Assembly (NCBI GenBank): GCA_016209275.1 | Contig: JACQWM010000004.1 | Location: 42,243-106,242, forward strand | Reading direction: 5' to 3' | Length of the DNA stretch: 64,000 nucleotides | DNA from: Candidatus Omnitrophota bacterium | GTDB lineage: Bacteria > Omnitrophota > Gorgyraeia > Aquiviventales > Aquiviventaceae | In this document: positions 1 to 64,000 of the stretch, piece by piece | Layout of the letters: each line of letters opens with the position of its first letter | Position numbering within the stretch: the first letter of the stretch is position 1 | Position numbers and translations under genes: made by a program | Notes under the pieces: generated by a model | What the model saw: only the letters and a program-made list of their open reading frames with translations | Database searches by the model: none | What the model was told of the DNA's origin: nothing

Positions 1-1061
1 AGCAGGGGTTTGAGCGCGTGCTGCTCTGTCTGGGGTATTTGCCCAAGGTGATCCAGGCGTATTGCGGCGATGGCCAGCGATTCGGGCTGTCGATCGAGTA
101 CAGCGTGTCGGATGTCGAGGATGACACCGGCCGGCGGCTGAAGGTAGCCGCACCTCGCATTGAGCAGTACTTCCTCTTGATGTACTGCGACAACTACTGG
201 CCGCTGCGCTTTGACGCGCTGTGGAAGTCCTATCTCGACACCGGGGCCGAGGCCATGCTCACGGTCTATCGCAACGAGGATGGGTACACGAAAGATAATG
301 TCCGCCTCAGCGAAGATGGCGCAGTGCTGTTCTACGACAAAAATCGGGCGACGCCGAGATTGCAGGGTGTCGATATCGGTTTCGGGCTGTTTCGACGCGA
401 GGCGCTGGAGCTCGTGCCAGATGAAAACGTGTCATTTGAGCGCGTGGTCTACCCAACACTCGTGGCGCGGCGCACGCTCTTCGCGTTTCCTACGTCGCAT
501 CGGTATTACAGTGTCAGTTCGCATGAGCGGCTCGGGTTGACTGAGCGTTTTTTGGCGCGAACGCCCGCGGTAATTCTCGACCGGGACGGGGTGCTGAATG
601 CGCGGCCACCTCAAGGGGAGTATGTCACGTCATGGGCGCAGTGGCGATGGCTGCCGGGGGCTCGTGAGGCGCTACGGCTGTTACACGACGCCGGCTATCA
701 GGTGATCGTGATCTCGAATCAGGCCGGTATTGCGCGCGGGGCGATGCGCGCCGAGGACGTGGAAACGATTCATCGGCGCATGCGCGAGGAGGCGGCCGTC
801 GCTGGCGGGAGCATCGATGCGATCTACTACTGCCCGCATCATTGGGATGACGGGTGTGCGTGCCGCAAGCCGAAACCGGGGATGTTCTTTTCGGCGCAGC
901 GGGAGTTTCACTTGGATTTGAGCCGAACACGGTTCTATGGGGATGATGAGCGCGATGGCCAAGCGGCGAAGGCTGCCGGCTGCCCCTTCACCATGATTTC
1001 AGCGTCGTCGACGCTGCTGGACGCGGTTCGGCAATTACGGGAGGATGCGGTCCATGGCTAA
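1..1061 (+). CDS. Bifunctional sugar-1-phosphate nucleotidyltransferase (HddC-like, 5'-truncated at window edge) fused to D,D-heptose 1,7-bisphosphate phosphatase GmhB (HAD-IIIA)
   Basis: The reading frame is open from nt 3 (QGFERVLLCLGYLP..., nucleotidyltransferase C-terminal region). The C-terminal half has the GmhB signature VILDRDGVLN...VISNQAGIARG...AIYYCPHHWDDGCACRKPKPGM. Stop at 1059-1061. Confidence 0.7.
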   Translation, partial: QGFERVLLCLGYLPKVIQAYCGDGQRFGLSIEYSVSDVEDDTGRRLKVAAPRIEQYFLLMYCDNYWPLRFDALWKSYLDTGAEAMLTVYRNEDGYTKDNVRLSEDGAVLFYDKNRATPRLQGVDIGFGLFRREALELVPDENVSFERVVYPTLVARRTLFAFPTSHRYYSVSSHERLGLTERFLARTPAVILDRDGVLNARPPQGEYVTSWAQWRWLPGAREALRLLHDAGYQVIVISNQAGIARGAMRAEDVETIHRRMREEAAVAGGSIDAIYYCPHHWDDGCACRKPKPGMFFSAQREFHLDLSRTRFYGDDERDGQAAKAAGCPFTMISASSTLLDAVRQLREDAVHG

Positions 1062-2103
1062 GCGCGTGCTGATCACAGGACACAACGGGTATGTCGGCTC
1101 GGTGATGGCGCCGCTGATGCTGGAGGCCGGCTATGAGGTGACGGGGTTTGACACGAACTACTACGCGGAGTGCACCCTCGTGCCTGACGCGGTGCGCGTG
1201 CCCGCCATCCAGAAGGACCTCCGGGATGTGGCGGCCCGCGATCTGGAAGGCTTTGACGCCATCGTGCATTTGGGTGCGCTCAGCAACGACCCGATCGGCA
1301 ACTTAAGCGCCGAGTGGACTGAGCAGATCAATTTCCGCGCGTCAGTCCGCTTGGCCGAGCTGGCCAAACAGGCCGGAGTTCCGCGGTTGCTGTTTTCATC
1401 CTCGTGCATCATGTACGGCATGTCAGAAGCGGCCGTGGTCACGGAAGCCTCCCCCCTGGATCCCAAGACAGAATACGCCAGGTCTAAGGTCAAGGCGGAG
1501 CAGGCCATCTCCCATCTGGCCGATGCGAATTTTTCGCCGGTCTTTTTGCGCAACGGCACGATCTACGGCCTCTCGCCGCGGATGCGGTTCGATACGGTGT
1601 TGAACAACCTCGTGGGGGCGGCGGTGACAACCGGCAAGATCACGCTGCAAAGCGACGGCAAACCGTGGCGGCCGGTGGCCCATGTGGAGGACATTTCGCG
1701 CGCCTTTCTCCATGTGCTGCAAGCTCCCCGCGAGGCGATCCACAATCAGGCGTTTAACAACGGCGAGAACCGGATGAATTATCAGGTGATCGAGATGGCG
1801 CGGATCGTGGCCGAGACCGTGCCGGGCGGCACGGTGGAGTGCTTGGCCGATCCCGGGGCTGATCAGCGCACGTACAAAACTGATTTCGGCAAGTTCGCGA
1901 GGGCATTTCCCGACTTCCAGTTTCGGTGGACGGTACGCGAGGGGGCCAAGGAGCTCTATGAGGCGTGTACCGCCATGAAGCTGACCCGAGAGGATTTCAT
2001 CGATCGGAAGTTCACCCGGCTGAAGTGGCTGCGCTATTTAATGGACAGCGGCCGGCTGGATGGCTCGCTACGCTGGAGAACGGCGGTGGAGGCAACGCGA
2101 TGA
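1054..2103 (+). CDS. NAD-dependent epimerase/dehydratase (extended SDR)
   Basis: N-terminal Rossmann motif VLITGHNGYVGS, ~350 aa. GGAGG sits 9 nt upstream of the ATG at 1054. An alternative ATG at 1045 is possible. Confidence 0.65.
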   Translation: MAKRVLITGHNGYVGSVMAPLMLEAGYEVTGFDTNYYAECTLVPDAVRVPAIQKDLRDVAARDLEGFDAIVHLGALSNDPIGNLSAEWTEQINFRASVRLAELAKQAGVPRLLFSSSCIMYGMSEAAVVTEASPLDPKTEYARSKVKAEQAISHLADANFSPVFLRNGTIYGLSPRMRFDTVLNNLVGAAVTTGKITLQSDGKPWRPVAHVEDISRAFLHVLQAPREAIHNQAFNNGENRMNYQVIEMARIVAETVPGGTVECLADPGADQRTYKTDFGKFARAFPDFQFRWTVREGAKELYEACTAMKLTREDFIDRKFTRLKWLRYLMDSGRLDGSLRWRTAVEATR

Positions 2104-2558
2104 GCCGAACCATACACGACGTGAAGATCATCCCGCTGCGGCAGGTGGTCGATGAGCGGGGCAAGATCATGCACATGCTCAAGGCGACTGACCCGCATTT
2201 CATCCGCTTCGGCGAGATCTATTTTTCATGCGCGTGGCCTGGGGCGATTAAGGCCTGGCACATCCACACATCCATGACGCTGCATAACGCGGTGATCTCG
2301 GGCCGGGCGAAACTCGTGATGTACGACGGCCGCAAAGGCTCGCCGAGCTACGGCACGATCCAGGAGGTCTTTCTCGGGGAAGACAACTACGTGCTGGTGC
2401 AAATTCCGCCCGGCATTACGAACGGGTATAAGGCGTACGGCGATCGGCTGGTCATCCTGGCGAATTGCGCCACCGAGCCGCATCGGCCCGAAGAGATTGT
2501 GCGCATCGATCCGTTCACGACGGAGATTCCCTACGACTGGGGGCTGCGGCATGGCTGA
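2100..2558 (+). CDS. RmlC-like cupin sugar 3,5-epimerase / ketoisomerase
   Basis: ~150 aa cupin fold (GEIYFSCAWPGAIKAWHIH...). The ATG overlaps the upstream TGA. Confidence 0.55.
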   Translation: MSRTIHDVKIIPLRQVVDERGKIMHMLKATDPHFIRFGEIYFSCAWPGAIKAWHIHTSMTLHNAVISGRAKLVMYDGRKGSPSYGTIQEVFLGEDNYVLVQIPPGITNGYKAYGDRLVILANCATEPHRPEEIVRIDPFTTEIPYDWGLRHG

Positions 2559-3618
2559 GCTTGTGAATGCGGAGTGCGGAGTGCGGAACGCGGAGTTCGT
2601 TGAGCACTACGCCACAAATCGACGGCCGCGATTAATCGTCACGCGCACACCGCTGCGTATTAGCTTTGCCGGCGGCGGAACGGATTTGCCGGATTTTTAT
2701 GCGCGCGAAGATGGCGCCGTGCTGAGCACGACGATTAACCACTACTTGTACGTGACGGTCAAGCCGCACGGGCGCTTGTTCAACGAAGGCTTTCGCCTCA
2801 ACTATTCCGAGACGGAGCATGTGGAGCGCTTGGATGAGGTGAAGAACCACATCGCCCGCGAATGCCTGAGGTTTTTGCGGATTGATCCGCCGCTGTACAT
2901 CAGCACGATCGCCGACGTGCCGGAGTTTTCCGGCTTAGGCTCCTCCAGCAGTTTCGCGGTCGGCCTGCTGCAAGCGCTCCATGCGCTTCGCGGCGAGCGG
3001 ATTGCCGCCGGACCGCTGGCCGAGGAAGCGGCTCATATTGAAATCGAGGTGCTGCGCCGGCCGATCGGCAAGCAGGATCACTACGCGGCCGCCTTCGGCG
3101 GCGTGAATGTGTTTTACTTTAAGGCCGACGGCCGGGTGACGGTGGAATCCCAGCACGTCGCCGAGGGGGTCTTGGATGAGATGTTTGCGCATTTACTGAT
3201 GTTTTGGACCGGCATCCGCCGGGATGCCAGCACGATCCTGAGCCTGCAGCAACAGCGGACCGAAACGAATCGTGAGTATTTGCAGCAGATGCGCGAGCAT
3301 GCGCGGCAGCTCCAAGCGCTCTTGCGCAACGGGTTTGACCCGGAGCGCTTTGGGCGCATCCTGGACGCCTCGTGGCATCTGAAGCGGCAGTTGACGAGCA
3401 ACATGACGAACGCGCGCATCGAAACGTGGTATCAGCGCGCCAAGCAGGCCGGGGCGTCGGGCGGCAAGATCTGCGGGGCCGGCGGCGGCGGCTTCCTCTT
3501 ATTCACCGCGCCACCGCAGCGGCAAGAGGCGGTCAGAGCCGCACTGGCCGATCTCACCGAGGTGCCGATTCGCTACGAGGCGCACGGCTCTCGGGTGCTG
3601 CTGCCCTCGATGGAGTAG
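2551..3618 (+). CDS. hddA: GHMP-family sugar kinase, D-glycero-D-manno-heptose 7-phosphate kinase (HddA-like)
   Basis: RTPLRISFAGGGTD, GLGSSSSFAVGLL and GGKICGAGGGGFLLF GHMP motifs. Start uncertain (an unusual ~35-aa N-terminal leader). Confidence 0.7.
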   Translation: MAELVNAECGVRNAEFVEHYATNRRPRLIVTRTPLRISFAGGGTDLPDFYAREDGAVLSTTINHYLYVTVKPHGRLFNEGFRLNYSETEHVERLDEVKNHIARECLRFLRIDPPLYISTIADVPEFSGLGSSSSFAVGLLQALHALRGERIAAGPLAEEAAHIEIEVLRRPIGKQDHYAAAFGGVNVFYFKADGRVTVESQHVAEGVLDEMFAHLLMFWTGIRRDASTILSLQQQRTETNREYLQQMREHARQLQALLRNGFDPERFGRILDASWHLKRQLTSNMTNARIETWYQRAKQAGASGGKICGAGGGGFLLFTAPPQRQEAVRAALADLTEVPIRYEAHGSRVLLPSME

Positions 3619-3621
3619 ACG

Positions 3622-4602
3622 ATGACCCAACGCATTTTGATCACCGGGGCCACCGGGATGATCGGCGCGGCCTTCATCCGGCGCGCGCTGGCGGATGGCC
3701 ATGAGGTGACCGTGATGGTCCGCCGCGAATCAAATCGTTTGCGGCTGATTGAGGTCGAATCGTCGCTGCGCTTGCACGACGGTGATGTCACCGATGCGCA
3801 GAGTGTTGCGAACGCTGTTGACGCGGCGCGTCCTGAGGTGGTCGTGCATTTGGCGAGCAGCTCGTTTAATCCTCCGACGATCAGCGCGCAGACGCATTGG
3901 GACGCGATCGGCAAGGGAACCCTGATCATGCTGGAGATCCTCCGATCATGGCCGCAGACGCGGTTCGTCATGACCGGCTCCGCCGCGGCGTACGGCAGTG
4001 GTGCCAGGCTCACCGAGACCCAACCGCTGCGGCCAGCCACCGCGCTCGGCGCGGCCAAAGCGACGGCGAGTATATGGATGCACACCTATGCTCGGCTCTA
4101 CGGGATCCAGGCTGTTGAGCTGAGACTGTTCATGCCGTATGGCCCGTGGGAGCATCCGCGACGGTTGATTCCGCAGACCATCCTCTCTGCGCTCGCCGGA
4201 GAAGAGCTCCGGACCACTGACGGCAGGCAGCAGCGGGATCTGGTGTATGTTGACGATGTGGTGGACGCACTCCTCTTGGCGGCCACGCGGCCGGTCGCCG
4301 CCGGGTCGGTTTTCAACATCGGCTCAGGGATCGGCACGCGGGTGCGCGATGTGGTCGACCGGATTCTTACGCTGATGGGCGATCCGGTGAACGTGATCCG
4401 AGGCGCCTTGCCGACGCGGCCGGATGAAATCCTTGAGATGTCGGCGGATATCACGGCGGCCAAAAGGAAACTCGGATGGCAGCCGCGCATCGGATTAGAC
4501 GAAGGACTGCGCCGGACGATCGCGTGGGTCACGGATCATCGCGAGCTCTTAGAGCACCTGGCACAGCCGCAAGCACCGATCGCCGCCGGCGGCGAACGAT
4601 GA
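3622..4602 (+). CDS. NAD-dependent epimerase/dehydratase (extended SDR)
   Basis: ILITGATGMIGAAF Rossmann motif. ~326 aa. Confidence 0.7.
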   Translation: MTQRILITGATGMIGAAFIRRALADGHEVTVMVRRESNRLRLIEVESSLRLHDGDVTDAQSVANAVDAARPEVVVHLASSSFNPPTISAQTHWDAIGKGTLIMLEILRSWPQTRFVMTGSAAAYGSGARLTETQPLRPATALGAAKATASIWMHTYARLYGIQAVELRLFMPYGPWEHPRRLIPQTILSALAGEELRTTDGRQQRDLVYVDDVVDALLLAATRPVAAGSVFNIGSGIGTRVRDVVDRILTLMGDPVNVIRGALPTRPDEILEMSADITAAKRKLGWQPRIGLDEGLRRTIAWVTDHRELLEHLAQPQAPIAAGGER

Positions 4603-5891
4603 CGGCGTGCGTGGTGTGCGAGTCAACGCGGGTGGAAGCATTTCTCGATTTTGGCACGACCGCATTGGCCAATAAATTTTTGACGAAGGAAGAATTATCG
4701 CGGGCGGAGCCTGCGTTTCCGTTACGCGTCGGGTTTTGTCATGGCTGCACGCATGTGCAGCTGATGGAGCGCGTCGCCCCCCGCGACATGTTCACTGACT
4801 ATCTGTATGTGTCATCGGCGTCGGAGACGCTGACGGCGCATCTCTTCGAACTCAGCGATGTCGTCGCACGGCGATTCCGCCTGGGCGCGGGCGACCTTGT
4901 CGTCGACATCGGCTGCAATGACGGCACGCTGTTGCGGGGATTCCAGCGCCACGGGGTGAAGACGCTCGGGGTGGATCCAGCCAAAAATCTTGCAGCACTA
5001 GCTGCGGAAAGCGGAATGGAGCGATTCGTGGGATTTTTTAATAGCCAAACCGCCACGCAGATCGCGCAGCGGTGGGGTCGAGCCTCAGCCATCACCGCCA
5101 CCAATACGTTCCCGCATGTTCCCGAGCTGCGTGATTTCATGGAGGGCATTCGCACCGCGTTAGCCCCCGGCGGGGTCTTTGTCATCGAAGCGCATTACCT
5201 GCTGGATCTGCTGGAGCAGGCAGCGTTCGATACCATCTATCACGAACACGTGTCGTACTGGGCCCTCGCACCCATGATGGGCCTCTTTGAGCGCTGCGGC
5301 ATGCAGGTCGTGGATGTCGAGCGGCTTCCGATCCATCATGGACAATTGCGTGTCTTCGTGCAGCGAACGGGTGAAGGGCGTGTGCAGCCGAGCGTTGCTC
5401 GACAGCTTGACGTCGAGCGGAGTGCTGGTTTGGATCGGTTGGCCACCTTCCGGGCGTTTGCCGATCGCACGCAGCAGATCAAGCGGCAGCTGAAGGAGCG
5501 GTTGAGGCAGCTGCGCGCCGAGAGCAAGCGCGTGGCCGGCTATGGGGCGCCGGCGAAAGGCAGCACGTTGTTAGGGTTTCTTGAGTTGGGACCGCAAGAG
5601 ATCGACTACATCGTGGATCGAAGCCCCCTCAAGCAGGGCCGGTTCACGCCCGGCTCGCACATTCCAATCGTGCCGGCAGAGCGCTTGCTTGAGGATCAGC
5701 CCGATGTGGTGGTCGTGCTCGCCTGGAATTTTCTCGACGAAATTATGGATCAGCAACAGGAATATCTGCGGCGTGGGGGGACATTTCTTCTTCCTGTGCC
5801 TGAGGTTCGCCTCATTACAGCCGAAAGCTCGCGCTTTCGGCATTCCGCGGCGACCCCGATGGTCACCGCTTCACGAGGAGAGGGTGCATGA
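4599..5891 (+). CDS. NDP-hexose C-methyltransferase (TylCIII-like class I SAM MTase with N-terminal Zn-ribbon)
   Basis: N-terminal CxxC...CxxC (ACVVCES...CHGCTH), SAM motif VVDIGCNDGTLL, and a C-terminal C-methyltransferase-type domain. ATGA overlap with the upstream gene. Confidence 0.6.
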   Translation: MTACVVCESTRVEAFLDFGTTALANKFLTKEELSRAEPAFPLRVGFCHGCTHVQLMERVAPRDMFTDYLYVSSASETLTAHLFELSDVVARRFRLGAGDLVVDIGCNDGTLLRGFQRHGVKTLGVDPAKNLAALAAESGMERFVGFFNSQTATQIAQRWGRASAITATNTFPHVPELRDFMEGIRTALAPGGVFVIEAHYLLDLLEQAAFDTIYHEHVSYWALAPMMGLFERCGMQVVDVERLPIHHGQLRVFVQRTGEGRVQPSVARQLDVERSAGLDRLATFRAFADRTQQIKRQLKERLRQLRAESKRVAGYGAPAKGSTLLGFLELGPQEIDYIVDRSPLKQGRFTPGSHIPIVPAERLLEDQPDVVVVLAWNFLDEIMDQQQEYLRRGGTFLLPVPEVRLITAESSRFRHSAATPMVTASRGEGA

Positions 5892-6892
5892 GCCACGAGT
5901 TGCACGTCGTTGAAATCAAGCAAATCAACCTGGAGATGGCCGGAGGCTGCAACCTCAAATGCCCCATGTGCCCCCAGTCGTTCGGCCGGGAAAAGGATTT
6001 CTTGAAGCGGCTCCCGCTGGAAGAATTCCGCAAGATCATCGACCAGGCGATTCCCGTGGGGTTGAAGTATGTCAACCTCAGCGGCTCCGGCGAACCGCTG
6101 CTGCACACCGGCTTGGAGGAGGCGGTCCGCTACCTCAATGAGCGGGGCATTACGAGCATGATCTACACCAATGGGATCCGCTTGACTCCAGAGCGTTTTG
6201 AGAGCCTCTGCCAGGCCGGGTTGACGATTTGCAAAGTGTCCTGCCAGGGATGGGATCGGGACAGCTACGCCAAATGGATGTCGATCGACGCGTTTGACCA
6301 AGTGCGGCAGCAGCTCAAAGCGTGCGTCGCACTGCTGAAGACGAAGGGGTATGCCACCTTTCTCCAAACCAACCATCTCGTGCATGACTATGACCAGCGC
6401 GAGCACCAGACCCAGCAGTACGTGACCAATTGGGTCGAGTATCTGGGCGTGCAGGCGGAAATCTGGCTGGAGCACAACTGGTCCGGCCAGTATAAAGACG
6501 CGATCCCTCGGGAGAATATTTTTCAGGACCGGCCCAAGCGCACGTGCGGACGCCCGATGGGCGGGGTCTTGGAGATTCGCGCCGGAGGACTGGGCGGCAA
6601 ATCGGGTGCTGTCGTGCCGTGCCCGTTCGTGCTGGGGCAGGACTCCAAAGCGGTCCTGGGGCATACGCAAGACACGCCCCTCATGGACATCGTCAACGGC
6701 GAGCCGATGCTCGCCTTGCGATCGGCGCACGTGCGCGGAGATTTCGATTCGGTGGACTACTGCCGCAACTGCGATCAATTGCTAGAGGTCAAAGAGTCGC
6801 TGGTGTGGACCAACATCCCCGGTCGCACGTATGGGCCGAGCCGAATCTCAGGAATTAATTACTTAAATCTGTCCGCGGCGCCATCGCCATGA
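5888..6892 (+). CDS. Radical SAM protein (possible SPASM/twitch C-terminal Cys cluster)
   Basis: CNLKCPMC (Cx3Cx2C) near the N-terminus. Additional Cys residues near the C-terminus (CGRPMG...CPFVLG...CRNC). Confidence 0.7.
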   Translation: MSHELHVVEIKQINLEMAGGCNLKCPMCPQSFGREKDFLKRLPLEEFRKIIDQAIPVGLKYVNLSGSGEPLLHTGLEEAVRYLNERGITSMIYTNGIRLTPERFESLCQAGLTICKVSCQGWDRDSYAKWMSIDAFDQVRQQLKACVALLKTKGYATFLQTNHLVHDYDQREHQTQQYVTNWVEYLGVQAEIWLEHNWSGQYKDAIPRENIFQDRPKRTCGRPMGGVLEIRAGGLGGKSGAVVPCPFVLGQDSKAVLGHTQDTPLMDIVNGEPMLALRSAHVRGDFDSVDYCRNCDQLLEVKESLVWTNIPGRTYGPSRISGINYLNLSAAPSP

Positions 6893-7458
6893 CGGGTCTT
6901 GCCTTCCCAACGACAGAGGTTGCGCCGATCACTACGGATCGGTTGGCGCTGCGCATGATATCAGCCGCTGATGTGACGCCGGTGTATGTTGCGTCGATGA
7001 ACGATCCTGAGGTGGTGGGGTTGACCGAGGCGCGGCACGTGGTGTGGGACCATCAGCGGGTGGCGCAGTTCATTGAGCGATCCAACGTTGAAGGGGTGTC
7101 AACTTTGGTGGGGATCTTCCTGAAAGACACCGGACGCCATATCGGCAATCTGCGGTTGTTCAATTTCCATCCCGTGCATCGGCGGGCGGAGCTGAGCTTC
7201 GTCATTTTTGACAAGACCCAATGGTCGAAAGGCTATGCCACAGAGGCGGTCGGCGCGCTCTGCCGCTACGCGTTTGAGACGATGCGTTTGCACCGCATCC
7301 ACGCGGACTATTACGCGACCAACCACGCCTCAGCCCGGTTGTTCCAGAAGGCGGGGTTCCAGGTCGAGGGCGTCTATCGAGGACATTTCTTCGCTGACGG
7401 ACGATATGTGGATTCCATTCGAGTGGCAACACTGAATCCGACTGAGCAGCGCATATGA
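6889..7458 (+). CDS. GNAT-family N-acetyltransferase
   Basis: RimL/RimJ-like motif pattern (HRAELSFVIFD...GYATEAV...ARLFQKAGF). 189 aa. Confidence 0.65.
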   Translation: MTGLAFPTTEVAPITTDRLALRMISAADVTPVYVASMNDPEVVGLTEARHVVWDHQRVAQFIERSNVEGVSTLVGIFLKDTGRHIGNLRLFNFHPVHRRAELSFVIFDKTQWSKGYATEAVGALCRYAFETMRLHRIHADYYATNHASARLFQKAGFQVEGVYRGHFFADGRYVDSIRVATLNPTEQRI

Positions 7459-8618
7459 CGCGCCCATTCATCCCATCGGCGGGTCCTTCGATGACGGAGC
7501 ACGAAGTCCAGTTAGTGGCTCAGGCCGCCCGGGATGGCTGGTATCTTGGCATGATCAAGTACATTGAAGAATTTGAACGGCGATTCTCTGAGTACACCGG
7601 GATGACCTACTGCTTGGCCACGAATAGCTGCACGGCGGCCATTCACCTGGCGATGCTCGCCTTGCGTCTCGGGCCAGGGGATGAGGTGATCGTGCCGGAT
7701 ATCACCTGGGTCGCCTCGGCAGCCCCGGTGTGCTATGTGGGTGCTCGGCCTGTCTTGGTGGATATCGACCCGGTGACGTGGTGCATCTCGCCCGAGGCGT
7801 TTGAGCGCGCGATCACCCGGCGGACGAAAGCCGTTGTGGTCGTTGGCCTGCTGGGTAACATGCCGGAGATGGATGCGATTCGGACGATGGCCGCCAAGCG
7901 CGGGATTCCGATTATCGAGGACGCGGCTGAGTCGGCCGGAGCCACGTACCGCGGCAAAAAAGCCGGCACCTTCGGCACGATCAACGTCTTCAGCTTTAAT
8001 GGCACGAAGCTGATGGTCACCGGCGAAGGCGGCATGTTCGCCACGAATGACAAGCGCTTGTACCTGCGCGCCAAAGGGCTCGCGCACCATGGCTTGCTGA
8101 TGCAGGGCAAGCGATCAAAATTCTACTGGTCCTATGAGCTGGGGTACAAATACAAGATGACCAATGTCCAGGCGGCCCTGGGGTTGGCGCAATTGAGCCG
8201 GATCGACGAGCTGGTGGCGAAACGCCGGCAAAACTTTTTCTGGTATCACGAGCGGCTGAAGAGTGTCGAGGGTCTGCAGCTGAACCAGGAAGGCCCGCAT
8301 GTGAACAGCACGTTTTGGATCGTGACCGGGATTGTGAGCCCGCGCTACCGGATAAAGAAGGAAGCGCTGGTCAGGAAGCTGGTTGAGCGGAAGATCGGCG
8401 GGCGCCCGTTTTTCTATCCGATCAGCGCGATGCCGCCGTTTACCGCGTACGGCCGGGGCCGATCGATGCGCAAGGCTAACCCGGTGTCGTATCGGATCTC
8501 CCCGTACGGCATCTGCCTGCCATCGTCCGCCGCGCTCACCGAAGCGGATGTGGACTATGTCTGCGAGCAGCTTATGGAGATTTTAACGGCGCGAACCGCG
8601 AAAGCGGTCCTGGTATGA
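7455..8618 (+). CDS. DegT/DnrJ/EryC1/StrS-family PLP-dependent sugar aminotransferase
   Basis: Characteristic N-terminal region and the Lys-region FSFNGTKLMVTGEGGM. Confidence 0.8.
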   Translation: MTRPFIPSAGPSMTEHEVQLVAQAARDGWYLGMIKYIEEFERRFSEYTGMTYCLATNSCTAAIHLAMLALRLGPGDEVIVPDITWVASAAPVCYVGARPVLVDIDPVTWCISPEAFERAITRRTKAVVVVGLLGNMPEMDAIRTMAAKRGIPIIEDAAESAGATYRGKKAGTFGTINVFSFNGTKLMVTGEGGMFATNDKRLYLRAKGLAHHGLLMQGKRSKFYWSYELGYKYKMTNVQAALGLAQLSRIDELVAKRRQNFFWYHERLKSVEGLQLNQEGPHVNSTFWIVTGIVSPRYRIKKEALVRKLVERKIGGRPFFYPISAMPPFTAYGRGRSMRKANPVSYRISPYGICLPSSAALTEADVDYVCEQLMEILTARTAKAVLV

Positions 8619-9679
8619 GTAGCACTGAATCACTGACCGTGCTGATCCCGACCTACAACCGGCATCCCCAGCTGCTGCGGCTGCTGCGGTATGCCGCGAC
8701 GGTCGGCTGCCCCTACCCGATGCGTGTGCTCGACTCCAGCAGCGATCCGCTGACATCAGTGGAGCTGCGCCGCGCGCTGGAAGCAGATCGTATCCGGCAT
8801 GAGCGATGGGCGCCGTCGACACCACCCATGCAAAAGCTGCATGAGGGCTTAGCGCATGTGGCCTCGCCGTATGTGGTGGTGTGGGCGGATGATGATTTTC
8901 TCGTGCCCCGCGCGCTGACCGCCGGTGTGAGTTTTTTAGACGCGCACCCGGACTACAGCGTCGTGCATGGCCGCAGCTATCTTCTGACCGTGGAACAAGT
9001 CAATGGCCATGGCGTGCCGTCACGCCAGCCGTATGGGCAGCGGGCCATCACCGCCGCGACCGCGGGTGAAAGGCTTGACGATCATCTGCGCGGCTACACC
9101 GTGCTCAACTACGCCATCCACCGCGCGGAGCGTTTGGCGCGGAATGTTGCGCAGTGCGTGGAGCGCGGCTTCGGCTACAACTGGGGCGAGATCGCGCTGG
9201 GGAGCCTGGACGCCATCCAGGGCAAGGTGGGAGTGTTGGACCAGCTGTATCTTGTGAAGGAAGGGCATCAAGGGCCGGATGCGTGGTGGACATGGTTGTG
9301 CGCAGGTGCTGCAACTCGGCCGAGCGATGTGTTTGACTGGGTGACAGAGGCGAATTTTCCCTCGGCCTATGCGTCGTTCCGCGAGTGTGTGGCGGCCGCC
9401 CTCTCCCAGGAAGACCGCCTGACCATGGATGAGGCGCGGGACATCGTGAAGGCGGCCTTCTGGTCGTATGCGGCGAGGGCGCTGACGGAAAAGCGGCGCG
9501 CGCATGACGGCATGACACATCGCGATGCGTCGATGCGATGGCGCCGCGCGGCCCGCCGAATCCCCGGCCTTCGAGGAATCGTCCGCGCGGTGCGCGGCGG
9601 CAAGGGCGGGGCCGAGCCCGATTGGCTGCCGATCTATCAGGCGATGACCACGAAAGACGTTGAGATGGTGGCTGCATGA
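8615..9679 (+). CDS. GT-A (GT2-like) glycosyltransferase-like protein, paralogue 1 of 3
   Basis: LIPTYNR N-terminus and an acidic WADDDFLVP motif. Its C-terminal Arg-rich helix is shared with the next two genes. Confidence 0.5.
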   Translation: MSSTESLTVLIPTYNRHPQLLRLLRYAATVGCPYPMRVLDSSSDPLTSVELRRALEADRIRHERWAPSTPPMQKLHEGLAHVASPYVVVWADDDFLVPRALTAGVSFLDAHPDYSVVHGRSYLLTVEQVNGHGVPSRQPYGQRAITAATAGERLDDHLRGYTVLNYAIHRAERLARNVAQCVERGFGYNWGEIALGSLDAIQGKVGVLDQLYLVKEGHQGPDAWWTWLCAGAATRPSDVFDWVTEANFPSAYASFRECVAAALSQEDRLTMDEARDIVKAAFWSYAARALTEKRRAHDGMTHRDASMRWRRAARRIPGLRGIVRAVRGGKGGAEPDWLPIYQAMTTKDVEMVAA

Positions 9680-10794
9680 GCGAATGGCTCACCCTGTGCG
9701 TGCCGACGATTAATCGCCCGGCGTTCCTCGGGCGGCTGCTGCGGTACTACGCGGCGGCGTCTGCGCCGTATCGAATCGCCATTGCCGATTCCAGCGACCC
9801 GGTGCGCGCCGAGCAGAATCAGCAGATCATCCGCCGGCTGGCGGGCCGGTTGCACGTGGTGTACCGGCAGTACCCAGGGATGAGCGTGGGCGCATGTTTT
9901 GAAGCCATGAATCAGACGCTGGACACACCGTACTGCGCGCTGCTGGGCGATGATGACTTCCTCTGCCCGCCAGGCTTGGAGCGATGCGTGGAGTTTCTCG
10001 AGGGACATCCTGACTACGGGGCGGCGCACGGGATCGGGCTGCACTTCCAAACTGAAGGCGGCCATCCTCACGGACCGATCGGGAGGGTCGGGCCGTACCC
10101 CCAAGCGGTCCTCGAAACCGACACCGGAGCCCAACGGCTGGGCGAGTTTGTGATGAAAAGCTTGTACGTCCTGATCTATTCGGTCCATCGCGCCGCGATC
10201 TGGCGATCGATGTTCACCGGGGTGGGCGCGATGGAAGACATCAAGACGCAAAACGGATTCAAGAACGAAGTGCTCGCGACGTGCGTCTCTGCGGTCCGCG
10301 GCAAAGTCAAAGCGCTCGATGGCCTCTACTTGTTTCGCCAGGTCCATCAGCGCAACACGCCAGTGCCCCATGTCTACGAGTGGCTGACCGATCCGGAATG
10401 GTTTCCTTCGTATCGCATTTTTGAGGATCGTGTCAGCGAAGAGCTCATGCGGCAAGATCAGTTGCCGATGGAGCAGGCGCGCCAGATCGTCCGAGACGTG
10501 TTTTGGTCCTACTTGGCCAAGGTCATGATGGGGGTACGGGAGAAAGAGCTTCGCCGTCCGAGCCGCCAGGGGACGCTTTCGTCTCTGCGAAGAGCGGCTC
10601 GAGCGATTCCCTGGCTCCGCCGCAGCGGCCGGGCTGCGCGATCCATGTTTGACCGCTATCAGCGCCCGTGGTCGCTGTCCGCCCTCTTGCATCCGTCATC
10701 ACCGTACCACACCGATTTCATGGCGGTGGCGCGGGCCGTGGAGGACCTCAGGCAGACGGTTGAACAGCCGTCAGGGGAGGCGGTGGCGGTCTGA
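9676..10794 (+). CDS. GT-A (GT2-like) glycosyltransferase-like protein, paralogue 2 of 3
   Basis: LCVPTINR and LGDDDFLCP motifs. Clearly paralogous to 8615-9679 and 10794-11870. Confidence 0.5.
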   Translation: MSEWLTLCVPTINRPAFLGRLLRYYAAASAPYRIAIADSSDPVRAEQNQQIIRRLAGRLHVVYRQYPGMSVGACFEAMNQTLDTPYCALLGDDDFLCPPGLERCVEFLEGHPDYGAAHGIGLHFQTEGGHPHGPIGRVGPYPQAVLETDTGAQRLGEFVMKSLYVLIYSVHRAAIWRSMFTGVGAMEDIKTQNGFKNEVLATCVSAVRGKVKALDGLYLFRQVHQRNTPVPHVYEWLTDPEWFPSYRIFEDRVSEELMRQDQLPMEQARQIVRDVFWSYLAKVMMGVREKELRRPSRQGTLSSLRRAARAIPWLRRSGRAARSMFDRYQRPWSLSALLHPSSPYHTDFMAVARAVEDLRQTVEQPSGEAVAV

Positions 10795-11870
10795 TGTTGA
10801 CGTTGTGCGTCCCGACCAAGGATCGATCAGACTTTGTGGGCCGCCTCCTGCGCTACTGCGCGGAGGTCCGCATGCCGTATCGGGTGATGATCGGCGATGC
10901 CAGCCATCCTGAGCATGTCCAGCGCACGCAAGCGACGGTCAGGTCGGTGCAGTCGCTGGTCAATGTTGAGCATCACCTCTGCCCGGGATTGAGCTCCTGC
11001 GCGACCCTGGAATCGCTGAGCCGGCGCATCACGACGCCGTATAGCGTCTTTTTGGGCGATGATGATTTCCTCTGCCCGAGCGGGCTTAAGCGTTGTGCCG
11101 AGTTTTTGGACGCGCATCCAGAGTATAGTGCCGCGCACGGCGAGGGGCTGCGGTTTCAGACCGAGGGCAATGGCGCGCAGGGTGCGATTGGTGTCGTGGC
11201 CTCGTATCCGCAAGCCGTGATTTCCGCATCAACCGGAGCGCAACGCCTGAAGGAATTTTTCACGGCGAGCCTCTACACCTTGCTGTATTCGGTGCACCGC
11301 ACGGAAACGTGGCAAGCGATGTTTCAGGGGCTCTCATCGCTTGAGGGCGTGCAGAATCGCAACATGTTTAAAGATGAGCTGATCGCCGTGTCGGTGTCGG
11401 TGATCCGCGGCAAAGTCAAAGCGCTCCCCAGGCTCTCGCTCATCCACCAGGTGCATGAGGACAGCTATCGATTTCCGCATGTGTATGATTGGATCGCCCA
11501 CCCGTCGTGGTATCCGTCGTTCCAGGCGTTCCGCCAACGCCTTATCGATGAGCTCATCCGGCAAGATGGGATCAGCGCCGAGGACGCGAGCCGGGTAGTG
11601 GCCCGCGTGTTTTGGCCGTATCTCGCGCGCATCATCGGCGATGAGTGGCGCAAGCAGCGCCGCGGAGCCCCGGCTGCGCCCTCGCGGTTACGAGTGGCGG
11701 CAGCGCGGATCCCGGCGGCTCGGCAGGCCTGGCGGGCGGTTCACCAGACGTTTCAGCGCTATCACGATCCGCACTCGCTGGCCGCCTTGCTGCGGCCTTC
11801 CTCGCGGTACGCGGCGGATTTTCTTCCGGTGTATCGAGTGGCGGTGGCCACAGAATGGAATGGAGCGTAG
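10794..11870 (+). CDS. GT-A (GT2-like) glycosyltransferase-like protein, paralogue 3 of 3
   Basis: LCVPTKDR and LGDDDFLCP motifs. Highly similar to paralogue 2 along its full length. Confidence 0.5.
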   Translation: MLTLCVPTKDRSDFVGRLLRYCAEVRMPYRVMIGDASHPEHVQRTQATVRSVQSLVNVEHHLCPGLSSCATLESLSRRITTPYSVFLGDDDFLCPSGLKRCAEFLDAHPEYSAAHGEGLRFQTEGNGAQGAIGVVASYPQAVISASTGAQRLKEFFTASLYTLLYSVHRTETWQAMFQGLSSLEGVQNRNMFKDELIAVSVSVIRGKVKALPRLSLIHQVHEDSYRFPHVYDWIAHPSWYPSFQAFRQRLIDELIRQDGISAEDASRVVARVFWPYLARIIGDEWRKQRRGAPAAPSRLRVAAARIPAARQAWRAVHQTFQRYHDPHSLAALLRPSSRYAADFLPVYRVAVATEWNGA

Positions 11871-11871
11871 C

Positions 11872-12585
11872 ATGACGACCCAACTTCAGCAGCGCCCGCG
11901 GGTGAGAGCCTCTCGCAAGACCACCGCCGGGATCATGGAGCAGCTCGATGCATGGGTGGCATCACACGGCAACGGCCGGTATGAGCGAAGCGATTGGGTG
12001 CCGATGGATGCCTTCATGATCCCGGATGACGCCGGCATTCAGCAGGACCGGGATGAGATTCAGGAGTTTGTCGATGTGCTGCTCAAGCGCCAACACTGCG
12101 CGACCGCGCTTGAAGTCGGCCTGGGCTACTACGGCAGCACGCATTTTCTGTGGCGGCTCATCTTCAACCGCGTCATCACGATCGAAAAATCGCATGAGCG
12201 CGTGCGCAGCTTCGGCACGAGCATGCGCCGGTTCTACAAGCGGTGGGTCTTGGATGACCGGCGCAGCGCCTTCCTGATCGGCATGAGCTATGAACCCTCG
12301 ACGGTGCAAAACGCGTATCAGAGCGCTTCGGATGGTGTTGATCTGTTGTTCATCGACGGCGATCACCAGTACCACTCAGTGCTCACCGATTGGCTGCTCT
12401 ACAGCCCGCTGGTCCGCCCGGGCGGGCTGGTGGCGTTTCATGATATCGGCTTGACGGTCAAAGGCCAGTACGGCGTTCCGGAATTCCTGCGCCGGTTGTC
12501 CTCCGGCGCGCTTGATGGCACGCGGCGCACACTGCGCACCATTCAGCGCACCAAGAACTTGGGGATCGCATTCTATGAAGCCTAA
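11872..12585 (+). CDS. Class I SAM-dependent methyltransferase (Methyltransf_24 / CmcI-like)
   Basis: LLFIDGDHQYHSVLTDW...GGLVAFHDI motif, typical of TylF/CmcI-type sugar O-methyltransferases. Confidence 0.55.
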   Translation: MTTQLQQRPRVRASRKTTAGIMEQLDAWVASHGNGRYERSDWVPMDAFMIPDDAGIQQDRDEIQEFVDVLLKRQHCATALEVGLGYYGSTHFLWRLIFNRVITIEKSHERVRSFGTSMRRFYKRWVLDDRRSAFLIGMSYEPSTVQNAYQSASDGVDLLFIDGDHQYHSVLTDWLLYSPLVRPGGLVAFHDIGLTVKGQYGVPEFLRRLSSGALDGTRRTLRTIQRTKNLGIAFYEA

Positions 12586-13573
12586 GGGGTCTGAGGGCGC
12601 GCGCGTGCTGCTCATCGGCTGCGGCGAGTTGGGCAGCCGCCACCTGCAGGCGATTGCGAGCCTGCCGCAGGTGACAGACATCGACGTGGTCGATCCGAGG
12701 CCAGAGGCCTTGGCCTTGGGACGCAAGCGGCTGGGGGAACTTGCTCCTGGGAATCCATCGACCTCGATCCGTTGGCTCTCATCGTTGGCAGAGGCCACGC
12801 CGGCAGGAGCGCTGTGCATCGTGGCGACGCAAGCCGAGGGCCGGTGCGAGCTCATTCGTCAGGTGGCCCAAACGCTTGGCTACACGAACTTCCTGCTTGA
12901 AAAAATCGTCGCGCAATCGCTGCGCGCCATCGAAGAGCTGGTGGATTTTTTGAGCACACGGCGCTGTGCGGCATGGGTGAATTGCCAAACTCGGGCTTAC
13001 CCGTTTCATCAGCGCGTCAAGCAGCGGCTGGAGGCTTCCTCGCCCATCATGATGACGGTGACCGGAGGCAACCTCGGGCTCGTGACGAATGGCATCCATA
13101 ACGCGGACTTATTTGCGTTCTATACCGGGGCCACTTGCATCGAGCCGGCCGGGGCGTCCATTGATCCGGTGCTCCATCGAACCAAGCGCGGGCAGTATGA
13201 TCTCAGCGGCACGTTGCAGGGACGGACCGAAGACGGCAGCCGGTTCACGCTGGCCTACGCGGCCGATCATGCGCTGTCTGAGCAGATCACGATCGTCACT
13301 CGATCGTATCGATGCGTCGTAGACCATATCCAGCGATGGGCGGTGGAGAGCGACGCCGCCTCTCGCTGGTCATGGCGCAGCGTGCCGTTTGAGGATCAGA
13401 TCATGGTCAGCCAGATGACGCAGCGATTTGCCGCTGACATCTTGGCGCAAAGACGGTGCGCGCTGCCGACGCTTGAGGAATCGTTGGTGGCGCACCGGTT
13501 GATCCTCGGCGAGCTGCAGCCGCATTTCAGCCGCCTTCTGGAGCGGGATCTTGAGCTGGTTCCGGTGACCTGA
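12575..13573 (+). CDS. Gfo/Idh/MocA-like NAD(P)-dependent oxidoreductase
   Basis: N-terminal Rossmann RVLLIGCGELGSRHLQ...DVVD. Confidence 0.5.
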   Translation: MKPKGSEGARVLLIGCGELGSRHLQAIASLPQVTDIDVVDPRPEALALGRKRLGELAPGNPSTSIRWLSSLAEATPAGALCIVATQAEGRCELIRQVAQTLGYTNFLLEKIVAQSLRAIEELVDFLSTRRCAAWVNCQTRAYPFHQRVKQRLEASSPIMMTVTGGNLGLVTNGIHNADLFAFYTGATCIEPAGASIDPVLHRTKRGQYDLSGTLQGRTEDGSRFTLAYAADHALSEQITIVTRSYRCVVDHIQRWAVESDAASRWSWRSVPFEDQIMVSQMTQRFAADILAQRRCALPTLEESLVAHRLILGELQPHFSRLLERDLELVPVT

Positions 13574-14604
13574 TGAGCATGCCATTGGACGCGCAGCCGC
13601 TCGTGTCCTCTGCCGAGCTTGCCGCCGCGCTTGCCGCAACCGACCTTCGCGGTAACACGGCCACGGTGATCGGCTATGGCACCATGGGCCAGCAGTTTGT
13701 CCAAGCGCTGCGAGCCCTTCACCTGCGCCGCGTGCGGGTCTGCTCTCGGTCGCCGCAGTCGATCGAGCCGCTGAAGCCGCTCGAGGGTCTTGAAGCCATC
13801 AGCGGAGGATTCGAGCATCTGCAGTGCCGTCCCCAACCGGATGAGTTAGGCATCATTGCCACGCCGACCGCGTTCTTGGCGGCTGCGGCCGACCGGCTCG
13901 CCGCTTTAGGTTTTCGGCGGCTGCTCATCGAAAAACCGATCGCGCTGCGGTCGGATGAAATCGAGCGGCTGGCGGATCGGCTGGAGCGCCAGGGCGTGGA
14001 TGCGGCATGCGCGTACAACCGGGTGAGCTATCCATCGTTCCATGAGGCGCGCGCACGGGCGGCACAGGACGGTGGGATCACCTCGTGCACCTACACATTC
14101 ACCGAGATGATCAAACCGGATTGGCCCCAGCGGTTTCCTGCCGAGGAGCTGCGGCGATGGGGGATTGCCAACAGCCTGCACGTGATGAGCATGGCCCACG
14201 GGCTGATCGGTTGGCCATCGACGTGGAACGGGCAGCGCGCCGGATCATTGCCCTGGCATCCGACGGGTGCAGTATTTGTCGGCTCCGGTGTCTCGGTGCG
14301 CGGGATCCCGTTTAGCTACCATGCAGATTGGGGCTCCACCGGCCGCTGGTCGGTGGAACTGCATACGGCGGTCTCATCGTATCGGTTCTGCCCGCTCGAG
14401 CAGTGTTTCAGAAGGACATCAGCGCTCGGGGTCTGGGAGGAAGTGCCGGTGGCGGCATTCGCCCCTGAGATCAAAGTCGGGATTGTTGAGGAAGTCGCAG
14501 CCATGCTGGATCCCGGCATCAGAGCTGGCGTTCCTCTGATGTCCTTGCGCGATGCCGCCGTATTGACGCGGTTTGGCGAATCGGTCTTTGGCTACGATGA
14601 TTGA
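13573..14604 (+). CDS. Putative NAD(P)-binding oxidoreductase (Gfo/Idh/MocA-like N-terminus)
   Basis: ATVIGYGTMGQQF Rossmann-like N-terminus. TGATG coupling with the upstream gene. Confidence 0.4.
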   Translation: MSMPLDAQPLVSSAELAAALAATDLRGNTATVIGYGTMGQQFVQALRALHLRRVRVCSRSPQSIEPLKPLEGLEAISGGFEHLQCRPQPDELGIIATPTAFLAAAADRLAALGFRRLLIEKPIALRSDEIERLADRLERQGVDAACAYNRVSYPSFHEARARAAQDGGITSCTYTFTEMIKPDWPQRFPAEELRRWGIANSLHVMSMAHGLIGWPSTWNGQRAGSLPWHPTGAVFVGSGVSVRGIPFSYHADWGSTGRWSVELHTAVSSYRFCPLEQCFRRTSALGVWEEVPVAAFAPEIKVGIVEEVAAMLDPGIRAGVPLMSLRDAAVLTRFGESVFGYDD

Positions 14605-15661
14605 GAGAGAACCAGCCGAGCTGATGGCGGGCATCGAGCAGGATCTGGCCGCCTACCGGGAGTGCGGATTGCTTGAGCATCGCGGGGATCGCCTGACATC
14701 GGAATGGGCGCTGCAGGTGAAAGAGCAGCCCGGGCGGTTCATCCGACCTGATGGCACGATCGACACGGAGCGGCTGCGCAATTTCAGGAAGCTGCTGATC
14801 TTTCTGAAAGATGTCCCGTCCTTCTCGCTGCAGTGGTGGAACCGCTGGACGCTTCTCGGCGGAGGACGGCGAGGGTCGGTGAAGATGCTTCGTGAAAATC
14901 TCGCCCTCCTCAAAACCCATGGCTACGACGCCTTGCTGAAAAAACATCCGTGCTCGATGGTGGGCCACCCGTACGTCTTTCGCACCGACGGTTACCAGTT
15001 CACGTATCGCTGGTTCAGGCACATTTACTTTCTTGGCCTGCTGCAACGGGTCTTAGGCAGCCGTCTCAGCGGGGAGCTCACCCCGCCCCATGGGGCGGGG
15101 TTCACCGAACTTTCCATCGGCGGCGGCTATGGCGTGTTTTCCTATGTGCTCAAGCGCGAATATCCGGCGGCCCGGTCAATCCTTGTGGATTTTCCAGAGC
15201 AGCTGCTCTTGGCTCGCTACTTTCTCGGACGAAGTTTTCCTCAGGCTCGGATCGCCGGCATGGCGCAGATCGCTCAGTTGCCGTCCATCTCGCGCGAGTT
15301 CATCCAGGCGCATGATTTTGTGCTCGTCCCATGCCAGTATTACCCTCGGCTTGAGGGCGGGAGTGTGGATCTCGTCACCAACTTTATTTCCTTCGGTGAA
15401 ATGACGCCTGAGTGGTTCAGGTTCTATGTGGAGGCCCCGCCGTTTACATCGGCGAAGTGGTTCTTTACCGTCAACCGCGTGCAATCGCGTCCGGTGTACG
15501 ACAGCGACCTGACGATCCTTGACTATCCGATTTGGGATGCGGCGAAACGGCTGCACTTCGGGCTGTGTCCGGCCCTCTCCTCATATTTTACCCAGCGGGG
15601 AGTGTTCTTGATGGAGCGGACGGCGCACGCGCCGTTTTTCGAATACCTCGGCGAGAAGTAA
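14597..15661 (+). CDS. Hypothetical protein, possible sugar O-methyltransferase-like (GxGxG motif)
   Basis: ELSIGGGYGVFSYVL...ILVDFPEQ resembles a class I MTase motif I and acidic motif II. Otherwise unrecognised. Confidence 0.3.
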   Translation: MIEREPAELMAGIEQDLAAYRECGLLEHRGDRLTSEWALQVKEQPGRFIRPDGTIDTERLRNFRKLLIFLKDVPSFSLQWWNRWTLLGGGRRGSVKMLRENLALLKTHGYDALLKKHPCSMVGHPYVFRTDGYQFTYRWFRHIYFLGLLQRVLGSRLSGELTPPHGAGFTELSIGGGYGVFSYVLKREYPAARSILVDFPEQLLLARYFLGRSFPQARIAGMAQIAQLPSISREFIQAHDFVLVPCQYYPRLEGGSVDLVTNFISFGEMTPEWFRFYVEAPPFTSAKWFFTVNRVQSRPVYDSDLTILDYPIWDAAKRLHFGLCPALSSYFTQRGVFLMERTAHAPFFEYLGEK

Positions 15662-15666
15662 GCGAA

Positions 15667-16668
15667 ATGAAAATCGCAGTCTTGGGCACCGGCAGCATCG
15701 GCCTGCGCCATCTGGGGCTGTTGCGGACCATCGACGGGGCTCGGCCGATCGCCATTCCCATCAGAGCGTCGCGGCGCAGCGAACTGCGCGCCCTCGGGTA
15801 CGAGACGGCGGAGGATCTGGCGGCCGCCGCAGCGCTGGGGGCGAGCCTGTGCCTTGTGGCGACCGACACCGGCCGCCATGAAACCGACAGCCGTGAAGCG
15901 CTGCAGCGCGGCTTCGACTTGTTGGTGGAAAAACCTGTGGCGACGGATGCCGAGGCGGCCTTGCGCGTGCTGGAACGCGCTCGAGCCTTGCAGCGCCGGG
16001 TCTTCGTCGGCTGCGTGGTGCGATTCTCCGAGTCGCTGAAGACGTTTCGCCAGCGGCTGGCTGATGTGGGCGAGGCGCACGCGGTCCGGATTGAATGCCA
16101 ATCATACCTTCCGTCGTGGAGGCCGGATCGGCCGCACCAGAACTCGTATTCCGCGCGCGCCGAGGAGGGCGGGGTACTGCGCGATTTGATTCACGAGATC
16201 GATTACGCCGGATGGATCTTCGGATGGCCGGTCGCACTCTCCGCTCGGCTGCGGAATACCGGCCGGCTTGGGATTGCGGCCGAGGAGATGGCGGAATTAA
16301 TGTGGGAGACCCCGGCCGGAGCCAGCGTTTCCGTGGCGCTGGATTATCTCACACAGCCGCCGCGGCGGCGGATGCGGGTGAGCGGGTCGCGCGGCACCAT
16401 CGAATGGGATGGGATGGAGCAGACCGTCACCGTGGATTTCCCCGGGGGCTCGCGCACGACCGTTCCTTCATCCCAGACCCGTGATGCGATGATCCGTGAA
16501 GAGTTGCTCGCGTGGCTCAATGCCCGTCACGGTGTCGTGGATGAGCGGCTGGCGACCGCGGAGGAAGGCCTTCGGGCACTCGCCGTCTGTGACGCGGCGC
16601 GCCAGGCCTCGGATGCGCATCGAGAGGCAACTGTGGAGGAGCGATGGCCAGTGCCATTAAGCGCTTAG
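15667..16668 (+). CDS. Gfo/Idh/MocA-family oxidoreductase
   Basis: MKIAVLGTGSIGLRHL...EKP motif pattern. Confidence 0.65.
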   Translation: MKIAVLGTGSIGLRHLGLLRTIDGARPIAIPIRASRRSELRALGYETAEDLAAAAALGASLCLVATDTGRHETDSREALQRGFDLLVEKPVATDAEAALRVLERARALQRRVFVGCVVRFSESLKTFRQRLADVGEAHAVRIECQSYLPSWRPDRPHQNSYSARAEEGGVLRDLIHEIDYAGWIFGWPVALSARLRNTGRLGIAAEEMAELMWETPAGASVSVALDYLTQPPRRRMRVSGSRGTIEWDGMEQTVTVDFPGGSRTTVPSSQTRDAMIREELLAWLNARHGVVDERLATAEEGLRALAVCDAARQASDAHREATVEERWPVPLSA

Positions 16669-17393
16669 CGGTCATCCCGGCGCGAACCGGCTCAAAAGAG
16701 CTGCCGGGGAAAAACGTGCGGCCCTTTGCCGGGGTGCCGTTGATCGCCCACACGATTCTCTTTGCCAAAGGGTGCCCCCAGGTTACGCGGTGCATCGTGT
16801 CAACGGATTCATCGTCAATCGCCGACGTCGCGCGGCAGTTCGGGGCCGAGGTCCCGTTTCTGCGTCCGGAGGCGTTGGCGCAAGATGACACTCCGCTGTG
16901 GCCGGTTCTTCGGCACGCGTTGGCGATGGCGGAAGCCGAGGACGGCCAGCCGTATGACGAATTACTGCTGCTGGATCCGACCTCGCCGGCACGAACGATC
17001 GAGGATGTGACCGGAGCGTTGCGCCGGCTTCATGAGGCTCCGTCGGCCGATGGTGTGGTTAGCGTCTCGCGTCCGGAGTTCAATCCGGTCTGGCACTGCG
17101 TGGTGGAGCAGGACGGATGGATGGCGGACCTGATCCCTGGCGGCGGCCGAATCACCCGCCGGCAAGACGCTCCGGTGGTGTATCGGATTAACGGCGCGCT
17201 CTACATTTGGCGCACGAGATTTCTTCGAGCCGCCCAGCCGTCCTGGCGGACGGGACGCCATGTGATCTATGAGATTCCGGAGTCTCGGGCGATTTCCATC
17301 GACACCTTGGAGGCGTTTGAGCGGGCCGAGCTGCTGGTGAAAAGCGGGATGATTGCCTTCCCGTGGATGCAAGGACAGCATGCCAGCCGCTAA
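16644..17393 (+). CDS. neuA: Acylneuraminate (nonulosonate) cytidylyltransferase, NeuA/LegF-like
   Basis: RLAVIPARTGSKELPGKN N-terminal CMP-transferase signature. ~249 aa. Confidence 0.75.
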   Translation: MASAIKRLAVIPARTGSKELPGKNVRPFAGVPLIAHTILFAKGCPQVTRCIVSTDSSSIADVARQFGAEVPFLRPEALAQDDTPLWPVLRHALAMAEAEDGQPYDELLLLDPTSPARTIEDVTGALRRLHEAPSADGVVSVSRPEFNPVWHCVVEQDGWMADLIPGGGRITRRQDAPVVYRINGALYIWRTRFLRAAQPSWRTGRHVIYEIPESRAISIDTLEAFERAELLVKSGMIAFPWMQGQHASR

Positions 17394-17439
17394 GCGCGCG
17401 AGACGCACGCGACGTCCCATGCGATCTATCGCGGAGTTG

Positions 17440-18222
17440 ATGGATCTTCATGGCCGACGCGCCGTGGTGACGGGTGGGGCCGGGCATGTGGGGCGGGTCA
17501 TCGGCGCAACACTCATCGAGCTAGGTGCGACGGTGACACTGCTGGATCTCGACGCGTCCGCCGTTCGCGCGCGCGCCCGGGAACTCTCGAGATCCGGAAG
17601 CGGCGAAGCGCTCGGGCTGGCGTGCGACTTGACGGATGAGGCCGAGACGCGCGGCACGCTGCGGACCGCGGTCAAGGCGATGGGCGGAGTCGACATTCTG
17701 ATTCACAATGCCGCCTATGTGGGCAACCTGTCTCGGCCTGGCTGGTCGGTGCCGTTTGAGCAGCAAACCGTGGAGGGGTGGGATGCTGCGCTGCGTGTGA
17801 ATTTGACCGCGGCATTTGTGATGGCGCAGGAAACCCACAAGGCGCTGGGTGCCTCAGGCCATGGCAGCATCGTTCTGATCGGCTCCATCTATGGCGTTTC
17901 CGCGCCGGACTTTCGTCTCTATGAGGGGACCGCGATGGCCAACCCGGCGGCGTATGCGGCGTCCAAAGGCGGGCTGCTGCAATTGATGCGGTATTTAGCT
18001 ACGTGGCTCGCCCCCCGGGTGCGGGTCAATGCCATTTCTCCCGGCGGGCTGTTGCGCGGCCAGCCGAGCAGCTTCCAACAGCGCTACGTAGAGCGGACAC
18101 CGCTTGGCCGGATGGGAACCGAGGAGGATGTGAAAGGTGCGGTCGCCTACCTCGCCAGCGATCTTTCGGCATACGTCACAGGACATAATCTGATGGTGGA
18201 TGGAGGATGGACCGCGTGGTGA
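17440..18222 (+). CDS. SDR-family short-chain dehydrogenase/reductase
   Basis: RAVVTGGAGHVGR Rossmann motif and the SDR catalytic YxxxK region (YAASKGG). Alternative in-frame starts at 17380 and 17419. Confidence 0.6.
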   Translation: MDLHGRRAVVTGGAGHVGRVIGATLIELGATVTLLDLDASAVRARARELSRSGSGEALGLACDLTDEAETRGTLRTAVKAMGGVDILIHNAAYVGNLSRPGWSVPFEQQTVEGWDAALRVNLTAAFVMAQETHKALGASGHGSIVLIGSIYGVSAPDFRLYEGTAMANPAAYAASKGGLLQLMRYLATWLAPRVRVNAISPGGLLRGQPSSFQQRYVERTPLGRMGTEEDVKGAVAYLASDLSAYVTGHNLMVDGGWTAW

Positions 18223-19268
18223 TGAACGTCGACATCGCTGGGCATCGCGTGGGTTTGGGACACCGGTGTGTGATCATCGCCGAGGCCGGGGTCAATCACA
18301 ACGGCAGCATCGAGACGGCGCGCCGGTTGGTGGATGCGGCGGTGGATGTCGGCGCTGATGCCGTGAAGTTTCAGGCTTTTTCCGCCCAGCGGCTCGTGGC
18401 CGCCTCTGCGCCGAAGGCGGCGTACCAGGCGCGCACCACCGGCGCAGGCGAGTCGCAGCTGGCGATGCTTACGCGCCTGGAATTATCCGCGCGCGATCAT
18501 CAGGACCTCTTCGCCTACTGCCGGCAGCGAGGGATCATGTATCTGTGCACGCCATTCGATGAGGCGAGTGCGGATTTCTTGGCCGAGCTCGGTGTAGCGG
18601 CATTTAAGTTGCCATCCGGAGAGCTGACCAACCTGCCGTTGCTTGCGCACGTGGCGAGGAAGGGCAGGCCGATACTGGTGTCAACCGGGATGGCCACCCT
18701 CGCCGAGGTCCGCAGCGCGGTGGAGGCCATCCGGCAGGCAGGGAATCCGCCGCTGATTCTGCTGCATGCGGTGAGCAGCTATCCGGCCGATGCGGCCGAT
18801 GCGAATCTCAGGGCCATGCAGACGATGGGCGATGTGTTCGGCGTGCCGGTGGGGTATTCAGATCATACGCTCGGCATCGAAGTGGCGTTGGCGGCGGTCG
18901 CCCTGGGTGCGTGCGTCATTGAAAAGCACGTCACACTGGACCGCACGCTGCCCGGGCCTGACCACCGCGCGTCGCTTGAGCCGCATGAGTTCGCCTCGTT
19001 GGTGCGAGGCATCCGAACGGTGGAAGCCTCACTTGGCCACGGGCGCAAAGAGCCGGCGGCGAGCGAAGCGAACACGGCGGCGGTGGCGCGCAAGAGCCTG
19101 GTGGCGGCGCGGCCGATTGCTCGGGGCAGTGTGGTGACGGCTGATGCCGTGGCGATCAAGCGGCCGGGGACCGGCCTAGCACCCACCGAGCTTTCGCGCA
19201 TCGTGGGAAAAATCGCCGCGGAAGATATTCCGGCGGATGCGCTCTTTACCCTGGAGATGCTGACATGA
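18207..19268 (+). CDS. neuB: N-acetylneuraminate synthase family (NeuB/LegI-like) with C-terminal SAF domain
   Basis: CVIIAEAGVNHNGS...AVKFQAF signature. ~350 aa, consistent with NeuB plus SAF. Start could instead be 18222. Confidence 0.8.
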   Translation: MDRVVMNVDIAGHRVGLGHRCVIIAEAGVNHNGSIETARRLVDAAVDVGADAVKFQAFSAQRLVAASAPKAAYQARTTGAGESQLAMLTRLELSARDHQDLFAYCRQRGIMYLCTPFDEASADFLAELGVAAFKLPSGELTNLPLLAHVARKGRPILVSTGMATLAEVRSAVEAIRQAGNPPLILLHAVSSYPADAADANLRAMQTMGDVFGVPVGYSDHTLGIEVALAAVALGACVIEKHVTLDRTLPGPDHRASLEPHEFASLVRGIRTVEASLGHGRKEPAASEANTAAVARKSLVAARPIARGSVVTADAVAIKRPGTGLAPTELSRIVGKIAAEDIPADALFTLEMLT

Positions 19269-20473
19269 CACCACGGATGATCGGGGTGGTGACGGTCGGC
19301 CGGTCAGATTACGGCATGGTCACGCCCATCCTGAAAGCGATACAGCGCGAACCGTCCTTGCGATTGCATCTGATCGTCTCCGGCGCGCATCTCTCGGCGG
19401 AATTCGGAGCGACCATCAACGACATCGAGCGCGATGGGGTGCCAATCGGCGACCGGGTGGAGATGCTGCGCCATGCCGATACGCCGGAGGGCATCGCCGA
19501 CTCGATCGGCCGAGGGGTCTCGGGATTCGCGCGCTCCTTTGCCGCCACACGGCCTGATGTGCTGCTCATTCTCGGCGACCGGGTGGAGATGTGCGCGGCG
19601 GCACTCGCGGCGCTGCCCATGACCATTCCAGTCGCGCATCTGCACGGAGGCGAGCTCACCGAGGGTGCGATCGATGATGCGTTGCGGCATGCCATGACGA
19701 AACTCAGCCACGTCCATTTTGTGGCCACCGACGCCTACGCCAAGCGCGTCATGCAGCTTGGCGAGGAGCCGTGGCGCGTCACACGCTGCGGCGCGCCCAG
19801 CTTGGATCACATCACAGACATCCCGCGGTTGAACCGGGAAGAGCTGCACGTGCAATTTGGGTTGCGACTGCGCGAGCCCATCCTCTTAGTCACGTGTCAT
19901 CCGGTGACGCTGGAATTCGAGCGGACCGAGTGGCACATCGCGCAGCTGCTGGAGGCACTGGCCGAGTGGACCGGCACCGTCGTCTTCACGGCGCCGAATG
20001 CGGATACGCACGGCCGGCTCATCCGGCGCGCGATTGAGGCGTTTCTCTCGGCCCATCCGCAGCATCAGATGATCGAGCACCTGGGACGCCAGGGATATGT
20101 CAGCGTGATGGCGCAAGCGTGCGCGATGGTTGGCAACTCGTCCAGCGGCCTCATCGAGGCGCCGTCCTTCGAGCTGCCGGTGGTCAACATCGGTTCGCGC
20201 CAGCAGGGACGGATCCGTGCGGCGAACGTGATTGATGTCGGCGAAACACGGCAGGACATTCTTGATGGCATCCGCCAAGCAACCGCTCCGGCCTTCCGAC
20301 AGCGGCTGCGCGGGCTGGTAAACCCGTACGACCAGGGCGGAGCGGCGGCAATGATTGTGCGGCGATTAAAGGAGATGCCGATCGACGCTCGGCTGCTCCG
20401 CAAACGGTTTGTGGATCTTCCCGCAGCTTCTGCGAGTCACCCTGAACCGACCGTGGTGTCGCATGCCGACTGA
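19265..20473 (+). CDS. neuC: UDP/GDP-N-acetylhexosamine 2-epimerase (hydrolysing), NeuC/LegG-like
   Basis: IGVVTVGRSDYG...HLHGGE motifs of hydrolysing 2-epimerases. Confidence 0.8.
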   Translation: MTPRMIGVVTVGRSDYGMVTPILKAIQREPSLRLHLIVSGAHLSAEFGATINDIERDGVPIGDRVEMLRHADTPEGIADSIGRGVSGFARSFAATRPDVLLILGDRVEMCAAALAALPMTIPVAHLHGGELTEGAIDDALRHAMTKLSHVHFVATDAYAKRVMQLGEEPWRVTRCGAPSLDHITDIPRLNREELHVQFGLRLREPILLVTCHPVTLEFERTEWHIAQLLEALAEWTGTVVFTAPNADTHGRLIRRAIEAFLSAHPQHQMIEHLGRQGYVSVMAQACAMVGNSSSGLIEAPSFELPVVNIGSRQQGRIRAANVIDVGETRQDILDGIRQATAPAFRQRLRGLVNPYDQGGAAAMIVRRLKEMPIDARLLRKRFVDLPAASASHPEPTVVSHAD

Positions 20474-21137
20474 TCAGCGATGCTGTCTGGTTCTTGGCGG
20501 CGGGGGGCATGCGCGGGTGGTGATCGACTGTCTGCTGGCGAGCGGCATCGCGAAGCCGCAGGGGATTCTTGATGCGAGTCCGCGGCTATGGGGGACTGAG
20601 GTGCTTGACGTGCCGATTCTCGGCGGGGATGAGATGATCGCTCAGCTCGCGCGCGAAGGTGTAACGCTGTTTATCGTCGGAGTGGGCGCGGTAGGTGACA
20701 ACGGACCGCGGCAGCGGCTCTTTGAGCTTGGGATCTCCCGCGGCCTCACCCCGTTGTCGGTGCGCCATCCGTCTGCCGTGTGCTCATCATCGGCGACGGT
20801 GGGAGCCGGCTCGCTGCTGTGCCCAGGGGCGGTGGTCAACGCGGGTGCGGTGATCGGCGGCAATGTCATTATCAACTCCGGCGCGATTGTGGAGCATGAG
20901 TGCGTGATCGAGGATCATGCGCACGTTGCCAGCGGGGCGGTCCTGGCCAGCGCGGTGCGTGTTGGCCGCGGCGCGCATGTGGGCGCAGGGGCTACGGTGC
21001 GCCAAGGCCTCTCCATTGGTGAAGCGGCGATCGTCGGTGCCGGGGCGGTTGTCGTCAAGCCGGTCGAGGCCGGGACGGTGGTTGTAGGGGTGCCGGCGCG
21101 CGAGCTCAAGCGCTTGTCGACGGCAGGAACCGGATGA
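20463..21137 (+). CDS. NeuD/PglD-family hexapeptide-repeat sugar N-acetyltransferase
   Basis: N-terminal Rossmann-like CLVLGGGGHARVV, followed by left-handed beta-helix hexapeptide repeats. Confidence 0.75.
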   Translation: MPTDQRCCLVLGGGGHARVVIDCLLASGIAKPQGILDASPRLWGTEVLDVPILGGDEMIAQLAREGVTLFIVGVGAVGDNGPRQRLFELGISRGLTPLSVRHPSAVCSSSATVGAGSLLCPGAVVNAGAVIGGNVIINSGAIVEHECVIEDHAHVASGAVLASAVRVGRGAHVGAGATVRQGLSIGEAAIVGAGAVVVKPVEAGTVVVGVPARELKRLSTAGTG

Positions 21138-22096
21138 GCATCGCGAACAGAAGACGTATTGGATCGAACGGAAACGAGATCCGTATGGCAGCGCTGCCCT
21201 CTGTGAGCGGCGCAGGAGGGTGGGAATCTGATGGTCTTTGCGAAGTGGAATCCTTCTATGATCTGATGTCCGAGGGCGCTGATTTCTCCTACTATCAGGA
21301 CCTCGGGCCAGGCAAATACGAAGAGCATTATTACAATCCGGATGGGGTCATCCTGTTTCCCGCGGCGCGGCAGCTGTATTGGTTTGGCGTGTCGCATCTC
21401 TCGGTTGGCACGCTTCGCCCTGGAGTTCGGGGCTATGTGCCGTGGAATCTCTGGAGAAAGAAATTCGTGTTTGCGTACCAGGGCAATCGCGTGAGCATCT
21501 TGCCGTACTCGTTCTGGCACGTGCCGGCGGGGGCGGCCGATCCCATGCGTGGGCAGTCCGCGGTGAAAGTCGCATACGCCGTCGGCCAGCGATTCCAACG
21601 GCTGTGCGATGTGCGCCCCGAAGAAGGAATGCCAGCGCAGGCGCTGGAGGCGATCGCCTCAGCGTGGAAGACGCATCGACGGCTCAAGATCGGGGTGACG
21701 ATCGGCCACAGCGTGGCGATGTTTGACGTCCGAACCGCATTTTTTGAGCGCGGGATTTTTTCGTTTTCTTCGAAGATCATCGTGATTCCTGATGCGGATG
21801 CCACGGCATTTTCCTGGGATCGCGCGTCGCTCGGCCACGTGTGCGTGTCAACGGACGGCACCTGCTCGATGGTGCAGGAAAAGCGCCCGCGGGCGGCCTG
21901 GAAGCATCAGCTCGCGGCGCTCTGTCCCGGGGTGATCGGCGCCCATCAGCTCCTTGAGCATTCTCCGCGGCCCGTTCAAGAATGGTGCCGCGCGATGCTG
22001 CGCGGTCCATCGCAAATGCTGCTGCGGTGGCTCGCGCCCTACGAGGTCAAGCAGCTCCGGTGCCCGTTTACGGTGTTTGTGAGCGAAAATACATGA
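21134..22096 (+). CDS. Hypothetical protein
   Basis: 320-aa ORF in operon context (ATGA coupling on both sides). No recognisable motif. Confidence 0.35.
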   Translation: MSIANRRRIGSNGNEIRMAALPSVSGAGGWESDGLCEVESFYDLMSEGADFSYYQDLGPGKYEEHYYNPDGVILFPAARQLYWFGVSHLSVGTLRPGVRGYVPWNLWRKKFVFAYQGNRVSILPYSFWHVPAGAADPMRGQSAVKVAYAVGQRFQRLCDVRPEEGMPAQALEAIASAWKTHRRLKIGVTIGHSVAMFDVRTAFFERGIFSFSSKIIVIPDADATAFSWDRASLGHVCVSTDGTCSMVQEKRPRAAWKHQLAALCPGVIGAHQLLEHSPRPVQEWCRAMLRGPSQMLLRWLAPYEVKQLRCPFTVFVSENT

Positions 22097-23655
22097 GCGT
22101 GCGGATCATCCCGCGTCTTGACATCAAAGGCCCCAACCTGGTGAAGGGCATTCACCTGGAGGGGCTGCGGGTGTTGGGACGGCCTGAACCGTTCGCGCGT
22201 TGCTACGCTGAGCACGGCGCGGATGAATTGTTGTTCATGGATGCGGTGGCCAGCTTGTATCAGCGTAACAGCCTGCTCGATTTGATTTCGCGGACCTCGC
22301 GGGAAATCTTCATCCCGCTGGCCGTCGGCGGCGGGCTGCGTTCGATTGACGATATCCGGATGGTCTTGCGCGCAGGCGCTGATAAAGTGTCGCTGAACAC
22401 GGCGGCCATCCAGAGGCCTGAGCTGATCCGTGAAGCCGCCCAGCGCTTCGGCAGCTCAACCATCGTCGTATCGATCGAGGCGATCAAGAGACCTGATGGG
22501 TCCTATGAGGCGTACACCGACAATGGACGGGAGCGCAGCGGGGTGGATGCGATGGCGTGGGCGCGCCGTGCGGCCGAGCTCGGAGCCGGGGAGCTGCTGG
22601 TGACCTCGATCGACCGCGAAGGCACGGGCAAAGGATTCGATGTGGAGTTGACGCGCGCCATCGCAGAATCGGCGCCGATTCCGGTGATTGCGTGCGGAGG
22701 AGCTGGCCAACTCGCCCATGTGGAGGAGGTTGTCGCGGCCGGGCGCGCGGATGCGGTCTGCCTGGCGTCGATGCTGCATTATGCCGATGGCGCTCCCCGA
22801 ACCGCGGAACATGTGGCGGCCCAGGAAGGCAACACCGAGTATCTGAAGAGCCGCCGAGGATTTTCCAAGGTGCGCGGAGCCACACTCGGGGAGATCAAAT
22901 CATTTCTTGCATCGAAACACGTCGAGTGCCGACCAGGGGACGGTGCTCTTTTTCGATGCTCGAAAAAGAGCACCGTCCCCGCACCGACCGTCGCGATCAT
23001 CGACTATGAGATGGGCAATCTCTTCAGCGTCAAACACGCCTGCGAGCATGCCGGCATGCAGGCGATCATCACCTCCTCGCGCGAGGCGATCCAGTCGGCC
23101 GATGCGATCATCCTGCCGGGTGTTGGAGCCTTCGGCGATGCGATGGCGGCCTTAAGACGGCTGGATCTGGTCAGCCTGCTGAAGGAATGCGCAGCGTCAG
23201 GCAAACCGTTGATGGGAATCTGTCTTGGCATGCAACTGCTGATGACGGAAAGCGAGGAGTTCGGGCGCCACCAAGGGCTGGGCATCATTGAGGGCGATGT
23301 GGTGCGACTCAGTCCAGGGGCTTATGACGGGCGGGCCATGAAAGTGCCCCAGGTGGGATGGAATCGGATTACGCCAACGGCCCCGGAAGCATGGCGCAAC
23401 AGCCTCTTGGCGGACACGCCGCCCGGGGCGTGGACGTATTTCGTCCATTCGTTTTATGCCCGTCCAGCCGATCCTGAGGTGATGGTGTCCACGACGCGCT
23501 ACGGTGATGCGACGTTTTGCTCAAGTCTTGCGCGGCGCAACGTGTTTGCCTGCCAATTCCATCCTGAGCGCAGCGGGCCGGACGGGCTGCGCATCTACCG
23601 CCAGTTCGCCGCGATGGCGCAACGCACGATGAAGGAGGTGGCTCCACATGCCTGA
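22093..23655 (+). CDS. Fused imidazole-glycerol-phosphate-synthase-like cyclase (HisF/WbuZ-like) and glutamine amidotransferase (HisH/WbuY-like)
   Basis: N-terminal half: IIPRLDIKGPNLVKG...AVGGG (HisF TIM barrel). C-terminal half: VAIIDYEMGNLFSV...CLGMQLL...FHPE (class I GATase triad). Confidence 0.8.
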   Translation: MSVRIIPRLDIKGPNLVKGIHLEGLRVLGRPEPFARCYAEHGADELLFMDAVASLYQRNSLLDLISRTSREIFIPLAVGGGLRSIDDIRMVLRAGADKVSLNTAAIQRPELIREAAQRFGSSTIVVSIEAIKRPDGSYEAYTDNGRERSGVDAMAWARRAAELGAGELLVTSIDREGTGKGFDVELTRAIAESAPIPVIACGGAGQLAHVEEVVAAGRADAVCLASMLHYADGAPRTAEHVAAQEGNTEYLKSRRGFSKVRGATLGEIKSFLASKHVECRPGDGALFRCSKKSTVPAPTVAIIDYEMGNLFSVKHACEHAGMQAIITSSREAIQSADAIILPGVGAFGDAMAALRRLDLVSLLKECAASGKPLMGICLGMQLLMTESEEFGRHQGLGIIEGDVVRLSPGAYDGRAMKVPQVGWNRITPTAPEAWRNSLLADTPPGAWTYFVHSFYARPADPEVMVSTTRYGDATFCSSLARRNVFACQFHPERSGPDGLRIYRQFAAMAQRTMKEVAPHA

Positions 23656-24877
23656 GGTGACGGCGTCCTTATCCGAAGGGCTCGAAGCCAAATACGGATT
23701 GCCCAGGGAGGTGGCGTTTTGCCGCCGCTGCGTGATGTCGAACCAGCGTCCGGCCTCCTCGGTGGAGTTCAAGCACGGGCTGGATCACCAGCATCGCACC
23801 TTGCATTTCGACGCGGATGGGGTGTGCGATGCATGCCGAGTGGCCGAGCACAAAGAGCAGATCAACTGGACGGCGCGCGAGACCGAGCTGCTGGCCCTCT
23901 TAGAGCAGCACCGGCGCAGCGACGGCGGCTACGACTGCATCGTGCCGGGCAGCGGCGGCAAGGACAGCGCGTACGCCGCGCATGTGCTGAAGTACAAGTA
24001 CGGCATGCATCCGCTGACCGTGACCTGGCCGCCGATCCTCTACACCGACATCGGCTGGAAAAATTTCCGCAACTGGGTTGAAGTCGGCGGATTCGATAAT
24101 GTGACCTTCAAACAGAATGGCCGCGCCCACCAGCTCTTGACGCGCTTGGCCATTGAGCACTTGCTCCACCCCTTTCAGACCTTCATCCTCGGGCAAAAGA
24201 ACCTCGCCCCAAAGATGGCGCTGCACTTCAACGTGCCCTTGATTTTTTTCGGCGAGAACGAGGCCGAGTACGGCAACCCGATCGCGGATAACGCCCAGTC
24301 GCTGCGCGATAAGTCGTACTTCGCGATGCAGCACCTCGGCGAGATCCGCCTCGGAGGGCTGTCGGTCGATGAGCTGATCGAGCGGCACGGGCTGGCACTC
24401 AATGAGCTGATGGCGTACCTGCCGGCGGATGCGGCGGCGTTGGCGCGCTCGAACATCGAAGTGCGCTACCTCGGCTACTACCTGAAGTGGACGCCGCAGG
24501 AGAGCTACTACTATGCGGTGGAGCACACCGGGTTTGAAGCCAACCCCGTCCGCACCGAGGGGACGTATAGCAAGTACAACAGCTTGGATGATAAAATCGA
24601 CGGCTTCCACTACTACACGACGTACATCAAGTTCGGCATCGGGCGTGCCACGTACGATGCCTCACAGGAGATTCGCAACAAGCATTTGACCCGCGAGGAA
24701 GGGGTGGGACTCGTGCGCCGTTTCGACGGGGAGTTTCCTGAGAAATATTTCCGCGAGGTCATGGAGTATCTTGGCATGAAGCCTGAGCGATTCATGGAGT
24801 TGTGCGATCAGTTCCGCTCGCCCCATTTGTGGAAACAGGAGGGCGGGCAGTGGAAGCTTCGGCACCAGGTGGCTTGA
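23648..24877 (+). CDS. N-acetyl sugar amidotransferase (WbuX/PseA-like PP-loop ATPase)
   Basis: PP-loop GSGGKDS motif. A CRRC N-terminal Zn-ribbon-like motif. ~409 aa, adjacent to the HisH/HisF homologues. Confidence 0.75.
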   Translation: MPEVTASLSEGLEAKYGLPREVAFCRRCVMSNQRPASSVEFKHGLDHQHRTLHFDADGVCDACRVAEHKEQINWTARETELLALLEQHRRSDGGYDCIVPGSGGKDSAYAAHVLKYKYGMHPLTVTWPPILYTDIGWKNFRNWVEVGGFDNVTFKQNGRAHQLLTRLAIEHLLHPFQTFILGQKNLAPKMALHFNVPLIFFGENEAEYGNPIADNAQSLRDKSYFAMQHLGEIRLGGLSVDELIERHGLALNELMAYLPADAAALARSNIEVRYLGYYLKWTPQESYYYAVEHTGFEANPVRTEGTYSKYNSLDDKIDGFHYYTTYIKFGIGRATYDASQEIRNKHLTREEGVGLVRRFDGEFPEKYFREVMEYLGMKPERFMELCDQFRSPHLWKQEGGQWKLRHQVA

Positions 24878-24890
24878 GGGAGGAGAGCGC

Positions 24891-25979
24891 ATGGACCACG
24901 ATGTGAGCGCGCTATGCGTCGACCGCCATCGCGCCTTCGGCGAGGCGATCGCGCAGATGGACCGCAATCGCCGGGGGATTGTCCTGGTGGTGGATGAGCA
25001 TGAGCAGCTGGTGGGCACGATCACCGACGGTGATGTGCGTCGGGCGATCCTGAGCCGGATTGACCTTCGCGAGCCGGTGACAGCGCTGTTGGAGACAAAA
25101 TCCAGGACGCCGTATGCCCGGCCGATTACCGCGCCCATCGGGCAAGATCCAGCGACCTACCTGGAGCTCCTCACCCAGCACCGGATTTTGCACCTGCCGC
25201 TGCTCGATGCCCGCCAGCGGGTGGCCGGGCTCGCGACGATGGAGCAGTTTCTCCAGCACCAGCCGCTGGCGCTTCACGCCATCGTCATGGCCGGAGGGCA
25301 GGGCAGCCGGTTGACGCCGCTGACTGAGGATCTGCCGAAGCCGATGCTGCCGGTGGGCGACCGGCCGCTGATGGAAATCGTCATCCAGCAATTGCGCGCG
25401 GCGGGTATCACGCGCGTCAAAGTGTCCACCCATCATAAACCGGAAAAGATCGAGGAGCATTTCGGCGATGGGCAGGCCTTCGGGGTGCGCCTGTCGTATG
25501 TGGCCGAGGACCGGCCGTTGGGCACCGCCGGAGCGTTGGGGCTGGTGGAGGTGCCTGACGAAACCACCCTGGTGATCAACGGCGACATTCTCACGCAAGT
25601 CGATTTCCGGGCGATGTTGGCGTATCACCGCGAGCACCAAGCGGATTTGACCGTGGCCGTCCGCCATTACGATGTTGAAGTGCCGTATGGCGTGGTGGAG
25701 TGCGAAGGGGCCATGGTCCGCCGGCTGACCGAGAAGCCGGTCAGCCGCCTGTTCGTCAATGCCGGGATTTATCTGCTGGAACCGTCGGTCTATCGCTTCA
25801 TTCCGAATGGCGAGCGGTTTGACATGACGGATCTGATCCAGCGGCTGCTGGACCACCAGCGGCCGGTGGCCAGTTTTCCGATCCGGGAATATTGGCTGGA
25901 CATCGGCCAGCATGCGGATTATCAGTTGGCGCAGGAGCATGCCAAAACGCTGAATCTGGCAAAGGAGGCTGCCGAATGA
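24891..25979 (+). CDS. CBS-domain-containing sugar-phosphate nucleotidyltransferase (PtmE-like)
   Basis: N-terminal CBS pair (VGTITDGDVRRAI...), then the NTP-transferase motif MAGGQGSRLTPLT...KPML. Confidence 0.7.
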   Translation: MDHDVSALCVDRHRAFGEAIAQMDRNRRGIVLVVDEHEQLVGTITDGDVRRAILSRIDLREPVTALLETKSRTPYARPITAPIGQDPATYLELLTQHRILHLPLLDARQRVAGLATMEQFLQHQPLALHAIVMAGGQGSRLTPLTEDLPKPMLPVGDRPLMEIVIQQLRAAGITRVKVSTHHKPEKIEEHFGDGQAFGVRLSYVAEDRPLGTAGALGLVEVPDETTLVINGDILTQVDFRAMLAYHREHQADLTVAVRHYDVEVPYGVVECEGAMVRRLTEKPVSRLFVNAGIYLLEPSVYRFIPNGERFDMTDLIQRLLDHQRPVASFPIREYWLDIGQHADYQLAQEHAKTLNLAKEAAE

Positions 25980-26959
25980 GCTGGCATGGCAAACGGGTCT
26001 TGGTGACCGGAGCCGGAGGGTTTATCGGCAGCCATCTGGCCGAGAAGCTGACGGCCGCTGGGGCCAAGACGCGCGCCCTGGTGCATTACCGCAGCGACGG
26101 CTCCTGGGGCTGGCTGGACCGTTCGCCGATGAAGGAACAGATCGAGATCGTCGCCGGAGACGTGCGGGATGCCGAGAGTGTGCAGCAGGCCATGCAGGGC
26201 ATCGATATCGCGTTTCACCTGGCCGCGCTGATCGGCATTCCGTATTCGTACCACGCGCCGAGCTCCTACATCCATACCAATGTCGAGGGCACGCTGCATG
26301 TGCTGCAAGCGGCGCGCACGCATGGCATCGAACGCGTCGTCCATACGTCCACGAGCGAAGTGTATGGGACGGCGCGGTACGTGCCGATTGATGAAGCCCA
26401 TCCGCTGCACGCCCAGTCTCCCTATGCGGCCAGCAAAATCGGGGCGGATGCCTTGGCGGAATCGTTCGCTCATGCGTTTGGATTACCGGTCGTCATCGTG
26501 CGGCCCTTCAACACCTTCGGGCCTCGGCAATCCGCTCGGGCGGTCATCCCGACGATCATGACGCAATGCCTGACGGATGGCGTGATTCGCTTAGGCCATC
26601 TGCACCCCACGCGAGATCTGAATTATGTCGACAACACAGTCGAGGGGTATCTGCGGGCGGCGGAGGCTCCTGCGGCCATCGGGCGCACGATCAATCTCGG
26701 CTCCGGCCGGGAAATCAGCATCGGGGATCTGGCGGCAGTGATTGCCGGTCTGGCCGATCGGCCGATCCGGATCGAGGAAGACGAGTCCCGTCTTCGTCCG
26801 CCGCAGAGCGAGGTCGACCGGTTGCTGGCCAAGAATGCGTTGGCCCGCGAAGTACTCGGCTGGGAGCCGTCGATCACGCTTGAGGAGGGGTTGCGAATCA
26901 CCATGGCATGGATGCGAGAACACCTTGATGGATACCGCGCAGGCCTCTACGCCATCTAA
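25976..26959 (+). CDS. NAD-dependent NDP-sugar 4,6-dehydratase/epimerase (LegB-like)
   Basis: VLVTGAGGFIGSHL Rossmann motif and the SYxxxK region (YAASK). ATGA coupling. Confidence 0.7.
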   Translation: MSWHGKRVLVTGAGGFIGSHLAEKLTAAGAKTRALVHYRSDGSWGWLDRSPMKEQIEIVAGDVRDAESVQQAMQGIDIAFHLAALIGIPYSYHAPSSYIHTNVEGTLHVLQAARTHGIERVVHTSTSEVYGTARYVPIDEAHPLHAQSPYAASKIGADALAESFAHAFGLPVVIVRPFNTFGPRQSARAVIPTIMTQCLTDGVIRLGHLHPTRDLNYVDNTVEGYLRAAEAPAAIGRTINLGSGREISIGDLAAVIAGLADRPIRIEEDESRLRPPQSEVDRLLAKNALAREVLGWEPSITLEEGLRITMAWMREHLDGYRAGLYAI

Positions 26960-28133
26960 CCGCCAGGCATCCCAGGCATCGGTGCCGTTGAGCGCGCCGC
27001 TCTTCCAGGGGCGGGAATGGGAGTATCTCAAGACCTGCCTGGACAGCGGGTGGGTCTCCTCGGCCGGCCCGTTTGTGGAGCGGTTTGAGCGCGAGGTGGC
27101 GGCGTATGTAGGAAGCCCTGAGGCGGTGGCCGTCGTCAACGGGACCGCGGGGTTGCATGTGGCTCTGCGCATGGTCGGCGTTGAGCCGGAGGATGAAGTG
27201 CTGGTTTCCGATGTGACGTTTATTGCGCCGGCGAATGCGATCCGGTATTGCCAGGCCCACCCGGTGTTCATTGATGCCGAGGCCGACACGTGGCAGATGG
27301 ATGTGGAGAAGGCGGAGCGGTTTTTGCGCACGGCATGCCAGCGCCGTCGGAAGGCGTGCTACAACCAGCGTACCGGCCGGCGCGTGCGCGCTATCGTGCC
27401 GGTGCACATCCTGGGACTAGCCTGCGAGATGGATCGGCTGATGGCGCTCGCACGCGAGTATCACCTGCAGGTCGTCGAAGATGCGGCCGAAGCGATGGGC
27501 GTGCGGTATCGCGGAACCCATGTCGGCACGTTTGGCGATGCCGGAGTGTTAAGTTTCAACGGCAACAAAATCATCACTGCCGGAGGCGGCGGCATGGTCC
27601 TCACACGCAGTCGGCGCCATGCGGCCGCTGCTCGGTATCTGACCACGCAGGCCAAAGATGATGCGCTGGAGTATGTGCATCACCACATCGGATACAATTA
27701 CCGGCTGCCGAATATCCAGGCGGCGCTTGGGCTGGCGCAACTGGAGCAGCTGGATGGGTTCATCGCGAAAAAGCGCGCCATCGCCGCGGTGTATGCCGAG
27801 GCGCTGGGGACGATCCATGGCCTGACCTTGATGCCGGCACCGCCGCACACGGAGCCGACCTATTGGCTCTACACCGTGCTGCTCGCACCCGGGACCACGA
27901 TTGCGCGGCGCCAGGCGGTCATCCGAGCGCTGCGCGCCGCCGGGATCGAGGCCCGGCCGTTGTGGCATCCGCTGCACGCCTTGCGGCCCTACCGGCGGTG
28001 CCAGCGGGTGGCGATCGAATACGCGCCTCGGTTATACGCGCGGGCGGTGAGCCTGCCATCCGGGGTGGGCTTGGGCGGCGAGACGCTCGCTGAGTGCGTG
28101 GCCACCGTCAGAGACACCTTGTTAGCCTCATGA
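26928..28133 (+). CDS. DegT-family PLP-dependent sugar aminotransferase (second copy)
   Basis: Lys-region SFNGNKIITAGGGGM and the typical DegT N-terminus. Start uncertain (overlaps upstream by ~30 nt). Confidence 0.7.
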   Translation: MDTAQASTPSNRQASQASVPLSAPLFQGREWEYLKTCLDSGWVSSAGPFVERFEREVAAYVGSPEAVAVVNGTAGLHVALRMVGVEPEDEVLVSDVTFIAPANAIRYCQAHPVFIDAEADTWQMDVEKAERFLRTACQRRRKACYNQRTGRRVRAIVPVHILGLACEMDRLMALAREYHLQVVEDAAEAMGVRYRGTHVGTFGDAGVLSFNGNKIITAGGGGMVLTRSRRHAAAARYLTTQAKDDALEYVHHHIGYNYRLPNIQAALGLAQLEQLDGFIAKKRAIAAVYAEALGTIHGLTLMPAPPHTEPTYWLYTVLLAPGTTIARRQAVIRALRAAGIEARPLWHPLHALRPYRRCQRVAIEYAPRLYARAVSLPSGVGLGGETLAECVATVRDTLLAS

Positions 28134-30211
28134 CATATTTCGTTGAACATTTGACGTTTCGAACATGGGGTGTTGCCATGCTGCCTCGGCTGCTCATGGC
28201 GCGGCTGCGAGGACAGCGCAGGCCGGTGCGCTGCTACGTGATTGAAGGATCGCGGCTCGCACTGCAGGCGGCTCGCGTCACTGGGCGCCTGATCGGTATC
28301 ACGCCGGAGCGGCTTCAATTCCGCCTCATGGAGATTCGCGATGACGCCGGGCTGTCGATCCGCGTGCGGCTGGCCTATCGAGATTTGGCCGAGGTGCAAG
28401 CCGATGCGATGCGCGAGCCGGATTTCATTGCGTGCCAACAGCGCGCTCAAGGGACGGATCGCTTGCTGCCCTACCTGGCCAAGGGGTTGGCGGCCATTGA
28501 TCGGGCCGAGCGGGGAACCCTCTGGCGAAGGATGCTCACCACTCAGATCTGCGCGCGGCATATTTCCAGCGATGGGCAATCTCACGAGACACCGGTCGTG
28601 GTGATGGAGCGGCAGCCGTGGCATGGCGCGATTGAGCGCTATGCCAATCGGCACGGGCTTCGCGTCATTCCGGTTACCGCCGGCTGGGATCTCAATCGGC
28701 GGCTGCGCCGCCTGGCGCGCCGGCTCATCGATCGCATTCCTCGACCGCGGCCAACACAGGCGGTGACTGCCGGCCGAGTCGCCCCAACAGCTCGGCCGCG
28801 GATCGGGCTAACCTTCTATGGCCAGTTGAACCTGAAGCATCCGGGGCGCTACTCGGATCTGTTTTTCCTGCAGCAGTCCGCGATCCGCGGCAGCGACACG
28901 GTCCTGTTCTTTGAGTTTCCGCAGGATCCGCTTGATATGAAGAAGGCGGCTGAGTTGGCCGAGGAGGGCATTGAGGCGGTGGTGCTCAATCCGCGCGCGG
29001 CCACACTCCCCAAGGCGCGCGTGTGGAGTCCAAGACGGCGTGTGAGCGTGAAACAGCCTCGGGGGCGCAGCTGCGAGTCAGCATGGCTGGCGGAGCAAGC
29101 CGAGTCCTATCACGCGCTGCGGGCGTCGTGGCGCGAACTGTGCGCAGCACACCGCGTGAAGATCTACCTGACCTGGTACAAATATGACGGGGTCCATGCG
29201 GCGATCGCGGATGCGCTGCGGGATCTTGGCGGCATCCTCGCGGTCTATCAGCGGGCGTATGAAGGTCTTGCCTCGGCAGAGACGACGGTGAATGCTGATA
29301 TCATGTTCGGTTTCTCCACGATGGGTGCGGAGGTGGAGCAGCGCTCCGGCTCGACGATCGCCTACCATGTCACGACCGGCTACGTCGGCGATCATCGCGT
29401 TTCCCTGTGGCGCGGAGAGGCGATGAAGATCCGGCAGTCGCTGCAACAGCGCGGGGCGCGGCAGATCCTCGCCTTCGCCGATGAATCGACGAAAGATGAC
29501 GCGCGGTGGGCTCCTGGGCATCCGCAGGCCCAGCGCGACTATGCCTTTCTGCTTGAGCGCGTGCTGAATGAGCCGTGGCTTGGATTGGTGGTCAAGCCGA
29601 AGCGGCCGGTGAAGCTGCGGCCGCGGCTTGGGGCCATCGCCCAGCTCTTAGCGCGCGCCGAGGCCACGGGTCGCTGCATCGTGCTCGAAGGAGGGATTCT
29701 TCACGGCTCGGTTCCGCCGGCCGCCGCGGCACTGGCCGCCGATGTGATGATCCACGGCCACCTCTATGCCGCCACCGCCGGGGTGGAGTCTGCCTTAGCC
29801 GGCGTGCCCACGCTGTTGCTTGATCACGAGGGGTGGGCGGCAAGCCCCTTGTATCGATTAGGCGTGGGGCAGGTGGTGTTTCATGACTGGGAGTCCTTGT
29901 GGAAGCGGTGCCGTGAGCACTGGCATCAGCCGGGTGGTGTGCCGGGATTTGGCGACTGGTCTTCGATGCTTGATGAGCTGGATCCGTTTCGAGACGGCCG
30001 GGCGGCCGAGCGGCTGAGCACGTATCTTCAGTGGCTGCTCGAAGGATTTGCCGCCGGAGCCAGCCGCGAGACGGTCATGGCTGATGCCGCGCAGCGCTAT
30101 GCCTTGCAATGGGGCCACGAGATGGTGACCTCTGTTAACGCGGCCGGCTCAATTCGATATCAGATATCAAACCGCGGTTTGATATCTGATATCGCCTTGC
30201 AGGCGAGATGA
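28130..30211 (+). CDS. Large hypothetical protein (~693 aa), possible GT-B/capsule-synthesis-like transferase
   Basis: No canonical motifs. The C-terminal Rossmann-like segment resembles GT-B or CDP-glycerol transferase folds. ATGA coupling with the upstream DegT. Confidence 0.4.
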   Translation: MTYFVEHLTFRTWGVAMLPRLLMARLRGQRRPVRCYVIEGSRLALQAARVTGRLIGITPERLQFRLMEIRDDAGLSIRVRLAYRDLAEVQADAMREPDFIACQQRAQGTDRLLPYLAKGLAAIDRAERGTLWRRMLTTQICARHISSDGQSHETPVVVMERQPWHGAIERYANRHGLRVIPVTAGWDLNRRLRRLARRLIDRIPRPRPTQAVTAGRVAPTARPRIGLTFYGQLNLKHPGRYSDLFFLQQSAIRGSDTVLFFEFPQDPLDMKKAAELAEEGIEAVVLNPRAATLPKARVWSPRRRVSVKQPRGRSCESAWLAEQAESYHALRASWRELCAAHRVKIYLTWYKYDGVHAAIADALRDLGGILAVYQRAYEGLASAETTVNADIMFGFSTMGAEVEQRSGSTIAYHVTTGYVGDHRVSLWRGEAMKIRQSLQQRGARQILAFADESTKDDARWAPGHPQAQRDYAFLLERVLNEPWLGLVVKPKRPVKLRPRLGAIAQLLARAEATGRCIVLEGGILHGSVPPAAAALAADVMIHGHLYAATAGVESALAGVPTLLLDHEGWAASPLYRLGVGQVVFHDWESLWKRCREHWHQPGGVPGFGDWSSMLDELDPFRDGRAAERLSTYLQWLLEGFAAGASRETVMADAAQRYALQWGHEMVTSVNAAGSIRYQISNRGLISDIALQAR
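30155..30194. repeat. Perfect 40-bp palindrome CGATATCAGATATCAAACCG|CGGTTTGATATCTGATATCG
   Basis: Read directly from the sequence. Lies in the last codons of the 28130-30211 gene, 14 nt before the next ATG. Confidence 0.9.
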
Positions 30212-32322
30212 CGCAGCAGCGGCGCGGGGCGGTTTTTTTGGATCGCGATGGCACCATCGCGCGATACCGCGAGTACTGCCGATCGCCTGAGGAGTTTGAT
30301 CTGCTGCCTGGGGTGGGCGAGGCGATCCGCAAACTGAATGACGCGAACGTGCCGGTGGTGGTGATGACGAATCAGTCCGCGGTCGGCCGAGGATGGCTCA
30401 CGATGGAGACGTTGTCCTCGATCCATGAAAAGATGCAGCAGGAGCTGGCTCGCGTCGGCGCGCGGATCGATGCGATTTATGTCTGCCCGCATCATCCGGA
30501 TGACGGCTGTGCGTGCCGAAAACCTGGAACGCACATGCTGACCAAGGCGGCGGATGAGCTGGGGCTCTCACTGACTGAGTCGTATGTGATCGGCGATCGA
30601 TGGCAGGATGTCCAAACCGGCCGCGGGGCCGGCAGCCGGGCGATCCTTGTCAAGAGCGGTCATCCGGCTGAGCCGGCCAATGGGACCACGGCAGATTATG
30701 AAGCCCCAACACTTGGCGACGCGGTTGATTGGCTCTTGCAGCAGCGCCAGCAGCAGACCGCCTCGGCTCAGACCGACTGGTCCACGCGGTACCGCGCGTT
30801 AGCCGAGCGACTCTATGAAGTTCGTCGAGCGTGCCCGCGGTTTGCGGTCTTGGGCACGTCCACGCTGCACCCGCGGCATTCGCTGCCTGCGGATCAGGTG
30901 GAGCTGGCGGATCGGCCACAAGAAGACGCGCCTTGGCCGATTCCCTCATGGCCGCGGATCATCACCCACGCCCTGAAATTGGCCGTCTACGCGGCACAAG
31001 AAACAGCCAATCTCGTGTGGATTTCCTGGCATGGCCGAGGCATGTTGCGCCGCCTGTCGCAGCAGCCAGCCACCGTGGTGATGAAGACCTGGTGTTTTGG
31101 TCCGCAGTCGTTTGATGCCGCGCGTGACTTTTATTACGGCACCGTACCGCATCAGCTGCAGGCGAAAGGGATCTCCACGGTCGTGTTGTGCGGCGACACC
31201 CGAGAGCGATGCGACCTCGCCTTCCTCACAGCATTCTTGCGGGAGGGCGCGGTTCGCTACGTGCCCGAATGGCTGTTGCTGCCCTGGTGGGCGCCGATGA
31301 TCACCCTGTGCCGGCAGCTTTGGGGAGCGTTGTCGTTGCGCCGCGTGGCACAACGAGCCGCCTCTTCGTCGTTGGCCGCCGTGGCTGCGACGGCCTGCGT
31401 GAATGCTTTGACACCAATTACCATGCGTAATCTGCTGCAATATCACATCGCGCGGGCGGCCGTGAAACGATGGAACGCCGGCGCGTTTGTCACGTTGTAC
31501 GAAGGACAACCCTGGGAACAACCGGCGTGGCATGGAGCCAGAGCCGCGAATCCCTCATGCCGCCTCGTCGGCTATCAGCACACCGTCATCATGCCGCATT
31601 CCTTGGCTGTCCGCCGCCCCCAGTCGATTGGGAAAGAAATTGCAGCACCCGACATCGTCCTGTGCCTTGGAGAAACCACTCGGCGAATGATCGCCCCAGG
31701 ACATCAGCCGCACGGCAATCGCCTCATCACGTTTGGCACATGCCGGCGGCCAGCTTCCCGCGGTTCGGCTCGCGGCCCGCGGCCGGATCTTCGGACGGTC
31801 CTCGTCTTGCCTGAGGGGTTCCAGAGCGAGGCGCGCCTGCTCTTTCGTTTCGCCATGAACGTCGCAGCGATCATGCCAGACCACAGGTTCATTTTCCGCT
31901 CGCACCCAGTGCTGCCGTTTTCTCAAGTCCGGCCGCATCTTCAGCGCGATCCAGCACAGATGACCAATATCGAGATTTCAACGCGCAAGACGATCGAAGA
32001 AGATTTCAGCCGGGCTTCCGTCGTGCTGTACCGAGGATCCTCGACGGTCTTATATGCGGTGCTGCACGGTGTGAAGCCGATCTACGTGCATGACGCGGCA
32101 GCCCCTGATGTGGATCCATTGTTTGAGCTCAGCGCGTGGCGTGAGGGGGTCGAGGCGGCCACCCAGGCGCATGATCGGCTCGCGGCGTATGCCACCGGTG
32201 CCGTGCCGTCAGCGGCCGCCGAATGGCTATCGGCCGCCGCCTATGTCGATCAGTACGTGATACCGGTGGATGAGGCGGCGATTGATCGGTTCATTGACGC
32301 CTTCCGCGGAGCAAGGACGTGA
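30208..32322 (+). CDS. GmhB-like HAD-IIIA phosphatase domain fused to a ~520-aa uncharacterised C-terminal domain
   Basis: N-terminus VFLDRDGTI...VMTNQSAVGRG...AIYVCPHHPDDGCACRKPG (second GmhB signature in the window). The remainder is unrecognised but ends in a GT-B-like Rossmann segment. Confidence 0.55.
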   Translation: MTQQRRGAVFLDRDGTIARYREYCRSPEEFDLLPGVGEAIRKLNDANVPVVVMTNQSAVGRGWLTMETLSSIHEKMQQELARVGARIDAIYVCPHHPDDGCACRKPGTHMLTKAADELGLSLTESYVIGDRWQDVQTGRGAGSRAILVKSGHPAEPANGTTADYEAPTLGDAVDWLLQQRQQQTASAQTDWSTRYRALAERLYEVRRACPRFAVLGTSTLHPRHSLPADQVELADRPQEDAPWPIPSWPRIITHALKLAVYAAQETANLVWISWHGRGMLRRLSQQPATVVMKTWCFGPQSFDAARDFYYGTVPHQLQAKGISTVVLCGDTRERCDLAFLTAFLREGAVRYVPEWLLLPWWAPMITLCRQLWGALSLRRVAQRAASSSLAAVAATACVNALTPITMRNLLQYHIARAAVKRWNAGAFVTLYEGQPWEQPAWHGARAANPSCRLVGYQHTVIMPHSLAVRRPQSIGKEIAAPDIVLCLGETTRRMIAPGHQPHGNRLITFGTCRRPASRGSARGPRPDLRTVLVLPEGFQSEARLLFRFAMNVAAIMPDHRFIFRSHPVLPFSQVRPHLQRDPAQMTNIEISTRKTIEEDFSRASVVLYRGSSTVLYAVLHGVKPIYVHDAAAPDVDPLFELSAWREGVEAATQAHDRLAAYATGAVPSAAAEWLSAAAYVDQYVIPVDEAAIDRFIDAFRGART

Positions 32323-33356
32323 TGCGGTGCATCATTTTCGGCTATGGCTACATGGGGAAAATCCGCTATGAGGTCTTGCGCCGCCATCCGAAGGTGCGCT
32401 CGATCGTCGTCGTCGATCCAGCGCTGAACGCTGCATCGGTGTCAGGGCTGGGCGTGGTGGCCCTGCCTGAGGGTGCGCCGATTCCGTGGGAGACATGCGA
32501 TGCGGCGTTTATCTGCACGCCCAATCATGCGACGGCGGATCTGTGTATCGAGAGTCTCCGACGGTGCGGGCGAGTGTTCTGCGAAAAGCCTCCCGGCCGC
32601 CACTGGGATGATTTTTCACGGATCGCCGAGGCTGCGGCCCGCATTCCGGATCACACACTGGTCTTTGGCTTCAACCACCGGCTGCATCCTTCGGTGCAAG
32701 CGGCCAAGGCGCTCGTGGGGCCAGGGGGGTTGGGCGAGATTCTCTATGTCAAAGGCACCTACGGCAAGTCCGGAGGGCTTCGCTTCCGCGAGAACTGGCG
32801 CAGCAATCTTGAGCTTGCCGGCGGCGGCATTCTGCTGGATCAAGGCATCCACATGCTGGATGTGTTTCATCTGTTCCTCGATGGTCCGCTGACCGTGGTC
32901 GATGCGGTCCTGGCCAACGCGTTTTGGGGTGTGGGCGGCGAGGATAATGCGTTCGTGCTGATGCGCTCAGCCCAGGGGATTCCGGCATTCCTGCATTCCT
33001 CGGCGACGCTGTGGAAGCATACGTTCCGCATCGAAATCGGGTGCCGCGATGGCTATCTCGTGGCCAGCGGGTTGCTGTCGCAGACCGGAAGCTACGGCCG
33101 GGAGCAGTTGGTGATCGGCAAACGGCAGTTCGAGGATGAGGCGATGGCGCTGGGCAATCCGCGCGAGGAAATTATTTATTTCGACCGCGATGAGTCATGG
33201 GAAAAAGAAGTGAATGAATTTCTTGATGCGGCCATTCAGCGTCGCCCGGCGACCCACGGCACGCTGGAGGATGCGCGGCGCGCCATGCAAGTCGTGCGCG
33301 ACGCGTATGCGCTTGCCGAAGGGCAACGCGCGAAAGGACACGTCTCATGCGACTGA
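32322..33356 (+). CDS. Gfo/Idh/MocA-family oxidoreductase
   Basis: CIIFGYGYMGK...FCEKPP canonical motifs. Confidence 0.7.
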   Translation: MRCIIFGYGYMGKIRYEVLRRHPKVRSIVVVDPALNAASVSGLGVVALPEGAPIPWETCDAAFICTPNHATADLCIESLRRCGRVFCEKPPGRHWDDFSRIAEAAARIPDHTLVFGFNHRLHPSVQAAKALVGPGGLGEILYVKGTYGKSGGLRFRENWRSNLELAGGGILLDQGIHMLDVFHLFLDGPLTVVDAVLANAFWGVGGEDNAFVLMRSAQGIPAFLHSSATLWKHTFRIEIGCRDGYLVASGLLSQTGSYGREQLVIGKRQFEDEAMALGNPREEIIYFDRDESWEKEVNEFLDAAIQRRPATHGTLEDARRAMQVVRDAYALAEGQRAKGHVSCD

Positions 33357-34330
33357 TTCAAACGAGCACCACCGTGCCGCTCTCATCCGTCAAGCCGCTT
33401 GAGGAGGTTTTCCAGTATCGAGCGTTTTGCCTTGAGGCCACGCGCCGAGCGTTGGCCGCAGGGCCGACCACGGTGCGAGCGCGCTCGCCAGTCAGCAACG
33501 CACGGCTTGAGCCGTGGGAAGCGATCGAGGGGCTGCCGTACTCGCGGTGTCCTGACTCCGGCAGCCTGTTGCTGTCACGACTCCCTGCGGATTCCGCGCG
33601 ATGGGCCGAGCTGTTGCGCGAGGTGAGCCGGCACCGCGTGTCATCCCGCGGTTTTTATCCCGGGCTCGCGCAATCGCGCGCCGATCATGTCCACGCGCCC
33701 AAGGTCGAGTGGATGCTCGAGACGATGCGGCTGCACGGCCTGGACCGGCCACGGGTCCTGGAAGTCACGACACCGCCGAGCGCGATCAGCGCGCTGTTAC
33801 AGGCCAGCGGCCGATTTTCAGACCTGCTCGTTGAGGATGAAATGGCGCTCGCCCATGAGCGCACGCCTCGTCCCTCGGCGGATCAGGTCGAGGCGGCGAT
33901 GCTCTGCGAGTCGCTCGATCGGGTGGATGATCCCGCGGCCTTGCTGCGCGCGGTGGCTGGCCGCTTGGTGGATGGCGGATTGCTGTTTGTGACAGCGCTG
34001 GTCGCCTCCGGATTTGACCTGGCGGTCTTGGGGTGCCGCAGCGCCTACCTCTATCCTCCGGATCGCGCCAACTGCTTTAGCCTGCGAGGGCTCTCCTTGC
34101 TGCTGGAGCGCTCGGGGTTTGCGCTGCAAGAGGTGAGCACGCCCGGCATGCTTGATGTGGAGATCATCCAGGCCCATCTGCAGCACGAGGCGTCCTTACC
34201 GCTATCGGTCTTCGAGCGGCAGCTGGTCACGGCGGATCACGAGACGCAGCGCGCGTTTCAAACATTTTTGCAGCAGCAGGCGCTGAGCTCCTTTGCCCGT
34301 CTGGTTGGCCGGAAACATTCGGAGGGTTGA
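33347..34330 (+). CDS. Hypothetical protein, degenerate methyltransferase-like fold
   Basis: RVLEVTT...LCESLDRVDDPAALLRAV...GGLLFV resembles a class I MTase without an intact glycine motif. Confidence 0.3.
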   Translation: MRLIQTSTTVPLSSVKPLEEVFQYRAFCLEATRRALAAGPTTVRARSPVSNARLEPWEAIEGLPYSRCPDSGSLLLSRLPADSARWAELLREVSRHRVSSRGFYPGLAQSRADHVHAPKVEWMLETMRLHGLDRPRVLEVTTPPSAISALLQASGRFSDLLVEDEMALAHERTPRPSADQVEAAMLCESLDRVDDPAALLRAVAGRLVDGGLLFVTALVASGFDLAVLGCRSAYLYPPDRANCFSLRGLSLLLERSGFALQEVSTPGMLDVEIIQAHLQHEASLPLSVFERQLVTADHETQRAFQTFLQQQALSSFARLVGRKHSEG

Positions 34331-34959
34331 TGATCCCAGAGACGTTTTTAACTCGATATTTTGAAGAGGCCTCACACGTTGCGCGCGCGCTCGACGTGGA
34401 AGTGGTCGACCGCATGGTGCAGCGCCTGGTCAAGCTTCGCGATGAGGGCGGTCGGTTGTTTCTCTGCGGGGTCGGCGGGGGGGCTGGCAACTGCAGCCAT
34501 GCGGTCAATGATTTCAGGAAGCTGGCCGGCATCGAAGCGTATTCGCCGGTGGACAATGTGTCTGAATTAACCGCGCGCGCCAACGATGAGGGATGGGACA
34601 CGGTGTTTGCCGGCTGGCTGCGGGGCAGCCGCGCTGGAGCGCGCGATGTGCTCTTGGTGTTCTCCGTGGGCGGTGGCGATCGCAAGCGCAACATCAGTGC
34701 GAATCTGGTGGCGGCCATCGATGAAGCCAAAGCCCGCGGCATGGATGTGCTGGGCATTGTCGGGCGAGACGGCGGCTACACCAAGCAGCGCGGCGATATC
34801 GTGCTCGTCATTCCGACGGTGAATCCCCAGTCGATTACGCCGCACACCGAAGCGTTTCAGGCGGTGGTGTGGCATGGGATCGTGTGCGATCCTCGCCTGA
34901 TGGCCCACAGCAACACGTGGGAGCGTCTGGCCTCGGACCAGGAGGCCGTGAAGGTCTGA
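34330..34959 (+). CDS. gmhA: Phosphoheptose (sedoheptulose-7-phosphate) isomerase GmhA (SIS domain)
   Basis: LFLCGVGGGAGNCSHAVNDF...VLLVFSVGGG SIS motifs. ~210 aa. Confidence 0.75.
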   Translation: MIPETFLTRYFEEASHVARALDVEVVDRMVQRLVKLRDEGGRLFLCGVGGGAGNCSHAVNDFRKLAGIEAYSPVDNVSELTARANDEGWDTVFAGWLRGSRAGARDVLLVFSVGGGDRKRNISANLVAAIDEAKARGMDVLGIVGRDGGYTKQRGDIVLVIPTVNPQSITPHTEAFQAVVWHGIVCDPRLMAHSNTWERLASDQEAVKV

Positions 34960-35687
34960 TGAAGCTTGCGGCTCTCATCCCGCGCCGGCGCGGACTCTCC
35001 AAGGCCCAATTACAGCAGCGGGCGGCGCTGAATCAGCTGCAGCGGTTCGAGGCAGTCCTCAACCGCCATCGCCGGTCCCTCAAGGACTGCACGACCATTC
35101 TGGAGTTCGGCTGCGGCCATGGGCGGCTGCTGAAGCCGGTGGCGGATTTCGTTCCGGGTGCTTCCATTGCCGGGTGCGATGTGCTGAACAAGGCGGTCGC
35201 CGTCTGCCGACGGAAGTTTCCTCAGGGACGCTTTGTGACCAATGGCGCGCTGCCGCCGCTGGCGTTCGCGGATGGATCGTTTGACTTGATGTATTCCTAC
35301 AGCGTCTTCACGCATCTGCCGGAAGCGCATCATCGCGCCTGGTTGAAGGAGCTCGCCCGCGTGCTGCGCCCCGGCGGGGTGATGCTGCATACGATTCACT
35401 CGCATGAGTTTCTCCGGCGGGCATCGCGTTTCAGCCCGGAATCGCTGGTGAAGTACGCATTACCGCAGCCGGTCGATGCGTTGATCCGCTCAGGCACAGG
35501 CTATACCTATACCATGGATGATCCCACACAGCCAGCCTACGGGCTGGCGATTATCAGCCCAGCGTACGTGGCGGCGCACTGGCCAAAGGTGAGCGGGCTC
35601 ACACTGCTCGATCATGTCGAGGGGGCCATTGAAGCCTACCCAGAAGGCTGCCAGGACATTGTCCTGTTGCTGAAAGCTCCGCAATGA
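34959..35687 (+). CDS. Class I SAM-dependent methyltransferase
   Basis: ILEFGCGHGRLL motif I and DLMYSYSVFTHL. TGATG coupling. Confidence 0.65.
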   Translation: MKLAALIPRRRGLSKAQLQQRAALNQLQRFEAVLNRHRRSLKDCTTILEFGCGHGRLLKPVADFVPGASIAGCDVLNKAVAVCRRKFPQGRFVTNGALPPLAFADGSFDLMYSYSVFTHLPEAHHRAWLKELARVLRPGGVMLHTIHSHEFLRRASRFSPESLVKYALPQPVDALIRSGTGYTYTMDDPTQPAYGLAIISPAYVAAHWPKVSGLTLLDHVEGAIEAYPEGCQDIVLLLKAPQ

Positions 35688-36076
35688 CGCGTCGACCGAA
35701 TCAAGAACGCTCCTTTGGCTATTCCGTGGGGATCGTGTGCGCGCTGCTTGCCGGGTTTCAGGTGTGGCGCGCGCGGCCACTCGCCGCGAGTGTCTTTAGC
35801 GTCCTCGCGATCGTGTTGATCGCCGCCGCATGGCTGCGGCCGATGCTCTTGCGTTGGCCGAGCGCATGGTGGTGGACGATGGCTCACGCGTTGGGATGGT
35901 TCAACGCGCGCGTGCTGCTGTCGGTGATGTTTTATATCATCCTGACACCGCTGGGGATTCTCCTGCGCTTTGTTCGGTGGGACCCGCTGTGTGTGCGTTC
36001 TCCGCGGCGGTCCAGCGGGTGGGTGCCGTATCCCGAAGGCCATCGGAGCCCGAAGCATTATGAACGCCTGTATTGA
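35684..36076 (+). CDS. SxtJ-like small membrane protein (carbamoyltransferase-associated)
   Basis: 130 aa with three predicted TM helices. This family typically sits next to NodU/CmcH carbamoyltransferases. Confidence 0.45.
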   Translation: MTRRPNQERSFGYSVGIVCALLAGFQVWRARPLAASVFSVLAIVLIAAAWLRPMLLRWPSAWWWTMAHALGWFNARVLLSVMFYIILTPLGILLRFVRWDPLCVRSPRRSSGWVPYPEGHRSPKHYERLY

Positions 36077-36082
36077 TCGCCC

Positions 36083-37147
36083 ATGATGACGAAGACGCGC
36101 TTTCTGAAGTTTGCGGTTGCGACGGTGATGATCTCCACGGTCCTGATCGTCGGCGCGCTCCTCGGGCTTGATCTGTGGTACCACAAACGGTTCGAAAAGG
36201 TCGCCGGAATGAACTGGCGGGGCTATCGCGGCCCGGTCGTCCATCGAAAACTCCCCGGGGAGCAGCGCGTCGCCGTCCTCGGAGGCAGCACGGCCTTTTG
36301 CTTCGGGGTCTCGGGCGCCGAGGCCTGGCCTGCGGCGCTGGAGCGGTCTGTGAATGCGCAGCGGCGAGCGCGCCACCAAGGGCCGGTGAGCATCGTCAAC
36401 TTGGGAGCATTGCATGTCGGCGCCTACTCATTTACCGACACCCTGCGCGATTACGCGTCGCTGGACTACGATGTGGCGCTCTTCTACACCGGCTACAACG
36501 ATCTGGGTGCGCCGAACATCCGAAATATTCGGCGGGAGTCGCCGCTCTTCCGGCTCACCGGCTATTACCCGATCCTGCCGCTCGTCGTCAAAGAAAAGCT
36601 GATGGCCCTTCGCTACGGAGGCAACTTGGAGGCCGCGTATCTCGCCGAGCAGGGCAAGCGCCCGACCTTCCGCCCGAATTATACGCAGGTGCAATCCTCC
36701 GAGGGTGCGCAGGCGGTGGCCGCCGTCAAGAAAGCGCTGCTCGAGTTTCCTGAAGAGGATCTGGTCGTGCACGGCGACCTGTCGCGCGCGCTGGGGGCGG
36801 TGAATGCCCAGCAGGTGCAGCTCGCCGCGGAGGGCTGCGGAGATCTGTGGGCCTTCTACTGTTGGTCGCTGGAGCGGGCGGTGAGCGTGGCACTCGATGA
36901 TGGCAAGACCGTGATGGTCGTCACGCAGCCGTATCTGTCTCCGCGCCATATCCAGCAGCAACAGGTGATGACGCGCCGGCTTCAGGAGCGATGGAAGGAT
37001 GATCCGCGCATTCAGTATGTCAACGTGGGGCAGACGGCGGATCTTCGGGATCCAGCGCTCTGTTTTGACGGCATCCACCTGACGGTGCAGGGCAACCAGC
37101 GGATCGCCGAAGCCCTAGTCGATCCGTTATTGCAGCGGCTTGATTGA
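36083..37147 (+). CDS. Membrane-anchored SGNH/GDSL-like hydrolase
   Basis: N-terminal TM helix, VAVLGGSTAFCFG (a GDS-like block I) and a later YTGYNDL block. Confidence 0.5.
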   Translation: MMTKTRFLKFAVATVMISTVLIVGALLGLDLWYHKRFEKVAGMNWRGYRGPVVHRKLPGEQRVAVLGGSTAFCFGVSGAEAWPAALERSVNAQRRARHQGPVSIVNLGALHVGAYSFTDTLRDYASLDYDVALFYTGYNDLGAPNIRNIRRESPLFRLTGYYPILPLVVKEKLMALRYGGNLEAAYLAEQGKRPTFRPNYTQVQSSEGAQAVAAVKKALLEFPEEDLVVHGDLSRALGAVNAQQVQLAAEGCGDLWAFYCWSLERAVSVALDDGKTVMVVTQPYLSPRHIQQQQVMTRRLQERWKDDPRIQYVNVGQTADLRDPALCFDGIHLTVQGNQRIAEALVDPLLQRLD

Positions 37148-37154
37148 GAGGGGC

Positions 37155-37316
37155 ATGATGAGCAAAGGACGCGTCCTTCGGGAATTTTGGCAGTTCCTCT
37201 GGCAAGAAAAAAAGTTCTGGCTGATTCCGATTGTGGTGGTGCTGGTCCTCTTCGGCGCGCTGCTGGTCTTTTCGCAAAGCAGCGCGGTGGCCCCCTTTAT
37301 CTACACGCTGTTTTGA
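37155..37316 (+). CDS. SxtK-like small membrane protein (53 aa; not in the supplied ORF track)
   Basis: MMSKGRVLREFWQFLWQEKKFWLIPIVVVLVLFGALLVFSQSSAVAPFIYTLF. Its stop overlaps the carbamoyltransferase ATG (TGATG). Confidence 0.45.
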   Translation: MMSKGRVLREFWQFLWQEKKFWLIPIVVVLVLFGALLVFSQSSAVAPFIYTLF

Positions 37317-39148
37317 TGCCAACACGGATCCTGGGGATTTCAGCGTATTACCATGACTCGGCGGCGTGCCTGCTGAGCGATGGGGATATTGTGGCCGCGG
37401 CCCAGGAGGAGCGCTTCACGCGCAAGAAGCATGACGCGCGCTTTCCTTCGCGCGCCGTGGAGTTCTGTTTGACGCAGGCTGGGATCACGATGAACGATCT
37501 TGACCTCGTCGGCTTCTATGAGAAGCCGCTGGTGAAGTTCGATCGGCTCTTAGAAACGTATCTGGCGTACGCCCCACGCGGGTGGCGATCGTTTCTGACG
37601 TCGATGCCGGTGTGGTTGAGCGAGAAGCTGTGGCTTCCCGACCTCATCGGCAGGGAGCTGGGGTATTCGGGGAAGATCCTCTTCGGAGACCACCATGAGT
37701 CCCATGCGGCCTCGGCGTTTTACCCCTCGCCGTTTGATGAGGCGGCGATTCTGACCATGGATGCGGTCGGGGAATGGGCCACGTCATCGTACGGCTACGG
37801 CAAGGGGAAGGACATCACCCTGCTTGGCGAAATGCGCTTTCCGCATTCGTTGGGGATGCTGTACTCGGCGTTCACCTATTTCACCGGCTTTAAGGTGAAC
37901 TCCGGGGAGTATAAGGTGATGGGGCTGGCCCCCTACGGCGAGCCGAGGTACGCCTCGCGGATCCGGGATCATCTGGTGCAGATTCATGACGACGGCAGTC
38001 TGACCCTCAACATGGACTACTTTAATTATTGCACCGGCTTGACCATGACCAACCGGAACTTCGAGCGGCTCTTCGGCGGGCCGCCGCGCGAGCCGGAAAG
38101 CCCGATCACGCAGCGTGAGATGGATCTGGCCAGGTCGATTCAAGAAGTGACCGAAGAGATCATGCTGAAGATGGCCCGGCACGTGCACCGGGAAACCGGA
38201 TTGTCATCGCTGTGTTTGGCTGGCGGTGTTGCGCTCAACTGTGTCGGCAACGGCCGGATCTTGCGCGAAGGGCCGTTTGAGCAGATCTGGGTGCAGCCTG
38301 CGGCCGGCGATGCCGGCGGGGCTCTCGGCGTGGCTTTGGCGTTGTGGCATCGATCCCTGGGACAGCCACGGCGCGCTCGCATCGGTCAAGCGTTCGCCGA
38401 TGATATGCGCGGCAGTCTCTTAGGGCCGGCATTTTCTGATGAAGTGATCAGCGCCTGGTTGAGCCAGGAAGATGTGGCCGCGACCCGGGTGGATCGCGAT
38501 GAGCTGCCCCGCCGCGTCGCAGGGTTGATCGCCGAGGGCAAGGTGGTCGGCTTGTTTCAATCCCGGATGGAATTCGGGCCCAGAGCGCTTGGAGCCCGCT
38601 CGATCCTCGGGGATCCGCGCTCGCCGCAGATGCAATCGCTGATGAACCTGAAGATCAAGTTCCGGGAGTCATTCAGGCCCTTCGCCCCGACGGTGCTGCG
38701 GGAGCGGGTGAGCGACTGGTTTGATCTGGATGGCGAGAGCCCCTACATGCTCCTGGTGGCGGATGTCTCCGAGAAACGCCGCCGGCCGATGGCGGATGCG
38801 GAACAATCGCTGTGGGGAATGAAGAAGCTCAACGTGGTCCGCTCTGAGATTCCGGCCGTGACCCACGTCGATTATTCGGCGCGCATCCAGACGATCCGCC
38901 GGGAGGCGAACCCGCTGTTCTATGATATTATCCAGGCGTTCGATTGGCTCACCGGCTGTCCCGTCGTCATCAACACCTCGTTTAACGTCCGCGGCGAGCC
39001 GATGGTGTGCACGCCGCAGGACGCCTATCGCTGTTTCATGCGCACACAGATGGATGCGCTGGTCCTGGAGAGCTTTCTGATCGAAAAATCTCAGCAGAAG
39101 CCGGTGGCGGAGGATGCCTCATGGCAGAAGGAGTTTCAACTCGATTAG
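37316..39148 (+). CDS. NodU/CmcH-family O-carbamoyltransferase
   Basis: ILGISAYYHDSAACLL...EERFTRKKHD N-terminal carbamoyltransferase signature. ~610 aa. Confidence 0.8.
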   Translation: MPTRILGISAYYHDSAACLLSDGDIVAAAQEERFTRKKHDARFPSRAVEFCLTQAGITMNDLDLVGFYEKPLVKFDRLLETYLAYAPRGWRSFLTSMPVWLSEKLWLPDLIGRELGYSGKILFGDHHESHAASAFYPSPFDEAAILTMDAVGEWATSSYGYGKGKDITLLGEMRFPHSLGMLYSAFTYFTGFKVNSGEYKVMGLAPYGEPRYASRIRDHLVQIHDDGSLTLNMDYFNYCTGLTMTNRNFERLFGGPPREPESPITQREMDLARSIQEVTEEIMLKMARHVHRETGLSSLCLAGGVALNCVGNGRILREGPFEQIWVQPAAGDAGGALGVALALWHRSLGQPRRARIGQAFADDMRGSLLGPAFSDEVISAWLSQEDVAATRVDRDELPRRVAGLIAEGKVVGLFQSRMEFGPRALGARSILGDPRSPQMQSLMNLKIKFRESFRPFAPTVLRERVSDWFDLDGESPYMLLVADVSEKRRRPMADAEQSLWGMKKLNVVRSEIPAVTHVDYSARIQTIRREANPLFYDIIQAFDWLTGCPVVINTSFNVRGEPMVCTPQDAYRCFMRTQMDALVLESFLIEKSQQKPVAEDASWQKEFQLD

Positions 39149-39164
39149 CGAAAGGAGTCAGGGC

Positions 39165-39884
39165 ATGAGAACGCTGACCGGAATTTTCTTGGACACGGGC
39201 AAGCTGGAGGAAGTCCGCACCTACCATGAGCTTGGCATCATCCGCGGAGTCACGACCAACCCGACGATCCTCTGCAAGGAGGGGTTGACCGGCGGCTGGC
39301 CAGCCATTGAGCGGCGGTGCAAGCAGCTCGCGGCGCTGATTGATCCCTTGCCGCTGTCGGTCGAGGTGACCACGAACGATCCGGATGAGATGCTCGCGCA
39401 AGCGCTCCGTTTCAGATCCTGGGCGGAGAACGTCAACGTGAAAGTCACGATCCACGGCCCTGACGGCGGCACCGAGAACCTGAAACTCGTGCATCGGCTG
39501 GAGACCGAGGAAGATATCCGAGTGAATGTCACGGCGATGATGAGCGCGCAGCAGTGCCTGCTGGCCGCGCAAGCCGGGGCGACGTATGTCTCGCTCTTCG
39601 GCGGGCGGGTCAACAACATGGGCTACGACTCGCGATCGGAAGTGCGCCGCCTGCGGCAATTGCTGGATGCCTTCGAGAGTCCTGCCAAGATCATCGTGGG
39701 CTCAACCAGGGAAGTGCTCAACATCATTGAGTGGTTCGAGGCTGGGGCCGACATCGTCACGGCCGTGCCGCAGCTGCTGGAGGGCATGCTGGTGCATCCG
39801 TATAGCAAGGAAACGGTCCGCCAATTCCTGGCGGATGGCGCGAAGCTGCATCAGGCCATCCCGGAGCCGGCGATTGCGACATGA
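39165..39884 (+). CDS. Transaldolase / fructose-6-phosphate aldolase family (short type)
   Basis: FLDTGKLEEV...GVTTNPTIL motifs. An AAAGGAG Shine-Dalgarno lies 8 nt upstream. Confidence 0.75.
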   Translation: MRTLTGIFLDTGKLEEVRTYHELGIIRGVTTNPTILCKEGLTGGWPAIERRCKQLAALIDPLPLSVEVTTNDPDEMLAQALRFRSWAENVNVKVTIHGPDGGTENLKLVHRLETEEDIRVNVTAMMSAQQCLLAAQAGATYVSLFGGRVNNMGYDSRSEVRRLRQLLDAFESPAKIIVGSTREVLNIIEWFEAGADIVTAVPQLLEGMLVHPYSKETVRQFLADGAKLHQAIPEPAIAT

Positions 39885-40657
39885 GGCCTCATCTGGCGAG
39901 CGTGCGGCTGCTTCCGAGAAAATTGCTGTGGCGGGCCGCGCCCCGGCGCACGGTCCATGCCCGCGGGCTGCGGTTTACGCTGCAGTGCGATAATTGGATC
40001 ACGCACTACCGGTGGTCCACGTACAACACCAAGGAGCCTGAGACGCTGGACTGGATTGACCGGTGGATCCGCGATGGCGATACCTTCTTCGACATCGGGG
40101 CCAACATCGGCCTCTATACTATCTATGCGGCGCTGCGGCATCCTGCTGCGCGGATCATCGCGTTCGAGCCGGAGTACGCCAACCTGCACTTGCTGAGAGA
40201 TAATCTTATCCAGAACGGCGTGCACGATCGGGTGGAGGTCTATTCGGTCGCGCTCGGCAATCACACCGGCATCAGCCGGCTCCACATCCAGGATTTCACT
40301 CCCGGGGCAGCGCTCCATACGGAATCGCAAGCGCCCTTGCGCCGCACGAGAACGGAGCGCTCCGTCATCTGGCAGGAGGGCATCGGCACCTTTACGCTGG
40401 ATCAGTTTTGCGAAGAGACGCAGTGCGCGCCGACCTGCTTGAAAATCGACGTGGATGGGACCGAACGCGAAATTTTGGAGGGGGCGGCGCGGACGCTTCA
40501 GTCGACCGCGATGCGGTCGCTGATCGTCGAGCTCTCCGAGGAACCCTCCATCCGAGGGGCGTGCGAACGATTGCTGGCGACCGCCGGCTTGCGCCGCGAG
40601 ATGTCCTGGAGCCAGCCGGAGCGATGCGATAATCAACTGTGGGTGAGAAGCGCATGA
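39881..40657 (+). CDS. FkbM-family methyltransferase
   Basis: FFDIGANIGLYT...FEPE...LKIDVDGTE motifs. Confidence 0.7.
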   Translation: MRPHLASVRLLPRKLLWRAAPRRTVHARGLRFTLQCDNWITHYRWSTYNTKEPETLDWIDRWIRDGDTFFDIGANIGLYTIYAALRHPAARIIAFEPEYANLHLLRDNLIQNGVHDRVEVYSVALGNHTGISRLHIQDFTPGAALHTESQAPLRRTRTERSVIWQEGIGTFTLDQFCEETQCAPTCLKIDVDGTEREILEGAARTLQSTAMRSLIVELSEEPSIRGACERLLATAGLRREMSWSQPERCDNQLWVRSA

Positions 40658-41718
40658 CGCCGCTCGCCGGGCTGATCGCGGCACTGGCCCTCCTCGAGGG
40701 CATGGTTCGAGGTCTCCGTCGTGCTCGAAGCCTGACGTGGACATCCGCCCCGCCGCGGCTGCTGTCATTCCTGAGCCATCCCTACGCGCTCTATGTCCGT
40801 CGGCCGAACTGCGACGGGTTGTATCCGTCCAACAGCCTCGGCTATGCCGGCAAGCGCGAGTATCCGCCGGCTTGCCTGCCAGGAACGATCCGCATCTATT
40901 GCGTGGGCGGCTCGACGACCGAAGCGCATGATCCGGCTCAGGGACCGGATGCGAGCTGGCCTGGAAAATTGCAAGACCTGCTCGCGCAGCGGTTTCCTGG
41001 CACGGCATTTGAATGCATCAATGCCGGGACCGCCGGGTATACGTCTGCCGAGTCGCTCGCCGAATTCGCCTTTCGCGGGGTGGACCTGAAACCTGATCTG
41101 CTGGTGGTGTATCACAATGTGAATGATGCGTGGACCTGCCAAATGGTCGAGGGATTCCGCTCAGACTATTCCCATGCCCGACGCCATAAGCCTTGGGATG
41201 TCGGCTGGATCAACCGCTTGCCCCCGATCCCATGGTGGGCCGGCTATGAGCTCCTTCGAGGCTGGATTATGCGGAGGTGGGGCAAGGCGAATGCCCTAAT
41301 CTACTGGATCGCTGATCCACCGTGGCGATCCGCGCGGTCGTTTCAGCCGCAGGCCGTCGCCGCGTTTGAGCGAAATATCAGGAATCTCATCGCCCTCGCC
41401 ACGACCTGGGACTGCGTGCCGGTGCTCATCAAATGGGAGTGCGACTGGGCTGCGCGGCGCGTGCCGAATTACCTTGAGCCGCACCCAGAAACCGCCGAGG
41501 TCTATTTCCGCTATCTGCAGGCGAACAATGAGGCCTTGGCCCGGCTCGGAGCCGCGGTTCCAGGATGCCATTATCTCGATGTCGGGCCCTTCGACCCGGA
41601 GCATTTCTCAGACACGATTCACTTCAGCCCGCAGGGTCTTGAGGAAATGGCCAGGCGGGTGGCCGATGGATTACTACCGGTGGTCCAATCATTGATGGTC
41701 AGCGCAGGAGGCCGATGA
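40654..41718 (+). CDS. SGNH/GDSL-like hydrolase (second paralogue)
   Basis: IYCVGGSTT block I and VVYHNVNDAW block III, with an N-terminal hydrophobic segment. Confidence 0.5.
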   Translation: MTPLAGLIAALALLEGMVRGLRRARSLTWTSAPPRLLSFLSHPYALYVRRPNCDGLYPSNSLGYAGKREYPPACLPGTIRIYCVGGSTTEAHDPAQGPDASWPGKLQDLLAQRFPGTAFECINAGTAGYTSAESLAEFAFRGVDLKPDLLVVYHNVNDAWTCQMVEGFRSDYSHARRHKPWDVGWINRLPPIPWWAGYELLRGWIMRRWGKANALIYWIADPPWRSARSFQPQAVAAFERNIRNLIALATTWDCVPVLIKWECDWAARRVPNYLEPHPETAEVYFRYLQANNEALARLGAAVPGCHYLDVGPFDPEHFSDTIHFSPQGLEEMARRVADGLLPVVQSLMVSAGGR

Positions 41719-41835
41719 TGCGAGGATGGTGGGGTCGTCTCTGGGCGCGCGTGCGATCGCTATTCTCTCGGAAGAAAAAAACTGAGTCCGGCGCGCAGAA
41801 AAATATTTACCCCATGTGGTAGCCAGGGGATGCCG

Positions 41836-42732
41836 ATGACGACGCAAGAGTCTGTGACGAATACGGTGGCCCAGTTTTACCGGGCACTGCCGTTTAATTA
41901 TGAAGAGACGGTCGAGCAGACCTGCCAGACGATCACCGAGCGCAATCAAGTGGCGGAGGCATACCCGCCGCTTCATGCCCTGCTTCAGCGGCTTCGCGGC
42001 GCCTCGATCCTGGATGTCGGCTGCGGTGCTGGATGGTTCGTGAACACGGTGGCCTCCCACTACAAGGCTCGCGTATGCGGAGTCGACCTGTGCGAGCCGG
42101 CCTTAACGCGGGCGAGCGACGTGGCCGAGGCCCTTGGTCTTGCGGGTCGTGTGCAGCTGGCCTGTGCGGATCTCTTCGCCCTGGATCCTGCAGCGGTGTT
42201 TGGCCAAGCGGCGTTTGATGTCATCAACAGCCTCGGCGTGCTGCATCATACGCACGATTGCCGTGCGGCGGCGGCACGGGTCCTTCAGTGGGTGGCACCC
42301 GGCGGATGGGTGCATCTTGGGTTGTACCATCGCTACGGCCGCCAGCCGTTTTTGGATCTGTTTGAGCCGGCACGGCAGGCCCTGCGCGCGGCGGCCTCTG
42401 ATGCGCAGCGCAGCGCCATTGAGGAGGAGGCGTTTGCGCGCTACCGAAGGCTGCATGGCGCCTTCACCAGCGAGACCTTGCTGCGTTCGTGGTTCCGCGA
42501 TCAGGTGCTGCATCCGCATGAGTCCCAGCATACGTTTGAGGAGGTCCACGGGTGGCTGGCGGACGCAGGGTTCAGTTGCCGAGCGACGAGCCTGAATCGA
42601 TTCCAACCGACGACGGATTGGCGCGCGGTCATCGAGGAAGAACAAACGCTGTCTGATGTCTCGTACCAGCGCAACGTGAAACAACACCAATATTTTCCAG
42701 GATTTTTTGTGGTCCTTGCCCAGCGGCAGTAA
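41836..42732 (+). CDS. Class I SAM-dependent methyltransferase
   Basis: ILDVGCGAGWF motif I. An alternative start at 41830. Confidence 0.6.
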   Translation: MTTQESVTNTVAQFYRALPFNYEETVEQTCQTITERNQVAEAYPPLHALLQRLRGASILDVGCGAGWFVNTVASHYKARVCGVDLCEPALTRASDVAEALGLAGRVQLACADLFALDPAAVFGQAAFDVINSLGVLHHTHDCRAAAARVLQWVAPGGWVHLGLYHRYGRQPFLDLFEPARQALRAAASDAQRSAIEEEAFARYRRLHGAFTSETLLRSWFRDQVLHPHESQHTFEEVHGWLADAGFSCRATSLNRFQPTTDWRAVIEEEQTLSDVSYQRNVKQHQYFPGFFVVLAQRQ

Positions 42733-42744
42733 CCCGGAGCGGCC

Positions 42745-43599
42745 ATGCCAAAAACGATCACGGCTCGCCGGACCATCGTCCGTCGGGATGTTCCAAAAGC
42801 GCCTCACAGCCTGACGATCGCCCGGTCGTTGCGGGAACGGTTTCAGCGCCGGCAGCAGCTCTTCGGTGGCTGGATCTCGATCGGCCACCCGGAGACCGCG
42901 GCAATTTTTGCGCGGGCCGAGAATGATTTCATCGGCATCTGCATGGAGCACACGACGATTGACTTGGCCACGGCAGGGCAGATCATCCGGGCTTGCCATG
43001 AGTTTCGCAAAGCGTGCCTTCCTCGGATCTACGGCGGTGATCTACAGCAGGTCCGCCGCTTATTGGATGCGGGGGCTGACGGCATCATTGTGCCGCAGGT
43101 CAGCTGCCGGCAAGACATTGACCGGGTGCGGGACGCCATGTGGTATCCGCCGCAAGGCGCACGAGGCTTCGGCGTGGCGGCCGCCCAGGGGTATGGCCGC
43201 GATTTCAACGCGTATGTGCGCGGGGCGAACGAGGCGCTGTCGCTGATGATCCAGATCGAATCGATCGACGGAGTTGAGCGCATTCAGGAGCTCGTGACCC
43301 ATCCCGGCGTGGATGCGGTCATGGTCGGGCCGTACGATATTTCCGGCTCGCTCGGCCTTCCCGGCGAGCTGCAGCATCCGAAGGTGGCGGCGGCGTGCCG
43401 CCGCGTGATCGCCGCGTGCGCTGCGGCCGGAAAAAGTTGCGGCTATCAGTTGGTCTATCCTGATGCCAATGATCTCCGACGGGAATTTGAGGCCGGGTTT
43501 AGTTTCTTAGTGCTGGGCTCTGACGTGTTTAACTTATCGCATCGCAGCGAAGAAGTCGATCGCATGATCGCCGGGGTCAAGGGTCATGATCGCGCTTGA
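42745..43599 (+). CDS. HpcH/HpaI-family class II (pyruvate-dependent) aldolase
   Basis: The fold pattern of 2-keto-3-deoxy-acid aldolases and citrate lyase beta (GWISIGHPE...GADGIIVPQV...MIQIES). Confidence 0.6.
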   Translation: MPKTITARRTIVRRDVPKAPHSLTIARSLRERFQRRQQLFGGWISIGHPETAAIFARAENDFIGICMEHTTIDLATAGQIIRACHEFRKACLPRIYGGDLQQVRRLLDAGADGIIVPQVSCRQDIDRVRDAMWYPPQGARGFGVAAAQGYGRDFNAYVRGANEALSLMIQIESIDGVERIQELVTHPGVDAVMVGPYDISGSLGLPGELQHPKVAAACRRVIAACAAAGKSCGYQLVYPDANDLRREFEAGFSFLVLGSDVFNLSHRSEEVDRMIAGVKGHDRA

Positions 43600-44335
43600 G
43601 GATCGGTTTCGCCTGCGCGGGAAAATCGCCGCCATCGCCGGAGGCGAAGGCCAATTGGGTTCTGCCCTTAGCCGCGCCATGGCGGAATCCGGGATGACGG
43701 TCTACTCGTTGGATCGCGCGCGCGCCGGCATCCGGCGGCGCGAGGTGGCGTGGTTGCGGTGCAACGTGACCGAAAAACGCGATGTCATCGCCTGCCGCAC
43801 GGCGATCCTGAAGCGCCATGGGCGCATCGACGTGCTGCTCAATGCCGCAGGAGCCAATGCGCCGACACCGGCGCTGAAGATCACCGCGAAGGAGTTTCAC
43901 CGGATCGTTGATGTCAATCTCCTCGGCACGCTCTACGGCTGCCAGGTCTTCGGCGAGACGATGGTGAAGCAACGCTGTGGCAGTATCATCAATTTTTCTT
44001 CCGTCTCGCTCGGCCCTCCGCTCTCGAAGGCGTTTGCGTATTCGGCCGCCAAGGCCGGCGTGTACAATCTCACGCAAAATCTTGCGCGGGAGTGGGCGCC
44101 GTTTCAAGTCCGCGTCAATGCGCTGCGTCCGGGGTTCTTTCCCACCGCGTGGAGCTTGACGCATTTCATCGATCGCACGCGCAGGCGGGATATTCTCCGC
44201 CACACGCCGATGGGCCGGTTTGGGAAACCCGAGGAGCTGATCGGCGCCGTCCTCTGGCTGGCCTCGGATGCGGCAAGCTTTGTCACCGGCTCGCTGGTCA
44301 CGGTTGACGGCGGGTTTACCGCCATGACGATCTGA
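43586..44335 (+). CDS. SDR-family oxidoreductase
   Basis: KIAAIAGGEGQLGSAL Rossmann motif. YSAAK catalytic motif. Confidence 0.7.
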   Translation: MIALEDRFRLRGKIAAIAGGEGQLGSALSRAMAESGMTVYSLDRARAGIRRREVAWLRCNVTEKRDVIACRTAILKRHGRIDVLLNAAGANAPTPALKITAKEFHRIVDVNLLGTLYGCQVFGETMVKQRCGSIINFSSVSLGPPLSKAFAYSAAKAGVYNLTQNLAREWAPFQVRVNALRPGFFPTAWSLTHFIDRTRRRDILRHTPMGRFGKPEELIGAVLWLASDAASFVTGSLVTVDGGFTAMTI

Positions 44336-45087
44336 TGAAACGCACGCCGATGGTGGTGGCGGTCACCGGGGGAACGAGCGGCATCGGCTTGGCGGTCGCC
44401 GAGCTCTTCATGGCGCGAGGACACCCGGTGGCGGTCTGCTCGCGGTCCCCGCGGGCGAACGCGTTGCGATCAGCGATGGTCCATGTGCCGCTGGATGTCC
44501 GGCGGCGGGATGCGGTGGCGCAATTTGCCAAGGACGTGCGACAACGATTCGGAACCTTGGATGTGCTGGTCAATTGCGCCGGAGTCTCGCGTTGGCGCGC
44601 GATCACCGATGTGGATGAGGTGTTTGCAGAAGAATTGATCGGCACCAATCTGCTGGGAACGCTGTGGGGCTGCGCGGCGGCCGCGGCGGTGATGAAGCGC
44701 GGTGGGTGCATCGTGAATATCTCCAGCCTGGCGGGCAAGCGGGGCAGTGCCAACAATAGCGTCTACTGCGCGACCAAATTTGCCGTCAATGGCCTCACAC
44801 AAGCACTCGCCAAGGAGCTTGGGCCCCGCGGCATCCGAGTCAACGCGGTCTGCCCAGTGTATGTGGAAACCGAGCACGTTCTTCTATCGCTGGCCGATCC
44901 TGCCTCGCCGGCCGCCGGACGCAACGTGCGAACGTATTTGTCATCATTTGCCTCGACACAGACCGCCCTGGGCCGGCTGCCGACGGCGCGTGAAGTCGCC
45001 GAGGTCGTGTACTTTCTTGCGAGTCCAGCCGCCTCAGCGATCACCGGCCAGTGCGTGAATGTGGATTGCGGGGTGCTGCCCCAATGA
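44335..45087 (+). CDS. SDR-family oxidoreductase
   Basis: VVAVTGGTSGIGLAV Rossmann motif. YCATK catalytic motif. Confidence 0.7.
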   Translation: MKRTPMVVAVTGGTSGIGLAVAELFMARGHPVAVCSRSPRANALRSAMVHVPLDVRRRDAVAQFAKDVRQRFGTLDVLVNCAGVSRWRAITDVDEVFAEELIGTNLLGTLWGCAAAAAVMKRGGCIVNISSLAGKRGSANNSVYCATKFAVNGLTQALAKELGPRGIRVNAVCPVYVETEHVLLSLADPASPAAGRNVRTYLSSFASTQTALGRLPTAREVAEVVYFLASPAASAITGQCVNVDCGVLPQ

Positions 45088-45860
45088 GTGCTTTGCGCAT
45101 CGCCGCGATCATCCCGGCCCGCATGGCCTCCTCGCGCTTTCCCGGCAAGCCGCTGCTGGCGGTCAACGGGTTGCCGATGATTGAGCATGTGCGGCGCCGG
45201 ACCGCGCTGTGCGCCGGGTTTTCCGAAGTGATTGTGGCCACATGCGATCAGGCCATTGCCGAGGTGGTCAAGGCCTATGGCGGAATCTGCGTGATGACAT
45301 CACCGGAGCACCCGGCCGCATCGGATCGCGTGGCCGAGGCGATGGCGCAGCGTGACTGCACGCATGTGGTGAATGTGCAAGGGGATGAAATTTTGGTCTT
45401 GCCACATGATTTGCAGCGGATGGCCTCAGCCATCGAAGCCGCGCCCGAAGTTCCAGCCTGGAATGCGGTGGCCCGGATTGAAACTCGCGAGGAGCTCGGC
45501 GATCCCTCGGTGGTGAAGTGCGTGCTCTCAGGCTCCGGGCGGGTGTTGTATTGCGCGAGGGATTTCTCGGCGCTTGGAGTGCGGCGCGAAGAAGGCTATG
45601 AACCGGTGCGCCGGGTGCTCGGCATTCTCGGCTACCGGAGGGAATTTCTTCAGCGGTACGGCGAGCTTCCGCGCACACCGCTTGAGCGCGCAGGCTCCAT
45701 TGATCAAAACCGCATCCTGGAGCACGATGTGCTGTTGCAGGCGATTGAATTCACCCGAGGCTATCCTGGCATCAACGAGCCGCGCGAGGTCGCGGTGGTG
45801 GAGCAGCTCCTGAGGAGCGATGCGTCACAGCAGGGCGTCTTGCAGGAGATTCTCCGATGA
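45084..45860 (+). CDS. KdsB-like ulosonate cytidylyltransferase (CTP_transf_3)
   Basis: IAAIIPARMASSRFPGKPL N-terminal motif, near-identical to the KdsB/NeuA consensus. Confidence 0.7.
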   Translation: MSALRIAAIIPARMASSRFPGKPLLAVNGLPMIEHVRRRTALCAGFSEVIVATCDQAIAEVVKAYGGICVMTSPEHPAASDRVAEAMAQRDCTHVVNVQGDEILVLPHDLQRMASAIEAAPEVPAWNAVARIETREELGDPSVVKCVLSGSGRVLYCARDFSALGVRREEGYEPVRRVLGILGYRREFLQRYGELPRTPLERAGSIDQNRILEHDVLLQAIEFTRGYPGINEPREVAVVEQLLRSDASQQGVLQEILR

Positions 45861-46798
45861 CGCGGCCGGTGGTGTATGTGGCGTTGCAGCAGTTCTGCGA
45901 GGCGGATGACCGTCCGCGGCGTCTGCTGCAGGAAGCCGGTGTTGCCGTGAACGTCAACAGGCTTGGGCGGCGCATGAAGCGGGAGGATTTGCTGCGGGAA
46001 CTTCCAGGGGTCGATGCGGTGCTCGCCGGGATCGAGCCCTACGACGCCGAGCTGCTCGCGGCCTTGCCGCAGCTTCGGTGCATCAGCCGTTGCGGAGTCG
46101 GCACCGATGCGATTGATCTTGAGGCCGCACAGCGGCTGGGGGTTGCCGTGCTGACCACCGGAGATGAAGTCGTCGAGCCGGTGGCCCAGCTGACCATCGC
46201 CATGATGCTGGCACTCGCGCGCCAGATTCCTGAGCACCTTGCCGATGCGCGCCAAGGCCGATGGACGAAGCGGACCGGGGTGTTGTTGTCCGAATGGACC
46301 ATCGGCCTGGTGGGGTTTGGACGCATCGGGCGTCGTGTGGAGCAGTATCTGCGCCCGTTTCAGCCGACGGTGCTGGTGGCGGATCCGCAGGCCACGTCAA
46401 GCGAGCTTCCAAAATCGGTCCATCTGCGGTCGCTTGAGACGCTGTTGGTAGAGGCGGACTGCGTCTCGCTGCATGTCAGCCGGCCTCGAACTGAGGGTGT
46501 GGTGATCGGCCGCAAGGAGTTCGCGTTGATGAAGCCCGGGGCGGCGCTGATTAATACGTCGCGGGGCTATCTGGTGGATGAAGCCGCGCTGCATGATGCG
46601 ATCCAGGAGCACCGGCTAAGCGCAGCCGCGCTCGACGTCTTCGAGGCCGAGCCGCATGTCGGGCCGCTGGCAACGCTGCCCCAAGTCTTGTGTACTCCGC
46701 ATATCGGCTCCTTGACCCGTGCGTCACGCATGGCCATGGAGCAACGCTGCGCTCAGCACGTGGTCGACTTCTTCGCTGCCGCATCAACGCGACGATGA
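45857..46798 (+). CDS. D-isomer-specific 2-hydroxyacid dehydrogenase
   Basis: NAD-binding motif GLVGFGRIGRRV. ~313 aa. Confidence 0.75.
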   Translation: MTRPVVYVALQQFCEADDRPRRLLQEAGVAVNVNRLGRRMKREDLLRELPGVDAVLAGIEPYDAELLAALPQLRCISRCGVGTDAIDLEAAQRLGVAVLTTGDEVVEPVAQLTIAMMLALARQIPEHLADARQGRWTKRTGVLLSEWTIGLVGFGRIGRRVEQYLRPFQPTVLVADPQATSSELPKSVHLRSLETLLVEADCVSLHVSRPRTEGVVIGRKEFALMKPGAALINTSRGYLVDEAALHDAIQEHRLSAAALDVFEAEPHVGPLATLPQVLCTPHIGSLTRASRMAMEQRCAQHVVDFFAAASTRR

Positions 46799-49218
46799 CT
46801 CCGCGCGTGACTGTGCTCATGACCGTCTATAACGGCGTGCCCTATCTGCGAGAAGCGATTGACAGCGTCCTCGCGCAAACCTTCAGAGACTTCGAGCTGC
46901 TCATCATCGATGATGCCAGCACGGATCAATCAGCGGCGCGCATCGAGTCATTTGGCGATCCTCGGATTCGCCTCATCCGCAATCCCCGCAACCTCGGGCA
47001 AACGCCCTCGCTGAATCTGGGGATGGCCGAATCGCGTGGCCGTTACATCGCCCGGATGGATCAAGACGACGTGTGCCTTCCGGATCGGCTGCAGCAGCAG
47101 GTGGCGTGTCTTGATGCGCGGTCAGACGTGGCCGCCGTCGGCACCTGGGCCTTTCTCATCGGGCCTGAGGGACGCGCGACCGAGATGGTCGGAACGCGGG
47201 TGGATGAGTTCGGGACATTCCTCGGCATGACGCTGACATTCGCCTCGCCGATCGGCCATCCAACCCTGGTGATCCGCCGCGACGTGTTGGCAGCGTTTGG
47301 CGGATATGACGAGTCGTTTGCCCCGTGCGAAGATTACGCGCTATGGTGCCACTTGGCCGAGCGGCGCCACGGATTGGTCAGCATTCCTCGGCCGCTCATG
47401 AAGCTTCGGCGTCATGCGCAGCAGCAAAGCCGCGTGCGGCTGGCCGCGCAGCAGGCGCAGGGCAGGCGGGCGCATGCGCGGCTTCTCTCGGCCTGGGCAG
47501 ATGCCGAGCATCTCGACCTCATCAGCTCGCTGCTGCGCGGCGACGATGCCTTCTGGCAGGCGTGCCCAACGAAGCATGATGTGCGGCAAGCGCTAGCGGC
47601 ATGGAATCAGATGCGCACCACCATGACGGCTGCGCTGCGGCTCAGCCCCGAAGAGTCCGCACGGCTGAATCACCGCGTTCGGTGGTGGTTCGGCCACAAT
47701 GCGGCGTTTGCCGCCCTGCAAGGCAGGCGGCAGAGCCTTCCTCTCTATACGGCTTCCCTGGAGGGGGGAATCTCGATGCTGCGGTACCCTGCGGTGGCCT
47801 CGTATCCGGTGTTGCTGGCCGCCTCCCCATTGTTCGGGGCAACGCTCAGGAAGATCTGCAAAGACGCGGTGATGGCGTTGGGCCGTCAGAAGTATGTGGC
47901 TCGCCTGATGACACAGACGCTAAAAAATCGATGGCAATCGGCGCAAGCATCCGGAAGGGAAATTCTGTATGTGTCGTATGACGGCATGCTCGAACCCTTG
48001 GGGGCTTCCCAAGTCGTGAGCTACCTGCTGCCCATGGCCGTGACGCGCCGCATCACGCTGCTCTCGTACGAGAAGCCATCCGATCGCCGCGATGTCAGCC
48101 GATATGCGACGATGCGCCAGCGCCTGGAGGCTGCTGGTATTCGCTGGATTCCGCTGCGGTATCACAAGCGCCCGTCGCTGCTGGCCACCGGGTGGGATGC
48201 GCTCATCGGGATCATCGTCGGATGGATCGTCTGCCGGCGCCGCCAGATTCGGCTCATCCATGCGCGGGGGTATGTGCCGTCAGTGATTGCGCTCACACTC
48301 AAGCGCGCAACTGGTGCGCGCTTTCTCTTTGACATGCGAGGCTTCTGGCCGGAGGAAAAGGTCGATGCCGGCCATTGGCGCCGCGGCTCGCTGGCGTATC
48401 GCCTAACGAAATGGTGCGAGCGGAAATTTTTTGAGCAGGCGGACGCCATCGTCTCGCTCACGCACGCCGGGGTCAAGGCCTTCGACACGCTCGGCTATCA
48501 GATTCCGGCGGCAACCCCCATCGACGTCATCCCCACCTGCGCTGACACCTCGCGCTTTTCGCCGGAGGCAGCAGACCGTGATCTGCAAGCGCAGCTTGGC
48601 CTTCAAGGGAAGACCGTCATCGGCTGTGTTGGCACGTTGAGCAACTGGTATCTAAGAACACCGACGCTGCGTTATTGTTCGTTCTTGCTGCGGCACCTCG
48701 AGCATGCCGTCATCCTCTGCGTGACGCAGGAAGACCATGCGCAGCTGCGCCGAGATGCGCAGGCCGCCGGCATCCCGCCGGAGCGTTTCCGCTTGGCACG
48801 GGCGGCCTTTGAGCAGATGCCTGGGTATCTGTCCTTGATGCATGTGGGGGTCTTTTTCATCACGCCGACGTTTTCGAAAACGGCTTCAGCCGCCACGAAG
48901 CTGGCGGAATTTCTCGCCAGCGGGGTGCCGGTCGTGATCAACGACCTGATCGGGGATTCCGGAGGGGTGGTTCGCGAGCATCGCGTGGGCGTGGTGTTGC
49001 GCGACGTCGCCGAGCGCGAATGGACGGCGAGCCTGCAGGATGTCCAAGCACTGCTCGCCGATGCTGCCTGCGCGCGGCGGTGCCGAAACACCGCGCTGGC
49101 CCTGTTTGATCTGAGGGATGGCGTGAAGAAATATCTTGCCCTCTATGACCGATTCGCCGAAAATGTGGAGCCATTATCGGCTTCGGTGGTTCGACCTCTT
49201 GAGTGGGCCAAATCATGA
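46795..49218 (+). CDS. Two-domain glycosyltransferase: N-terminal GT2 (GT-A) and C-terminal GT4-like (GT-B)
   Basis: VTVLMTVYNGVPYL...IIDDASTD...DQDD (GT2), then a GT-B block ...GCVGTLSNWY...FLASGVPVV. Confidence 0.7.
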   Translation: MTPRVTVLMTVYNGVPYLREAIDSVLAQTFRDFELLIIDDASTDQSAARIESFGDPRIRLIRNPRNLGQTPSLNLGMAESRGRYIARMDQDDVCLPDRLQQQVACLDARSDVAAVGTWAFLIGPEGRATEMVGTRVDEFGTFLGMTLTFASPIGHPTLVIRRDVLAAFGGYDESFAPCEDYALWCHLAERRHGLVSIPRPLMKLRRHAQQQSRVRLAAQQAQGRRAHARLLSAWADAEHLDLISSLLRGDDAFWQACPTKHDVRQALAAWNQMRTTMTAALRLSPEESARLNHRVRWWFGHNAAFAALQGRRQSLPLYTASLEGGISMLRYPAVASYPVLLAASPLFGATLRKICKDAVMALGRQKYVARLMTQTLKNRWQSAQASGREILYVSYDGMLEPLGASQVVSYLLPMAVTRRITLLSYEKPSDRRDVSRYATMRQRLEAAGIRWIPLRYHKRPSLLATGWDALIGIIVGWIVCRRRQIRLIHARGYVPSVIALTLKRATGARFLFDMRGFWPEEKVDAGHWRRGSLAYRLTKWCERKFFEQADAIVSLTHAGVKAFDTLGYQIPAATPIDVIPTCADTSRFSPEAADRDLQAQLGLQGKTVIGCVGTLSNWYLRTPTLRYCSFLLRHLEHAVILCVTQEDHAQLRRDAQAAGIPPERFRLARAAFEQMPGYLSLMHVGVFFITPTFSKTASAATKLAEFLASGVPVVINDLIGDSGGVVREHRVGVVLRDVAEREWTASLQDVQALLADAACARRCRNTALALFDLRDGVKKYLALYDRFAENVEPLSASVVRPLEWAKS

Positions 49219-50123
49219 AGATTCTTGTGACGGGTGCTGATGGCATGGTGGGCAGCGCGCTCTGCCCTGAGCTGCGGCGGTGCGGACATGAGCTGATCCC
49301 GACGGATCTGGCTCCGCTGACCCCCGGCACGCAGGTTTTGGACATCTGCGATGCGGCGGCGGTGCGCGCGGCTGTTGAGCAGGCGAAACCCGCCCTGGTG
49401 GTTCATCTGGCGGCGGCGACGGACGTCGACCGATGCGAGCAGGAGCCATCCCTCGCCTATCGCGTCAATGCCGCCGGCACCGAGCATGTGATCAGTGCCT
49501 GCCGGATCGGGAAGGCCCGCCTGCTGTACATGAGCACGGCCGGGGTGTTCGACGGCGAGAAGCTCACACCGTATGTCGAAACGGACGCGCCCAATCCGGT
49601 CAATGTGTACGGACGCTCAAAGCTGATCGGAGAGCACGCCGTTTCGCAGTACCGCGGCAGGCATCAAATCGTTCGCGCGAGCTGGATGGTGGGAGGTTTT
49701 GCGCGGGACAAGAAGTTCGTGGCGAAGATTCTCCGGCTGTTGGAAGAGCGCCGAGAGCTCACGGTGGTCACCGATAAGATTGGCAGCCTCACGTTTACGG
49801 AAGATGTGTCCCGCGGTATTGCCGCGCTCATCGCCACCGACCATGCCGGCCTGTTTCACATGGCGAACCAAGGCGTCTGCTCTCGGTATGACGTGGCCTG
49901 TGAAATCGTGACGTCTCTTGGCCGAACCGACGTGACCGTCCGGCCGATTAGCTCAGATGCGTTTCCGTTGCCAGCGCCTCGGGCGGCTTCTGAAGCGCTG
50001 GCGAATGCCCGCTTGCAGGCCGTCGGGATGGATCAGATGCCGTCGTGGCAGACCTCATTGCGCCGGTATGTGCAGCGTTACATGGCGACCCTGAAAGGAT
50101 CCTCGTGCGCGTCCTCTTCGTAA
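49215..50123 (+). CDS. RmlD-like NAD(P)-dependent sugar reductase/epimerase
   Basis: MKILVTGADGMVGSAL N-terminus, typical of the dTDP-4-dehydrorhamnose reductase family. Confidence 0.6.
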   Translation: MKILVTGADGMVGSALCPELRRCGHELIPTDLAPLTPGTQVLDICDAAAVRAAVEQAKPALVVHLAAATDVDRCEQEPSLAYRVNAAGTEHVISACRIGKARLLYMSTAGVFDGEKLTPYVETDAPNPVNVYGRSKLIGEHAVSQYRGRHQIVRASWMVGGFARDKKFVAKILRLLEERRELTVVTDKIGSLTFTEDVSRGIAALIATDHAGLFHMANQGVCSRYDVACEIVTSLGRTDVTVRPISSDAFPLPAPRAASEALANARLQAVGMDQMPSWQTSLRRYVQRYMATLKGSSCASSS

Positions 50124-51244
50124 TTCCTCATCCGATCGAGGCCGCAAGCGGCCGCCTGCGGGTGTTGCAGTACTTGCCGTGGCTGCATGCGCAGGGCATC
50201 CAGTGCGAGGTCCGCCCGTTCATGCCGCCGGCGCTTTATCGGCTCCTGTATCAGCCTGGGCGGCTCCCGCAGAAAATTTCGATGAGCGCTGCAGCGGTGA
50301 TCCGTCGCTGCCTCGATGTGGGGCGCGTGGCGAAGGCCGACGTGGTGGTGGTCCATCGCGAAGCCTGGCCGCTGGGCACGGCGCTGCTTGAGCGGCTGAT
50401 GGCTCGGCGATCTTCCGCCATGGTGTTTGATTTTGATGATGCCATTTACCTTCCGCACGCGAGCCGGGTCAACGCGTGGGCGAACGTCTTCAAGCGTCCG
50501 GGAAAAATCTCCCAGGTCATTGCCGCCAGCACGCACGTCACGGCCGGCAATTCCGTGCTGGCCGGCTACGCCCGCCGGTACAACCCCAAGGTGAGCATCA
50601 TTCCCACGCCGGTCGATACCGAGGCCTTTCATCCGCGGCAGGCCAGGGTGGATTCGTCCCGGTTGGTGATCGGATGGATGGGGAGCCACACGACCGCCAG
50701 TTACTTGCAGGAAATCCGCCGTCCGCTTGAACAGCTCCTCCGAGCGCATCCGCAGGTCGAGCTTCGCGTGGTGGGAGCCGGGCATCTGCCGTATCGGCTG
50801 CCGAATCTCCAGGAGATTCCGTGGACGCTGGAATCCGAGCAACACGAGTTGCACCGGTTTGATATCGGCCTGATGCCCATGCCGGATGATCCCTGGACCC
50901 AGGGCAAATGCGGGTTTAAGGCCCTCCTCTACATGAGTGTTGGGATTCCTGTCGTGGCCTCGCCGGTTGGGGTCAACAGCGCGATCATCCAGGATGGGGT
51001 GTCAGGGTTTCTGGCCAACGATGAGCAGACGTGGTTCGATCGGCTCGCTCAGCTCATCGACGATGAAGCGTTGCGGCGCCGCATGGGGCGTGCTGGCCGC
51101 GCGATGGTCGAGCAGGAATATTCCGTCAAGGCCCAAGCGCCGCGCCTGATTCGCGTGCTCCGCGAGGCGCATGACGGGCCTCGGGGCGATGGCGTGCCTC
51201 TCAGCGAGCCGGTTCATGCGGGAGCGAGTCATGCCGCAGCCTAG
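50105..51244 (+). CDS. GT4-family (GT-B) glycosyltransferase
   Basis: C-terminal block GFKALLYMSVGIPVVASPVG...E...FDR of retaining GT-B enzymes. The GTG start was chosen by alignment to typical N-termini. Confidence 0.6.
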   Translation: MRVLFVIPHPIEAASGRLRVLQYLPWLHAQGIQCEVRPFMPPALYRLLYQPGRLPQKISMSAAAVIRRCLDVGRVAKADVVVVHREAWPLGTALLERLMARRSSAMVFDFDDAIYLPHASRVNAWANVFKRPGKISQVIAASTHVTAGNSVLAGYARRYNPKVSIIPTPVDTEAFHPRQARVDSSRLVIGWMGSHTTASYLQEIRRPLEQLLRAHPQVELRVVGAGHLPYRLPNLQEIPWTLESEQHELHRFDIGLMPMPDDPWTQGKCGFKALLYMSVGIPVVASPVGVNSAIIQDGVSGFLANDEQTWFDRLAQLIDDEALRRRMGRAGRAMVEQEYSVKAQAPRLIRVLREAHDGPRGDGVPLSEPVHAGASHAAA

Positions 51245-53606
51245 CCCATTCGAGGCCGGATTCAGGCTGCTGCTCCTCATCGGGGTGGGGACTGGGCTCT
51301 TGTGGTTTCTGGCAAGGCGGGTCACGCCGCATCGAGGGCTTCGCAGCGTGCTGATCGCGACGTTCAGCCTACGAGCCATCCTCGGCGTGTCGCTCTACGC
51401 GATCTCCTATTGGGGCTGGCCCGTGCTTCGGTCGCTGCAGTTTTCGCGCGGCTTCTGGCTCTTCAGCCCTGATTCGCGGATGTACCATTATTACGGCTGG
51501 CAATTTGCCCAGGCGTGGGCCAACGGCACGCAGCTGCCGGATCCGGTCCTGGCTCCTGATTATTTCGTGGTGGTCGCGAGCATCTACACGATGCTTGGCG
51601 CCCACCCCCTGTATCCCATCCTGCTCAACGCTTGGCTGGCGGCGGCGACCGGGTTGCTGGCATTTGTGCTCGCCCGGGACGTCTTCGGGCCGCGGACGGC
51701 GATCGTCACCGCGGCCTTGGTGAGCGCTTGGCCCTCCACCTTCATCTGGTCCGCCCAACTGTTGAAGGACTCGGTGACATGGTGCCTGGTGTTTTCAGCG
51801 CTCGTGCTGGTGGTGCGCATCGTCCGCGCGGCGAAGCATCACGAAGGACGCGGCGCTGGCCGCTTGTCTGCGCGGTATCTTGGTCTTGCCGTTTCAGTGC
51901 TCTTCCTTACGCGGTTTCGGTTCTACCTCGGGTCCGCCTTCCTCCTCGGGGCCATCATCGTGGCGCTTCCGGCTGCAGGCCTCGCCCTTCGGCGAAGGCA
52001 GATGGCGCGCGCGCTGGCGTATGGAGGGCTCGTCACGGTGGTCGCGCTTTCGACCATTTTTGCGAGGACGCTGCCGGTGCTGGCCCTCGTGTCGCCAGCC
52101 CATCCGGAACGCGGCCATTTCCGGCTCGCCGAGAGCTACTATGCGCAGGGGAACCTCGAGCGGGCGGAGCACCATTTATCGAGAGCCGTATCCTTGGATC
52201 CAACCTCTCGAGAGGCGGCCCTAGGGCTTGCGGCAGTGCAGGTGCAGCGGCAACGATTCCCCCAGGCGCTTGAGATCTATAAGCAGTACCTGCATCAAGG
52301 CGATCCGACTGAGCAAGCGGTGATCCGGAAGATCATCGTGCAGATCTATCTGGATCGCGCGACGGTCAATGCGGATGCGGAGTACTGGGAAGGCGTGGCC
52401 GCGGCCTACCAACAGATCTTGGAGCTGGAGCCGACCCTGCTGCCGATTCACCTGGAGTACAGCATGGCGCTGGCCCAGCTGCGGCGTTTTGAGAAGGCCA
52501 AGGACGCGCTGGCACACGCCAAGCTGTTGATCCGCACCCCGGAGGAGCAGGCGGAGTACTCGGCGGCGATCGATCGCATGGTGCAGATTTATCTGGATCG
52601 CGCGAAGGCGAATACGGATGGAGCGTACTGGGAAGGCGTGGCCGCGGCCTATCAACAGATCTTGGAGCTGGAGCCGACCCTGCTGCCGATTCACCTGGAG
52701 TACAGCATGGCGCTGGCCCAGCTGCGGCGTTTTGAGAAGGCCCAGGCTGCGCTGGAGCGCGCCAAACCGTTGATCCATACCTCGGAGGAGCAAGCGGACT
52801 TCGCCGCAGCGCAGGCCGAGCTTCAGGCGCTGCTTAAGGGAAAGCCGCGAAGGTGGATCCGCAAACGCTCCATCATGCCTGCGGTGCTGCCGAAGAGCAG
52901 CGGTATGTCAGTGAATCCGGAAGAGTTGCTGTCGCTGGCGTTATCCTTGTTCCCACGGACCGGGGGTGCGCTGCGGCTGCGGTTGTCGCGCGAAAGCGGC
53001 CGAGGGTTCTCCATGTTGTCGCACAGCGTCTCCCAGATGGATGAGCAAGCGATCGCGACGATCCGTGAAACATCCCCCGAAGCCCTCGCGGTGCGGCGCG
53101 AGGGATTTGTCTCCAGCGGAGGGTACTCCCTCACCGATGCCTGGGCGAAAATTTCAAGCCCTCGCAAACTGATCACGTATCTTCCGCGAGCGATGGCGAT
53201 TGGTTTTCTCGCTCCGTTTCCCTGGCAATGGTTTGATCTCCGCGGCAGCACCGGGATCATGCGGGTGTTCGCGGGCCTGGAAATGCTGGGCTTCTATCTG
53301 CTCATTCCCGGATTGATCCGCGGGGTGTCTCGCCTCGCATCGCTGCGGCGCGTGGAAGCGCTCTTCCTCCTGGCGGTGATCGCCTCCATTGCAGCGCCCG
53401 TGTCCCTGGTCGTGGCCAACATGGGCACGCTGTTTCGGCTTCGGCTGCTGTTTCTGTTGCCCCTCTTGCTCATTGCCGCGCACGGTGACCCCATCGAGAT
53501 CTATCGGAGGATCTTTCGGAGGCCTCCAGCACTCCCTGAGGGAAGTCCCCATGAGCATCGTCAGGCCGGCGCGCTCGAAGACGCGTTGTCCGGAGGCGTG
53601 AAGTAG
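51231..53606 (+). CDS. Polytopic membrane protein with an internal duplicated TPR-like soluble domain (possible polymerase/ligase-like)
   Basis: Multiple hydrophobic segments at the N- and C-termini. A central region with an 81-aa repeat unit (EYWEGVAAAYQQILELEPTLLPIHLEYSMALAQLRRFEKA x2). Confidence 0.45.
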   Translation: MPQPSPFEAGFRLLLLIGVGTGLLWFLARRVTPHRGLRSVLIATFSLRAILGVSLYAISYWGWPVLRSLQFSRGFWLFSPDSRMYHYYGWQFAQAWANGTQLPDPVLAPDYFVVVASIYTMLGAHPLYPILLNAWLAAATGLLAFVLARDVFGPRTAIVTAALVSAWPSTFIWSAQLLKDSVTWCLVFSALVLVVRIVRAAKHHEGRGAGRLSARYLGLAVSVLFLTRFRFYLGSAFLLGAIIVALPAAGLALRRRQMARALAYGGLVTVVALSTIFARTLPVLALVSPAHPERGHFRLAESYYAQGNLERAEHHLSRAVSLDPTSREAALGLAAVQVQRQRFPQALEIYKQYLHQGDPTEQAVIRKIIVQIYLDRATVNADAEYWEGVAAAYQQILELEPTLLPIHLEYSMALAQLRRFEKAKDALAHAKLLIRTPEEQAEYSAAIDRMVQIYLDRAKANTDGAYWEGVAAAYQQILELEPTLLPIHLEYSMALAQLRRFEKAQAALERAKPLIHTSEEQADFAAAQAELQALLKGKPRRWIRKRSIMPAVLPKSSGMSVNPEELLSLALSLFPRTGGALRLRLSRESGRGFSMLSHSVSQMDEQAIATIRETSPEALAVRREGFVSSGGYSLTDAWAKISSPRKLITYLPRAMAIGFLAPFPWQWFDLRGSTGIMRVFAGLEMLGFYLLIPGLIRGVSRLASLRRVEALFLLAVIASIAAPVSLVVANMGTLFRLRLLFLLPLLLIAAHGDPIEIYRRIFRRPPALPEGSPHEHRQAGALEDALSGGVK
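52341..52826 (+). repeat. Tandem direct repeat, 243-bp unit x2 inside the CDS (near-identical ~117-bp core at 52383-52499 and 52626-52742)
   Basis: Direct comparison of the sequence shows only a few mismatches across the core. Confidence 0.8.
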
Positions 53607-53610
53607 CTCG

Positions 53611-55539
53611 ATGTGCGGCATCGCTGGCGTGGTCCACTTCGACGGGCGTCCGGTTGCGAGCGACGTCCTGCAGGGCATGGTCGCCGCCCTCCGCCACCGC
53701 GGACCGGAGGGCGAAGGGATCCAGAGCCTGGCGACCGGTTCGCTCCGTATCGGACTTGGGCATGCGCGGCTGAAGATCATCGATCTGTCCGATGCGGCGG
53801 CTCAGCCGATGGGAAACGATGATGGCTCCATCTGGCTCGTCTTCAACGGGGAGATCTATAACTTTCGTGAGTTGCGCGCCTCGCTTGAGCAGCGAGGCCA
53901 CCGGTTCCGGACCTCCTCGGATACCGAGGTGTTGCTGAAGCTCTACGAGGCGGACGGCGACGCGTGCGTGCAGCAGCTTGAGGGCATGTTCGCCTTCGCG
54001 ATGTGGGACAGCCGGAAAGGGCAGCTGCTGCTGGCCAGAGACCGGGCAGGGAAGAAGCCGCTGTTCTACCGTGCGACCCCGACGATGATCGCGTTTGCCT
54101 CGGAGATGAAGGCGTTGTTTCAGCACCCGGATATCGTTCCTGAAGTAGACACCGCAACACTTCCTGCGTTTTTTCTCTTTGGGTATGTTCCCTCGCCCGC
54201 GACCATCTACCAGGGGATCCAACAGCTGCCGCCTGGGCAAGTGCTCATCGCAAGAGACGGCCACGTGCGCCTTCAGGAGTACTGGGATGCGCCGCTGCCG
54301 CCGGCATCCAGCGGCCGCGCACCCTCCGAGGCTGAGGCGGCTTCGCGCGTGCGCGAGCTCCTCACGGCGGCAGTGGCACGGCGGCTCATCAGCGACGTGC
54401 CGCTGGGCGCGTTCCTCAGCGGCGGCATTGATTCCTCGATCGTCGTGGGGATCATGAGCCGGCTGTGTGATGAGCCGGTGCGGACGTTCAGCATCGGGTT
54501 TGCCGGGGATCCTGCGTTTGATGAAACGTCCTACGCGCGGATCGTGGCCAAGCGATTTGGCACGCGCCACACGGAGTTTATCGTCGAGCCGAAAGCGATT
54601 GAGCTCATCGACCGGCTCGTGTGGCATCACGACGGTCCGTTTGCCGACTCCTCGGCGATTCCGACCTATCTGCTGGCTCAGTTGACCAAACAGCACGTGA
54701 CGGTGGCGTTAAGCGGCGATGGGGGCGATGAGCTCTTTGCCGGCTATCAGCGGTTCCGCGCGGTCCTGTTGTCAGAAGCGATTCCCAGGTGGCTCCGCAC
54801 GGCCGGCGCTTCAGCGCTGACCCGGCTGCCGGCCTGGGGGCATCCCCGAAGCCTGTATCGCCGAGCGCAACGCTTCGCGCAGGGCACCGTGCTGCCGTTT
54901 GAGCACCGGGTGAACCGCTGGGTCTCAATTTTCTACGAGGATCTGCCGCAGCTGCGGCTCGGCGCATCAGGGGGCGCGACGCATCCTTCGATAGCCTGCG
55001 CGTCCTACCTGGCGCGCAGCCGGCAGGCCTCGGCGCTGACGCAATTGCTCTATGTCAATTTCAAGATGTATCTGTTGGATGACTTGCTCGTGAAAATGGA
55101 TCGGTGCTCCATGGCGCATGCGTTGGAAGCCCGATCGCCGTTTCTGGATCGTGCCCTCATCGAATACGTGTGTGGGCTGCCGGATGCCATGAAACTCCGC
55201 GGAGGAGCGACCAAAGTCATTCTTCGCAAGGCGTTCGCCGACCTGCTGCCCCCGGAAGTGCTCACGCGGGGAAAAATGGGCTTCGGCGTGCCGCTGCATC
55301 ACTGGTTTCGGTATGAGCTGCGCGATTTCGTCACCGATTGGCTGCTTGCACCGAACGCGTTGCTGCGGCAGTATCTGCATCAGCCGTATGTGCGGCAGCT
55401 GGTTCAACAGCACTTCGCCGGGCGCTGCGACCATTCCCACCGGCTGTGGACGCTGCTGACCTTTGAAGTCTGGCTGCAGCAGCTGCGCCGCGGCGCGTTC
55501 CGCGCGGCCGCGCCTTCCCTCAACCTCGTCACACAATAA
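53611..55539 (+). CDS. asnB: Asparagine synthase (glutamine-hydrolysing) family amidotransferase, AsnB/WbpS-like
   Basis: MCGIAG N-terminal nucleophile and an SGGIDSS PP-loop. 642 aa. Confidence 0.85.
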   Translation: MCGIAGVVHFDGRPVASDVLQGMVAALRHRGPEGEGIQSLATGSLRIGLGHARLKIIDLSDAAAQPMGNDDGSIWLVFNGEIYNFRELRASLEQRGHRFRTSSDTEVLLKLYEADGDACVQQLEGMFAFAMWDSRKGQLLLARDRAGKKPLFYRATPTMIAFASEMKALFQHPDIVPEVDTATLPAFFLFGYVPSPATIYQGIQQLPPGQVLIARDGHVRLQEYWDAPLPPASSGRAPSEAEAASRVRELLTAAVARRLISDVPLGAFLSGGIDSSIVVGIMSRLCDEPVRTFSIGFAGDPAFDETSYARIVAKRFGTRHTEFIVEPKAIELIDRLVWHHDGPFADSSAIPTYLLAQLTKQHVTVALSGDGGDELFAGYQRFRAVLLSEAIPRWLRTAGASALTRLPAWGHPRSLYRRAQRFAQGTVLPFEHRVNRWVSIFYEDLPQLRLGASGGATHPSIACASYLARSRQASALTQLLYVNFKMYLLDDLLVKMDRCSMAHALEARSPFLDRALIEYVCGLPDAMKLRGGATKVILRKAFADLLPPEVLTRGKMGFGVPLHHWFRYELRDFVTDWLLAPNALLRQYLHQPYVRQLVQQHFAGRCDHSHRLWTLLTFEVWLQQLRRGAFRAAAPSLNLVTQ

Positions 55540-55581
55540 TTGAGTTGCAAGTGAAGAGCGGTTTCCATACAATTGATGCAG

Positions 55582-55598
55582 TGTTCATATTCTGAACA
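55582..55598. promoter_or_regulatory. Palindromic candidate operator TGTTCA-N5-TGAACA in the 64-bp intergenic gap
   Basis: An inverted repeat seen directly in the sequence, 6 nt upstream of the regulator ATG. This is the only AT-richer non-coding gap of this size in the window. Confidence 0.3.
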
Positions 55599-55603
55599 TC
55601 ATC

Positions 55604-56242
55604 ATGGACGTTGACGCCTACCGAGAATTACAGCTCCTGACGGAGATTTCCGCAAGCGATTCCGTCACTCAGCGCCGCTTGGCGCAAAAGCATGGCCTGG
55701 CACTGGGCCTGACGAATTTCCTGATCCGACGGCTGGTCAAGAAGGGCTATGTCAAGATCGTCAACTTGGAGCGCAAACGCCTTCGCTATCTCATCACCCC
55801 GAAAGGCATCGCTGAAAAAGCCCGGCTCACCTACGAATACGTGGAATACTCGCTCCACCTCTACCGTCAGATCCGCACCCTGGTGACGCGCACCATCTCG
55901 ACCATGGCCGTCTCAGCGGGCGCTTCCGTCGTGCTCTACGGCACCGGGGAGATCGCGGAGATCGCGTTTCTCTTGATGCAGCAGCGCGGCTTGCGCGTGG
56001 TCGGGGTCGTGGATGAGTCGCGCAGCGACCAGAGCCTGTTCATGAGCCATGCCATCACCCCGCCTGAGGCCCTCGAGCGCCTCTCGTTTGATTGGGTGCT
56101 GATCGCGTCGTTTAAGAATCACCGGCAGATTATCCAGCAGCTCTGCCGCTGGGGCGTGCCGGAGCAAAAAATCGTCCGGATTGCTGAAGAGCAGCAAGTC
56201 CCATCGCTGCCGGAGGCGATGGTGGAGGTCTCCTCATCATGA
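55604..56242 (+). CDS. Winged-helix (MarR-like) transcriptional regulator with C-terminal Rossmann/CoA-binding-like domain
   Basis: The N-terminus SDSVTQRRLAQKHGLALGLTNFLIRRLVKKGYV resembles wHTH. The C-terminus VVLYGTGEIAEIAF... resembles NeuD/sugar-transferase N-terminal domains. Confidence 0.45.
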   Translation: MDVDAYRELQLLTEISASDSVTQRRLAQKHGLALGLTNFLIRRLVKKGYVKIVNLERKRLRYLITPKGIAEKARLTYEYVEYSLHLYRQIRTLVTRTISTMAVSAGASVVLYGTGEIAEIAFLLMQQRGLRVVGVVDESRSDQSLFMSHAITPPEALERLSFDWVLIASFKNHRQIIQQLCRWGVPEQKIVRIAEEQQVPSLPEAMVEVSSS

Positions 56243-57003
56243 GGGTGAAGCGACGGCGGATTCCGAAGGCGCTGGTGGTGATGGGGGTCGGCCTCGGCGC
56301 GGTTTGTCTGCTGATCGCCCCGGTCGCCTCGACGCGGCAAGGGGTGAATTTCCAGGTGTCCCAGCACCGCATCCCTCCGTATGTGAAAGCGATCGATTTC
56401 CTCCATCGGCACTACGCCTATCAGCGCCTGGCACGGGAGATCACCGAGGGCAAGACGACCGATGACGCCCGAGTGCTCGCGGTCTTCAATTGGACGCGGG
56501 AGCATATCCAGCCGATGCCAAAGGGCTGGCCGGTCATCGATGACCACATCCTCAACATCATCATCCGAGGCTATGGCCTCGGCGATCAGATGGCGGATGT
56601 CTTCACCACACTCTCCACGTACGCTGGCGTTCCCGCGTTCTGGAAAGATTTGCGCGCGAGCGACACTCCGGGAGTGCTGGTGCTGTCGTTTGCCAAGATC
56701 GATGGCCAGTGGGTGATCGTCGACGTGGCGGATGGGTTGATCTTCCGTATGCCGGATGGCTCCTTGGCGGATGCCGCCGCACTCGTGGAGAACCCGCCCG
56801 TGCTGAAAACCGTGGTGCAAGCGCGCACCCGCAGCGGCATCGAGTACTGGCGTTACCTTGAAACGATGCGGCCGTTTTCCGTTCCGAACACGCTGCGCGC
56901 GCAGCAGCAGATGCCCGGGCCGCGCCTATGGTTTGAGCTCCGGCGCGCGCTGCATCTGGCCGGCGCGTATGACCAAACACGGTGGGCGCTCCATGCCCGG
57001 TGA
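56239..57003 (+). CDS. Hypothetical membrane-anchored/exported protein
   Basis: N-terminal signal-anchor (ALVVMGVGLGAVCLLIAPVAS). No recognised catalytic motif. Confidence 0.35.
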   Translation: MRVKRRRIPKALVVMGVGLGAVCLLIAPVASTRQGVNFQVSQHRIPPYVKAIDFLHRHYAYQRLAREITEGKTTDDARVLAVFNWTREHIQPMPKGWPVIDDHILNIIIRGYGLGDQMADVFTTLSTYAGVPAFWKDLRASDTPGVLVLSFAKIDGQWVIVDVADGLIFRMPDGSLADAAALVENPPVLKTVVQARTRSGIEYWRYLETMRPFSVPNTLRAQQQMPGPRLWFELRRALHLAGAYDQTRWALHAR

Positions 57004-58036
57004 TCCATCGGCCCTGGCCATGCCTGTCTCCGCCGCGGCGTTTAGCGCATTTCGGATCGGATTCCACCCGGCGGATCAGGTGAGGGTGCTTGAGTATTGG
57101 CGTGAAATTTTTAATTCGCAACAGTGGGTGGAAGGCCAGTACACCAAGCGCTTCGAGGAGTTGTGGGCCGCGTGGAATGCGCTGCCGGCGGTGGCGACCT
57201 CAAGCTGGGGCGGGGCTGCGCTGGCCGCCTTGGACTATTTCAAGGTTCGCGGGAAAACCGTGCTATGCCCTACGAATACGTTCATGGCAACCCCGCTGTC
57301 GGTCATCCATGCCGGCGGGACGGTCGTCTTCGGCGACTGCAACCGAGACGATTTGTGCCTCAGCTACGAGGCGGTGGCGCAGGCGGCCAAGGCGCAGGAG
57401 CTTGCGGCCGTGTGGCTCGTGCACATCGGCGGCCATCTGGCTTTTGACACGCCGCGCATCGCGGAGTTCTGCCGGGCCAACGGCATCATCCTGCTTGAAG
57501 ATTGCGCCCACGCGCATGGGGCCTCATGGCACGGCCAGCGGCCTGGCAGCTTCGGCGATGCCGGGGTCTATTCATTTTACGGCACCAAAACGATTTCGAC
57601 CGGCGAGGGCGGCATGCTGGTCTCAAAACATCCTGGCCTCATCGAGTTCGCGAAAGGATTCCGCAATTACGGCAAGCCAACCTACCAGGTGTCGGGCCTG
57701 AACTACCGGATGTCGGAGTTCACCGCGGCCCTCGGCGTGGTCCAGGTTGAGCGCATGGAGGAGATCGTGGCCTGGAAGCGCGCGGTGGCGGCCAGGGATC
57801 TTGATCCTGTGTTTGCGCAGCGCGTGCGGCTGCCTGAGGGTATGCAGTCCGGCTACTACAAATACATCGTGTTTGAGCCGATTGCGCGCTCCAGCGGCAA
57901 GGTTTACGACACGCTCTGCCACACCATCATGGGGCAGGGCGGATCATTTCCCAACGCCGAGTGGATCGCGCAGCATCACTGGTGCGTTCCGCTCTATTAC
58001 CATCCTGAGCTGGACAACAATGGAGTGGATGCATGA
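56993..58036 (+). CDS. DegT-family PLP-dependent sugar aminotransferase/dehydratase (third copy)
   Basis: Lys-region SFYGTKTISTGEGGM. Start uncertain. Confidence 0.65.
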   Translation: MPGDPSALAMPVSAAAFSAFRIGFHPADQVRVLEYWREIFNSQQWVEGQYTKRFEELWAAWNALPAVATSSWGGAALAALDYFKVRGKTVLCPTNTFMATPLSVIHAGGTVVFGDCNRDDLCLSYEAVAQAAKAQELAAVWLVHIGGHLAFDTPRIAEFCRANGIILLEDCAHAHGASWHGQRPGSFGDAGVYSFYGTKTISTGEGGMLVSKHPGLIEFAKGFRNYGKPTYQVSGLNYRMSEFTAALGVVQVERMEEIVAWKRAVAARDLDPVFAQRVRLPEGMQSGYYKYIVFEPIARSSGKVYDTLCHTIMGQGGSFPNAEWIAQHHWCVPLYYHPELDNNGVDA

Positions 58037-58974
58037 GAGTTCTCGTGACAGGCGGCGCAGGCTTTATTGGATCGCATGTGGTGGATCGTTTGGTGGCGCA
58101 CGGGGTGGTGCCGCTCATCTTCGATCAGCAGCGCTCCACGTATCACCCGTCGGTCGAGCACTGCATCGGCAGCATCCTGGACGTGGAGGCCCTGCGGGTG
58201 GCGATGTTCGGTGTGCAAGCGATCATCCATCTGGCGGCGGTTGCGGATGTGAAAGATGTATTCGAGGATCCTTCCTACGCCGAAATGGTGAACACGCGCG
58301 GCACGGCCTGCGTGCTCGAGGCGGTCCGGCGCTCCAAGGTGATGCGCATCGTCTATGGCAGCACGACTTGGGTGTATAGCGACGTGCCCCAGCAGGAGGT
58401 GGACGAAGACACGCCATTGGCCGCGCCCTCGCATCTGTACACCGCCACGAAAATCGCGTCGGAATATTACTGCCAGGCGTACGCAAAGCTCTACGGCATC
58501 GAGTACACGATCCTGCGCTTCGGCATTCCCTATGGCCCTCGCGCGCGCGATGGGGCGGTGATCCCGATCTTCGTCAACAAAGCGCTTCAGGGCGAGCCGC
58601 TGACGATCGCCGGCGACGGCTCGCAGTTCCGCAAGTTCGTCTATGTCGAGGACCTGGCTGAGGGCAACGCGCTGGCGTTAGCTCCAGCCGCGAAGAATCG
58701 CATCTATAACCTCGATGGAGCTGAGCCGGTGACGATCAAGCAGATCGCCGAGACGGTGCAGCGCGTCCTCGGCGGCGCGCGCATTGAGTATGTGGCGGCC
58801 CGGCCTGGGGATTTCAGCGGCAAGCGGGTGCTCAGCGCGCGGGCGAAACAGGAGCTTGGATGGGAGCCGACGACGCCATTTGAAGAGGGCGTGCGGCGGT
58901 ACGTGCAGTGGGTCAAGCACCGGAAGGACCAGCGGGATGCGGAAGAAGCCCGGCTCGACCCGGCCTTGCGGTAG
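58033..58974 (+). CDS. NAD-dependent sugar epimerase (GalE-like)
   Basis: VLVTGGAGFIGSHVV Rossmann motif. YTATK catalytic motif. Confidence 0.75.
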   Translation: MRVLVTGGAGFIGSHVVDRLVAHGVVPLIFDQQRSTYHPSVEHCIGSILDVEALRVAMFGVQAIIHLAAVADVKDVFEDPSYAEMVNTRGTACVLEAVRRSKVMRIVYGSTTWVYSDVPQQEVDEDTPLAAPSHLYTATKIASEYYCQAYAKLYGIEYTILRFGIPYGPRARDGAVIPIFVNKALQGEPLTIAGDGSQFRKFVYVEDLAEGNALALAPAAKNRIYNLDGAEPVTIKQIAETVQRVLGGARIEYVAARPGDFSGKRVLSARAKQELGWEPTTPFEEGVRRYVQWVKHRKDQRDAEEARLDPALR

Positions 58975-58992
58975 CGCGGCGATGCGCTGGGC

Positions 58993-59715
58993 ATGAGTCG
59001 GATCAGCGTGATCCTCTGCTGTTATAACGGAGCCCCCTGGGTCGGCGAGGCGCTGGGGAGCCTTGACCGACAAACCATGCCGCGCGATGGCTACGAAGTG
59101 GTCTTCGTCAATGACGGGTCCACCGACGCGACAGAACAGGCGATGGCCCCGTATCGTGCGCGCAGCAACGTGCAGTACCTGGCCCATGAGCGCAATCAAG
59201 GGCTCGTGGCCTCCTGCAACCAGGCGCTTGAGGCCTCACACGGCGAGTATATCGTCCGCCTGGATGCGGACGACACGTTTGAGCCGCCGCTGCTTGAACG
59301 GATGTCGACGCTGCTGCGTGAGGGCCAGACCGATCTGGTGTATTCCGACCGCTACGAGTGGTCCGAGAAGCGCCGGGCGCGCCGTCTCATCACATTAGGG
59401 AGCTTTAATCTTTTTGATCTGACGGCCGTCGGGACCATGATGCGGCGCGATCTCGTGTTGAGCGTCGGGGGGTACCGCGAACTCTTCTGGGAAGAATACG
59501 ACCTCTACCTGCGGTATTTGCTGCGCAGCGGCCGGGCGGCGTCCCGGGTGCCTGAGCCGCTGTTTACGTACCGCCGCCACCACGGCAGCATGACCAGTGA
59601 TCCTGCGGCGGTGCGCCGTGGATGGGAAGAGTTGCAGCGAGTGTGGCCGGCAAGCATGCTGGAACGGTTTGGGCGGTGTCCGGATTCAACAGCCTGCGCA
59701 GAGGCCGCGTTCTGA
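58993..59715 (+). CDS. GT2-family glycosyltransferase
   Basis: ISVILCCYNGAPWV...VNDGSTD...DADD motifs. Confidence 0.7.
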   Translation: MSRISVILCCYNGAPWVGEALGSLDRQTMPRDGYEVVFVNDGSTDATEQAMAPYRARSNVQYLAHERNQGLVASCNQALEASHGEYIVRLDADDTFEPPLLERMSTLLREGQTDLVYSDRYEWSEKRRARRLITLGSFNLFDLTAVGTMMRRDLVLSVGGYRELFWEEYDLYLRYLLRSGRAASRVPEPLFTYRRHHGSMTSDPAAVRRGWEELQRVWPASMLERFGRCPDSTACAEAAF

Positions 59716-60524
59716 TGGCGCCGCGGACCACCATCATTGCGGAGATCGGCGAGAACCATGTCGGCGACTGGGATCGCGCGCGGCAGATGATCTGTGCTGC
59801 CGCCGCCACCGGCGCGGACATCGTCAAATTTCAGTCCTATCGCAGCGCGGATGTGGCGGATGACGATCCGGAAAAGACGTGGTTTGGGCGCGTGGAAGTC
59901 CCGGATGCCGTGCACCGGCAGCTCGCCCAGGCGGCTCGAGCCGCCGGGGTGGGATTCTTGAGCGCGCCGTTCACCGTTGAGCGGGCGCAGTTTCTGTGCG
60001 AGCAGATGGGATTGCGGGCCGTCAAGATCGCCTCCTCCGAGCTGTTGAACAGGCGGTTGTTGGACTATGTGAGCACGCAGGCGGAGACGGTGTATCTGTC
60101 GACAGGGATGGCGACGCTGGATGAGGTGCGCGAGGCGGTCACCCGCCTGCGCGCCGTCCCGCGCGTGATCATCATGCATTGCGTGACCCAGTACCCGCTG
60201 AAGGATGAGGACGCCAACTTGCGGGCCATCGAAGCGCTGCGGCAGGCGTTCCCTGAGCATTCGATCGGATACTCTGATCACACCATCGGGATCACGGCGC
60301 CGCTGATCGCCGTGGCGTTGGGCGCTGCCGTGATCGAGAAGCATTTCACCATGGATAAATCGCTGCCAGGCACGGATCATGCGCTCTCTGTCACCCCGGA
60401 GGAGCTCAGGGCCATGGTGGACGGCATTCGCCGGGTGGAGCGGCTCTTGGGGGTGGCCGAGAAGCAGCCGGTGGCGGCGGAGCTGGCCATTCGCGACGCG
60501 GTCCGTGCGAGGTTTCCGAAATGA
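59715..60524 (+). CDS. NeuB-family ulosonate synthase lacking the SAF domain (SpsE/PseI-like)
   Basis: TTIIAEIGENHVGD...DIVKFQSY signature. Only ~269 aa, with no C-terminal SAF domain. Confidence 0.65.
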   Translation: MAPRTTIIAEIGENHVGDWDRARQMICAAAATGADIVKFQSYRSADVADDDPEKTWFGRVEVPDAVHRQLAQAARAAGVGFLSAPFTVERAQFLCEQMGLRAVKIASSELLNRRLLDYVSTQAETVYLSTGMATLDEVREAVTRLRAVPRVIIMHCVTQYPLKDEDANLRAIEALRQAFPEHSIGYSDHTIGITAPLIAVALGAAVIEKHFTMDKSLPGTDHALSVTPEELRAMVDGIRRVERLLGVAEKQPVAAELAIRDAVRARFPK

Positions 60525-62620
60525 GCCAAGAGCCGATGCGCATCTTCCTCGCCGATCTCACGCACGACGGCACCGGCAAGCTCGCCGTCGACATGATGCC
60601 CTACAACATCGGCCTCATCGCCTCGTATGCCAAGCAGCAGCTTGGCGATGCGGTGCAGATTTCGCTCTTCAAATATGTGCAACCGCTGCTTGAGGCGCTG
60701 AAGTGCCAACCGCCGCACATCCTCGGATGCAGCAATTACGTGTGGAACAGCCACCTCTCGGAATTCGCCTGCGAGCACGCGAAGCAGATCAACCCCGCGA
60801 TCGTCACGGTGCAAGGGGGCACGAACTATCCGTTTGACGCGCCAAGCCAGCTGGCGTTTCTGTCAACGCGGCCAGCCACGGATCTCCACGTGTACTATGA
60901 AGGCGAGGCCGCGTTTGTGAATCTTCTCAAGGCGTTTCAATCGTCTCCTGATGTCCGCGAGCTGCGCGAGCGTCCGATCGACGGATGCCAGTCCATCTCG
61001 CCGACCACCGGCCGGTTGGTGTCCGGAGCCGCGGTGGCGCGCATCAGCGCGTTGGGGGAGATCCCCTCGCCCTATGCCACCGGCCTCTTGGATCAATTTT
61101 TCGATGGGCGGCTCACTCCCATTGTCGAAACGAATCGCGGGTGCCCCTTCACGTGCAACTTCTGCAACGCCGGCAACAGCTATTTTTCGAAGGTCAACAT
61201 GTTCCCGCTGGAGCATCTGGAGGCGGAGTTTTCCTACATCGCGCCGCGGATGGCGGCCTCAGGCGTGGGCCTGCTCGTGCTGGCCGACAACAATTTCGGC
61301 ATGTATCCTCGCGATGCGGAGCTCTGCCGGATCCTCAAGCGGCTGCAGGAGCGGCACGGCTGGCCCCTGCGCATCCTCTCGACCACCGGCAAGAACAGCA
61401 AGGACCGCATCATCAAGGCGACGGAAATCTTAGGGACCAGCATGAGCATCAACATGTCTGTCCAATCAATGAACCAGGCGGTGCTGGAGAACATCCGGCG
61501 TCAGAATGTGAGTCTTGAGGCGTACCAGCAGATCAACGAGGTGCTGGTGCGACAGGGCCGCGTGCAGAAAGCCGAGATGATCGTGCCGCTGCCTGGCGAA
61601 ACGCTCGCGTCGTTCATGCAGGGTCTGAAGGAGCTCATGGACACCAAGGCCCAGCTCATCTACTCCTATACGCTGCAACTGCTCTACGGCACGGAGTACA
61701 AGGACGCGGCGTACCGAGCCCAGTGGGGCTACCAGGGCAAGTGGCGGCTCGTGCCGCTGAATTTCGGCGCCTACGACGGCACGAAGATCTTTGACGTGGA
61801 AGAAGTGGCGGTGGCGTCCAAGAGCCTGTCATTCGACGACTATGTGAAGATCCGCGTCTTCGCGCTGCTGACGGAGACGATGTACAACGATTATCAATGC
61901 TGGGAATTCGTGAAATATCTCAATGCGTGGGGGATTTCGCCGTTTGATTGGCTGGCGAACACGGCGGAGCACCTGCACCAGGCCCCCGAGTCCGTTCAAC
62001 AGATCGTGCAAAGTTTCATCCGTGATACCCAAGAAGAGCTGTGGGATTCAGAAGAGGCCTTATTCGAGTTTTATCGCCGGCCGGAACATTATGCCCGGCT
62101 GCTCAAGGGCGAGGCCGGGCATAATGTCGTGTTTACCCATAAAGGCCTGATGATCAGCCGGCATATTGAGGACTGGGTGCCGTTCATCGCCCGCATGTGC
62201 CGCGAACTCGTCCAGGAGCGCGTGCCCACCGCGAACCCTGAGGCCGTGAGGAAGGAGGTTCACGCGCTTGAGCAGTTCCTGCTGGCGAAATTCGAAGGGG
62301 TCTTGCGCAAGGATGGAAACGTTGACGACGTGTTCGTGGAGCTTGCCTACGACATCCCTCAATGGCTCAGCGACAGCAGCGGCAAACCCCTCGGCGCCTT
62401 TGCGCGCGAAACGCCGATGGCCTTCCGCGTGTACTTTACGGATGCTCAACGCAAAGAGCGTGAACAATGCCTGAGACTCTACGGCTTTGATCGCATCGGC
62501 CTGGCCAGGATTTTCGCGCGCAATCCATCGCTGAACACCTTGTATCGCGCCGTGGAGCCTGCGGGGCAGGCGGTCACGATTCCCCAGCGCCCTGAGTGGC
62601 GGCCGGCATGGAACAATTAA
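60521..62620 (+). CDS. Cobalamin-binding-domain radical SAM enzyme (class B, putative methyltransferase)
   Basis: N-terminal B12-binding-like region, a CPFTCNFC (Cx3Cx2C) cluster and a long C-terminal extension. 699 aa. Confidence 0.7.
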   Translation: MSQEPMRIFLADLTHDGTGKLAVDMMPYNIGLIASYAKQQLGDAVQISLFKYVQPLLEALKCQPPHILGCSNYVWNSHLSEFACEHAKQINPAIVTVQGGTNYPFDAPSQLAFLSTRPATDLHVYYEGEAAFVNLLKAFQSSPDVRELRERPIDGCQSISPTTGRLVSGAAVARISALGEIPSPYATGLLDQFFDGRLTPIVETNRGCPFTCNFCNAGNSYFSKVNMFPLEHLEAEFSYIAPRMAASGVGLLVLADNNFGMYPRDAELCRILKRLQERHGWPLRILSTTGKNSKDRIIKATEILGTSMSINMSVQSMNQAVLENIRRQNVSLEAYQQINEVLVRQGRVQKAEMIVPLPGETLASFMQGLKELMDTKAQLIYSYTLQLLYGTEYKDAAYRAQWGYQGKWRLVPLNFGAYDGTKIFDVEEVAVASKSLSFDDYVKIRVFALLTETMYNDYQCWEFVKYLNAWGISPFDWLANTAEHLHQAPESVQQIVQSFIRDTQEELWDSEEALFEFYRRPEHYARLLKGEAGHNVVFTHKGLMISRHIEDWVPFIARMCRELVQERVPTANPEAVRKEVHALEQFLLAKFEGVLRKDGNVDDVFVELAYDIPQWLSDSSGKPLGAFARETPMAFRVYFTDAQRKEREQCLRLYGFDRIGLARIFARNPSLNTLYRAVEPAGQAVTIPQRPEWRPAWNN

Positions 62621-63765
62621 TGGAGCGTTCGGGCCGCGTGCGCGTGTTGGCGGCTGCGCAGGAAGCGGGCGCAGCCAACGCGCTGGTTCCGGTCATCACC
62701 ACGTTGCGCCGAAGCCTGTCTGCCGAGGTGGTCGTCGCCGCCTGCGCGCAAGCGGCAGAGGTCTTTGCGGGTGCCGGGCTCTCGCCACGCCAGGCGGACG
62801 CGATCGAACCGTTGATGCGCGAGGCATCGCCCAACGTCCTGCTATTGGGCACATCGTGGGGATGGACGCTCGATAAACGCTTGCTGTCGCTCGGCAATGA
62901 GTGCTTGCTGCCGTCGGTCTCGGTGGTGGATCATTGGACCCATTACCGAGAGCGGTTTCTTGATCCGAGATCGAATCGGCTCGTGCTTCCCACGAGAATC
63001 GCGGTGCCGGATCAGGTAGCACTCGCCCAAGCCGCGCGCGCAGGTCTGCCTGAGGATCTGATGATCGCGACCGGGCACCCGCATCTTGAAACCATGATCA
63101 ACGCCTTGGAAGCCCCAGGGTGCCAAGCGCGCGCTCGCGAGCTGCGCCGGGCTTGGTGCGAATCGCTCGGCCGATCGCCTGATGGCTCGCGCGTCGTCCT
63201 GTTCGTATCAGAGCCGTTTTCTCAATTTCATGGGCCAGGCAGCCCGTCCCCGTATGATTTTACTGAGCAAGACGCCCTGGAGGGCGTTGTGGAAGCGATT
63301 GAAACACTCGAGCAGCAGACGCGCGGGCGTCTAGCGCTGGTAGTGAAGCGGCACCCGCGGGAGCAATCGCAACCGCTGCAGTTTGGGTCGCGCGCGAAGC
63401 GTCGCAATCTCTGCGTGGTGTCAGGACAAGAGCCGTCATCTGTTTGCGTCATGGCGGCTGATCTCGTCGTGGGGATGTTGTCGATGGTGTTGCTGGAGGC
63501 GGTGCTCGCCGGCCGGCCGGCGAGCAGCTTCCGGCCGACGCGGACCGCTGCCGAGGCATTTATCGGCTCTGAGCTGGGTCTGGTTGAGTCTGCCTTCTCC
63601 GTTGAGGCGCTGCGGCGATGGCTCAGCGAGGCGTGCAGCGCCGGATCATCCGCCAGAGATCGGATGCGCCAGGCCGCCGCAGGAGTGCTCGCGCATCAGG
63701 GGGCCGCCGCTCGGATCGCCGATCTGGTGATGGAGCTGGCGGTTGAGGCCAGGATGGCGTCATGA
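62608..63765 (+). CDS. Hypothetical protein, capsule-synthesis/GT-B-like (KxHP motif)
   Basis: VVKRHPRE motif and overall resemblance to the C-terminal halves of the 28130 and 30208 proteins. Confidence 0.35.
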   Translation: MEQLMERSGRVRVLAAAQEAGAANALVPVITTLRRSLSAEVVVAACAQAAEVFAGAGLSPRQADAIEPLMREASPNVLLLGTSWGWTLDKRLLSLGNECLLPSVSVVDHWTHYRERFLDPRSNRLVLPTRIAVPDQVALAQAARAGLPEDLMIATGHPHLETMINALEAPGCQARARELRRAWCESLGRSPDGSRVVLFVSEPFSQFHGPGSPSPYDFTEQDALEGVVEAIETLEQQTRGRLALVVKRHPREQSQPLQFGSRAKRRNLCVVSGQEPSSVCVMAADLVVGMLSMVLLEAVLAGRPASSFRPTRTAAEAFIGSELGLVESAFSVEALRRWLSEACSAGSSARDRMRQAAAGVLAHQGAAARIADLVMELAVEARMAS

Positions 63766-64000
63766 ATATCGTGGCGACGGTTCAAGCGCGGATGGGGTCC
63801 TCGCGCCTTCCGGGAAAAGTGCTGAAGCCGATTGTCGGAAAACCGATGCTGCAACTGCAGATTGAGCGGATTCAGCAGAGCCGATTGATCGATCAGGTTG
63901 TGATTGCCACCTCAGTGGAGCAGGGCAACGATCCGATTGAACGGCTAGCCCATACGCTTGGCGTCGGATGTTTCCGGGGCAGCGAAGAGGACTGCTTATC
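63762..64000 (+). CDS. Ulosonate cytidylyltransferase (PseF/SpsF-like), 3'-truncated at window edge
   Basis: IVATVQARMGSSRLPGKVL N-terminal motif. The ORF runs off the end of the window. Confidence 0.65.
   Translation, partial: MNIVATVQARMGSSRLPGKVLKPIVGKPMLQLQIERIQQSRLIDQVVIATSVEQGNDPIERLAHTLGVGCFRGSEEDCL

Follow-up and report, generated by a model that had tools for sequence, protein, structure and literature searches.

A predicted O-carbamoylation cassette with SxtJ- and DUF5989/SxtK-family membrane proteins in a glycan locus of an uncultured Omnitrophota bacterium

The closest described counterpart of the locus analysed here is the sxtI-sxtJ-sxtK(-sxtL) block of cyanobacterial saxitoxin clusters, which encodes the same protein families: a class III O-carbamoyltransferase, a member of the Pfam family SxtJ and a member of PF19451. 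SxtJ and SxtK have so far only been hypothesised to work in conjunction with SxtI, whereas SxtL, a GDSL protein encoded beside sxtI-J-K, is a proposed decarbamoylase. We found no experiments addressing SxtJ or SxtK in the literature, which up to 2026 still terms both proteins uncharacterised, as the original prediction had also stated. The related enzymes GdmN and TobZ are known from structural work as soluble enzymes, and GdmN has been examined in vitro with no partners of this kind. To our knowledge, SxtJ/SxtK-type partners have not been described in the clusters of the solved enzymes TobZ, GdmN and NovN. That an enzyme encoded inside a glycan gene cluster may O-carbamoylate an envelope sugar has a precedent in WapO (PA5005), a putative heptose 7-O-carbamoyltransferase to which the carbamoylated heptose of the Pseudomonas LPS core is attributed. 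We know of no small membrane partners reported for WapO. Finally, the AT3/MBOAT plus SGNH systems of O-acetylation (PatA/PatB, AlgI/J/X, OafA) offer an analogy only, in which membrane component(s) and an extracytoplasmic SGNH-fold enzyme decorate envelope glycans.

We analysed a 64-kb stretch of DNA (hereafter, the window) from an uncultured 'Candidatus Omnitrophica' bacterium. All ORFs previously described between positions 35684 and 39148 were found in place on the + strand. Gene sizes are nearly identical to those of the saxitoxin block: sxtJ, sxtK and sxtI measure 405, 165 and 1839 bp, against 393, 159-162 and 1833 bp in the window. Both blocks also include a GDSL/SGNH gene, which in the window parallels sxtL, placed after sxtI-J-K. 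In contrast, the gene order is J-SGNH-K-I in the window and I-J-K-L in sxt, and the two differ in context (a glycan operon versus an alkaloid pathway) and in host (an Omnitrophota-type MAG versus a cyanobacterium). Moreover, the SGNH protein of the window is not demonstrably an orthologue of SxtL, since it resembles the product of a cyanobacterial gene at the SxtL position in block I only (E 0.001).

The last gene of the cassette (37316-39148, + strand) encodes a 610-aa protein whose N-terminal domain is Kae1-like and whose C-terminal domain is YrdC-like (Pfam Carbam_trans_N, 325.7 bits; Carbam_trans_C, 245.7 bits). Among solved structures it is closest to GdmN and NovN (E about 1e-90), followed by TobZ (E about 1e-74), in line with the NodU/CmcH-type assignment first proposed, and sequence comparison identifies it as a class III O-carbamoyltransferase of the NodU/CmcH/TobZ/GdmN type. 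The competing identity, a tRNA-modifying enzyme of the TsaD/Kae1 group, was rejected, as TsaD scored only 19 bits, under its cut-off. The enzyme shares the two-domain architecture of TobZ, GdmN and NovN; its metal ligands H126, H130, D149 and D332 align to H133, H137, D156 and D333 of GdmN, and its general base H13 to H27. Conservation at these positions is 95% or higher in 56 DUF5989-linked carbamoyltransferases, and the residues suggest a carbamoyl-AMP mechanism; the GPRALGARS motif occupies residues 421-429. The protein differs from GdmN in that it lacks the C-terminal dimerisation domain (610 aa versus 682) and contains about 20 additional residues (about 483-505). A further difference lies in the region aligned to the acceptor-binding helix 1 of GdmN, which is nearly invariant among DUF5989-linked enzymes yet unlike that of GdmN.

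The enzyme gene is preceded by the small ORF that was predicted to encode 53 amino acids (37155-37316) and to resemble SxtK. The protein clearly belongs to Pfam DUF5989 (PF19451; 88 bits, cut-off 27, E 4e-25); UniRef gives the name 'SxtK' to cyanobacterial members of this family, one of which shares 59% identity with the window protein. The 53-aa frame exists, but its start is most likely the second ATG, which yields a 52-aa product (37158-37316, + strand) with the N-terminus MSKGRV, because nearly all homologues have the 52-aa form and because the same start was called independently on identical metagenomic contigs. A Shine-Dalgarno-like GAGAGGGG (37146-37153, + strand), read from the sequence, lies before the ORF and overlaps the stop codon of the SGNH gene. 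As originally noted, the end of the small ORF overlaps the start of the carbamoyltransferase gene: TGA (37314-37316) and ATG (37316-37318) share one base. The ORF had been called unannotated, and it was indeed absent from the ORF track then used, but public gene callers do predict it and NCBI labels its relatives 'DUF5989 family protein'. Its close homologues comprise 693 cluster representatives (75-100% identity, nearly all 52 aa), and an alignment of 26 sequences has 24 invariant positions out of 53; this level of sequence conservation places the ORF far beyond chance. The micro-protein consists of an amphipathic N-terminal helix (hydrophobic moment 0.65), one transmembrane helix and a C-terminus with the invariant APFIYTLF, and its AF2 model (pLDDT 79) shows helices at residues 4-17, 21-41 and 46-52. 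The mean net charge across 84 family members is +2.8 in the N-terminal flank and about 0 in the C-terminal tail, which together with the amphipathic helix points to an orientation with the N-terminus inside.

The 130-aa protein (35684-36076, + strand) likewise proved to be a member of the family it was thought to resemble, Pfam SxtJ (PF19588; 44.6 bits, gathering cut-off 24.4, E 2.5e-11). It has three hydrophobic segments (about residues 14-25, 37-53 and 72-92) and belongs to a family in which the motifs RxFG, P..L.P....WM and TPxGLxxRLxGKDxL are conserved (alignment of 52 sequences); the same 130-aa gene is called on an identical public contig. It lies upstream of the small ORF as described, but not directly, since an SGNH/GDSL-like gene (36083-37147, + strand) intervenes. 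This fourth member of the cassette, absent from the original prediction, encodes a putative N-anchored hydrolase or transferase of 354 aa. Its score against Pfam Lipase_GDSL_2 is only 23.7 bits, under the cut-off of 32.9, and the assignment draws on the residues invariant among 46 relatives (G67, G68, S69, T70, N106, N139, D140, D329 and H332) and on the predicted fold. The AF2 model (pLDDT 86.8) comprises an alpha/beta core preceded by a long helix at the N-terminus (residues 4-41), and its Foldseek matches, namely CgnD, PatB, carbohydrate esterases and TesA, are SGNH enzymes. At NCBI, an identical protein carries the name 'SGNH/GDSL hydrolase family protein [Candidatus Omnitrophica bacterium]'. 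The best solved match is CgnD (Foldseek E 4e-6; sequence profile E 1e-5), which has a similar length and the GGST block I in common and stems from the crocagin cluster, where a carbamoyltransferase is also encoded (the CgnI/CgnD system). However, the similarity is weak (TM-score 0.44-0.51), CgnD has been assigned as a slow leader peptidase and crocagin, a natural product, is a peptide rather than a glycan.

The gene set is widespread and already catalogued, as DUF5989-type small ORFs are encoded in at least 555 stretches from species-representative genomes of many phyla. It is therefore neither rare nor unannotated, which lowers the novelty of the module. Synteny was assessed for 63 DUF5989 genes flanked on either side by 2.5 kb of sequence or more. 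A carbamoyltransferase gene adjoins DUF5989 in 54 of these loci (86%): in 30 it follows directly downstream, and in 24 it lies upstream, at most 2.5 kb away. SxtJ adjoins DUF5989 in 49. In 31 of 33 cases, -6 to +20 nt separate the micro-protein stop from the enzyme start (median 8). One locus of a Rickettsiales MAG has exactly the order of the window, SxtJ-SGNH-DUF5989-enzyme. Across the 29 loci with all three families, the micro-protein and the enzyme both reach a median of 63% identity to their window counterparts, and SxtJ 32%; by sequence identity, the micro-protein is thus as conserved as the enzyme. The original prediction hinged on conservation of the small ORFs in homologous loci, and this conservation is decisive. 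In 32 of the 63 loci, N-anchored SGNH-superfamily genes are found no more than 3 kb from DUF5989. Sequence similarity indicates that they are not one orthologous family, and that between the SGNH proteins of the window and the Rickettsiales locus was not significant. In six of the 63 loci, no carbamoyltransferase was detected within 8 kb of DUF5989, and SGNH-superfamily genes usually adjoin there; the DUF5989/SxtJ pair is thus not strictly tied to the enzyme.

As originally proposed, the setting is a glycan locus: the 64 kb around the cassette form one large array of sugar-nucleotide and glycan operons, which makes a carbamoylated sugar a reasonable prediction for the product. Heptose-pathway-like genes (SIS, HAD, GHMP kinase and nucleotidyltransferase) are present in the window, a further likeness to the WapO case. 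The cassette is flanked by a methyltransferase/SIS gene set on one side and a transaldolase-like/FkbM methyltransferase set on the other, all on one strand and in overlapping or nearly abutting frames. Its spacings are operon-like: the SxtJ start codon overlaps the stop codon of the methyltransferase gene just before it (ATGA), followed by gaps of 6 and 10 nt and the 1-nt overlap. Our best guess, to which we give about even confidence, is that the cassette is a carbamoylation unit within this very large operon and that the SxtJ and DUF5989 proteins hold an otherwise soluble enzyme at the inner membrane. The YrdC-like domain would convert carbamoyl phosphate and ATP to carbamoyl-AMP, and the Kae1-like domain, with a metal bound by two His and two Asp, would transfer the carbamoyl group to a hydroxyl, most likely on a sugar of the glycan built by the surrounding genes. 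As conserved membrane partners, the two small proteins may form a small inner-membrane complex, with the amphipathic helix of the micro-protein on the cytoplasmic face, and dock the enzyme where it could act on a membrane-bound (lipid-linked) intermediate or beside the export machinery. The N-anchored SGNH protein is probably an esterase or transferase on the outer face of the membrane, where it could trim or reposition acyl or carbamoyl decorations. Since GdmN and TobZ are soluble and GdmN was studied without partners, the partners are dispensable for the chemistry itself, which points to localisation or substrate presentation. Against tethering, the presumed acceptor in saxitoxin clusters is a soluble small molecule for which it is not obviously needed, the six loci without the enzyme retain DUF5989, and in Acidobacteriota the trio also occurs amid housekeeping genes.

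Alternatively, and considerably less probably, the enzyme would act on a soluble nucleotide-sugar in the cytoplasm, as its relatives TobZ and GdmN act on soluble substrates; the SGNH protein would remove carbamoyl or acetyl groups as proposed for SxtL, and the roles of SxtJ and DUF5989 would lie in export, product handling or regulation (e.g., as transporter accessories), with no docking. Such a role would suit the occurrence of DUF5989 without a carbamoyltransferase. However, the tight stop/start coupling, the adjacency across phyla and the equal evolutionary constraint on micro-protein and enzyme suggest a direct functional, probably physical, link, and a transporter gene consistently adjoining the pair was not found in the loci inspected. 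We consider it unlikely that the cassette is a mobile unit modifying a small molecule or lipid, with an incidental position in the sugar operon. The same trio does occur in toxin and NRPS clusters and amid housekeeping genes, but the window cassette is packed on one strand between its flanking sets, related loci with methyltransferase, SGNH, SxtJ, DUF5989 and enzyme genes adjoin O-antigen ABC transporter genes (Wzt_C domain), and the enzyme-less loci are still sugar loci.

The DUF5989-adjoining enzymes share about 61% identity with the one in the window over many phyla and widely differing contexts, an unusual uniformity that fits a common acceptor better than diverse glycans. By analogy with two-step AT3/MBOAT plus SGNH O-acetylation, the enzyme might thus carbamoylate one conserved membrane-associated acceptor (a lipid, carrier or shared envelope component) that the small proteins present or hold, and the SGNH proteins would pass the carbamoyl group to the final target; the nearly invariant helix-1 stretch, the frequency of SGNH genes near DUF5989 (including five of the six loci lacking the enzyme in the available sequence, within 3 kb) and the match to PatB, an SGNH-fold peptidoglycan O-acetyltransferase, are all consistent with this. 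We regard this as the least probable explanation. Against it, a translocating conduit would hardly be expected from only four transmembrane segments in total, no carbamoyl carrier is known, the co-occurrence of non-orthologous SGNH genes may partly reflect glycan-locus content and helix-1 conservation could equally mark a docking surface. The cassette also differs from the AT3/MBOAT systems, in which the acyltransferases are large and polytopic and the donors are acetyl donors: its membrane parts have only about 3 + 1 hydrophobic segments, and its donor chemistry is ATP-dependent and cytoplasmic.

Returning to the membrane-tethered arrangement, a fragmentary in-frame DUF5989-enzyme fusion (P0255) would, if real, contradict the N-in, C-out topology, but it looks like an assembly or frame artefact. 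In favour of the arrangement, there is an apparently clean SxtJ-DUF5989 fusion of 150 aa (P0278). Finally, a second N-anchored SGNH/GDSL protein of 359 aa is encoded three genes downstream of the cassette (40639-41718, + strand; Lipase_GDSL_2, 57.3 bits). It is weakly similar to the 354-aa protein, in blocks I and V only, and is a possible further partner of uncertain membership.

The 35684-39148 segment of the + strand was originally predicted to carry a carbamoyltransferase with two small membrane partners. All three genes are real, but the segment holds four tightly packed genes. An SxtJ-family protein (130 aa, 35684-36076, +) opens the series, with an ATG that overlaps the stop codon of the upstream methyltransferase gene (ATGA). 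An SGNH/GDSL-like protein (354 aa, 36083-37147, +) starts 6 bases after this ORF, and a DUF5989 micro-protein of 52 aa, read from the ATG at 37158 to 37316 (+), begins 10 bases after the SGNH stop. The carbamoyltransferase comes last (610 aa, 37316-39148, +), and its ATG has one base in common with the TGA of the micro-protein. The carbamoyltransferase, SxtJ and SxtK genes are all encoded on the + strand inside 3.5 kb. The predicted likeness to the sxtI-J-K genes of the cyanobacterial saxitoxin (sxt) cluster stands for the gene families but not for their arrangement, since the order is unlike that of sxt and the SGNH gene lies between J and K. The sizes of the counterparts match closely those published for sxtJ (405 bp), sxtK (165 bp) and sxtI (1839 bp). 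Two adjacent ATGs open the small ORF. Almost all micro-protein homologues have the 52-aa form starting MSKGRV, the gene was called independently from the second ATG on each of two metagenomic contigs encoding proteins identical to those of the module, and a GAGAGGGG run is located ahead of the small ORF at 37146-37153. Together, these observations indicate that translation probably starts at 37158.

The micro-protein matches the Pfam family DUF5989 (PF19451) with 88 bits (cut-off 27) over profile positions 3-49 of 49. The small ORF proved to be a genuine and conserved gene, with 693 cluster representatives in a search of 5.8 billion proteins; the best 120 of these 693 were 75-100% identical to it. 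An alignment of 26 micro-proteins revealed 24 invariant positions out of 53, including the C-terminal APFIYTLF. This motif, the conserved EKK(Y/F)WLxP and a single-pass layout of ~50 aa were all present in the alignment and the AF2 helices. When 1.84 billion representatives at 50% identity were searched exhaustively with the profile, 4751 DUF5989 clusters emerged (E <= 1e-3), and at least 555 DUF5989 stretches were confirmed in species-representative genomes, among them genomes of Acidobacteriota, Actinomycetota, Nitrospirota, Pseudomonadota, Cyanobacteriota, Planctomycetota, Omnitrophota, Bacteroidota, Elusimicrobiota and candidate phyla. The likeness to SxtK was also confirmed: the micro-protein is 59% identical (E 1e-21) to one protein named SxtK in UniRef, which is not the original ABI75101. 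In a search seeded with the Trichodesmium homologue, this name was attached to PF19451 proteins of Planktothrix, Limnoraphis, Phormidium, Lusitaniella, Rippkaea and Crocosphaera. The reading frame of the enzyme is open from a TTG at 37187. The small ORF is nevertheless neither a chance ORF nor part of an extended enzyme N-terminus, because 24 of 63 loci have the enzyme gene upstream and still encode DUF5989 as a separate gene after SxtJ. For the 130-aa protein, the SxtJ likeness was confirmed as well (PF19588, 44.6 bits, cut-off 24.4); its length and its three hydrophobic segments are those expected of SxtJ, and the basic motifs conserved in the family are cytoplasm-like.

The enzyme presents the Pfam domains Carbam_trans_N (325.7 bits) and Carbam_trans_C (245.7 bits). 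Its layout of a Kae1-like N-terminal and a YrdC-like C-terminal domain aligns over the full length with the solved class III carbamoyltransferases GdmN, NovN and TobZ, which are its best solved relatives (E about 1e-90 for GdmN and NovN, about 1e-74 for TobZ). The assignment to the NodU/CmcH type rather than to TsaD/Kae1 was borne out: both TsaD models scored under their cut-offs (19.1 vs 24.8 bits in Pfam, 17.1 vs 296.1 bits in NCBIfam), which excludes a TsaD/Kae1 grouping. Judged by the NCBIfam equivalog NF041651 (130.5 bits, cut-off 1000), the enzyme is a relative of NodU and not a NodU orthologue. We located functional residues through the GdmN alignment, guided by those that the GdmN paper names. 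The putative metal ligands H126, H130, D149 and D332 align with GdmN H133, H137, D156 and D333, and the putative general base H13 aligns with GdmN H27; these positions are at least 95% conserved across 56 DUF5989-linked enzymes. Residues 421-429 (GPRALGARS) fit the motif GPRALG(x)RS, which belongs to the YrdC-like domain and is regarded in the literature as the putative catalytic site of SxtI. The intact ligands, base and motif likewise speak against a TsaD grouping. From what is known of the family, the YrdC-like domain would form carbamoyl-AMP from carbamoyl phosphate and ATP, and the Kae1-like domain would then transfer the carbamoyl group to a hydroxyl. DUF5989-linked enzymes are unusually uniform across phyla, including the stretch aligned to acceptor-binding helix 1 of GdmN. 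This uniformity suggests either that the enzymes have an acceptor in common or that a surface used for docking is conserved.

We searched 80 DUF5989-centred genome loci with the window proteins and iteratively built HMMs, and counted gene associations for the 63 DUF5989 genes with at least 2.5 kb on either side. A carbamoyltransferase gene was adjacent in 54 of them, directly downstream in 30 and within 2.5 kb upstream in 24, and SxtJ was adjacent in 49. The commonest orders were J-K-I and I-J-K, the latter being that of sxt. Where the enzyme follows the micro-protein, the distance from the stop of K to the start of I was between -6 and +20 nt in 31 of 33 loci (median 8). The exact window order, J-SGNH-K-I, was found in a Rickettsiales MAG (L076). 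Across the 29 loci with all three families, median identity to the window proteins was 63% for both the micro-protein and the enzyme, and 32% for SxtJ. DUF5989/SxtK, with its 4751 clusters, ranks among the more strongly conserved bacterial micro-proteins, being present in many phyla and as constrained as its partner enzyme. A carbamoyltransferase is absent from the 8 kb around DUF5989 in six of the 63 loci, which nonetheless encode sugar functions (SIS, methyltransferases, GT4, epimerases, SGNH). One of the six is that of Trichodesmium erythraeum IMS101 (L062, 7563-16138), where SxtJ-DUF5989 is followed by 4-5 tandem N-anchored SGNH paralogues of ~400 aa. In two acidobacterial lineages (L083/L084 and L087/L088, about 7580-10050), SxtJ-DUF5989-carbamoyltransferase forms a stand-alone operon with a PBP1-type or transporter gene on one side and holB, PdxA and SmpB on the other. 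This setting is housekeeping, neither a glycan nor a toxin cluster. Two DUF5989 copies were found among carbamoyltransferase genes or fragments in Candidatus Aminicenans sakinawicola (L030, 3154-10719) and at a second locus (L058, 3552-16138). SGNH paralogues are numerous there, reaching about ten in L058; the double copies suggest local duplication of the module.

The fourth gene matched Pfam GDSL_2 below threshold (23.7 bits, cut-off 32.9). Its 354-aa product combines an SGNH core with a hydrophobic helix at the N-terminus, and G67, G68, S69, T70, N106, N139, D140, D329 and H332 are invariant across 46 relatives; G108 is nearly invariant in a separate alignment. These residues correspond to the SGNH blocks: the serine S69 (block I), the oxyanion residues N106/G108, N139-D140 (II/III) and the Asp-x-x-His pair D329/H332 (V). 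The AF2 model (pLDDT 86.8) found fold matches that include PatB, carbohydrate esterases and TesA. Sequence blocks and predicted fold both place the protein in the SGNH/GDSL superfamily. The top match was CgnD of the crocagin cluster (PDB 8a2n), with a fold E of 4e-6, a sequence profile E of 1e-5 and a common GGST block I. A carbamoyltransferase, CgnI, is encoded in the crocagin cluster as well. Published work describes CgnD as a leader peptidase with very slow activity that PMSF failed to label.

In 32 of the 63 loci, N-anchored SGNH-superfamily genes, often several paralogues, lie no more than 3 kb from DUF5989. In sxt clusters, the GDSL gene sxtL comes immediately after sxtI-J-K, and sxtJ, sxtK and sxtL are again found together in a suomilide cluster. 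We dropped orthology with SxtL because the iterative HMM expanded from 7 to 74 matches and drifted into the whole SGNH superfamily. The window protein resembled the cyanobacterial GDSL gene product at the SxtL position (L065) in block I only (E 0.001), pairwise similarity to the SGNH protein of the Rickettsiales locus was not significant, and no SxtL-named protein was present among the 120 best profile matches. Based on these comparisons, the SGNH genes near DUF5989 do not form a single orthologous family. What we claim, given the HMM drift and the weak or negative pairwise results, is superfamily membership, a similar architecture and a recurrent association with SGNH-type partners.

We propose that SxtJ and the DUF5989 micro-protein would dock the enzyme at the membrane. 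The N-terminal helix of the micro-protein is strongly amphipathic (hydrophobic moment 0.65) and helix 21-41 is uniformly hydrophobic. The N-terminal flank has a mean charge of +2.8 across 84 members and the conserved tail is neutral; this distribution favours an N-in, C-out orientation, as predicted from sequence and model. The solved relatives of the enzyme are soluble and were studied without partners of the SxtJ/SxtK type, which by analogy argues for a role of the small proteins in localisation or substrate presentation over catalysis. Alternatively, these proteins may act in export or regulation.

In a more elaborate reading, which we consider improbable, the carbamoyltransferase would belong to a distinct, highly uniform subfamily in which SxtJ and the 52-aa DUF5989 protein are obligate subunits. 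It would act on one conserved membrane-associated acceptor or carrier, and N-anchored SGNH proteins on the opposite side of the membrane would complete the transfer to diverse targets. Trans-membrane O-acetylation systems would be the analogue of such a two-compartment carbamoylation. This pathway would explain why the enzyme and the micro-protein are ~60% identical across phyla and unrelated genomic contexts, and why DUF5989 is sometimes accompanied by SGNH genes alone. It would also explain why SxtI activity has apparently never been reconstituted from the enzyme alone. Reviews describe the SxtI step only as predicted.

Natural fusions do not prove a complex, since most of the long cases among the 50% representatives carry wrong-frame, Arg-rich extensions (P0243, P0244, P0245 and P0247). 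One protein of 150 aa (P0278) joins SxtJ and DUF5989 in one clean frame, is apparently a genuine fusion and counts in favour of the docking role; P0242 and P0248 are perhaps real SxtJ-DUF5989 fusions as well. An apparent DUF5989-enzyme fusion (P0255) was rejected as a contig-end fragment with a nonsense N-terminus. A single protein of 390 aa (P0358) consists of an N-terminal TM helix, a ~270-residue domain, a second TM helix and then DUF5989, a layout that would place the N-terminus of DUF5989 on the cytoplasmic side.

Although the small ORF was originally called unannotated, Pfam, NCBI and UniRef already record the families of the module, with their names and co-location. NCBIfam contains no model for SxtJ or DUF5989, and the term DUF5989 was not found in the literature searched. 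Kellmann et al. in 2008 reportedly already remarked on sxtJ/K homologues beside carbamoyltransferase genes. A role of SxtJ and SxtK alongside SxtI was proposed in 2008, and the saxitoxin literature has long presumed them to be partners of SxtI. The locus is an ordinary further example of a catalogued module, and its value is that of a pointer. The residual interest lies in a widespread, highly constrained micro-protein and a partner whose role is only proposed. Cultivable carriers include Bradyrhizobium liaoningense (L066), Magnetospirillum sp. UT-4 (L013), Leisingera sp. (L031), Reyranella aquatilis (L042) and Hongsoonwoonella zoysiae (L069), and the module also occurs in envelope-glycan loci and housekeeping neighbourhoods. 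The roles of SxtJ and SxtK could therefore be addressed without recourse to the saxitoxin producers, which are difficult to work with.

The surroundings of the module bear on its product. The window is one + strand array of about 59 genes, almost all devoted to sugar-nucleotide synthesis or glycan assembly. A nonulosonic-acid set comprises NeuB (18207-19268, +), a NeuC-like epimerase (19265-20473, +), a PglD-like acetyltransferase (20409-21137, +) and cytidylyltransferases (16644-17393 and 45051-45860, +). Heptose-pathway-like genes encode a GHMP kinase (2497-3618, +), an SIS protein (34327-34959, +), a CBS-nucleotidyltransferase (24891-25979, +) and HAD domains. Dehydratases, DegT aminotransferases, many methyltransferases, radical SAM proteins, asparagine synthase and glycosyltransferases were also found, whereas scanning of the window ORFs revealed neither Wzx nor Wzy nor an ABC transporter. 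An identical SGNH protein is recorded in NCBI from a 'Candidatus Omnitrophica bacterium' MAG. In a related locus, methyltransferase-SGNH-SxtJ-DUF5989-enzyme lies beside genes for an O-antigen ABC transporter that includes a Wzt_C domain. The LPS core of Pseudomonas contains an O-carbamoyl heptose credited to WapO, a precedent for a carbamoylated envelope sugar. Taken together, the glycan array, the transporter-linked relative and the WapO precedent make a carbamoylated sugar a sensible prediction, as first proposed. A rival explanation is that the acceptor is not a glycan. If the acceptor is indeed a sugar, O-carbamoyl decorations would be predicted on the surface glycans of uncultured lineages, which is of interest to glycobiology.

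Several other genes of the array merit mention. Two ORFs had no Pfam match (705 aa, 28094-30211; 409 aa, 23648-24877), and a 704-aa protein (30208-32322) matched Pfam solely through an N-terminal HAD domain, with ~500 residues beyond it lacking any match. Two radical SAM proteins (5888-6892, with a SPASM domain, and 60521-62620, 699 aa) and a sugar C-methyltransferase (4476-5891) hint at unusual sugar chemistry. Finally, a HisF-like and a HisH-like (glutamine amidotransferase) domain are fused in one 557-aa protein (21982-23655), whose gene adjoins the nonulosonic-acid genes; HisF-like/HisH-like pairs are linked to acetamidino formation on sugars.

Follow-up and report, generated by a model that had tools for sequence, protein, structure and literature searches.

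We propose, with a probability of roughly 0.45, that a conserved gene cassette in an uncultured Omnitrophota bacterium makes a CMP-activated 2-ulosonic acid other than Kdo for a surface glycan, and that it would do so by a pyruvate-aldol route. The window analyzed is a 64,000-nucleotide stretch of contig JACQWM010000004.1. Five plus-strand ORFs lie at 42745-46798 and encode, in order, an HpcH/HpaI-family aldolase (42745-43599; Pfam PF03328 HpcH_HpaI, 9.6e-30), a classical SDR, here SDR a (43586-44335; adh_short_C2, 5.2e-48), a second, SDR b (44335-45087; adh_short_C2, 1.6e-53), a KdsB-type cytidylyltransferase (45084-45860; CTP_transf_3, 1.3e-38), and a D-2-hydroxyacid dehydrogenase of the PGDH/glyoxylate-hydroxypyruvate reductase type (45857-46798; 2-Hacid_dh_C, 1.1e-48, and 2-Hacid_dh). 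ORFs and Pfam/NCBIfam matches confirm these families, as named in the first-pass annotation; judged by profile score, matches of 1e-30 to 1e-53 on long ORFs are far past chance level. Each gene adjoins the next or overlaps it by 1 to 14 nt, and the set hence resembles one translationally coupled unit. The cytidylyltransferase ORF opens at 45051, and its ATG at 45084, the start assigned earlier, is correct, overlapping the stop of the preceding SDR gene as ATGA. The first-pass annotation took the five genes to be the whole module. That view has to be widened, as the conserved unit extends upstream (28094-42732). The cassette, itself conserved, spans about 28094-51244, with the five genes as its 3' half, and its other members include a transaldolase, a GmhA-like isomerase, a HAD phosphatase, a GFO oxidoreductase, methyltransferases and GT-B proteins.

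The genes for the aldolase and the KdsB-type enzyme are conserved as a pair and inherited together. Relatives of the aldolase occur in at least 433 species-representative genomes, a count of aldolase relatives in which the KdsB-like gene was checked for in only part. By tblastn, 63 of the 85 loci fetched (>15 phyla) have a KdsB-like gene no more than 10 kb from the aldolase relative. ORF calling found both genes in 56/76 loci, and in 55 of the 56 the partners share a strand and are 1 to 6 genes apart. Pairwise distances among the aldolases correlate with those among the KdsB-like proteins (Spearman 0.45), and 0 of 999 Mantel permutations reached the observed value. The association claimed in the first-pass annotation is thus borne out. 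Both genes were present in loci from Omnitrophota, Planctomycetota, Elusimicrobiota, Acidobacteriota, Cyanobacteria (Prochlorococcus), SAR11, Bacteroidota, Nitrosomonas/Nitrosospira, Actinomycetota, Saccharibacteria, one archaeon and others. Throughout the loci examined, the pair sits in surface-glycan clusters. Catabolic neighbors elsewhere, a possibility raised earlier, were not seen, as no hpa/gar/rhm-type operon surrounds the pair in any fetched locus.

The aldolase is proposed, from its sequence, to form the C–C bond. HpcH-family enzymes join pyruvate or hydroxypyruvate to aldehydes, giving 4-hydroxy-2-oxo acids. Residues H69, R94, E172 and D198 of this class II (metal-dependent) pyruvate aldolase align with H49, R74, E153 and D179 of YfaU, and the catalytic His, Arg, Glu and Asp do not vary in 30 homologues. 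Scores fall far below the cutoffs of the NCBIfam equivalogs GarL (143 against 407), HpaI (139 against 369) and RhmA (105 against 441). A protein 100% identical to the window aldolase is already known from a Candidatus Omnitrophica MAG; database entries of the HpcH family include YfaU, GarL, HpaI and a hydroxyketoacid aldolase. By analogy with the Kdo route, which uses the PEP-dependent synthase KdsA, the cassette appears to have a pyruvate aldolase in the same place. The earlier observation that no KdsA/NeuB-type synthase is adjacent also holds over a larger distance, with none within 13 kb in the window and no KdsA or NeuB within ±10 kb in type A loci.

The remaining cassette genes described here all lie on the plus strand. 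The type 3B transaldolase-family enzyme (39114-39884; TAL_FSA, 6e-36) matches transaldolases in the PDB at about 111 bits versus 47 bits for FSA, and shares Glu, Lys and Phe with T. acidophilum TAL (E60, K86, F132) rather than having Gln/Tyr as in FSA; by sequence it is of the transfer type, and it is proposed to supply or extend a ketose phosphate. Its gene is present in 29/85 loci, immediately 5' of the aldolase gene in most type A loci. The GmhA-like SIS_2 sugar-phosphate isomerase (34327-34959; SIS_2, 1.9e-08) scores far under cutoff against gmhA TIGR00441 (57 bits) and is found in 28/85 loci; as an analogue of KdsD/LmbN, it would convert ketose phosphate to aldose phosphate. At 30208-32322, a GmhB-like HAD-IIIA phosphatase (the N-terminal about 180 aa) is fused to a GT-B-fold domain that has no family assignment, and this protein is proposed to be both a sugar-acid phosphatase and a glycosyltransferase. 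The transaldolase, isomerase and phosphatase would provide the aldose-phosphate source and phosphatase that the earlier model lacked. Two further conserved members are a GFO/IDH/MocA oxidoreductase (32319-33356; Pfam GFO_IDH_MocA domains), seen in 32/85 loci and invariably in the order GFO-MT-SIS, and a Methyltransf_23-like methyltransferase (33347-34330; Pfam, 9.6e-07), of a type that adjoins GFO and SIS in 24/85 loci. A 705-aa protein of TagF/TarL-like GT-B fold (28094-30211) is a candidate transferase with a cytidine-nucleotide donor.

Between these and the five-gene block, the Pfam matches and ORF list give lineage-specific tailoring genes, for a methyltransferase (34869-35687), an SxtJ-like protein (35684-36076), a protein without family assignment (36083-37147; ORF list), a DUF5989-like protein (37140-37316), a carbamoyltransferase (about 37316-39148), an FkbM methyltransferase (39881-40657), a GDSL/SGNH protein (40639-41718) and another methyltransferase (41830-42732). 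The lineage-specific genes of 34869-42732 occur in L001 and L005, which are the nearest relatives, and not in most type A loci. Downstream assembly genes (46690-51244; Pfam) encode a GT2-GT4 fusion glycosyltransferase, RmlD and a GT1-type glycosyltransferase, in an order identical in L001 and L005; RmlD is bona fide (rmlD TIGR01214, 265 bits, cutoff 224).

Among the oxidoreductases, SDR a is closest to models of sugar-acid C5 oxidoreductases (D-mannonate oxidoreductase, gluconate 5-dehydrogenase and KduD), with all NCBIfam scores under cutoff (NF006132, 220 bits; NF006070, 187; KduD, 154), and is proposed to tailor a hydroxyl of the free acid. SDR b has generic matches (glucose-1-DH/acetoin-reductase-like) and might be a partner for epimerization by oxidation and re-reduction, or carry out a keto reduction. 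SDR a accompanies the aldolase in 48/85 loci, and SDR b in 44/85, each time together with SDR a. The two SDRs are optional: SDR a is missing from L001 and L002, and L001, the nearest relative of all, lacks both. The 2-hydroxyacid dehydrogenase scores 207 bits against PGDH TIGR01327, under cutoff, and its closest PDB structure is M. tuberculosis PGDH (155 bits). It is found in 48/85 loci and co-varies with the HAD phosphatase; donor supply and 2-keto/2-hydroxy interconversion are candidate roles.

A different picture emerges in 14 to 16 related loci (type B), in which a KdsA paralogue lies immediately 5' of the aldolase gene. Carriers include Prochlorococcus, SAR11, Flavobacteria, Legionella and Nanopelagicus. 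The paralogue scores above the KdsA equivalog cutoffs and is cassette-specific, with KDCRS replacing KANRS in 15 of 16 proteins. Loci with it have no SIS isomerase (0/14, versus 21/42 without it), no HAD phosphatase (0/14 versus 26/42) and almost no 2-hydroxyacid dehydrogenase (1/14 versus 31/42). This exclusivity reads as two alternative keto-acid routes that share the aldolase, in which case the enzyme could act in tailoring; it is not safe to regard it as the only C–C bond-forming step everywhere, and in type B it may tailor the acid instead of making it.

Extended to all loci, the idea that another front end makes the keto-acid and the HpcH enzyme only tailors it is rather unlikely, though it accounts for several observations. 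In type B this front end would be the KdsA paralogue, which is PEP-dependent; for types A and C, an aldose phosphate would be converted to an aldonate (GFO, lactonase) and then to a 2-keto-aldonate (2-hydroxyacid dehydrogenase). The HpcH enzyme would reset C4 (or C3) by reversible retro-aldol/aldol reaction or enolization, before the SDRs and CMP activation. Consistent with this, the 2-hydroxyacid dehydrogenase and HAD phosphatase co-vary, the GFO family includes aldose 1-dehydrogenases (with a weak Gfo6 match), and a Glucosamine_iso/6-phosphogluconolactonase-family gene is present in type C loci and in some of type D. Together, GFO, the dehydrogenase and the lactonase-like protein of type C could yield a 2-keto-aldonate with no need of an aldolase. 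Control of C4 stereochemistry by HpaI-type aldolases is poor, which also fits. The sister relation of the window's KdsB-like protein to those of type B counts against the pyruvate-aldol route. However, L007 and L030 (GFO-SIS-HpcH-KdsB-like, with full flanks) have neither a 2-hydroxyacid dehydrogenase nor KdsA/NeuB, so the 2-keto acid there could be created by the aldolase alone. The shortest contiguous strings, SIS-HpcH-HAD-KdsB-like in L009 and L011, likewise suit a synthase role, and we know of no precedent for an epimerase-only aldolase in sugar-nucleotide pathways. Overall, linkage, glycan setting and intact aldolase residues partly support the pyruvate-aldol route suggested in the first-pass annotation, while KdsA in type B leaves the role of the aldolase ambiguous.

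The cytidylyltransferase is a candidate for CMP activation of the product acid. In NCBIfam it groups with KdsB models, not with PseF (35 bits), scoring above cutoff for NF003952 (208 bits, cutoff 193) and below for NF009905 (223, cutoff 255) and the kdsB equivalog TIGR00466 (131, cutoff 155). It retains the P-loop and QGDE motif (Q98, D100), i.e. the CTP and Mg motifs. Asn (Asn-Glu) takes the place of KdsB's second metal-binding Asp, a point against the favored route. The sugar pocket is altered. In E. coli KdsB, the Kdo C5-OH is bound by Y185 and Q98, and H181 is an active-site residue; in the window protein H181 is V and Y185 is L, and both are replaced in 61/61 cassette KdsB-like proteins. 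With these Kdo contacts missing, the substrate is probably not Kdo. It is accordingly improbable that the protein is a capsule-type CMP-Kdo synthetase acting on ordinary Kdo, with the aldolase, SDRs and dehydrogenase making an unrelated component. That reading draws on the closest PDB structure, E. coli KpsU (1GQ9, 140 bits), on the one KdsB subfamily cutoff passed, on KdsA in type B loci, and on the housekeeping KdsA, KdsC and KdsD that Gram-negative hosts possess. Besides the pocket and the equivalog score, the strict HpcH(-SDR-SDR)-KdsB-like order across phyla argues against it, as does the cassette's presence in one Saccharibacteria and one archaeal MAG, where Kdo synthesis would not be expected.

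Still less probable is that the aldolase, the dehydrogenase and a methyltransferase produce a 3-deoxy-aldonic (hydroxy-acid) acyl group carried on legionaminic acid, whose complete pathway is encoded 15 to 25 kb upstream in the window. Pseudaminic acid on Treponema denticola flagellin bears a 2-methoxy-4,5,6-trihydroxyhexanoyl group (PMC13439194), a chain that would formally equal pyruvate plus glyceraldehyde after 2-keto reduction and O-methylation, and methyltransferases flank the five-gene module. Nevertheless, this would leave the tightly linked KdsB-like gene unexplained, the block contains no acyl-activating enzyme (ligase, ACP, CoA-transferase), and within 10 kb NeuB occurs in 5/85 loci and a NeuA-type gene in 10/85. 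The nearest NeuB (18207-19268) has its own NeuA/PseF-type CMP-transferase (16644-17393), which also speaks against the possibility, raised earlier, that it supplies the KdsB-like enzyme's substrate; a second NeuB in the window (59622-60524) is truncated. A catabolic sugar-acid module (GarL/HpaI/RhmA-like aldolase plus dehydrogenases) inside a glycan cluster by chance is extremely improbable: the named families closest to the aldolase and SDR a are catabolic, but every equivalog score is far under cutoff, a catabolic operon's transporter, dehydratase, kinase and regulator are all lacking, the genes look translationally coupled to the cytidylyltransferase, and the neighbors in 85 loci (glycosyltransferases, methyltransferases and nucleotide-sugar enzymes) already contradict it.

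In the pyruvate-aldol route that we favor, the transaldolase-family enzyme and GmhA-like isomerase would yield an aldose phosphate. LmbR and the GmhA-like LmbN reportedly build an octose 8-phosphate, in work by Sasaki et al. in JACS in 2012. LmbR is listed as a lincomycin transaldolase (PMC12945683). The aldolase would then condense the aldose phosphate with pyruvate (or hydroxypyruvate) to a 4-hydroxy-2-oxo sugar-acid phosphate, candidate chain lengths for the product acid being C8 to C11, and the HAD phosphatase, in the window fused to its GT-B domain, would remove the phosphate. The two SDRs could reset hydroxyl stereochemistry or oxidation state of the free acid, with possible further tailoring by GFO, the 2-hydroxyacid dehydrogenase, and methyl- and carbamoyl-transferases, before the KdsB-like enzyme forms the CMP-acid and GT-B or GT2-GT4 proteins transfer it. 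A literature search found no study of the cassette and none linking HpcH aldolases to ulosonic acids or CMP-sugars, in keeping with the earlier view that such a route lies outside the established pathways. The series isomerase-aldolase-phosphatase-cytidylyltransferase would mirror KdsD-KdsA-KdsC-KdsB, with the pyruvate aldolase as the difference, in a cassette that is conserved and horizontally mobile.

The five genes at 42745–46798 (+) are real, and each encodes a protein with a strong family match. The first ORF is the HpcH/HpaI aldolase (Pfam PF03328, 9.6e-30, residues 43–266), and the last is a D-2-hydroxyacid dehydrogenase (2HADH; PF02826, 1.1e-48; PF00389, 6.3e-22); between them lie two classical SDRs (family matches of 5e-48 and 2e-53) and a KdsB-like cytidylyltransferase (45084–45860 (+); CTP_transf_3, 1.3e-38). 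The ends of all five genes touch or overlap. The ATG at 45084 and the stop codon of the preceding SDR share the sequence ATGA, which bears out the start assigned to the cytidylyltransferase in the first-pass annotation. That annotation treated the five genes as a module. The genes stand, but their extent does not, as the actual unit is about three times larger and widespread. We refer to this larger conserved unit (~28094–51244) as the cassette.

The window is a continuous plus-strand glycan-biosynthesis array of ~62% G+C. All credible genes in 1–64000 (~58) lie on the plus strand, mostly abutting or overlapping, and GC skew is positive throughout, making this an unusually long co-directional super-cluster. 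At 18–8618 there is a separate modified (heptose or 6-deoxy) sugar set, with a HAD/PNK-like phosphatase, epimerases, an RmlC-like cupin, a GHMP kinase, a sugar C-methyltransferase (Methyltransf_13/14), a SPASM radical SAM enzyme, a GNAT protein and an aminotransferase. A complete ptm/legionaminic-acid-type nonulosonic acid pathway occupies 13573–28133. It comprises two oxidoreductases of the GFO/IDH/MocA family (GFO), a PseF/NeuA-type CMP-transferase (16644–17393), an SDR, a NeuB with a SAF domain (18207–19268), a NeuC-type 2-epimerase, a PglD-like acetyltransferase, a HisF/HisH fusion, a CBS-nucleotidyltransferase, a 4,6-dehydratase and an aminotransferase. Proteins without a family match are found among these genes (8615–11870, 12512–13573, 14573–15661, 21134–22096 and 23648–24877).

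Between this set and the five-gene block are a 705-amino-acid protein, a fusion of a HAD phosphatase with a 520-amino-acid domain, a GFO, a methyltransferase, a GmhA-like isomerase (SIS), further methyltransferases, an SxtJ/DUF5989/carbamoyltransferase trio, a transaldolase-family gene, an FkbM methyltransferase and a GDSL hydrolase. The trio (35684–39148) resembles saxitoxin-type O-carbamoylation genes and consists of an SxtJ-like gene (35684–36076), a 58-amino-acid DUF5989/SxtK-like membrane peptide (37140–37316) and a carbamoyltransferase, which probably starts at ATG ~37316 rather than TTG 37187; the trio recurs in locus L005. Downstream of the block come a GT2–GT4 fusion, a bona fide RmlD, a GT1, a TPR protein, AsnB and then a truncated second NeuB (59622–60524; 300 amino acids, no SAF domain, 267 bits to the NeuB model versus a cutoff of 400). 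Ahead of this NeuB lie a PseC/LegC-like aminotransferase, a dehydratase-like SDR and a GT2, and behind it (to 62620) comes a KedN5-family B12-dependent radical SAM C-methyltransferase; no dedicated CMP-transferase for it is visible up to the end of the window. Since none of the related loci has a counterpart, we rejected this second NeuB as a general synthase partner, although it may act locally.

The 705-amino-acid protein (28094–30211 (+)) and the 520-amino-acid domain, which is fused to a GmhB-like HAD-IIIA phosphatase (30208–32322 (+)) and belongs to no assigned family, have no sequence matches in Pfam, NCBIfam or the PDB. Their AlphaFold models are confident, with two Rossmann-like domains and a structural match to GT-B enzymes, and the model of the 705-amino-acid protein lies nearest TarL and TagF, both teichoic-acid polymerases, and CMP-bound Bcs3. 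In seven loci, the 705-amino-acid protein adjoins an aminotransferase upstream of the cassette. The 520-amino-acid domain is elsewhere free-standing or fused to a GT2 or a polysaccharide deacetylase, and is annotated as 'hypothetical protein' everywhere. Either GT-B protein could transfer the activated acid.

In the aldolase, H69 and R94 match the catalytic His49 and Arg74 of YfaU, E172 and D198 match its metal ligands Glu153 and Asp179, and all four residues are invariant across 30 homologues. Scores against the NCBIfam equivalog models reach about one-third of what is needed (GarL, 143 versus a cutoff of 407 bits; HpaI, 139 versus 369; RhmA, 105 versus 441), placing the protein below the cutoff of each of these characterised groups, and NCBIfam holds no dedicated model for its subfamily. 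By sequence, this class II pyruvate aldolase is intact and forms part of a distinct subfamily; it belongs to the HpcH/HpaI superfamily but to none of the orthologue groups characterised there. An identical (100%) protein is encoded on a 162-kb contig of a Candidatus Omnitrophica MAG, and metagenomes contain many relatives at 35 to 70% identity.

To assess conservation of the gene neighbourhood, we scanned one genome per species. At least 600 stretches matched, at least 433 of which encode a relative of the aldolase. We then analyzed 85 loci (the best 80 of the at least 433 with 10-kb flanks, plus five from a protein collection) by tblastn with all proteins of the window. The KdsB-like gene lies beside the aldolase in 63/85 loci, followed in frequency by the 2HADH and the first SDR (48/85 each), the second SDR (44/85), GFO (32/85), the transaldolase (29/85), SIS (28/85) and the adjacent methyltransferase (24/85). 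Clustering of ORFs refined these counts: the KdsB-like gene is present in 56 of the 76 loci with a called aldolase ORF, and in 55 of these 56 the two share a strand and lie 1 to 6 genes apart. Moreover, aldolase distances correlate with KdsB-like distances (Spearman 0.45; Mantel 0/999). Carriers include Omnitrophota, Margulisbacteria, Planctomycetota, Elusimicrobiota, Acidobacteriota, Aminicenantes, Desulfobacterota, Bacteroidota, Prochlorococcus, SAR11, SAR116, SAR324, Legionella, Methylobacter, Halopseudomonas, Nitrosomonas/Nitrosospira, Actinomycetota, Saccharibacteria, Dehalococcoidales, Campylobacterota and one archaeal MAG.

NeuB is rarely nearby (5/85). The first-pass annotation had allowed that the KdsB-like enzyme might activate a nonulosonate made by the upstream NeuB. 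We rule out this partnership, given the rarity of NeuB near the cassette and the presence of a PseF/NeuA-type CMP-transferase within the legionaminic-type set, which provides that NeuB with its own activating enzyme. The absence of an adjacent KdsA- or NeuB-type synthase, on which the original proposal was based, was confirmed: there is none within 13 kb of the KdsB-like gene in the window.

Four gene orders recur among the loci. Type A, represented by the window, reads [HAD + GT-B domain]-GFO-methyltransferase-SIS-transaldolase-HpcH-HAD-SDR-SDR-KdsB-like-2HADH, and neither KdsA nor NeuB is found within ±10 kb in any locus of this type. Two loci (L009, L011) carry the bare string SIS-HpcH-HAD-KdsB-like. 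Type B (Prochlorococcus, SAR11, Flavobacteria, Legionella, Methylobacter, Nanopelagicus) reads KdsA paralogue-CBS protein-HpcH-SDR-SDR-KdsB-like-GT-B domain; the 520-amino-acid domain accompanies types A and B alike. Type C (Nitrosomonas/Nitrosospira) reads KdsB-like-HpcH-2HADH-epimerase-HAD, followed in most, not all, by a Glucosamine_iso/6-phosphogluconolactonase-family gene. Type D (Draconibacterium, Desulfamplus) reads 2HADH-GFO-SIS-SDR-DHQS-like-YhcH-NeuA-type CMP-transferase-HpcH. In the type D loci L054, L060 and L067 (~2–11 kb), the CMP-transferase that accompanies the aldolase is of the NeuA type and not the KdsB type. These loci also encode a 3-dehydroquinate-synthase-like enzyme, a YhcH/DUF386 protein and a putative cyclase, and both Draconibacterium loci (L054, L060) contain a Maf-like (MptE-like) gene. 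Culturable carriers include Halopseudomonas aestusnigri (type A), Nitrosospira sp. Nsp11 (type C), Aquirufa sp. and Tabrizicola sp. (type B-like) and Draconibacterium mangrovi (type D).

The KdsA paralogue of type B sits just upstream of the aldolase (~1.3 kb) and scores above the KdsA equivalog cutoffs. It was found in L021, L023, L024, L029, L031, L033, L034, L036, L037, L040–L042, L049, L051 and L062. In 15/16 copies, the hallmark KANRS is replaced by KDCRS (full motif KSCYDKDCRSS), and these KDCRS paralogues span Cyanobacteria, Proteobacteria, Bacteroidota and Actinomycetota. Downstream lies a stand-alone CBS-pair protein resembling the KpsF/KdsD C-terminus. These features suggest that this cassette-specific paralogue uses an aldose phosphate other than A5P. 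Type B loci (e.g. L029, 493–5359) also encode an FkbH-domain protein, a 401-amino-acid SDR extended at its N-terminus and a polysaccharide biosynthesis protein of the TIGR04417 'PFTS motif' family, which hint at a glyceryl- or acyl-type decoration.

What does the cassette make? We infer a pathway with the logic of Kdo synthesis (isomerase, C–C synthase, phosphatase, cytidylyltransferase) in which a pyruvate aldolase would serve as the synthase. An aldose phosphate would be formed by the transaldolase and the GmhA-like isomerase, pyruvate or hydroxypyruvate would be added by the aldolase, the phosphate would be removed by the HAD enzyme, the free acid would be adjusted by the SDRs, and the KdsB-like enzyme would produce the CMP-acid. 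The transaldolase-family enzyme scores ~108 to 112 bits to type 3B transaldolases versus 47 bits to fructose-6-phosphate aldolase (FSA), and when aligned to 3S0C it retains the Glu, Lys (Schiff base) and Phe corresponding to TacTAL E60, K86 and F132, not the Gln/Tyr of FSA. The SIS isomerase is a distant relative of GmhA. One of the SDRs has as its nearest relatives enzymes that oxidise C5 of hexonates and KDG; the SDRs are probably optional tailoring enzymes, since the closest relative of the window locus (L001, aldolase 71% identical) lacks both. Genes for methyl, carbamoyl and acyl tailoring are lineage-specific additions. The gene set is compatible with acids as short as C8, as stereoisomers of Kdo, and as long as C10 or C11. 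The pyruvate-aldol route to an ulosonic acid put forward by the first-pass annotation is hence a reasonable hypothesis, supported in part. We assign a probability of roughly 0.45 to the aldolase acting as synthase of the keto-acid, our confidence being held in check by the KdsA paralogue that lies upstream of the aldolase in type B.

That paralogue is central to the best-surviving alternative, which we consider rather unlikely, namely that the aldolase tailors an acid made by another front end, resetting its stereochemistry by reversible cleavage and re-addition. The keto-acid would then come from the KdsA paralogue, or from an aldose phosphate converted to an aldonate (by the GFO and a lactonase-like protein) and on to a 2-keto-aldonate (by the 2HADH). 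The 2HADH is nearest to phosphoglycerate dehydrogenases and glyoxylate/hydroxypyruvate reductases (155 bits to 1YGY) and falls under all equivalog cutoffs. The distribution of genes is consistent with alternative front ends: SIS is found in 0/14 loci with the KdsA paralogue versus 21/42 without, the HAD phosphatase in 0/14 versus 26/42, and the 2HADH in 1/14 versus 31/42. This mutual exclusion looks like two front ends feeding a common aldolase-SDR-KdsB-like back end. However, L007 and L030, which have full flanks, read GFO-SIS-HpcH-KdsB-like and lack 2HADH, KdsA and NeuB, so that only the aldolase could create a 2-keto acid there.

Another possibility is that the KdsB-like enzyme is a plain CMP-Kdo synthetase. 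Among NCBIfam models, the protein groups with those for KdsB and not PseF (35 bits to the PseF model). It passes one KdsB subfamily model, NF003952 (208.3 versus a cutoff of 193), and misses both the kdsB equivalog TIGR00466 (130.9 versus 155.2) and NF003948 (149.8 versus 281). Similarity is greatest to E. coli KpsU, at ~35–40% identity by a rough reading of the alignment, and the N-terminal PARxxSxRxPGKPL nucleotide loop of the CTP_transf_3 fold is present ('IIPARMASSRFPGKPL' aligns to KpsU). An alignment of 61 KdsB-like proteins from cassettes with two canonical sequences shows that the nucleotide loop and QGDE (Q98, D100) are retained. In E. coli KdsB, the C5 hydroxyl of Kdo is hydrogen-bonded by Q98 and Y185, and H181 is in the active site (PMC12199768). 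In 0/61 cassette proteins is there a His or Tyr at the H181/Y185 columns of the canonical K-H181-x-G-I-Y185-x-Y-R, and the window protein reads RVLGILGYR instead. With both the equivalog score and the Kdo-site residues failing to match, the protein falls outside the KdsB equivalog family, strictly defined. We infer that its pocket no longer matches Kdo around C5, and regard the CMP-Kdo synthetase alternative as improbable.

The second metal site of the KdsB-like proteins (window 45084–45860 and L001–L085) covaries by clade. The metal-binding Asp (E. coli D235; KpsU D225) is replaced by Asn then Glu ('GINEP') in the window clade and all of type B; the other clades keep Asp, as Asp-Arg or Asp-Thr in one major clade. 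Neighbour joining places the window's clade as sister to type B, and type C groups with the remaining type A. A search of a plasmid collection with the KdsB-like protein returned canonical kdsB/kpsF/kdsA contexts only.

We give still less weight to the idea, modelled on the T. denticola flagellin glycan, that the product is a hydroxy-acid acyl substituent. Catabolism can be set aside with near certainty: no hpa, gar or rhm context surrounds the aldolase in any of the 85 loci, where its neighbours are always glycosyltransferases, methyltransferases and sugar-nucleotide enzymes, and this removes the first objection anticipated by the first-pass annotation, a catabolic aldolase with catabolic neighbours elsewhere.

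To our knowledge, every established route to Kdo, Kdn, Neu5Ac, legionaminic acid and pseudaminic acid uses a PEP-dependent synthase of the KdsA or NeuB type. The cassette shares with the Kdo pathway (KdsD, KdsA, KdsC, KdsB/KpsU) the four-step logic and three superfamilies (SIS isomerase, HAD-IIIA phosphatase and CTP_transf_3). It differs in that its proposed C–C enzyme is a class II pyruvate aldolase rather than a PEP enzyme of the DAHP/KDO8P-synthase fold, its isomerase is GmhA-like (SIS_2 without CBS) rather than KdsD, its cytidylyltransferase lacks H181 and Y185, and transaldolase, GFO, SDR and 2HADH steps are added. NeuB-type pathways (Neu5Ac, Kdn, Leg, Pse; NeuA/LegF/PseF) likewise make a CMP-activated 2-keto-3-deoxy acid for surface glycans, but NeuB is unlinked to the cassette, whose CMP-transferase is of the KdsB rather than the NeuA/PseF type. 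Catabolic HpaI, GarL, YfaU/RhmA and hydroxyketoacid aldolases share the fold and the catalytic His/Arg/Glu/Asp (~100 to 108 bits to PDB members); the cassette aldolase, in contrast, occurs in a biosynthetic glycan context and presumably takes a sugar (phosphate) as acceptor in place of a short aldehyde-acid.

A further parallel comes from lincomycin synthesis, where LmbN, a GmhA-like isomerase, builds an octose 8-phosphate together with LmbR. LmbR is listed as the transaldolase and LmbK as the phosphatase of this pathway (PMC12945683). The cassette likewise pairs a transaldolase with a GmhA-like isomerase in a specialised sugar pathway, followed by a phosphatase. Whereas the lincomycin aldose phosphate is C1-activated as a GDP-sugar, that of the cassette would be lengthened with pyruvate, and activation would give a CMP-acid. 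Ulosonic acids other than Kdo and the nonulosonic acids are also displayed by bacteria, though these are known as structures only. Dha and Ko, from LPS and plant RG-II, are examples. Another is the 4-deoxy-2-hexulosonic acid of the E. coli K3 capsule (PMC10433991), which we dropped as a candidate product because simple aldol addition does not yield a 4-deoxy acid.

In the full-text library searched, we found no paper on the cassette or linking HpcH-family aldolases to Kdo, ulosonic acids, CMP-sugars or cytidylyltransferases. The cassette is best described as ulosonic-acid synthesis and CMP activation with a different C–C bond-forming enzyme and a re-shaped activating enzyme. The finding is real. 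More tentatively, the cassette may represent an unrecognised, widespread bacterial (and in some cases archaeal) class of surface sugars, in which CMP-ulosonic acids are made via a class II pyruvate aldolase and, where the cassette is complete, from an aldose phosphate extended by the transaldolase and isomerase. The latter would yield C9 to C11 acids or non-Kdo C8 stereoisomers and constitute a third entry beside the KdsA and NeuB types.

Ulosonic acids such as Kdo, sialic, legionaminic and pseudaminic acids are key to the bacterial surface, to recognition by phages and the immune system, and to the assembly of flagella. If true, the pairing of a pyruvate aldolase with a KdsB-like enzyme would be a new biosynthetic entry to this group, probably leading to one or more new sugars. 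The enzymes would also serve biocatalysis, in aldol synthesis of higher sugar acids and as a CMP-transferase with new specificity. The analysis flags three families without annotation: the 520-amino-acid GT-B domain (F11), the 705-amino-acid TagF-like protein and the KDCRS KdsA paralogue. The cassette is present in at least several hundred species, including the most abundant bacteria of the sea (Prochlorococcus, SAR11), nitrifiers and little-known candidate phyla. The surface chemistry of these carriers is almost unexplored, and it bears on their interactions with phages and grazers.

Follow-up and report, generated by a model that had tools for sequence, protein, structure and literature searches.

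Dedicated transcriptional control of nonulosonic-acid (sialic-acid-like) operons is, to our knowledge, poorly understood. Regulators of the MarR family comprise about 140-150 aa and are built of six helices, with a dimer interface formed by the N- and C-terminal helices. Another repressor is Rex, a homodimer on a palindromic operator in which NAD(H) binding in the Rossmann domain repositions the N-terminal DNA-binding domains (PMC8836258). The operator of Rex from S. aureus is TTGTGAA-W4-TTCACAA (PMC2883068). Inverted repeats are also bound by LexA, whose motif is TGTTC-N4-GAACA in Verrucomicrobia and, differently arranged, GAAC-N4-GTTC in Firmicutes, Actinobacteria, and Gallionellales (PMC4951493). 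We found no study of the regulator family described below, of its operator, or of the structure that its C-terminal domain matches most closely, and literature searches for the operator motif with MarR, nonulosonic-acid regulators, HI1244, or CAC2185 gave nothing usable.

In this study, we analyzed a regulator gene and the palindrome preceding it in a 64 kb stretch of DNA, hereafter called the window. Palindrome conservation, half-site spacing, promoter position, gene pairing, and domain folds were computed. For comparison with other genomes, one genome per GTDB species was scanned, which yielded 28 loci, all from metagenome-assembled genomes (MAGs), covering Omnitrophota, Planctomycetota, NC10, Binatia, Acidobacteriota, Gemmatimonadota, and Acidimicrobiia. 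Together with the window, these loci formed the set of 29 sequences (353 kb) used for counting motifs.

Gene order around the regulator

The window carries about 60 genes, every one on the plus strand. Among the genes scanned were those for glycosyltransferases, sugar-nucleotide epimerases and dehydratases, aminotransferases, methyltransferases, a carbamoyltransferase, and two NeuB-family synthases. Like its related loci, the window is a glycan/nonulosonate cluster, in keeping with the exopolysaccharide/glycan loci in which regulators of the TIGR04176 type are located. The features around the regulator are as follows (functions of the operon genes according to Pfam).

53611-55539, plus strand: glutamine-dependent asparagine synthase family gene (Pfam Asn_synthase, 7.6e-111, and GATase_7), the final gene ahead of the gap
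55540-55603, plus strand: intergenic gap of 64 bp, 39% G+C versus 63% for the window
55604-56242, plus strand: regulator gene, 212 aa (predicted structure with a mean pLDDT of 84)
56239-57003, plus strand: gene for a membrane-anchored transglutaminase-like protein (weak Transglut_core match, E=7e-4), its start overlapping the regulator stop (ATGA)
56993-63765, plus strand: presumed controlled operon of co-directional genes (refined start codons), with the six genes below
56993-58036, plus strand: DegT aminotransferase
58033-58974, plus strand: NAD-dependent epimerase/dehydratase
58993-59715, plus strand: GT2 glycosyltransferase
59715-60524, plus strand: NeuB-family synthase, the second of the window
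60521-62620, plus strand: radical-SAM protein
62596-63765, plus strand: 389-aa protein of unknown family

A preliminary description of this DNA had reported a 64-bp AT-richer gap ahead of a 212-aa protein. The gap was confirmed, with the asparagine synthase frame ending at 55539 and the next ATG at 55604, and so was the frame of the protein (55604-56242), the start of which fits the N-termini of over 40 homologues. The same description took this gap for the only substantial one, which is wrong: 111 nt at 41719-41829 hold just a 35-aa ORF, and another 39 nt lie at 37148-37186. A terminator-like site was not predicted in 55540-55603, between the asparagine synthase gene and the regulator, so that the downstream genes may also be read from promoters farther upstream.

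Because their reading frames overlap or abut, the genes downstream of the regulator are presumably co-transcribed. The gene pairing is found in other genomes as well. A transglutaminase-like gene directly follows the regulator in eleven related loci, and an asparagine synthase gene lies 5′ of it in six. The gene set downstream of the regulator in the window recurs in L029 and in three further loci (L032, L033, and L034). In Omnitrophota, the order is regulator, translationally coupled transglutaminase-like gene, and then DegT, Polysacc_synt_2-type dehydratase, radical-SAM, WbqC, and NeuB genes, while in other phyla genes for NeuB, CMP-transferase, aminotransferase, and dehydratase are located 3′ of the regulator. 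Since the first NeuB gene of the window lies at 18207-19268 and the other (59715-60524) downstream of the regulator, the earlier designation of the downstream genes as a second nonulosonate-like set is apt.

Palindrome and predicted internal promoter

The gap contains two elements of interest.

55545-55573, plus strand: predicted sigma-70-type promoter with -35 hexamer TTGCAA (55545-55550), 17-nt spacer, and -10 hexamer TACAAT (55568-55573), 9/12 in a consensus scan
55582-55598, no strand assigned: candidate operator TGTTCA-TATTC-TGAACA, an exact palindrome with the core GTTCA-N5-TGAAC at 55583-55597

The palindrome is present as it had been described, except that its distance to the ATG is 5 nt (TCATC) and not 6 nt. 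It is the single exact match in 64 kb. At up to two mismatches, the only further site in the window is an in-gene match at 61459 (0.83 expected), which is probably a chance match. As there is no second site, the window itself defines no wider regulon for the candidate operator.

Within the window alone, the palindrome is statistically unremarkable. When the gap was shuffled, 15% of the shuffles contained a perfect 6+6 inverted repeat (spacer of 0-12 nt), as did 19% of 64-nt pieces drawn at random from the window, and with such frequencies the palindrome could have been regarded as a functionless chance inverted repeat in an AT-richer spacer. This explanation is refuted by the comparison of genomes and we give it practically no weight: the 29 sequences hold 30 exact copies of GTTCA-N5-TGAAC, all with one spacer and in a matching position with respect to homologous genes. 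In the same 353 kb, 59 permuted half-sites occurred 0.08 times on average, corresponding to a more than 300-fold enrichment. Only the spacer of 5 nt is enriched, each other spacer from 0 to 11 nt giving 0-2 copies. The palindrome is therefore taken as real because it is conserved in other genomes, not because of its statistics in the window.

The position of the site is conserved, too. In 27/29 regulators it is located 9-110 nt 5′ of the start codon. In L003 it lies 808 nt upstream of the regulator, ahead of an inserted short-chain dehydrogenase (SDR) gene, and in L025 a site with the same promoter layout is found at 2902, about 3 kb 5′ of the regulator and ahead of other plus-strand ORFs. L024 carries a second site, which precedes a regulator paralogue with 28% identity. 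In the three metagenome loci L032-L034 (10-17 kb each), exact sites occur solely ahead of the regulator gene. Altogether, the site with its fixed 5-nt spacing precedes the homologous gene or its operon in 33/33 distinct related loci from at least seven phyla and is nearly absent elsewhere, in agreement with the earlier proposal of an operator. Judged by this conservation of both site and position, the palindrome is a cis-element tied to the regulator gene family.

Under autoregulation, site and gene are expected to occur together, yet this is no strict proof that the regulator binds the site. Omnitrophota are generally placed near the PVC group, which lends some weight to the idea that the palindrome belongs to an unlinked regulator, e.g. 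of LexA type, and that the adjacent gene is merely one of its targets. The half-sites are identical to those of the LexA motif of Verrucomicrobia (PMC4951493), and co-occurrence alone does not name the binder. However, the spacing is different: written in the same way, all sites (30/30) are TGTTC-N7-GAACA and none has N4 (no copies with a GTTCA/TGAAC spacer of 2), and the three extra base pairs mean that the half-sites would be rotated by about 100 degrees relative to the LexA site. Furthermore, the site tracks the regulator family through at least seven phyla, and one LexA motif is not expected to persist across these phyla, since the LexA motif differs among phyla (PMC4951493). The regulator paralogue of L024 carries its own copy of the site, and the putative targets belong to sugar biosynthesis, not to DNA repair. 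We thus consider an unlinked regulator of this kind very improbable and proceed with the 212-aa protein as the putative binder.

An internal promoter had also been proposed for the gap, and the positions of promoter elements in related genomes support it. Transcription presumably starts near 55580-55582, and with such a start the palindrome would span about +1 to +18 of the predicted transcript. When the sequences were aligned on the palindrome, a -35 element of TTGACA or TTGCxx type was seen, and the -10 hexamer ends 6-10 nt ahead of the left arm or overlaps it. A promoter with a score of at least 8/12 and a -10 hexamer ending between 10 nt before and 2 nt inside the palindrome was found at 23/33 sites, compared with 1.8% of random positions. 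In L029, where the regulator is 91% identical, the stretch that runs from the -10 hexamer up to the ATG agrees at 35/36 positions; neither the -10 hexamer nor the palindrome has changed and the core of the -35 element is retained, while the 17-nt promoter spacer has many substitutions. By sequence, the layout of the gap is that of a repressor operator on an internal promoter. The palindrome is very probably the operator of the 212-aa protein and the promoter a real one.

With the start site predicted here, the palindrome could alternatively form an RNA hairpin of the 5′ leader (6-7 bp stem, 5-nt loop, ending 5 nt before the AUG), which would control translation or mRNA stability. The predicted fold of 55575-55640 includes this hairpin, and the leader is without a Shine-Dalgarno sequence. 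The folding energy is ordinary, though (z = -1.0; 28 of 200 shuffles fold equally well), and the sequence of the arms itself is conserved across phyla, with zero compensatory changes. In addition, the palindrome keeps a constant distance to the promoter but not to the start codon, relative to which it lies anywhere between -9 and -110 nt (-808 nt in L003), and in six loci the left arm overlaps the -10 hexamer and would therefore not be fully transcribed. No Rfam family was found in 55300-55800. Control by such a hairpin is extremely unlikely in our view, and we retain the reading of the palindrome as a DNA operator.

Another leader element, GGCACGGAGTG, was noticed in acidobacterial sequences. 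A reading as sigma-54 promoter was rejected by inspection, because its GG-to-GC spacing falls 2 nt short of that in the established sigma-54 consensus. Conserved RNA structure was not found in the acidobacterial leader containing GGCACGGAGTG.

Domain architecture of the regulator

At 100% identity, the regulator matches a protein from a Candidatus Omnitrophica MAG that is named 'winged helix-turn-helix transcriptional regulator' at NCBI. There are hundreds of homologues of equal length, and the family members bear generic names only; at E<=1e-30 the family comprises 372 cluster representatives (50% identity), a number that rises to 2239 at E<=1e-10. The AlphaFold model consists of a winged helix, a 38-residue helix, a five-stranded Rossmann-like domain, and a disordered tail. 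The three folded parts are encoded as follows.

55604-55798, plus strand: winged helix-turn-helix, residues 1-65 (helices 3-17, 23-30, and 34-46; wing 50-64)
55799-55912, plus strand: single long helix, residues 66-103 (38 residues, AlphaFold model)
55916-56188, plus strand: small Rossmann-like domain, residues 105-195, with G113-x-G115-E-x-A118-E119 and an acidic residue at 137

A resemblance of the N-terminus to MarR-type regulators had been noted before, and this was supported by profile and fold matches. Pfam HTH_24 (PF13412) is above threshold with residues 8-51 (27.8 bits versus 21.9). NCBIfam TIGR04176 (MarR_EPS) matches residues 8-94 with E=2.3e-18, its 66.2 bits being under the cut-off of 88. 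MarR (PF01047; 19.0 versus 24.6) and MarR_2 (PF12802; 20.1 versus 27) remain below the gathering threshold, and there is no match of the regulator to PadR in Pfam. In the fold search, MarR-family and PadR repressors, some of them in complex with DNA, could be superposed on the N-terminal part, and the rmsd was lower for PadR-like and Sso10a proteins than for MarR-family repressors. According to the model, the helix of residues 66-103 is presumed to be a dimerization coiled coil. No solved structure in the PDB covers both domains of the regulator, at most 103 of the 212 residues being aligned with any regulator-type match, and no direct sequence match to a solved structure was better than E ~1e-3. 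The best single-sequence structure match, 8b3s, aligns to the long helix only and is probably spurious.

For the C-terminal domain, the following fold matches were obtained (score of the match given last).

2g6t: uncharacterized protein of CAC2185 type, 13.2
3nkl: WbpM-type fragment, 24% identity, 11.0
6mel: succinyl-CoA synthetase alpha (CoA-binding domain), 10.1
5zz5 and 3keo: Rex, 9.6 and 8.9
7l7y: NeuD-like acetyltransferase, 8.8

Using a profile of the domain, the best solved match by sequence was Rex with a marginal E-value of 0.0018, in which the glycine-rich loop is aligned, and so is the Asp following strand 2. Residues 109-170 match the N-terminal part of the NeuD model TIGR03570 with 13.7 bits (cut-off 160.8), and the local copy of Pfam C2185-like_N (PF22674) gave 12.5 bits (cut-off 27). 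The C-terminus had initially been compared with the CoA-binding or Rossmann N-domains of NeuD or sugar transferases. It turned out to be a small Rossmann-like domain resembling N-domains of WbpM and NeuD type and CoA-binding domains, as well as Rex. A profile search with the domain alone retrieved just 9 short proteins; two of them, one from a split gene pair and one a stand-alone copy, gave no clue to a ligand.

Among 42 homologues, G113 and A118 are conserved in all 42, G115 in 39, and D or E at position 137 in 41; neither E116 nor E119 varies. Between G113 and D137, the spacing is one that we take to fit the classical ADP-binding beta-alpha-beta fingerprint. The domain is small (~90 residues). 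Glu116 and Glu119 start the helix that usually faces the pyrophosphate, which is unusual for a dinucleotide site.

NAD(H) appears at least as compatible with the conserved fingerprint as the nucleotide-sugar or acyl-CoA suggested in the preliminary description; any of NAD(H), CoA-type, and nucleotide-sugar ligands is conceivable. The domain could also bind a non-nucleotide or serve oligomerization only. In the latter case, the regulator would bind its operator with the Rossmann-like domain as a mere oligomerization or stability module, acting as constitutive autoregulator or read-through insulator that senses nothing. The size of ~90 residues, the two invariant glutamates within the glycine-rich turn, and the fact that the closest structures, 2g6t and 3nkl, are not labelled as ligand complexes in the search output would fit such a role. 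On the other hand, G-x-G-x-x-A and the acidic residue at the end of strand 2 are kept in 39-42 of 42 diverged sequences, a pattern of a ribose/phosphate-binding site rather than of an interface, and by sequence the domain comes closest to the NAD(H)-binding domain of Rex, with GxG and Asp positions aligned. A module without sensing function seems unlikely to us but is a serious variant. For a response of the regulator to a ligand, we regard the chances as evenly balanced.

Proposed mechanism and comparison with known systems

Overall, we consider it likely from the sequence data that the regulator is a dimeric autorepressor on an operator at the internal promoter of a nonulosonic-acid operon, probably modulated by a nucleotide-type ligand. 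The gap would hold an internal sigma-70-type promoter, the start region of which is covered by the 17-bp two-fold symmetric operator, and the first gene of the transcription unit would encode the homodimer that binds this operator. Two winged helices might read the two GTTCA half-sites, 10 bp apart from centre to centre and on one face of the DNA, while the long helix would keep the dimer together. We infer that the regulator itself is the binder and that the sign of regulation is repression: binding at or just 3′ of the -10 hexamer would shut out RNA polymerase and may block read-through from the upstream genes, too. By this exclusion of polymerase from the promoter, the regulator would repress its own synthesis and that of the downstream NeuB-type sugar operon. 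If a ligand exists, the C-terminal domain would most likely bind a nucleotide-containing metabolite, namely NAD(H), CoA/acyl-CoA, or a nucleotide-activated sugar, for which the end product CMP-nonulosonate is one example. The ligand would be expected to shift the geometry of the DNA-binding domains and thereby to release or tighten DNA binding, as NADH does in Rex.

As a broader and tentative proposal, which we hold to be somewhat doubtful, the family may represent a widespread class of one-component regulators in uncultured phyla. These would combine a MarR/PadR-like winged helix with a minimal Rossmann sensor of CMP-/UDP-sugars or NAD(H)/acyl-CoA and exert feedback control of sialic-acid-like surface sugars via GTTCA-N5-TGAAC, as a Rex-like switch of independent origin. 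In any case, the anonymous annotation as 'wHTH regulator' is turned into a concrete hypothesis that is testable with one protein, 40 bp of DNA, and a small ligand panel, and a large protein family, an exact operator/promoter layout across at least seven phyla, and a candidate sensor domain are supplied. The operator could mark regulated glycan operons in metagenomes or give an orthogonal repressor-operator pair.

Regarding known systems, the regulator shares with Rex (e.g. Thermotoga maritima Rex, 5zz5) a size of ~210 residues, a winged helix at the N-terminus, and a Rossmann-type nucleotide-binding domain at the C-terminus, including the glycine-rich loop and an acidic residue that follows strand 2. 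It differs from Rex in several respects. Matches to the Rex-type Pfam families Put_DNA-bind_N and CoA_binding were absent even at E<=10. A 38-residue helix links the two domains, and in the model the Rossmann-like domain is shorter, with GxGxxA and two invariant Glu, and lacks a terminal helix like that of Rex. The candidate operator is TGTTCA-N5-TGAACA and not TTGTGAA-W4-TTCACAA (PMC2883068), and the presumed targets are surface-sugar genes, whereas Rex targets respiratory and fermentative genes.

MarR-family autorepressors (MarR, MepR, and ST1710/BldR) are alike in their superposable winged-helix fold, and the MarR family and TIGR04176 share with the regulator what appears to be a palindromic operator over its own promoter as well as the exopolysaccharide-type locus. 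None of them has the Rossmann-like domain, and the predicted three helices, wing, single 38-residue helix, and separate domain do not form the MarR helix bundle. Proteins of TIGR04176 (MarR_EPS) have a single domain of ~105 aa, in contrast to 212 aa with an extra domain. PadR-like small regulators and Sso10a resemble the model in combining a winged helix with one long dimerizing helix but have no sensor domain of this kind. Related Rossmann-like domains occur in sugar pathways, namely in 2g6t (CAC2185 type, Pfam C2185-like_N), 3nkl (a WbpM-type 'UDP-D-quinovosamine 4-dehydrogenase' fragment), and the N-domain of NeuD/PglD. Their fusion partners are enzymes, that of the domain described here is a DNA-binding domain, and the modelled regulator is without the left-handed beta-helix acetyltransferase domain of NeuD/PglD. 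The LexA operator of Verrucomicrobia has the same half-sites in the same inverted orientation, but with N4 instead of N7, and the gene family found here is another one and concerns sugar biosynthesis (PMC4951493).

By analogy, the regulator resembles Rex and MarR-type autorepressors in its presumed way of working and is a member of neither. It does not qualify as a member by the MarR, MarR_2, TIGR04176, Rex, and PadR models, and its candidate operator differs from the Rex site. What appears to be new compared with these systems is the combination of domains, a putative one-component repressor with a Rossmann sensor, together with its defined candidate operator.

Operator variants and transcript leaders

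Some related loci from other genomes and metagenomes carry the operator (GTTCA-N5-TGAAC) as a tandem pair:
L015, 5937-5972: start-to-start distance 21 bp
L016, 5933-5962: start-to-start distance 15 bp
L034, 1052-1089: start-to-start distance 23 bp

Because of these tandem arrangements, cooperative or higher-order binding is suggested for the respective lineages. In two Omnitrophota loci (L008:5992-6006 and L018:5992-6006), the ATG of the regulator lies inside the palindrome, which implies from sequence that its mRNA would be leaderless or nearly so. For the window regulator, the predicted leader comprises only ~23 nt and is devoid of a Shine-Dalgarno sequence.

A near-invariant element, CTGTAAGnGAnrGGCACGrAGTG, was observed in loci of Acidobacteriota, Gemmatimonadota, and Acidimicrobiia (L017, L019-L028). 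All 13 instances in these loci are on the + strand and are located 41-78 nt 3′ of each operator, directly ahead of the first start codon, with no copies outside this post-operator position. The element accompanies the operator rather than the regulator gene. Examples are:
L019, 5934-5966, +
L025, 2941-2973, +
L024, 3198-3230 and 5934-5966, +

The element had no Rfam match, no covarying RNA structure was found for it, and it is not present in the 64-kb window.

Regulator domain and downstream partner

The Rossmann-like C-domain of the regulator is also encoded separately in two loci:
L035, 4759-5336: 76-aa HTH gene directly followed by a 111-aa C-domain gene
L036, 2666-3001: 111-aa stand-alone C-domain copy in a sugar locus, following a NusG paralogue

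The pair in L035 is either one gene that has been split or a pseudogene. In the window, the regulator gene is translationally coupled via an ATGA overlap to the following gene:
56239-57003: membrane-anchored transglutaminase-like protein, weak Transglut_core match

This protein is the constant downstream neighbour of the regulator across the Omnitrophota loci.

Further features of the window

A second intergenic gap, larger than the one ahead of the regulator, and two NeuB-family synthases are also found in the cluster:
41719-41829: gap of 111 nt, flanked by genes for a GDSL-lipase-like protein and a methyltransferase
18207-19268: first NeuB-family synthase, SAF domain present
59715-60524: second NeuB-family synthase, no SAF domain detected

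The gap contains only a 35-aa ORF, the start of which overlaps the preceding stop codon, and no promoter-like or terminator-like sites were found in it. The two synthases share 42% identity. An 811-aa TPR membrane protein (51171-53606) bears a near-perfect internal tandem duplication of ~75 residues, the duplicated stretch (...QIYLDRA...YWEGVAAAYQQILELEPTLLPIHLEYSMALAQLRRFEKA...) being present twice in the translation. The radical-SAM protein encoded at 60521-62620 is unusually long with 699 aa, whereas radical-SAM/SPASM proteins at the homologous position of related loci comprise 352-427 aa.
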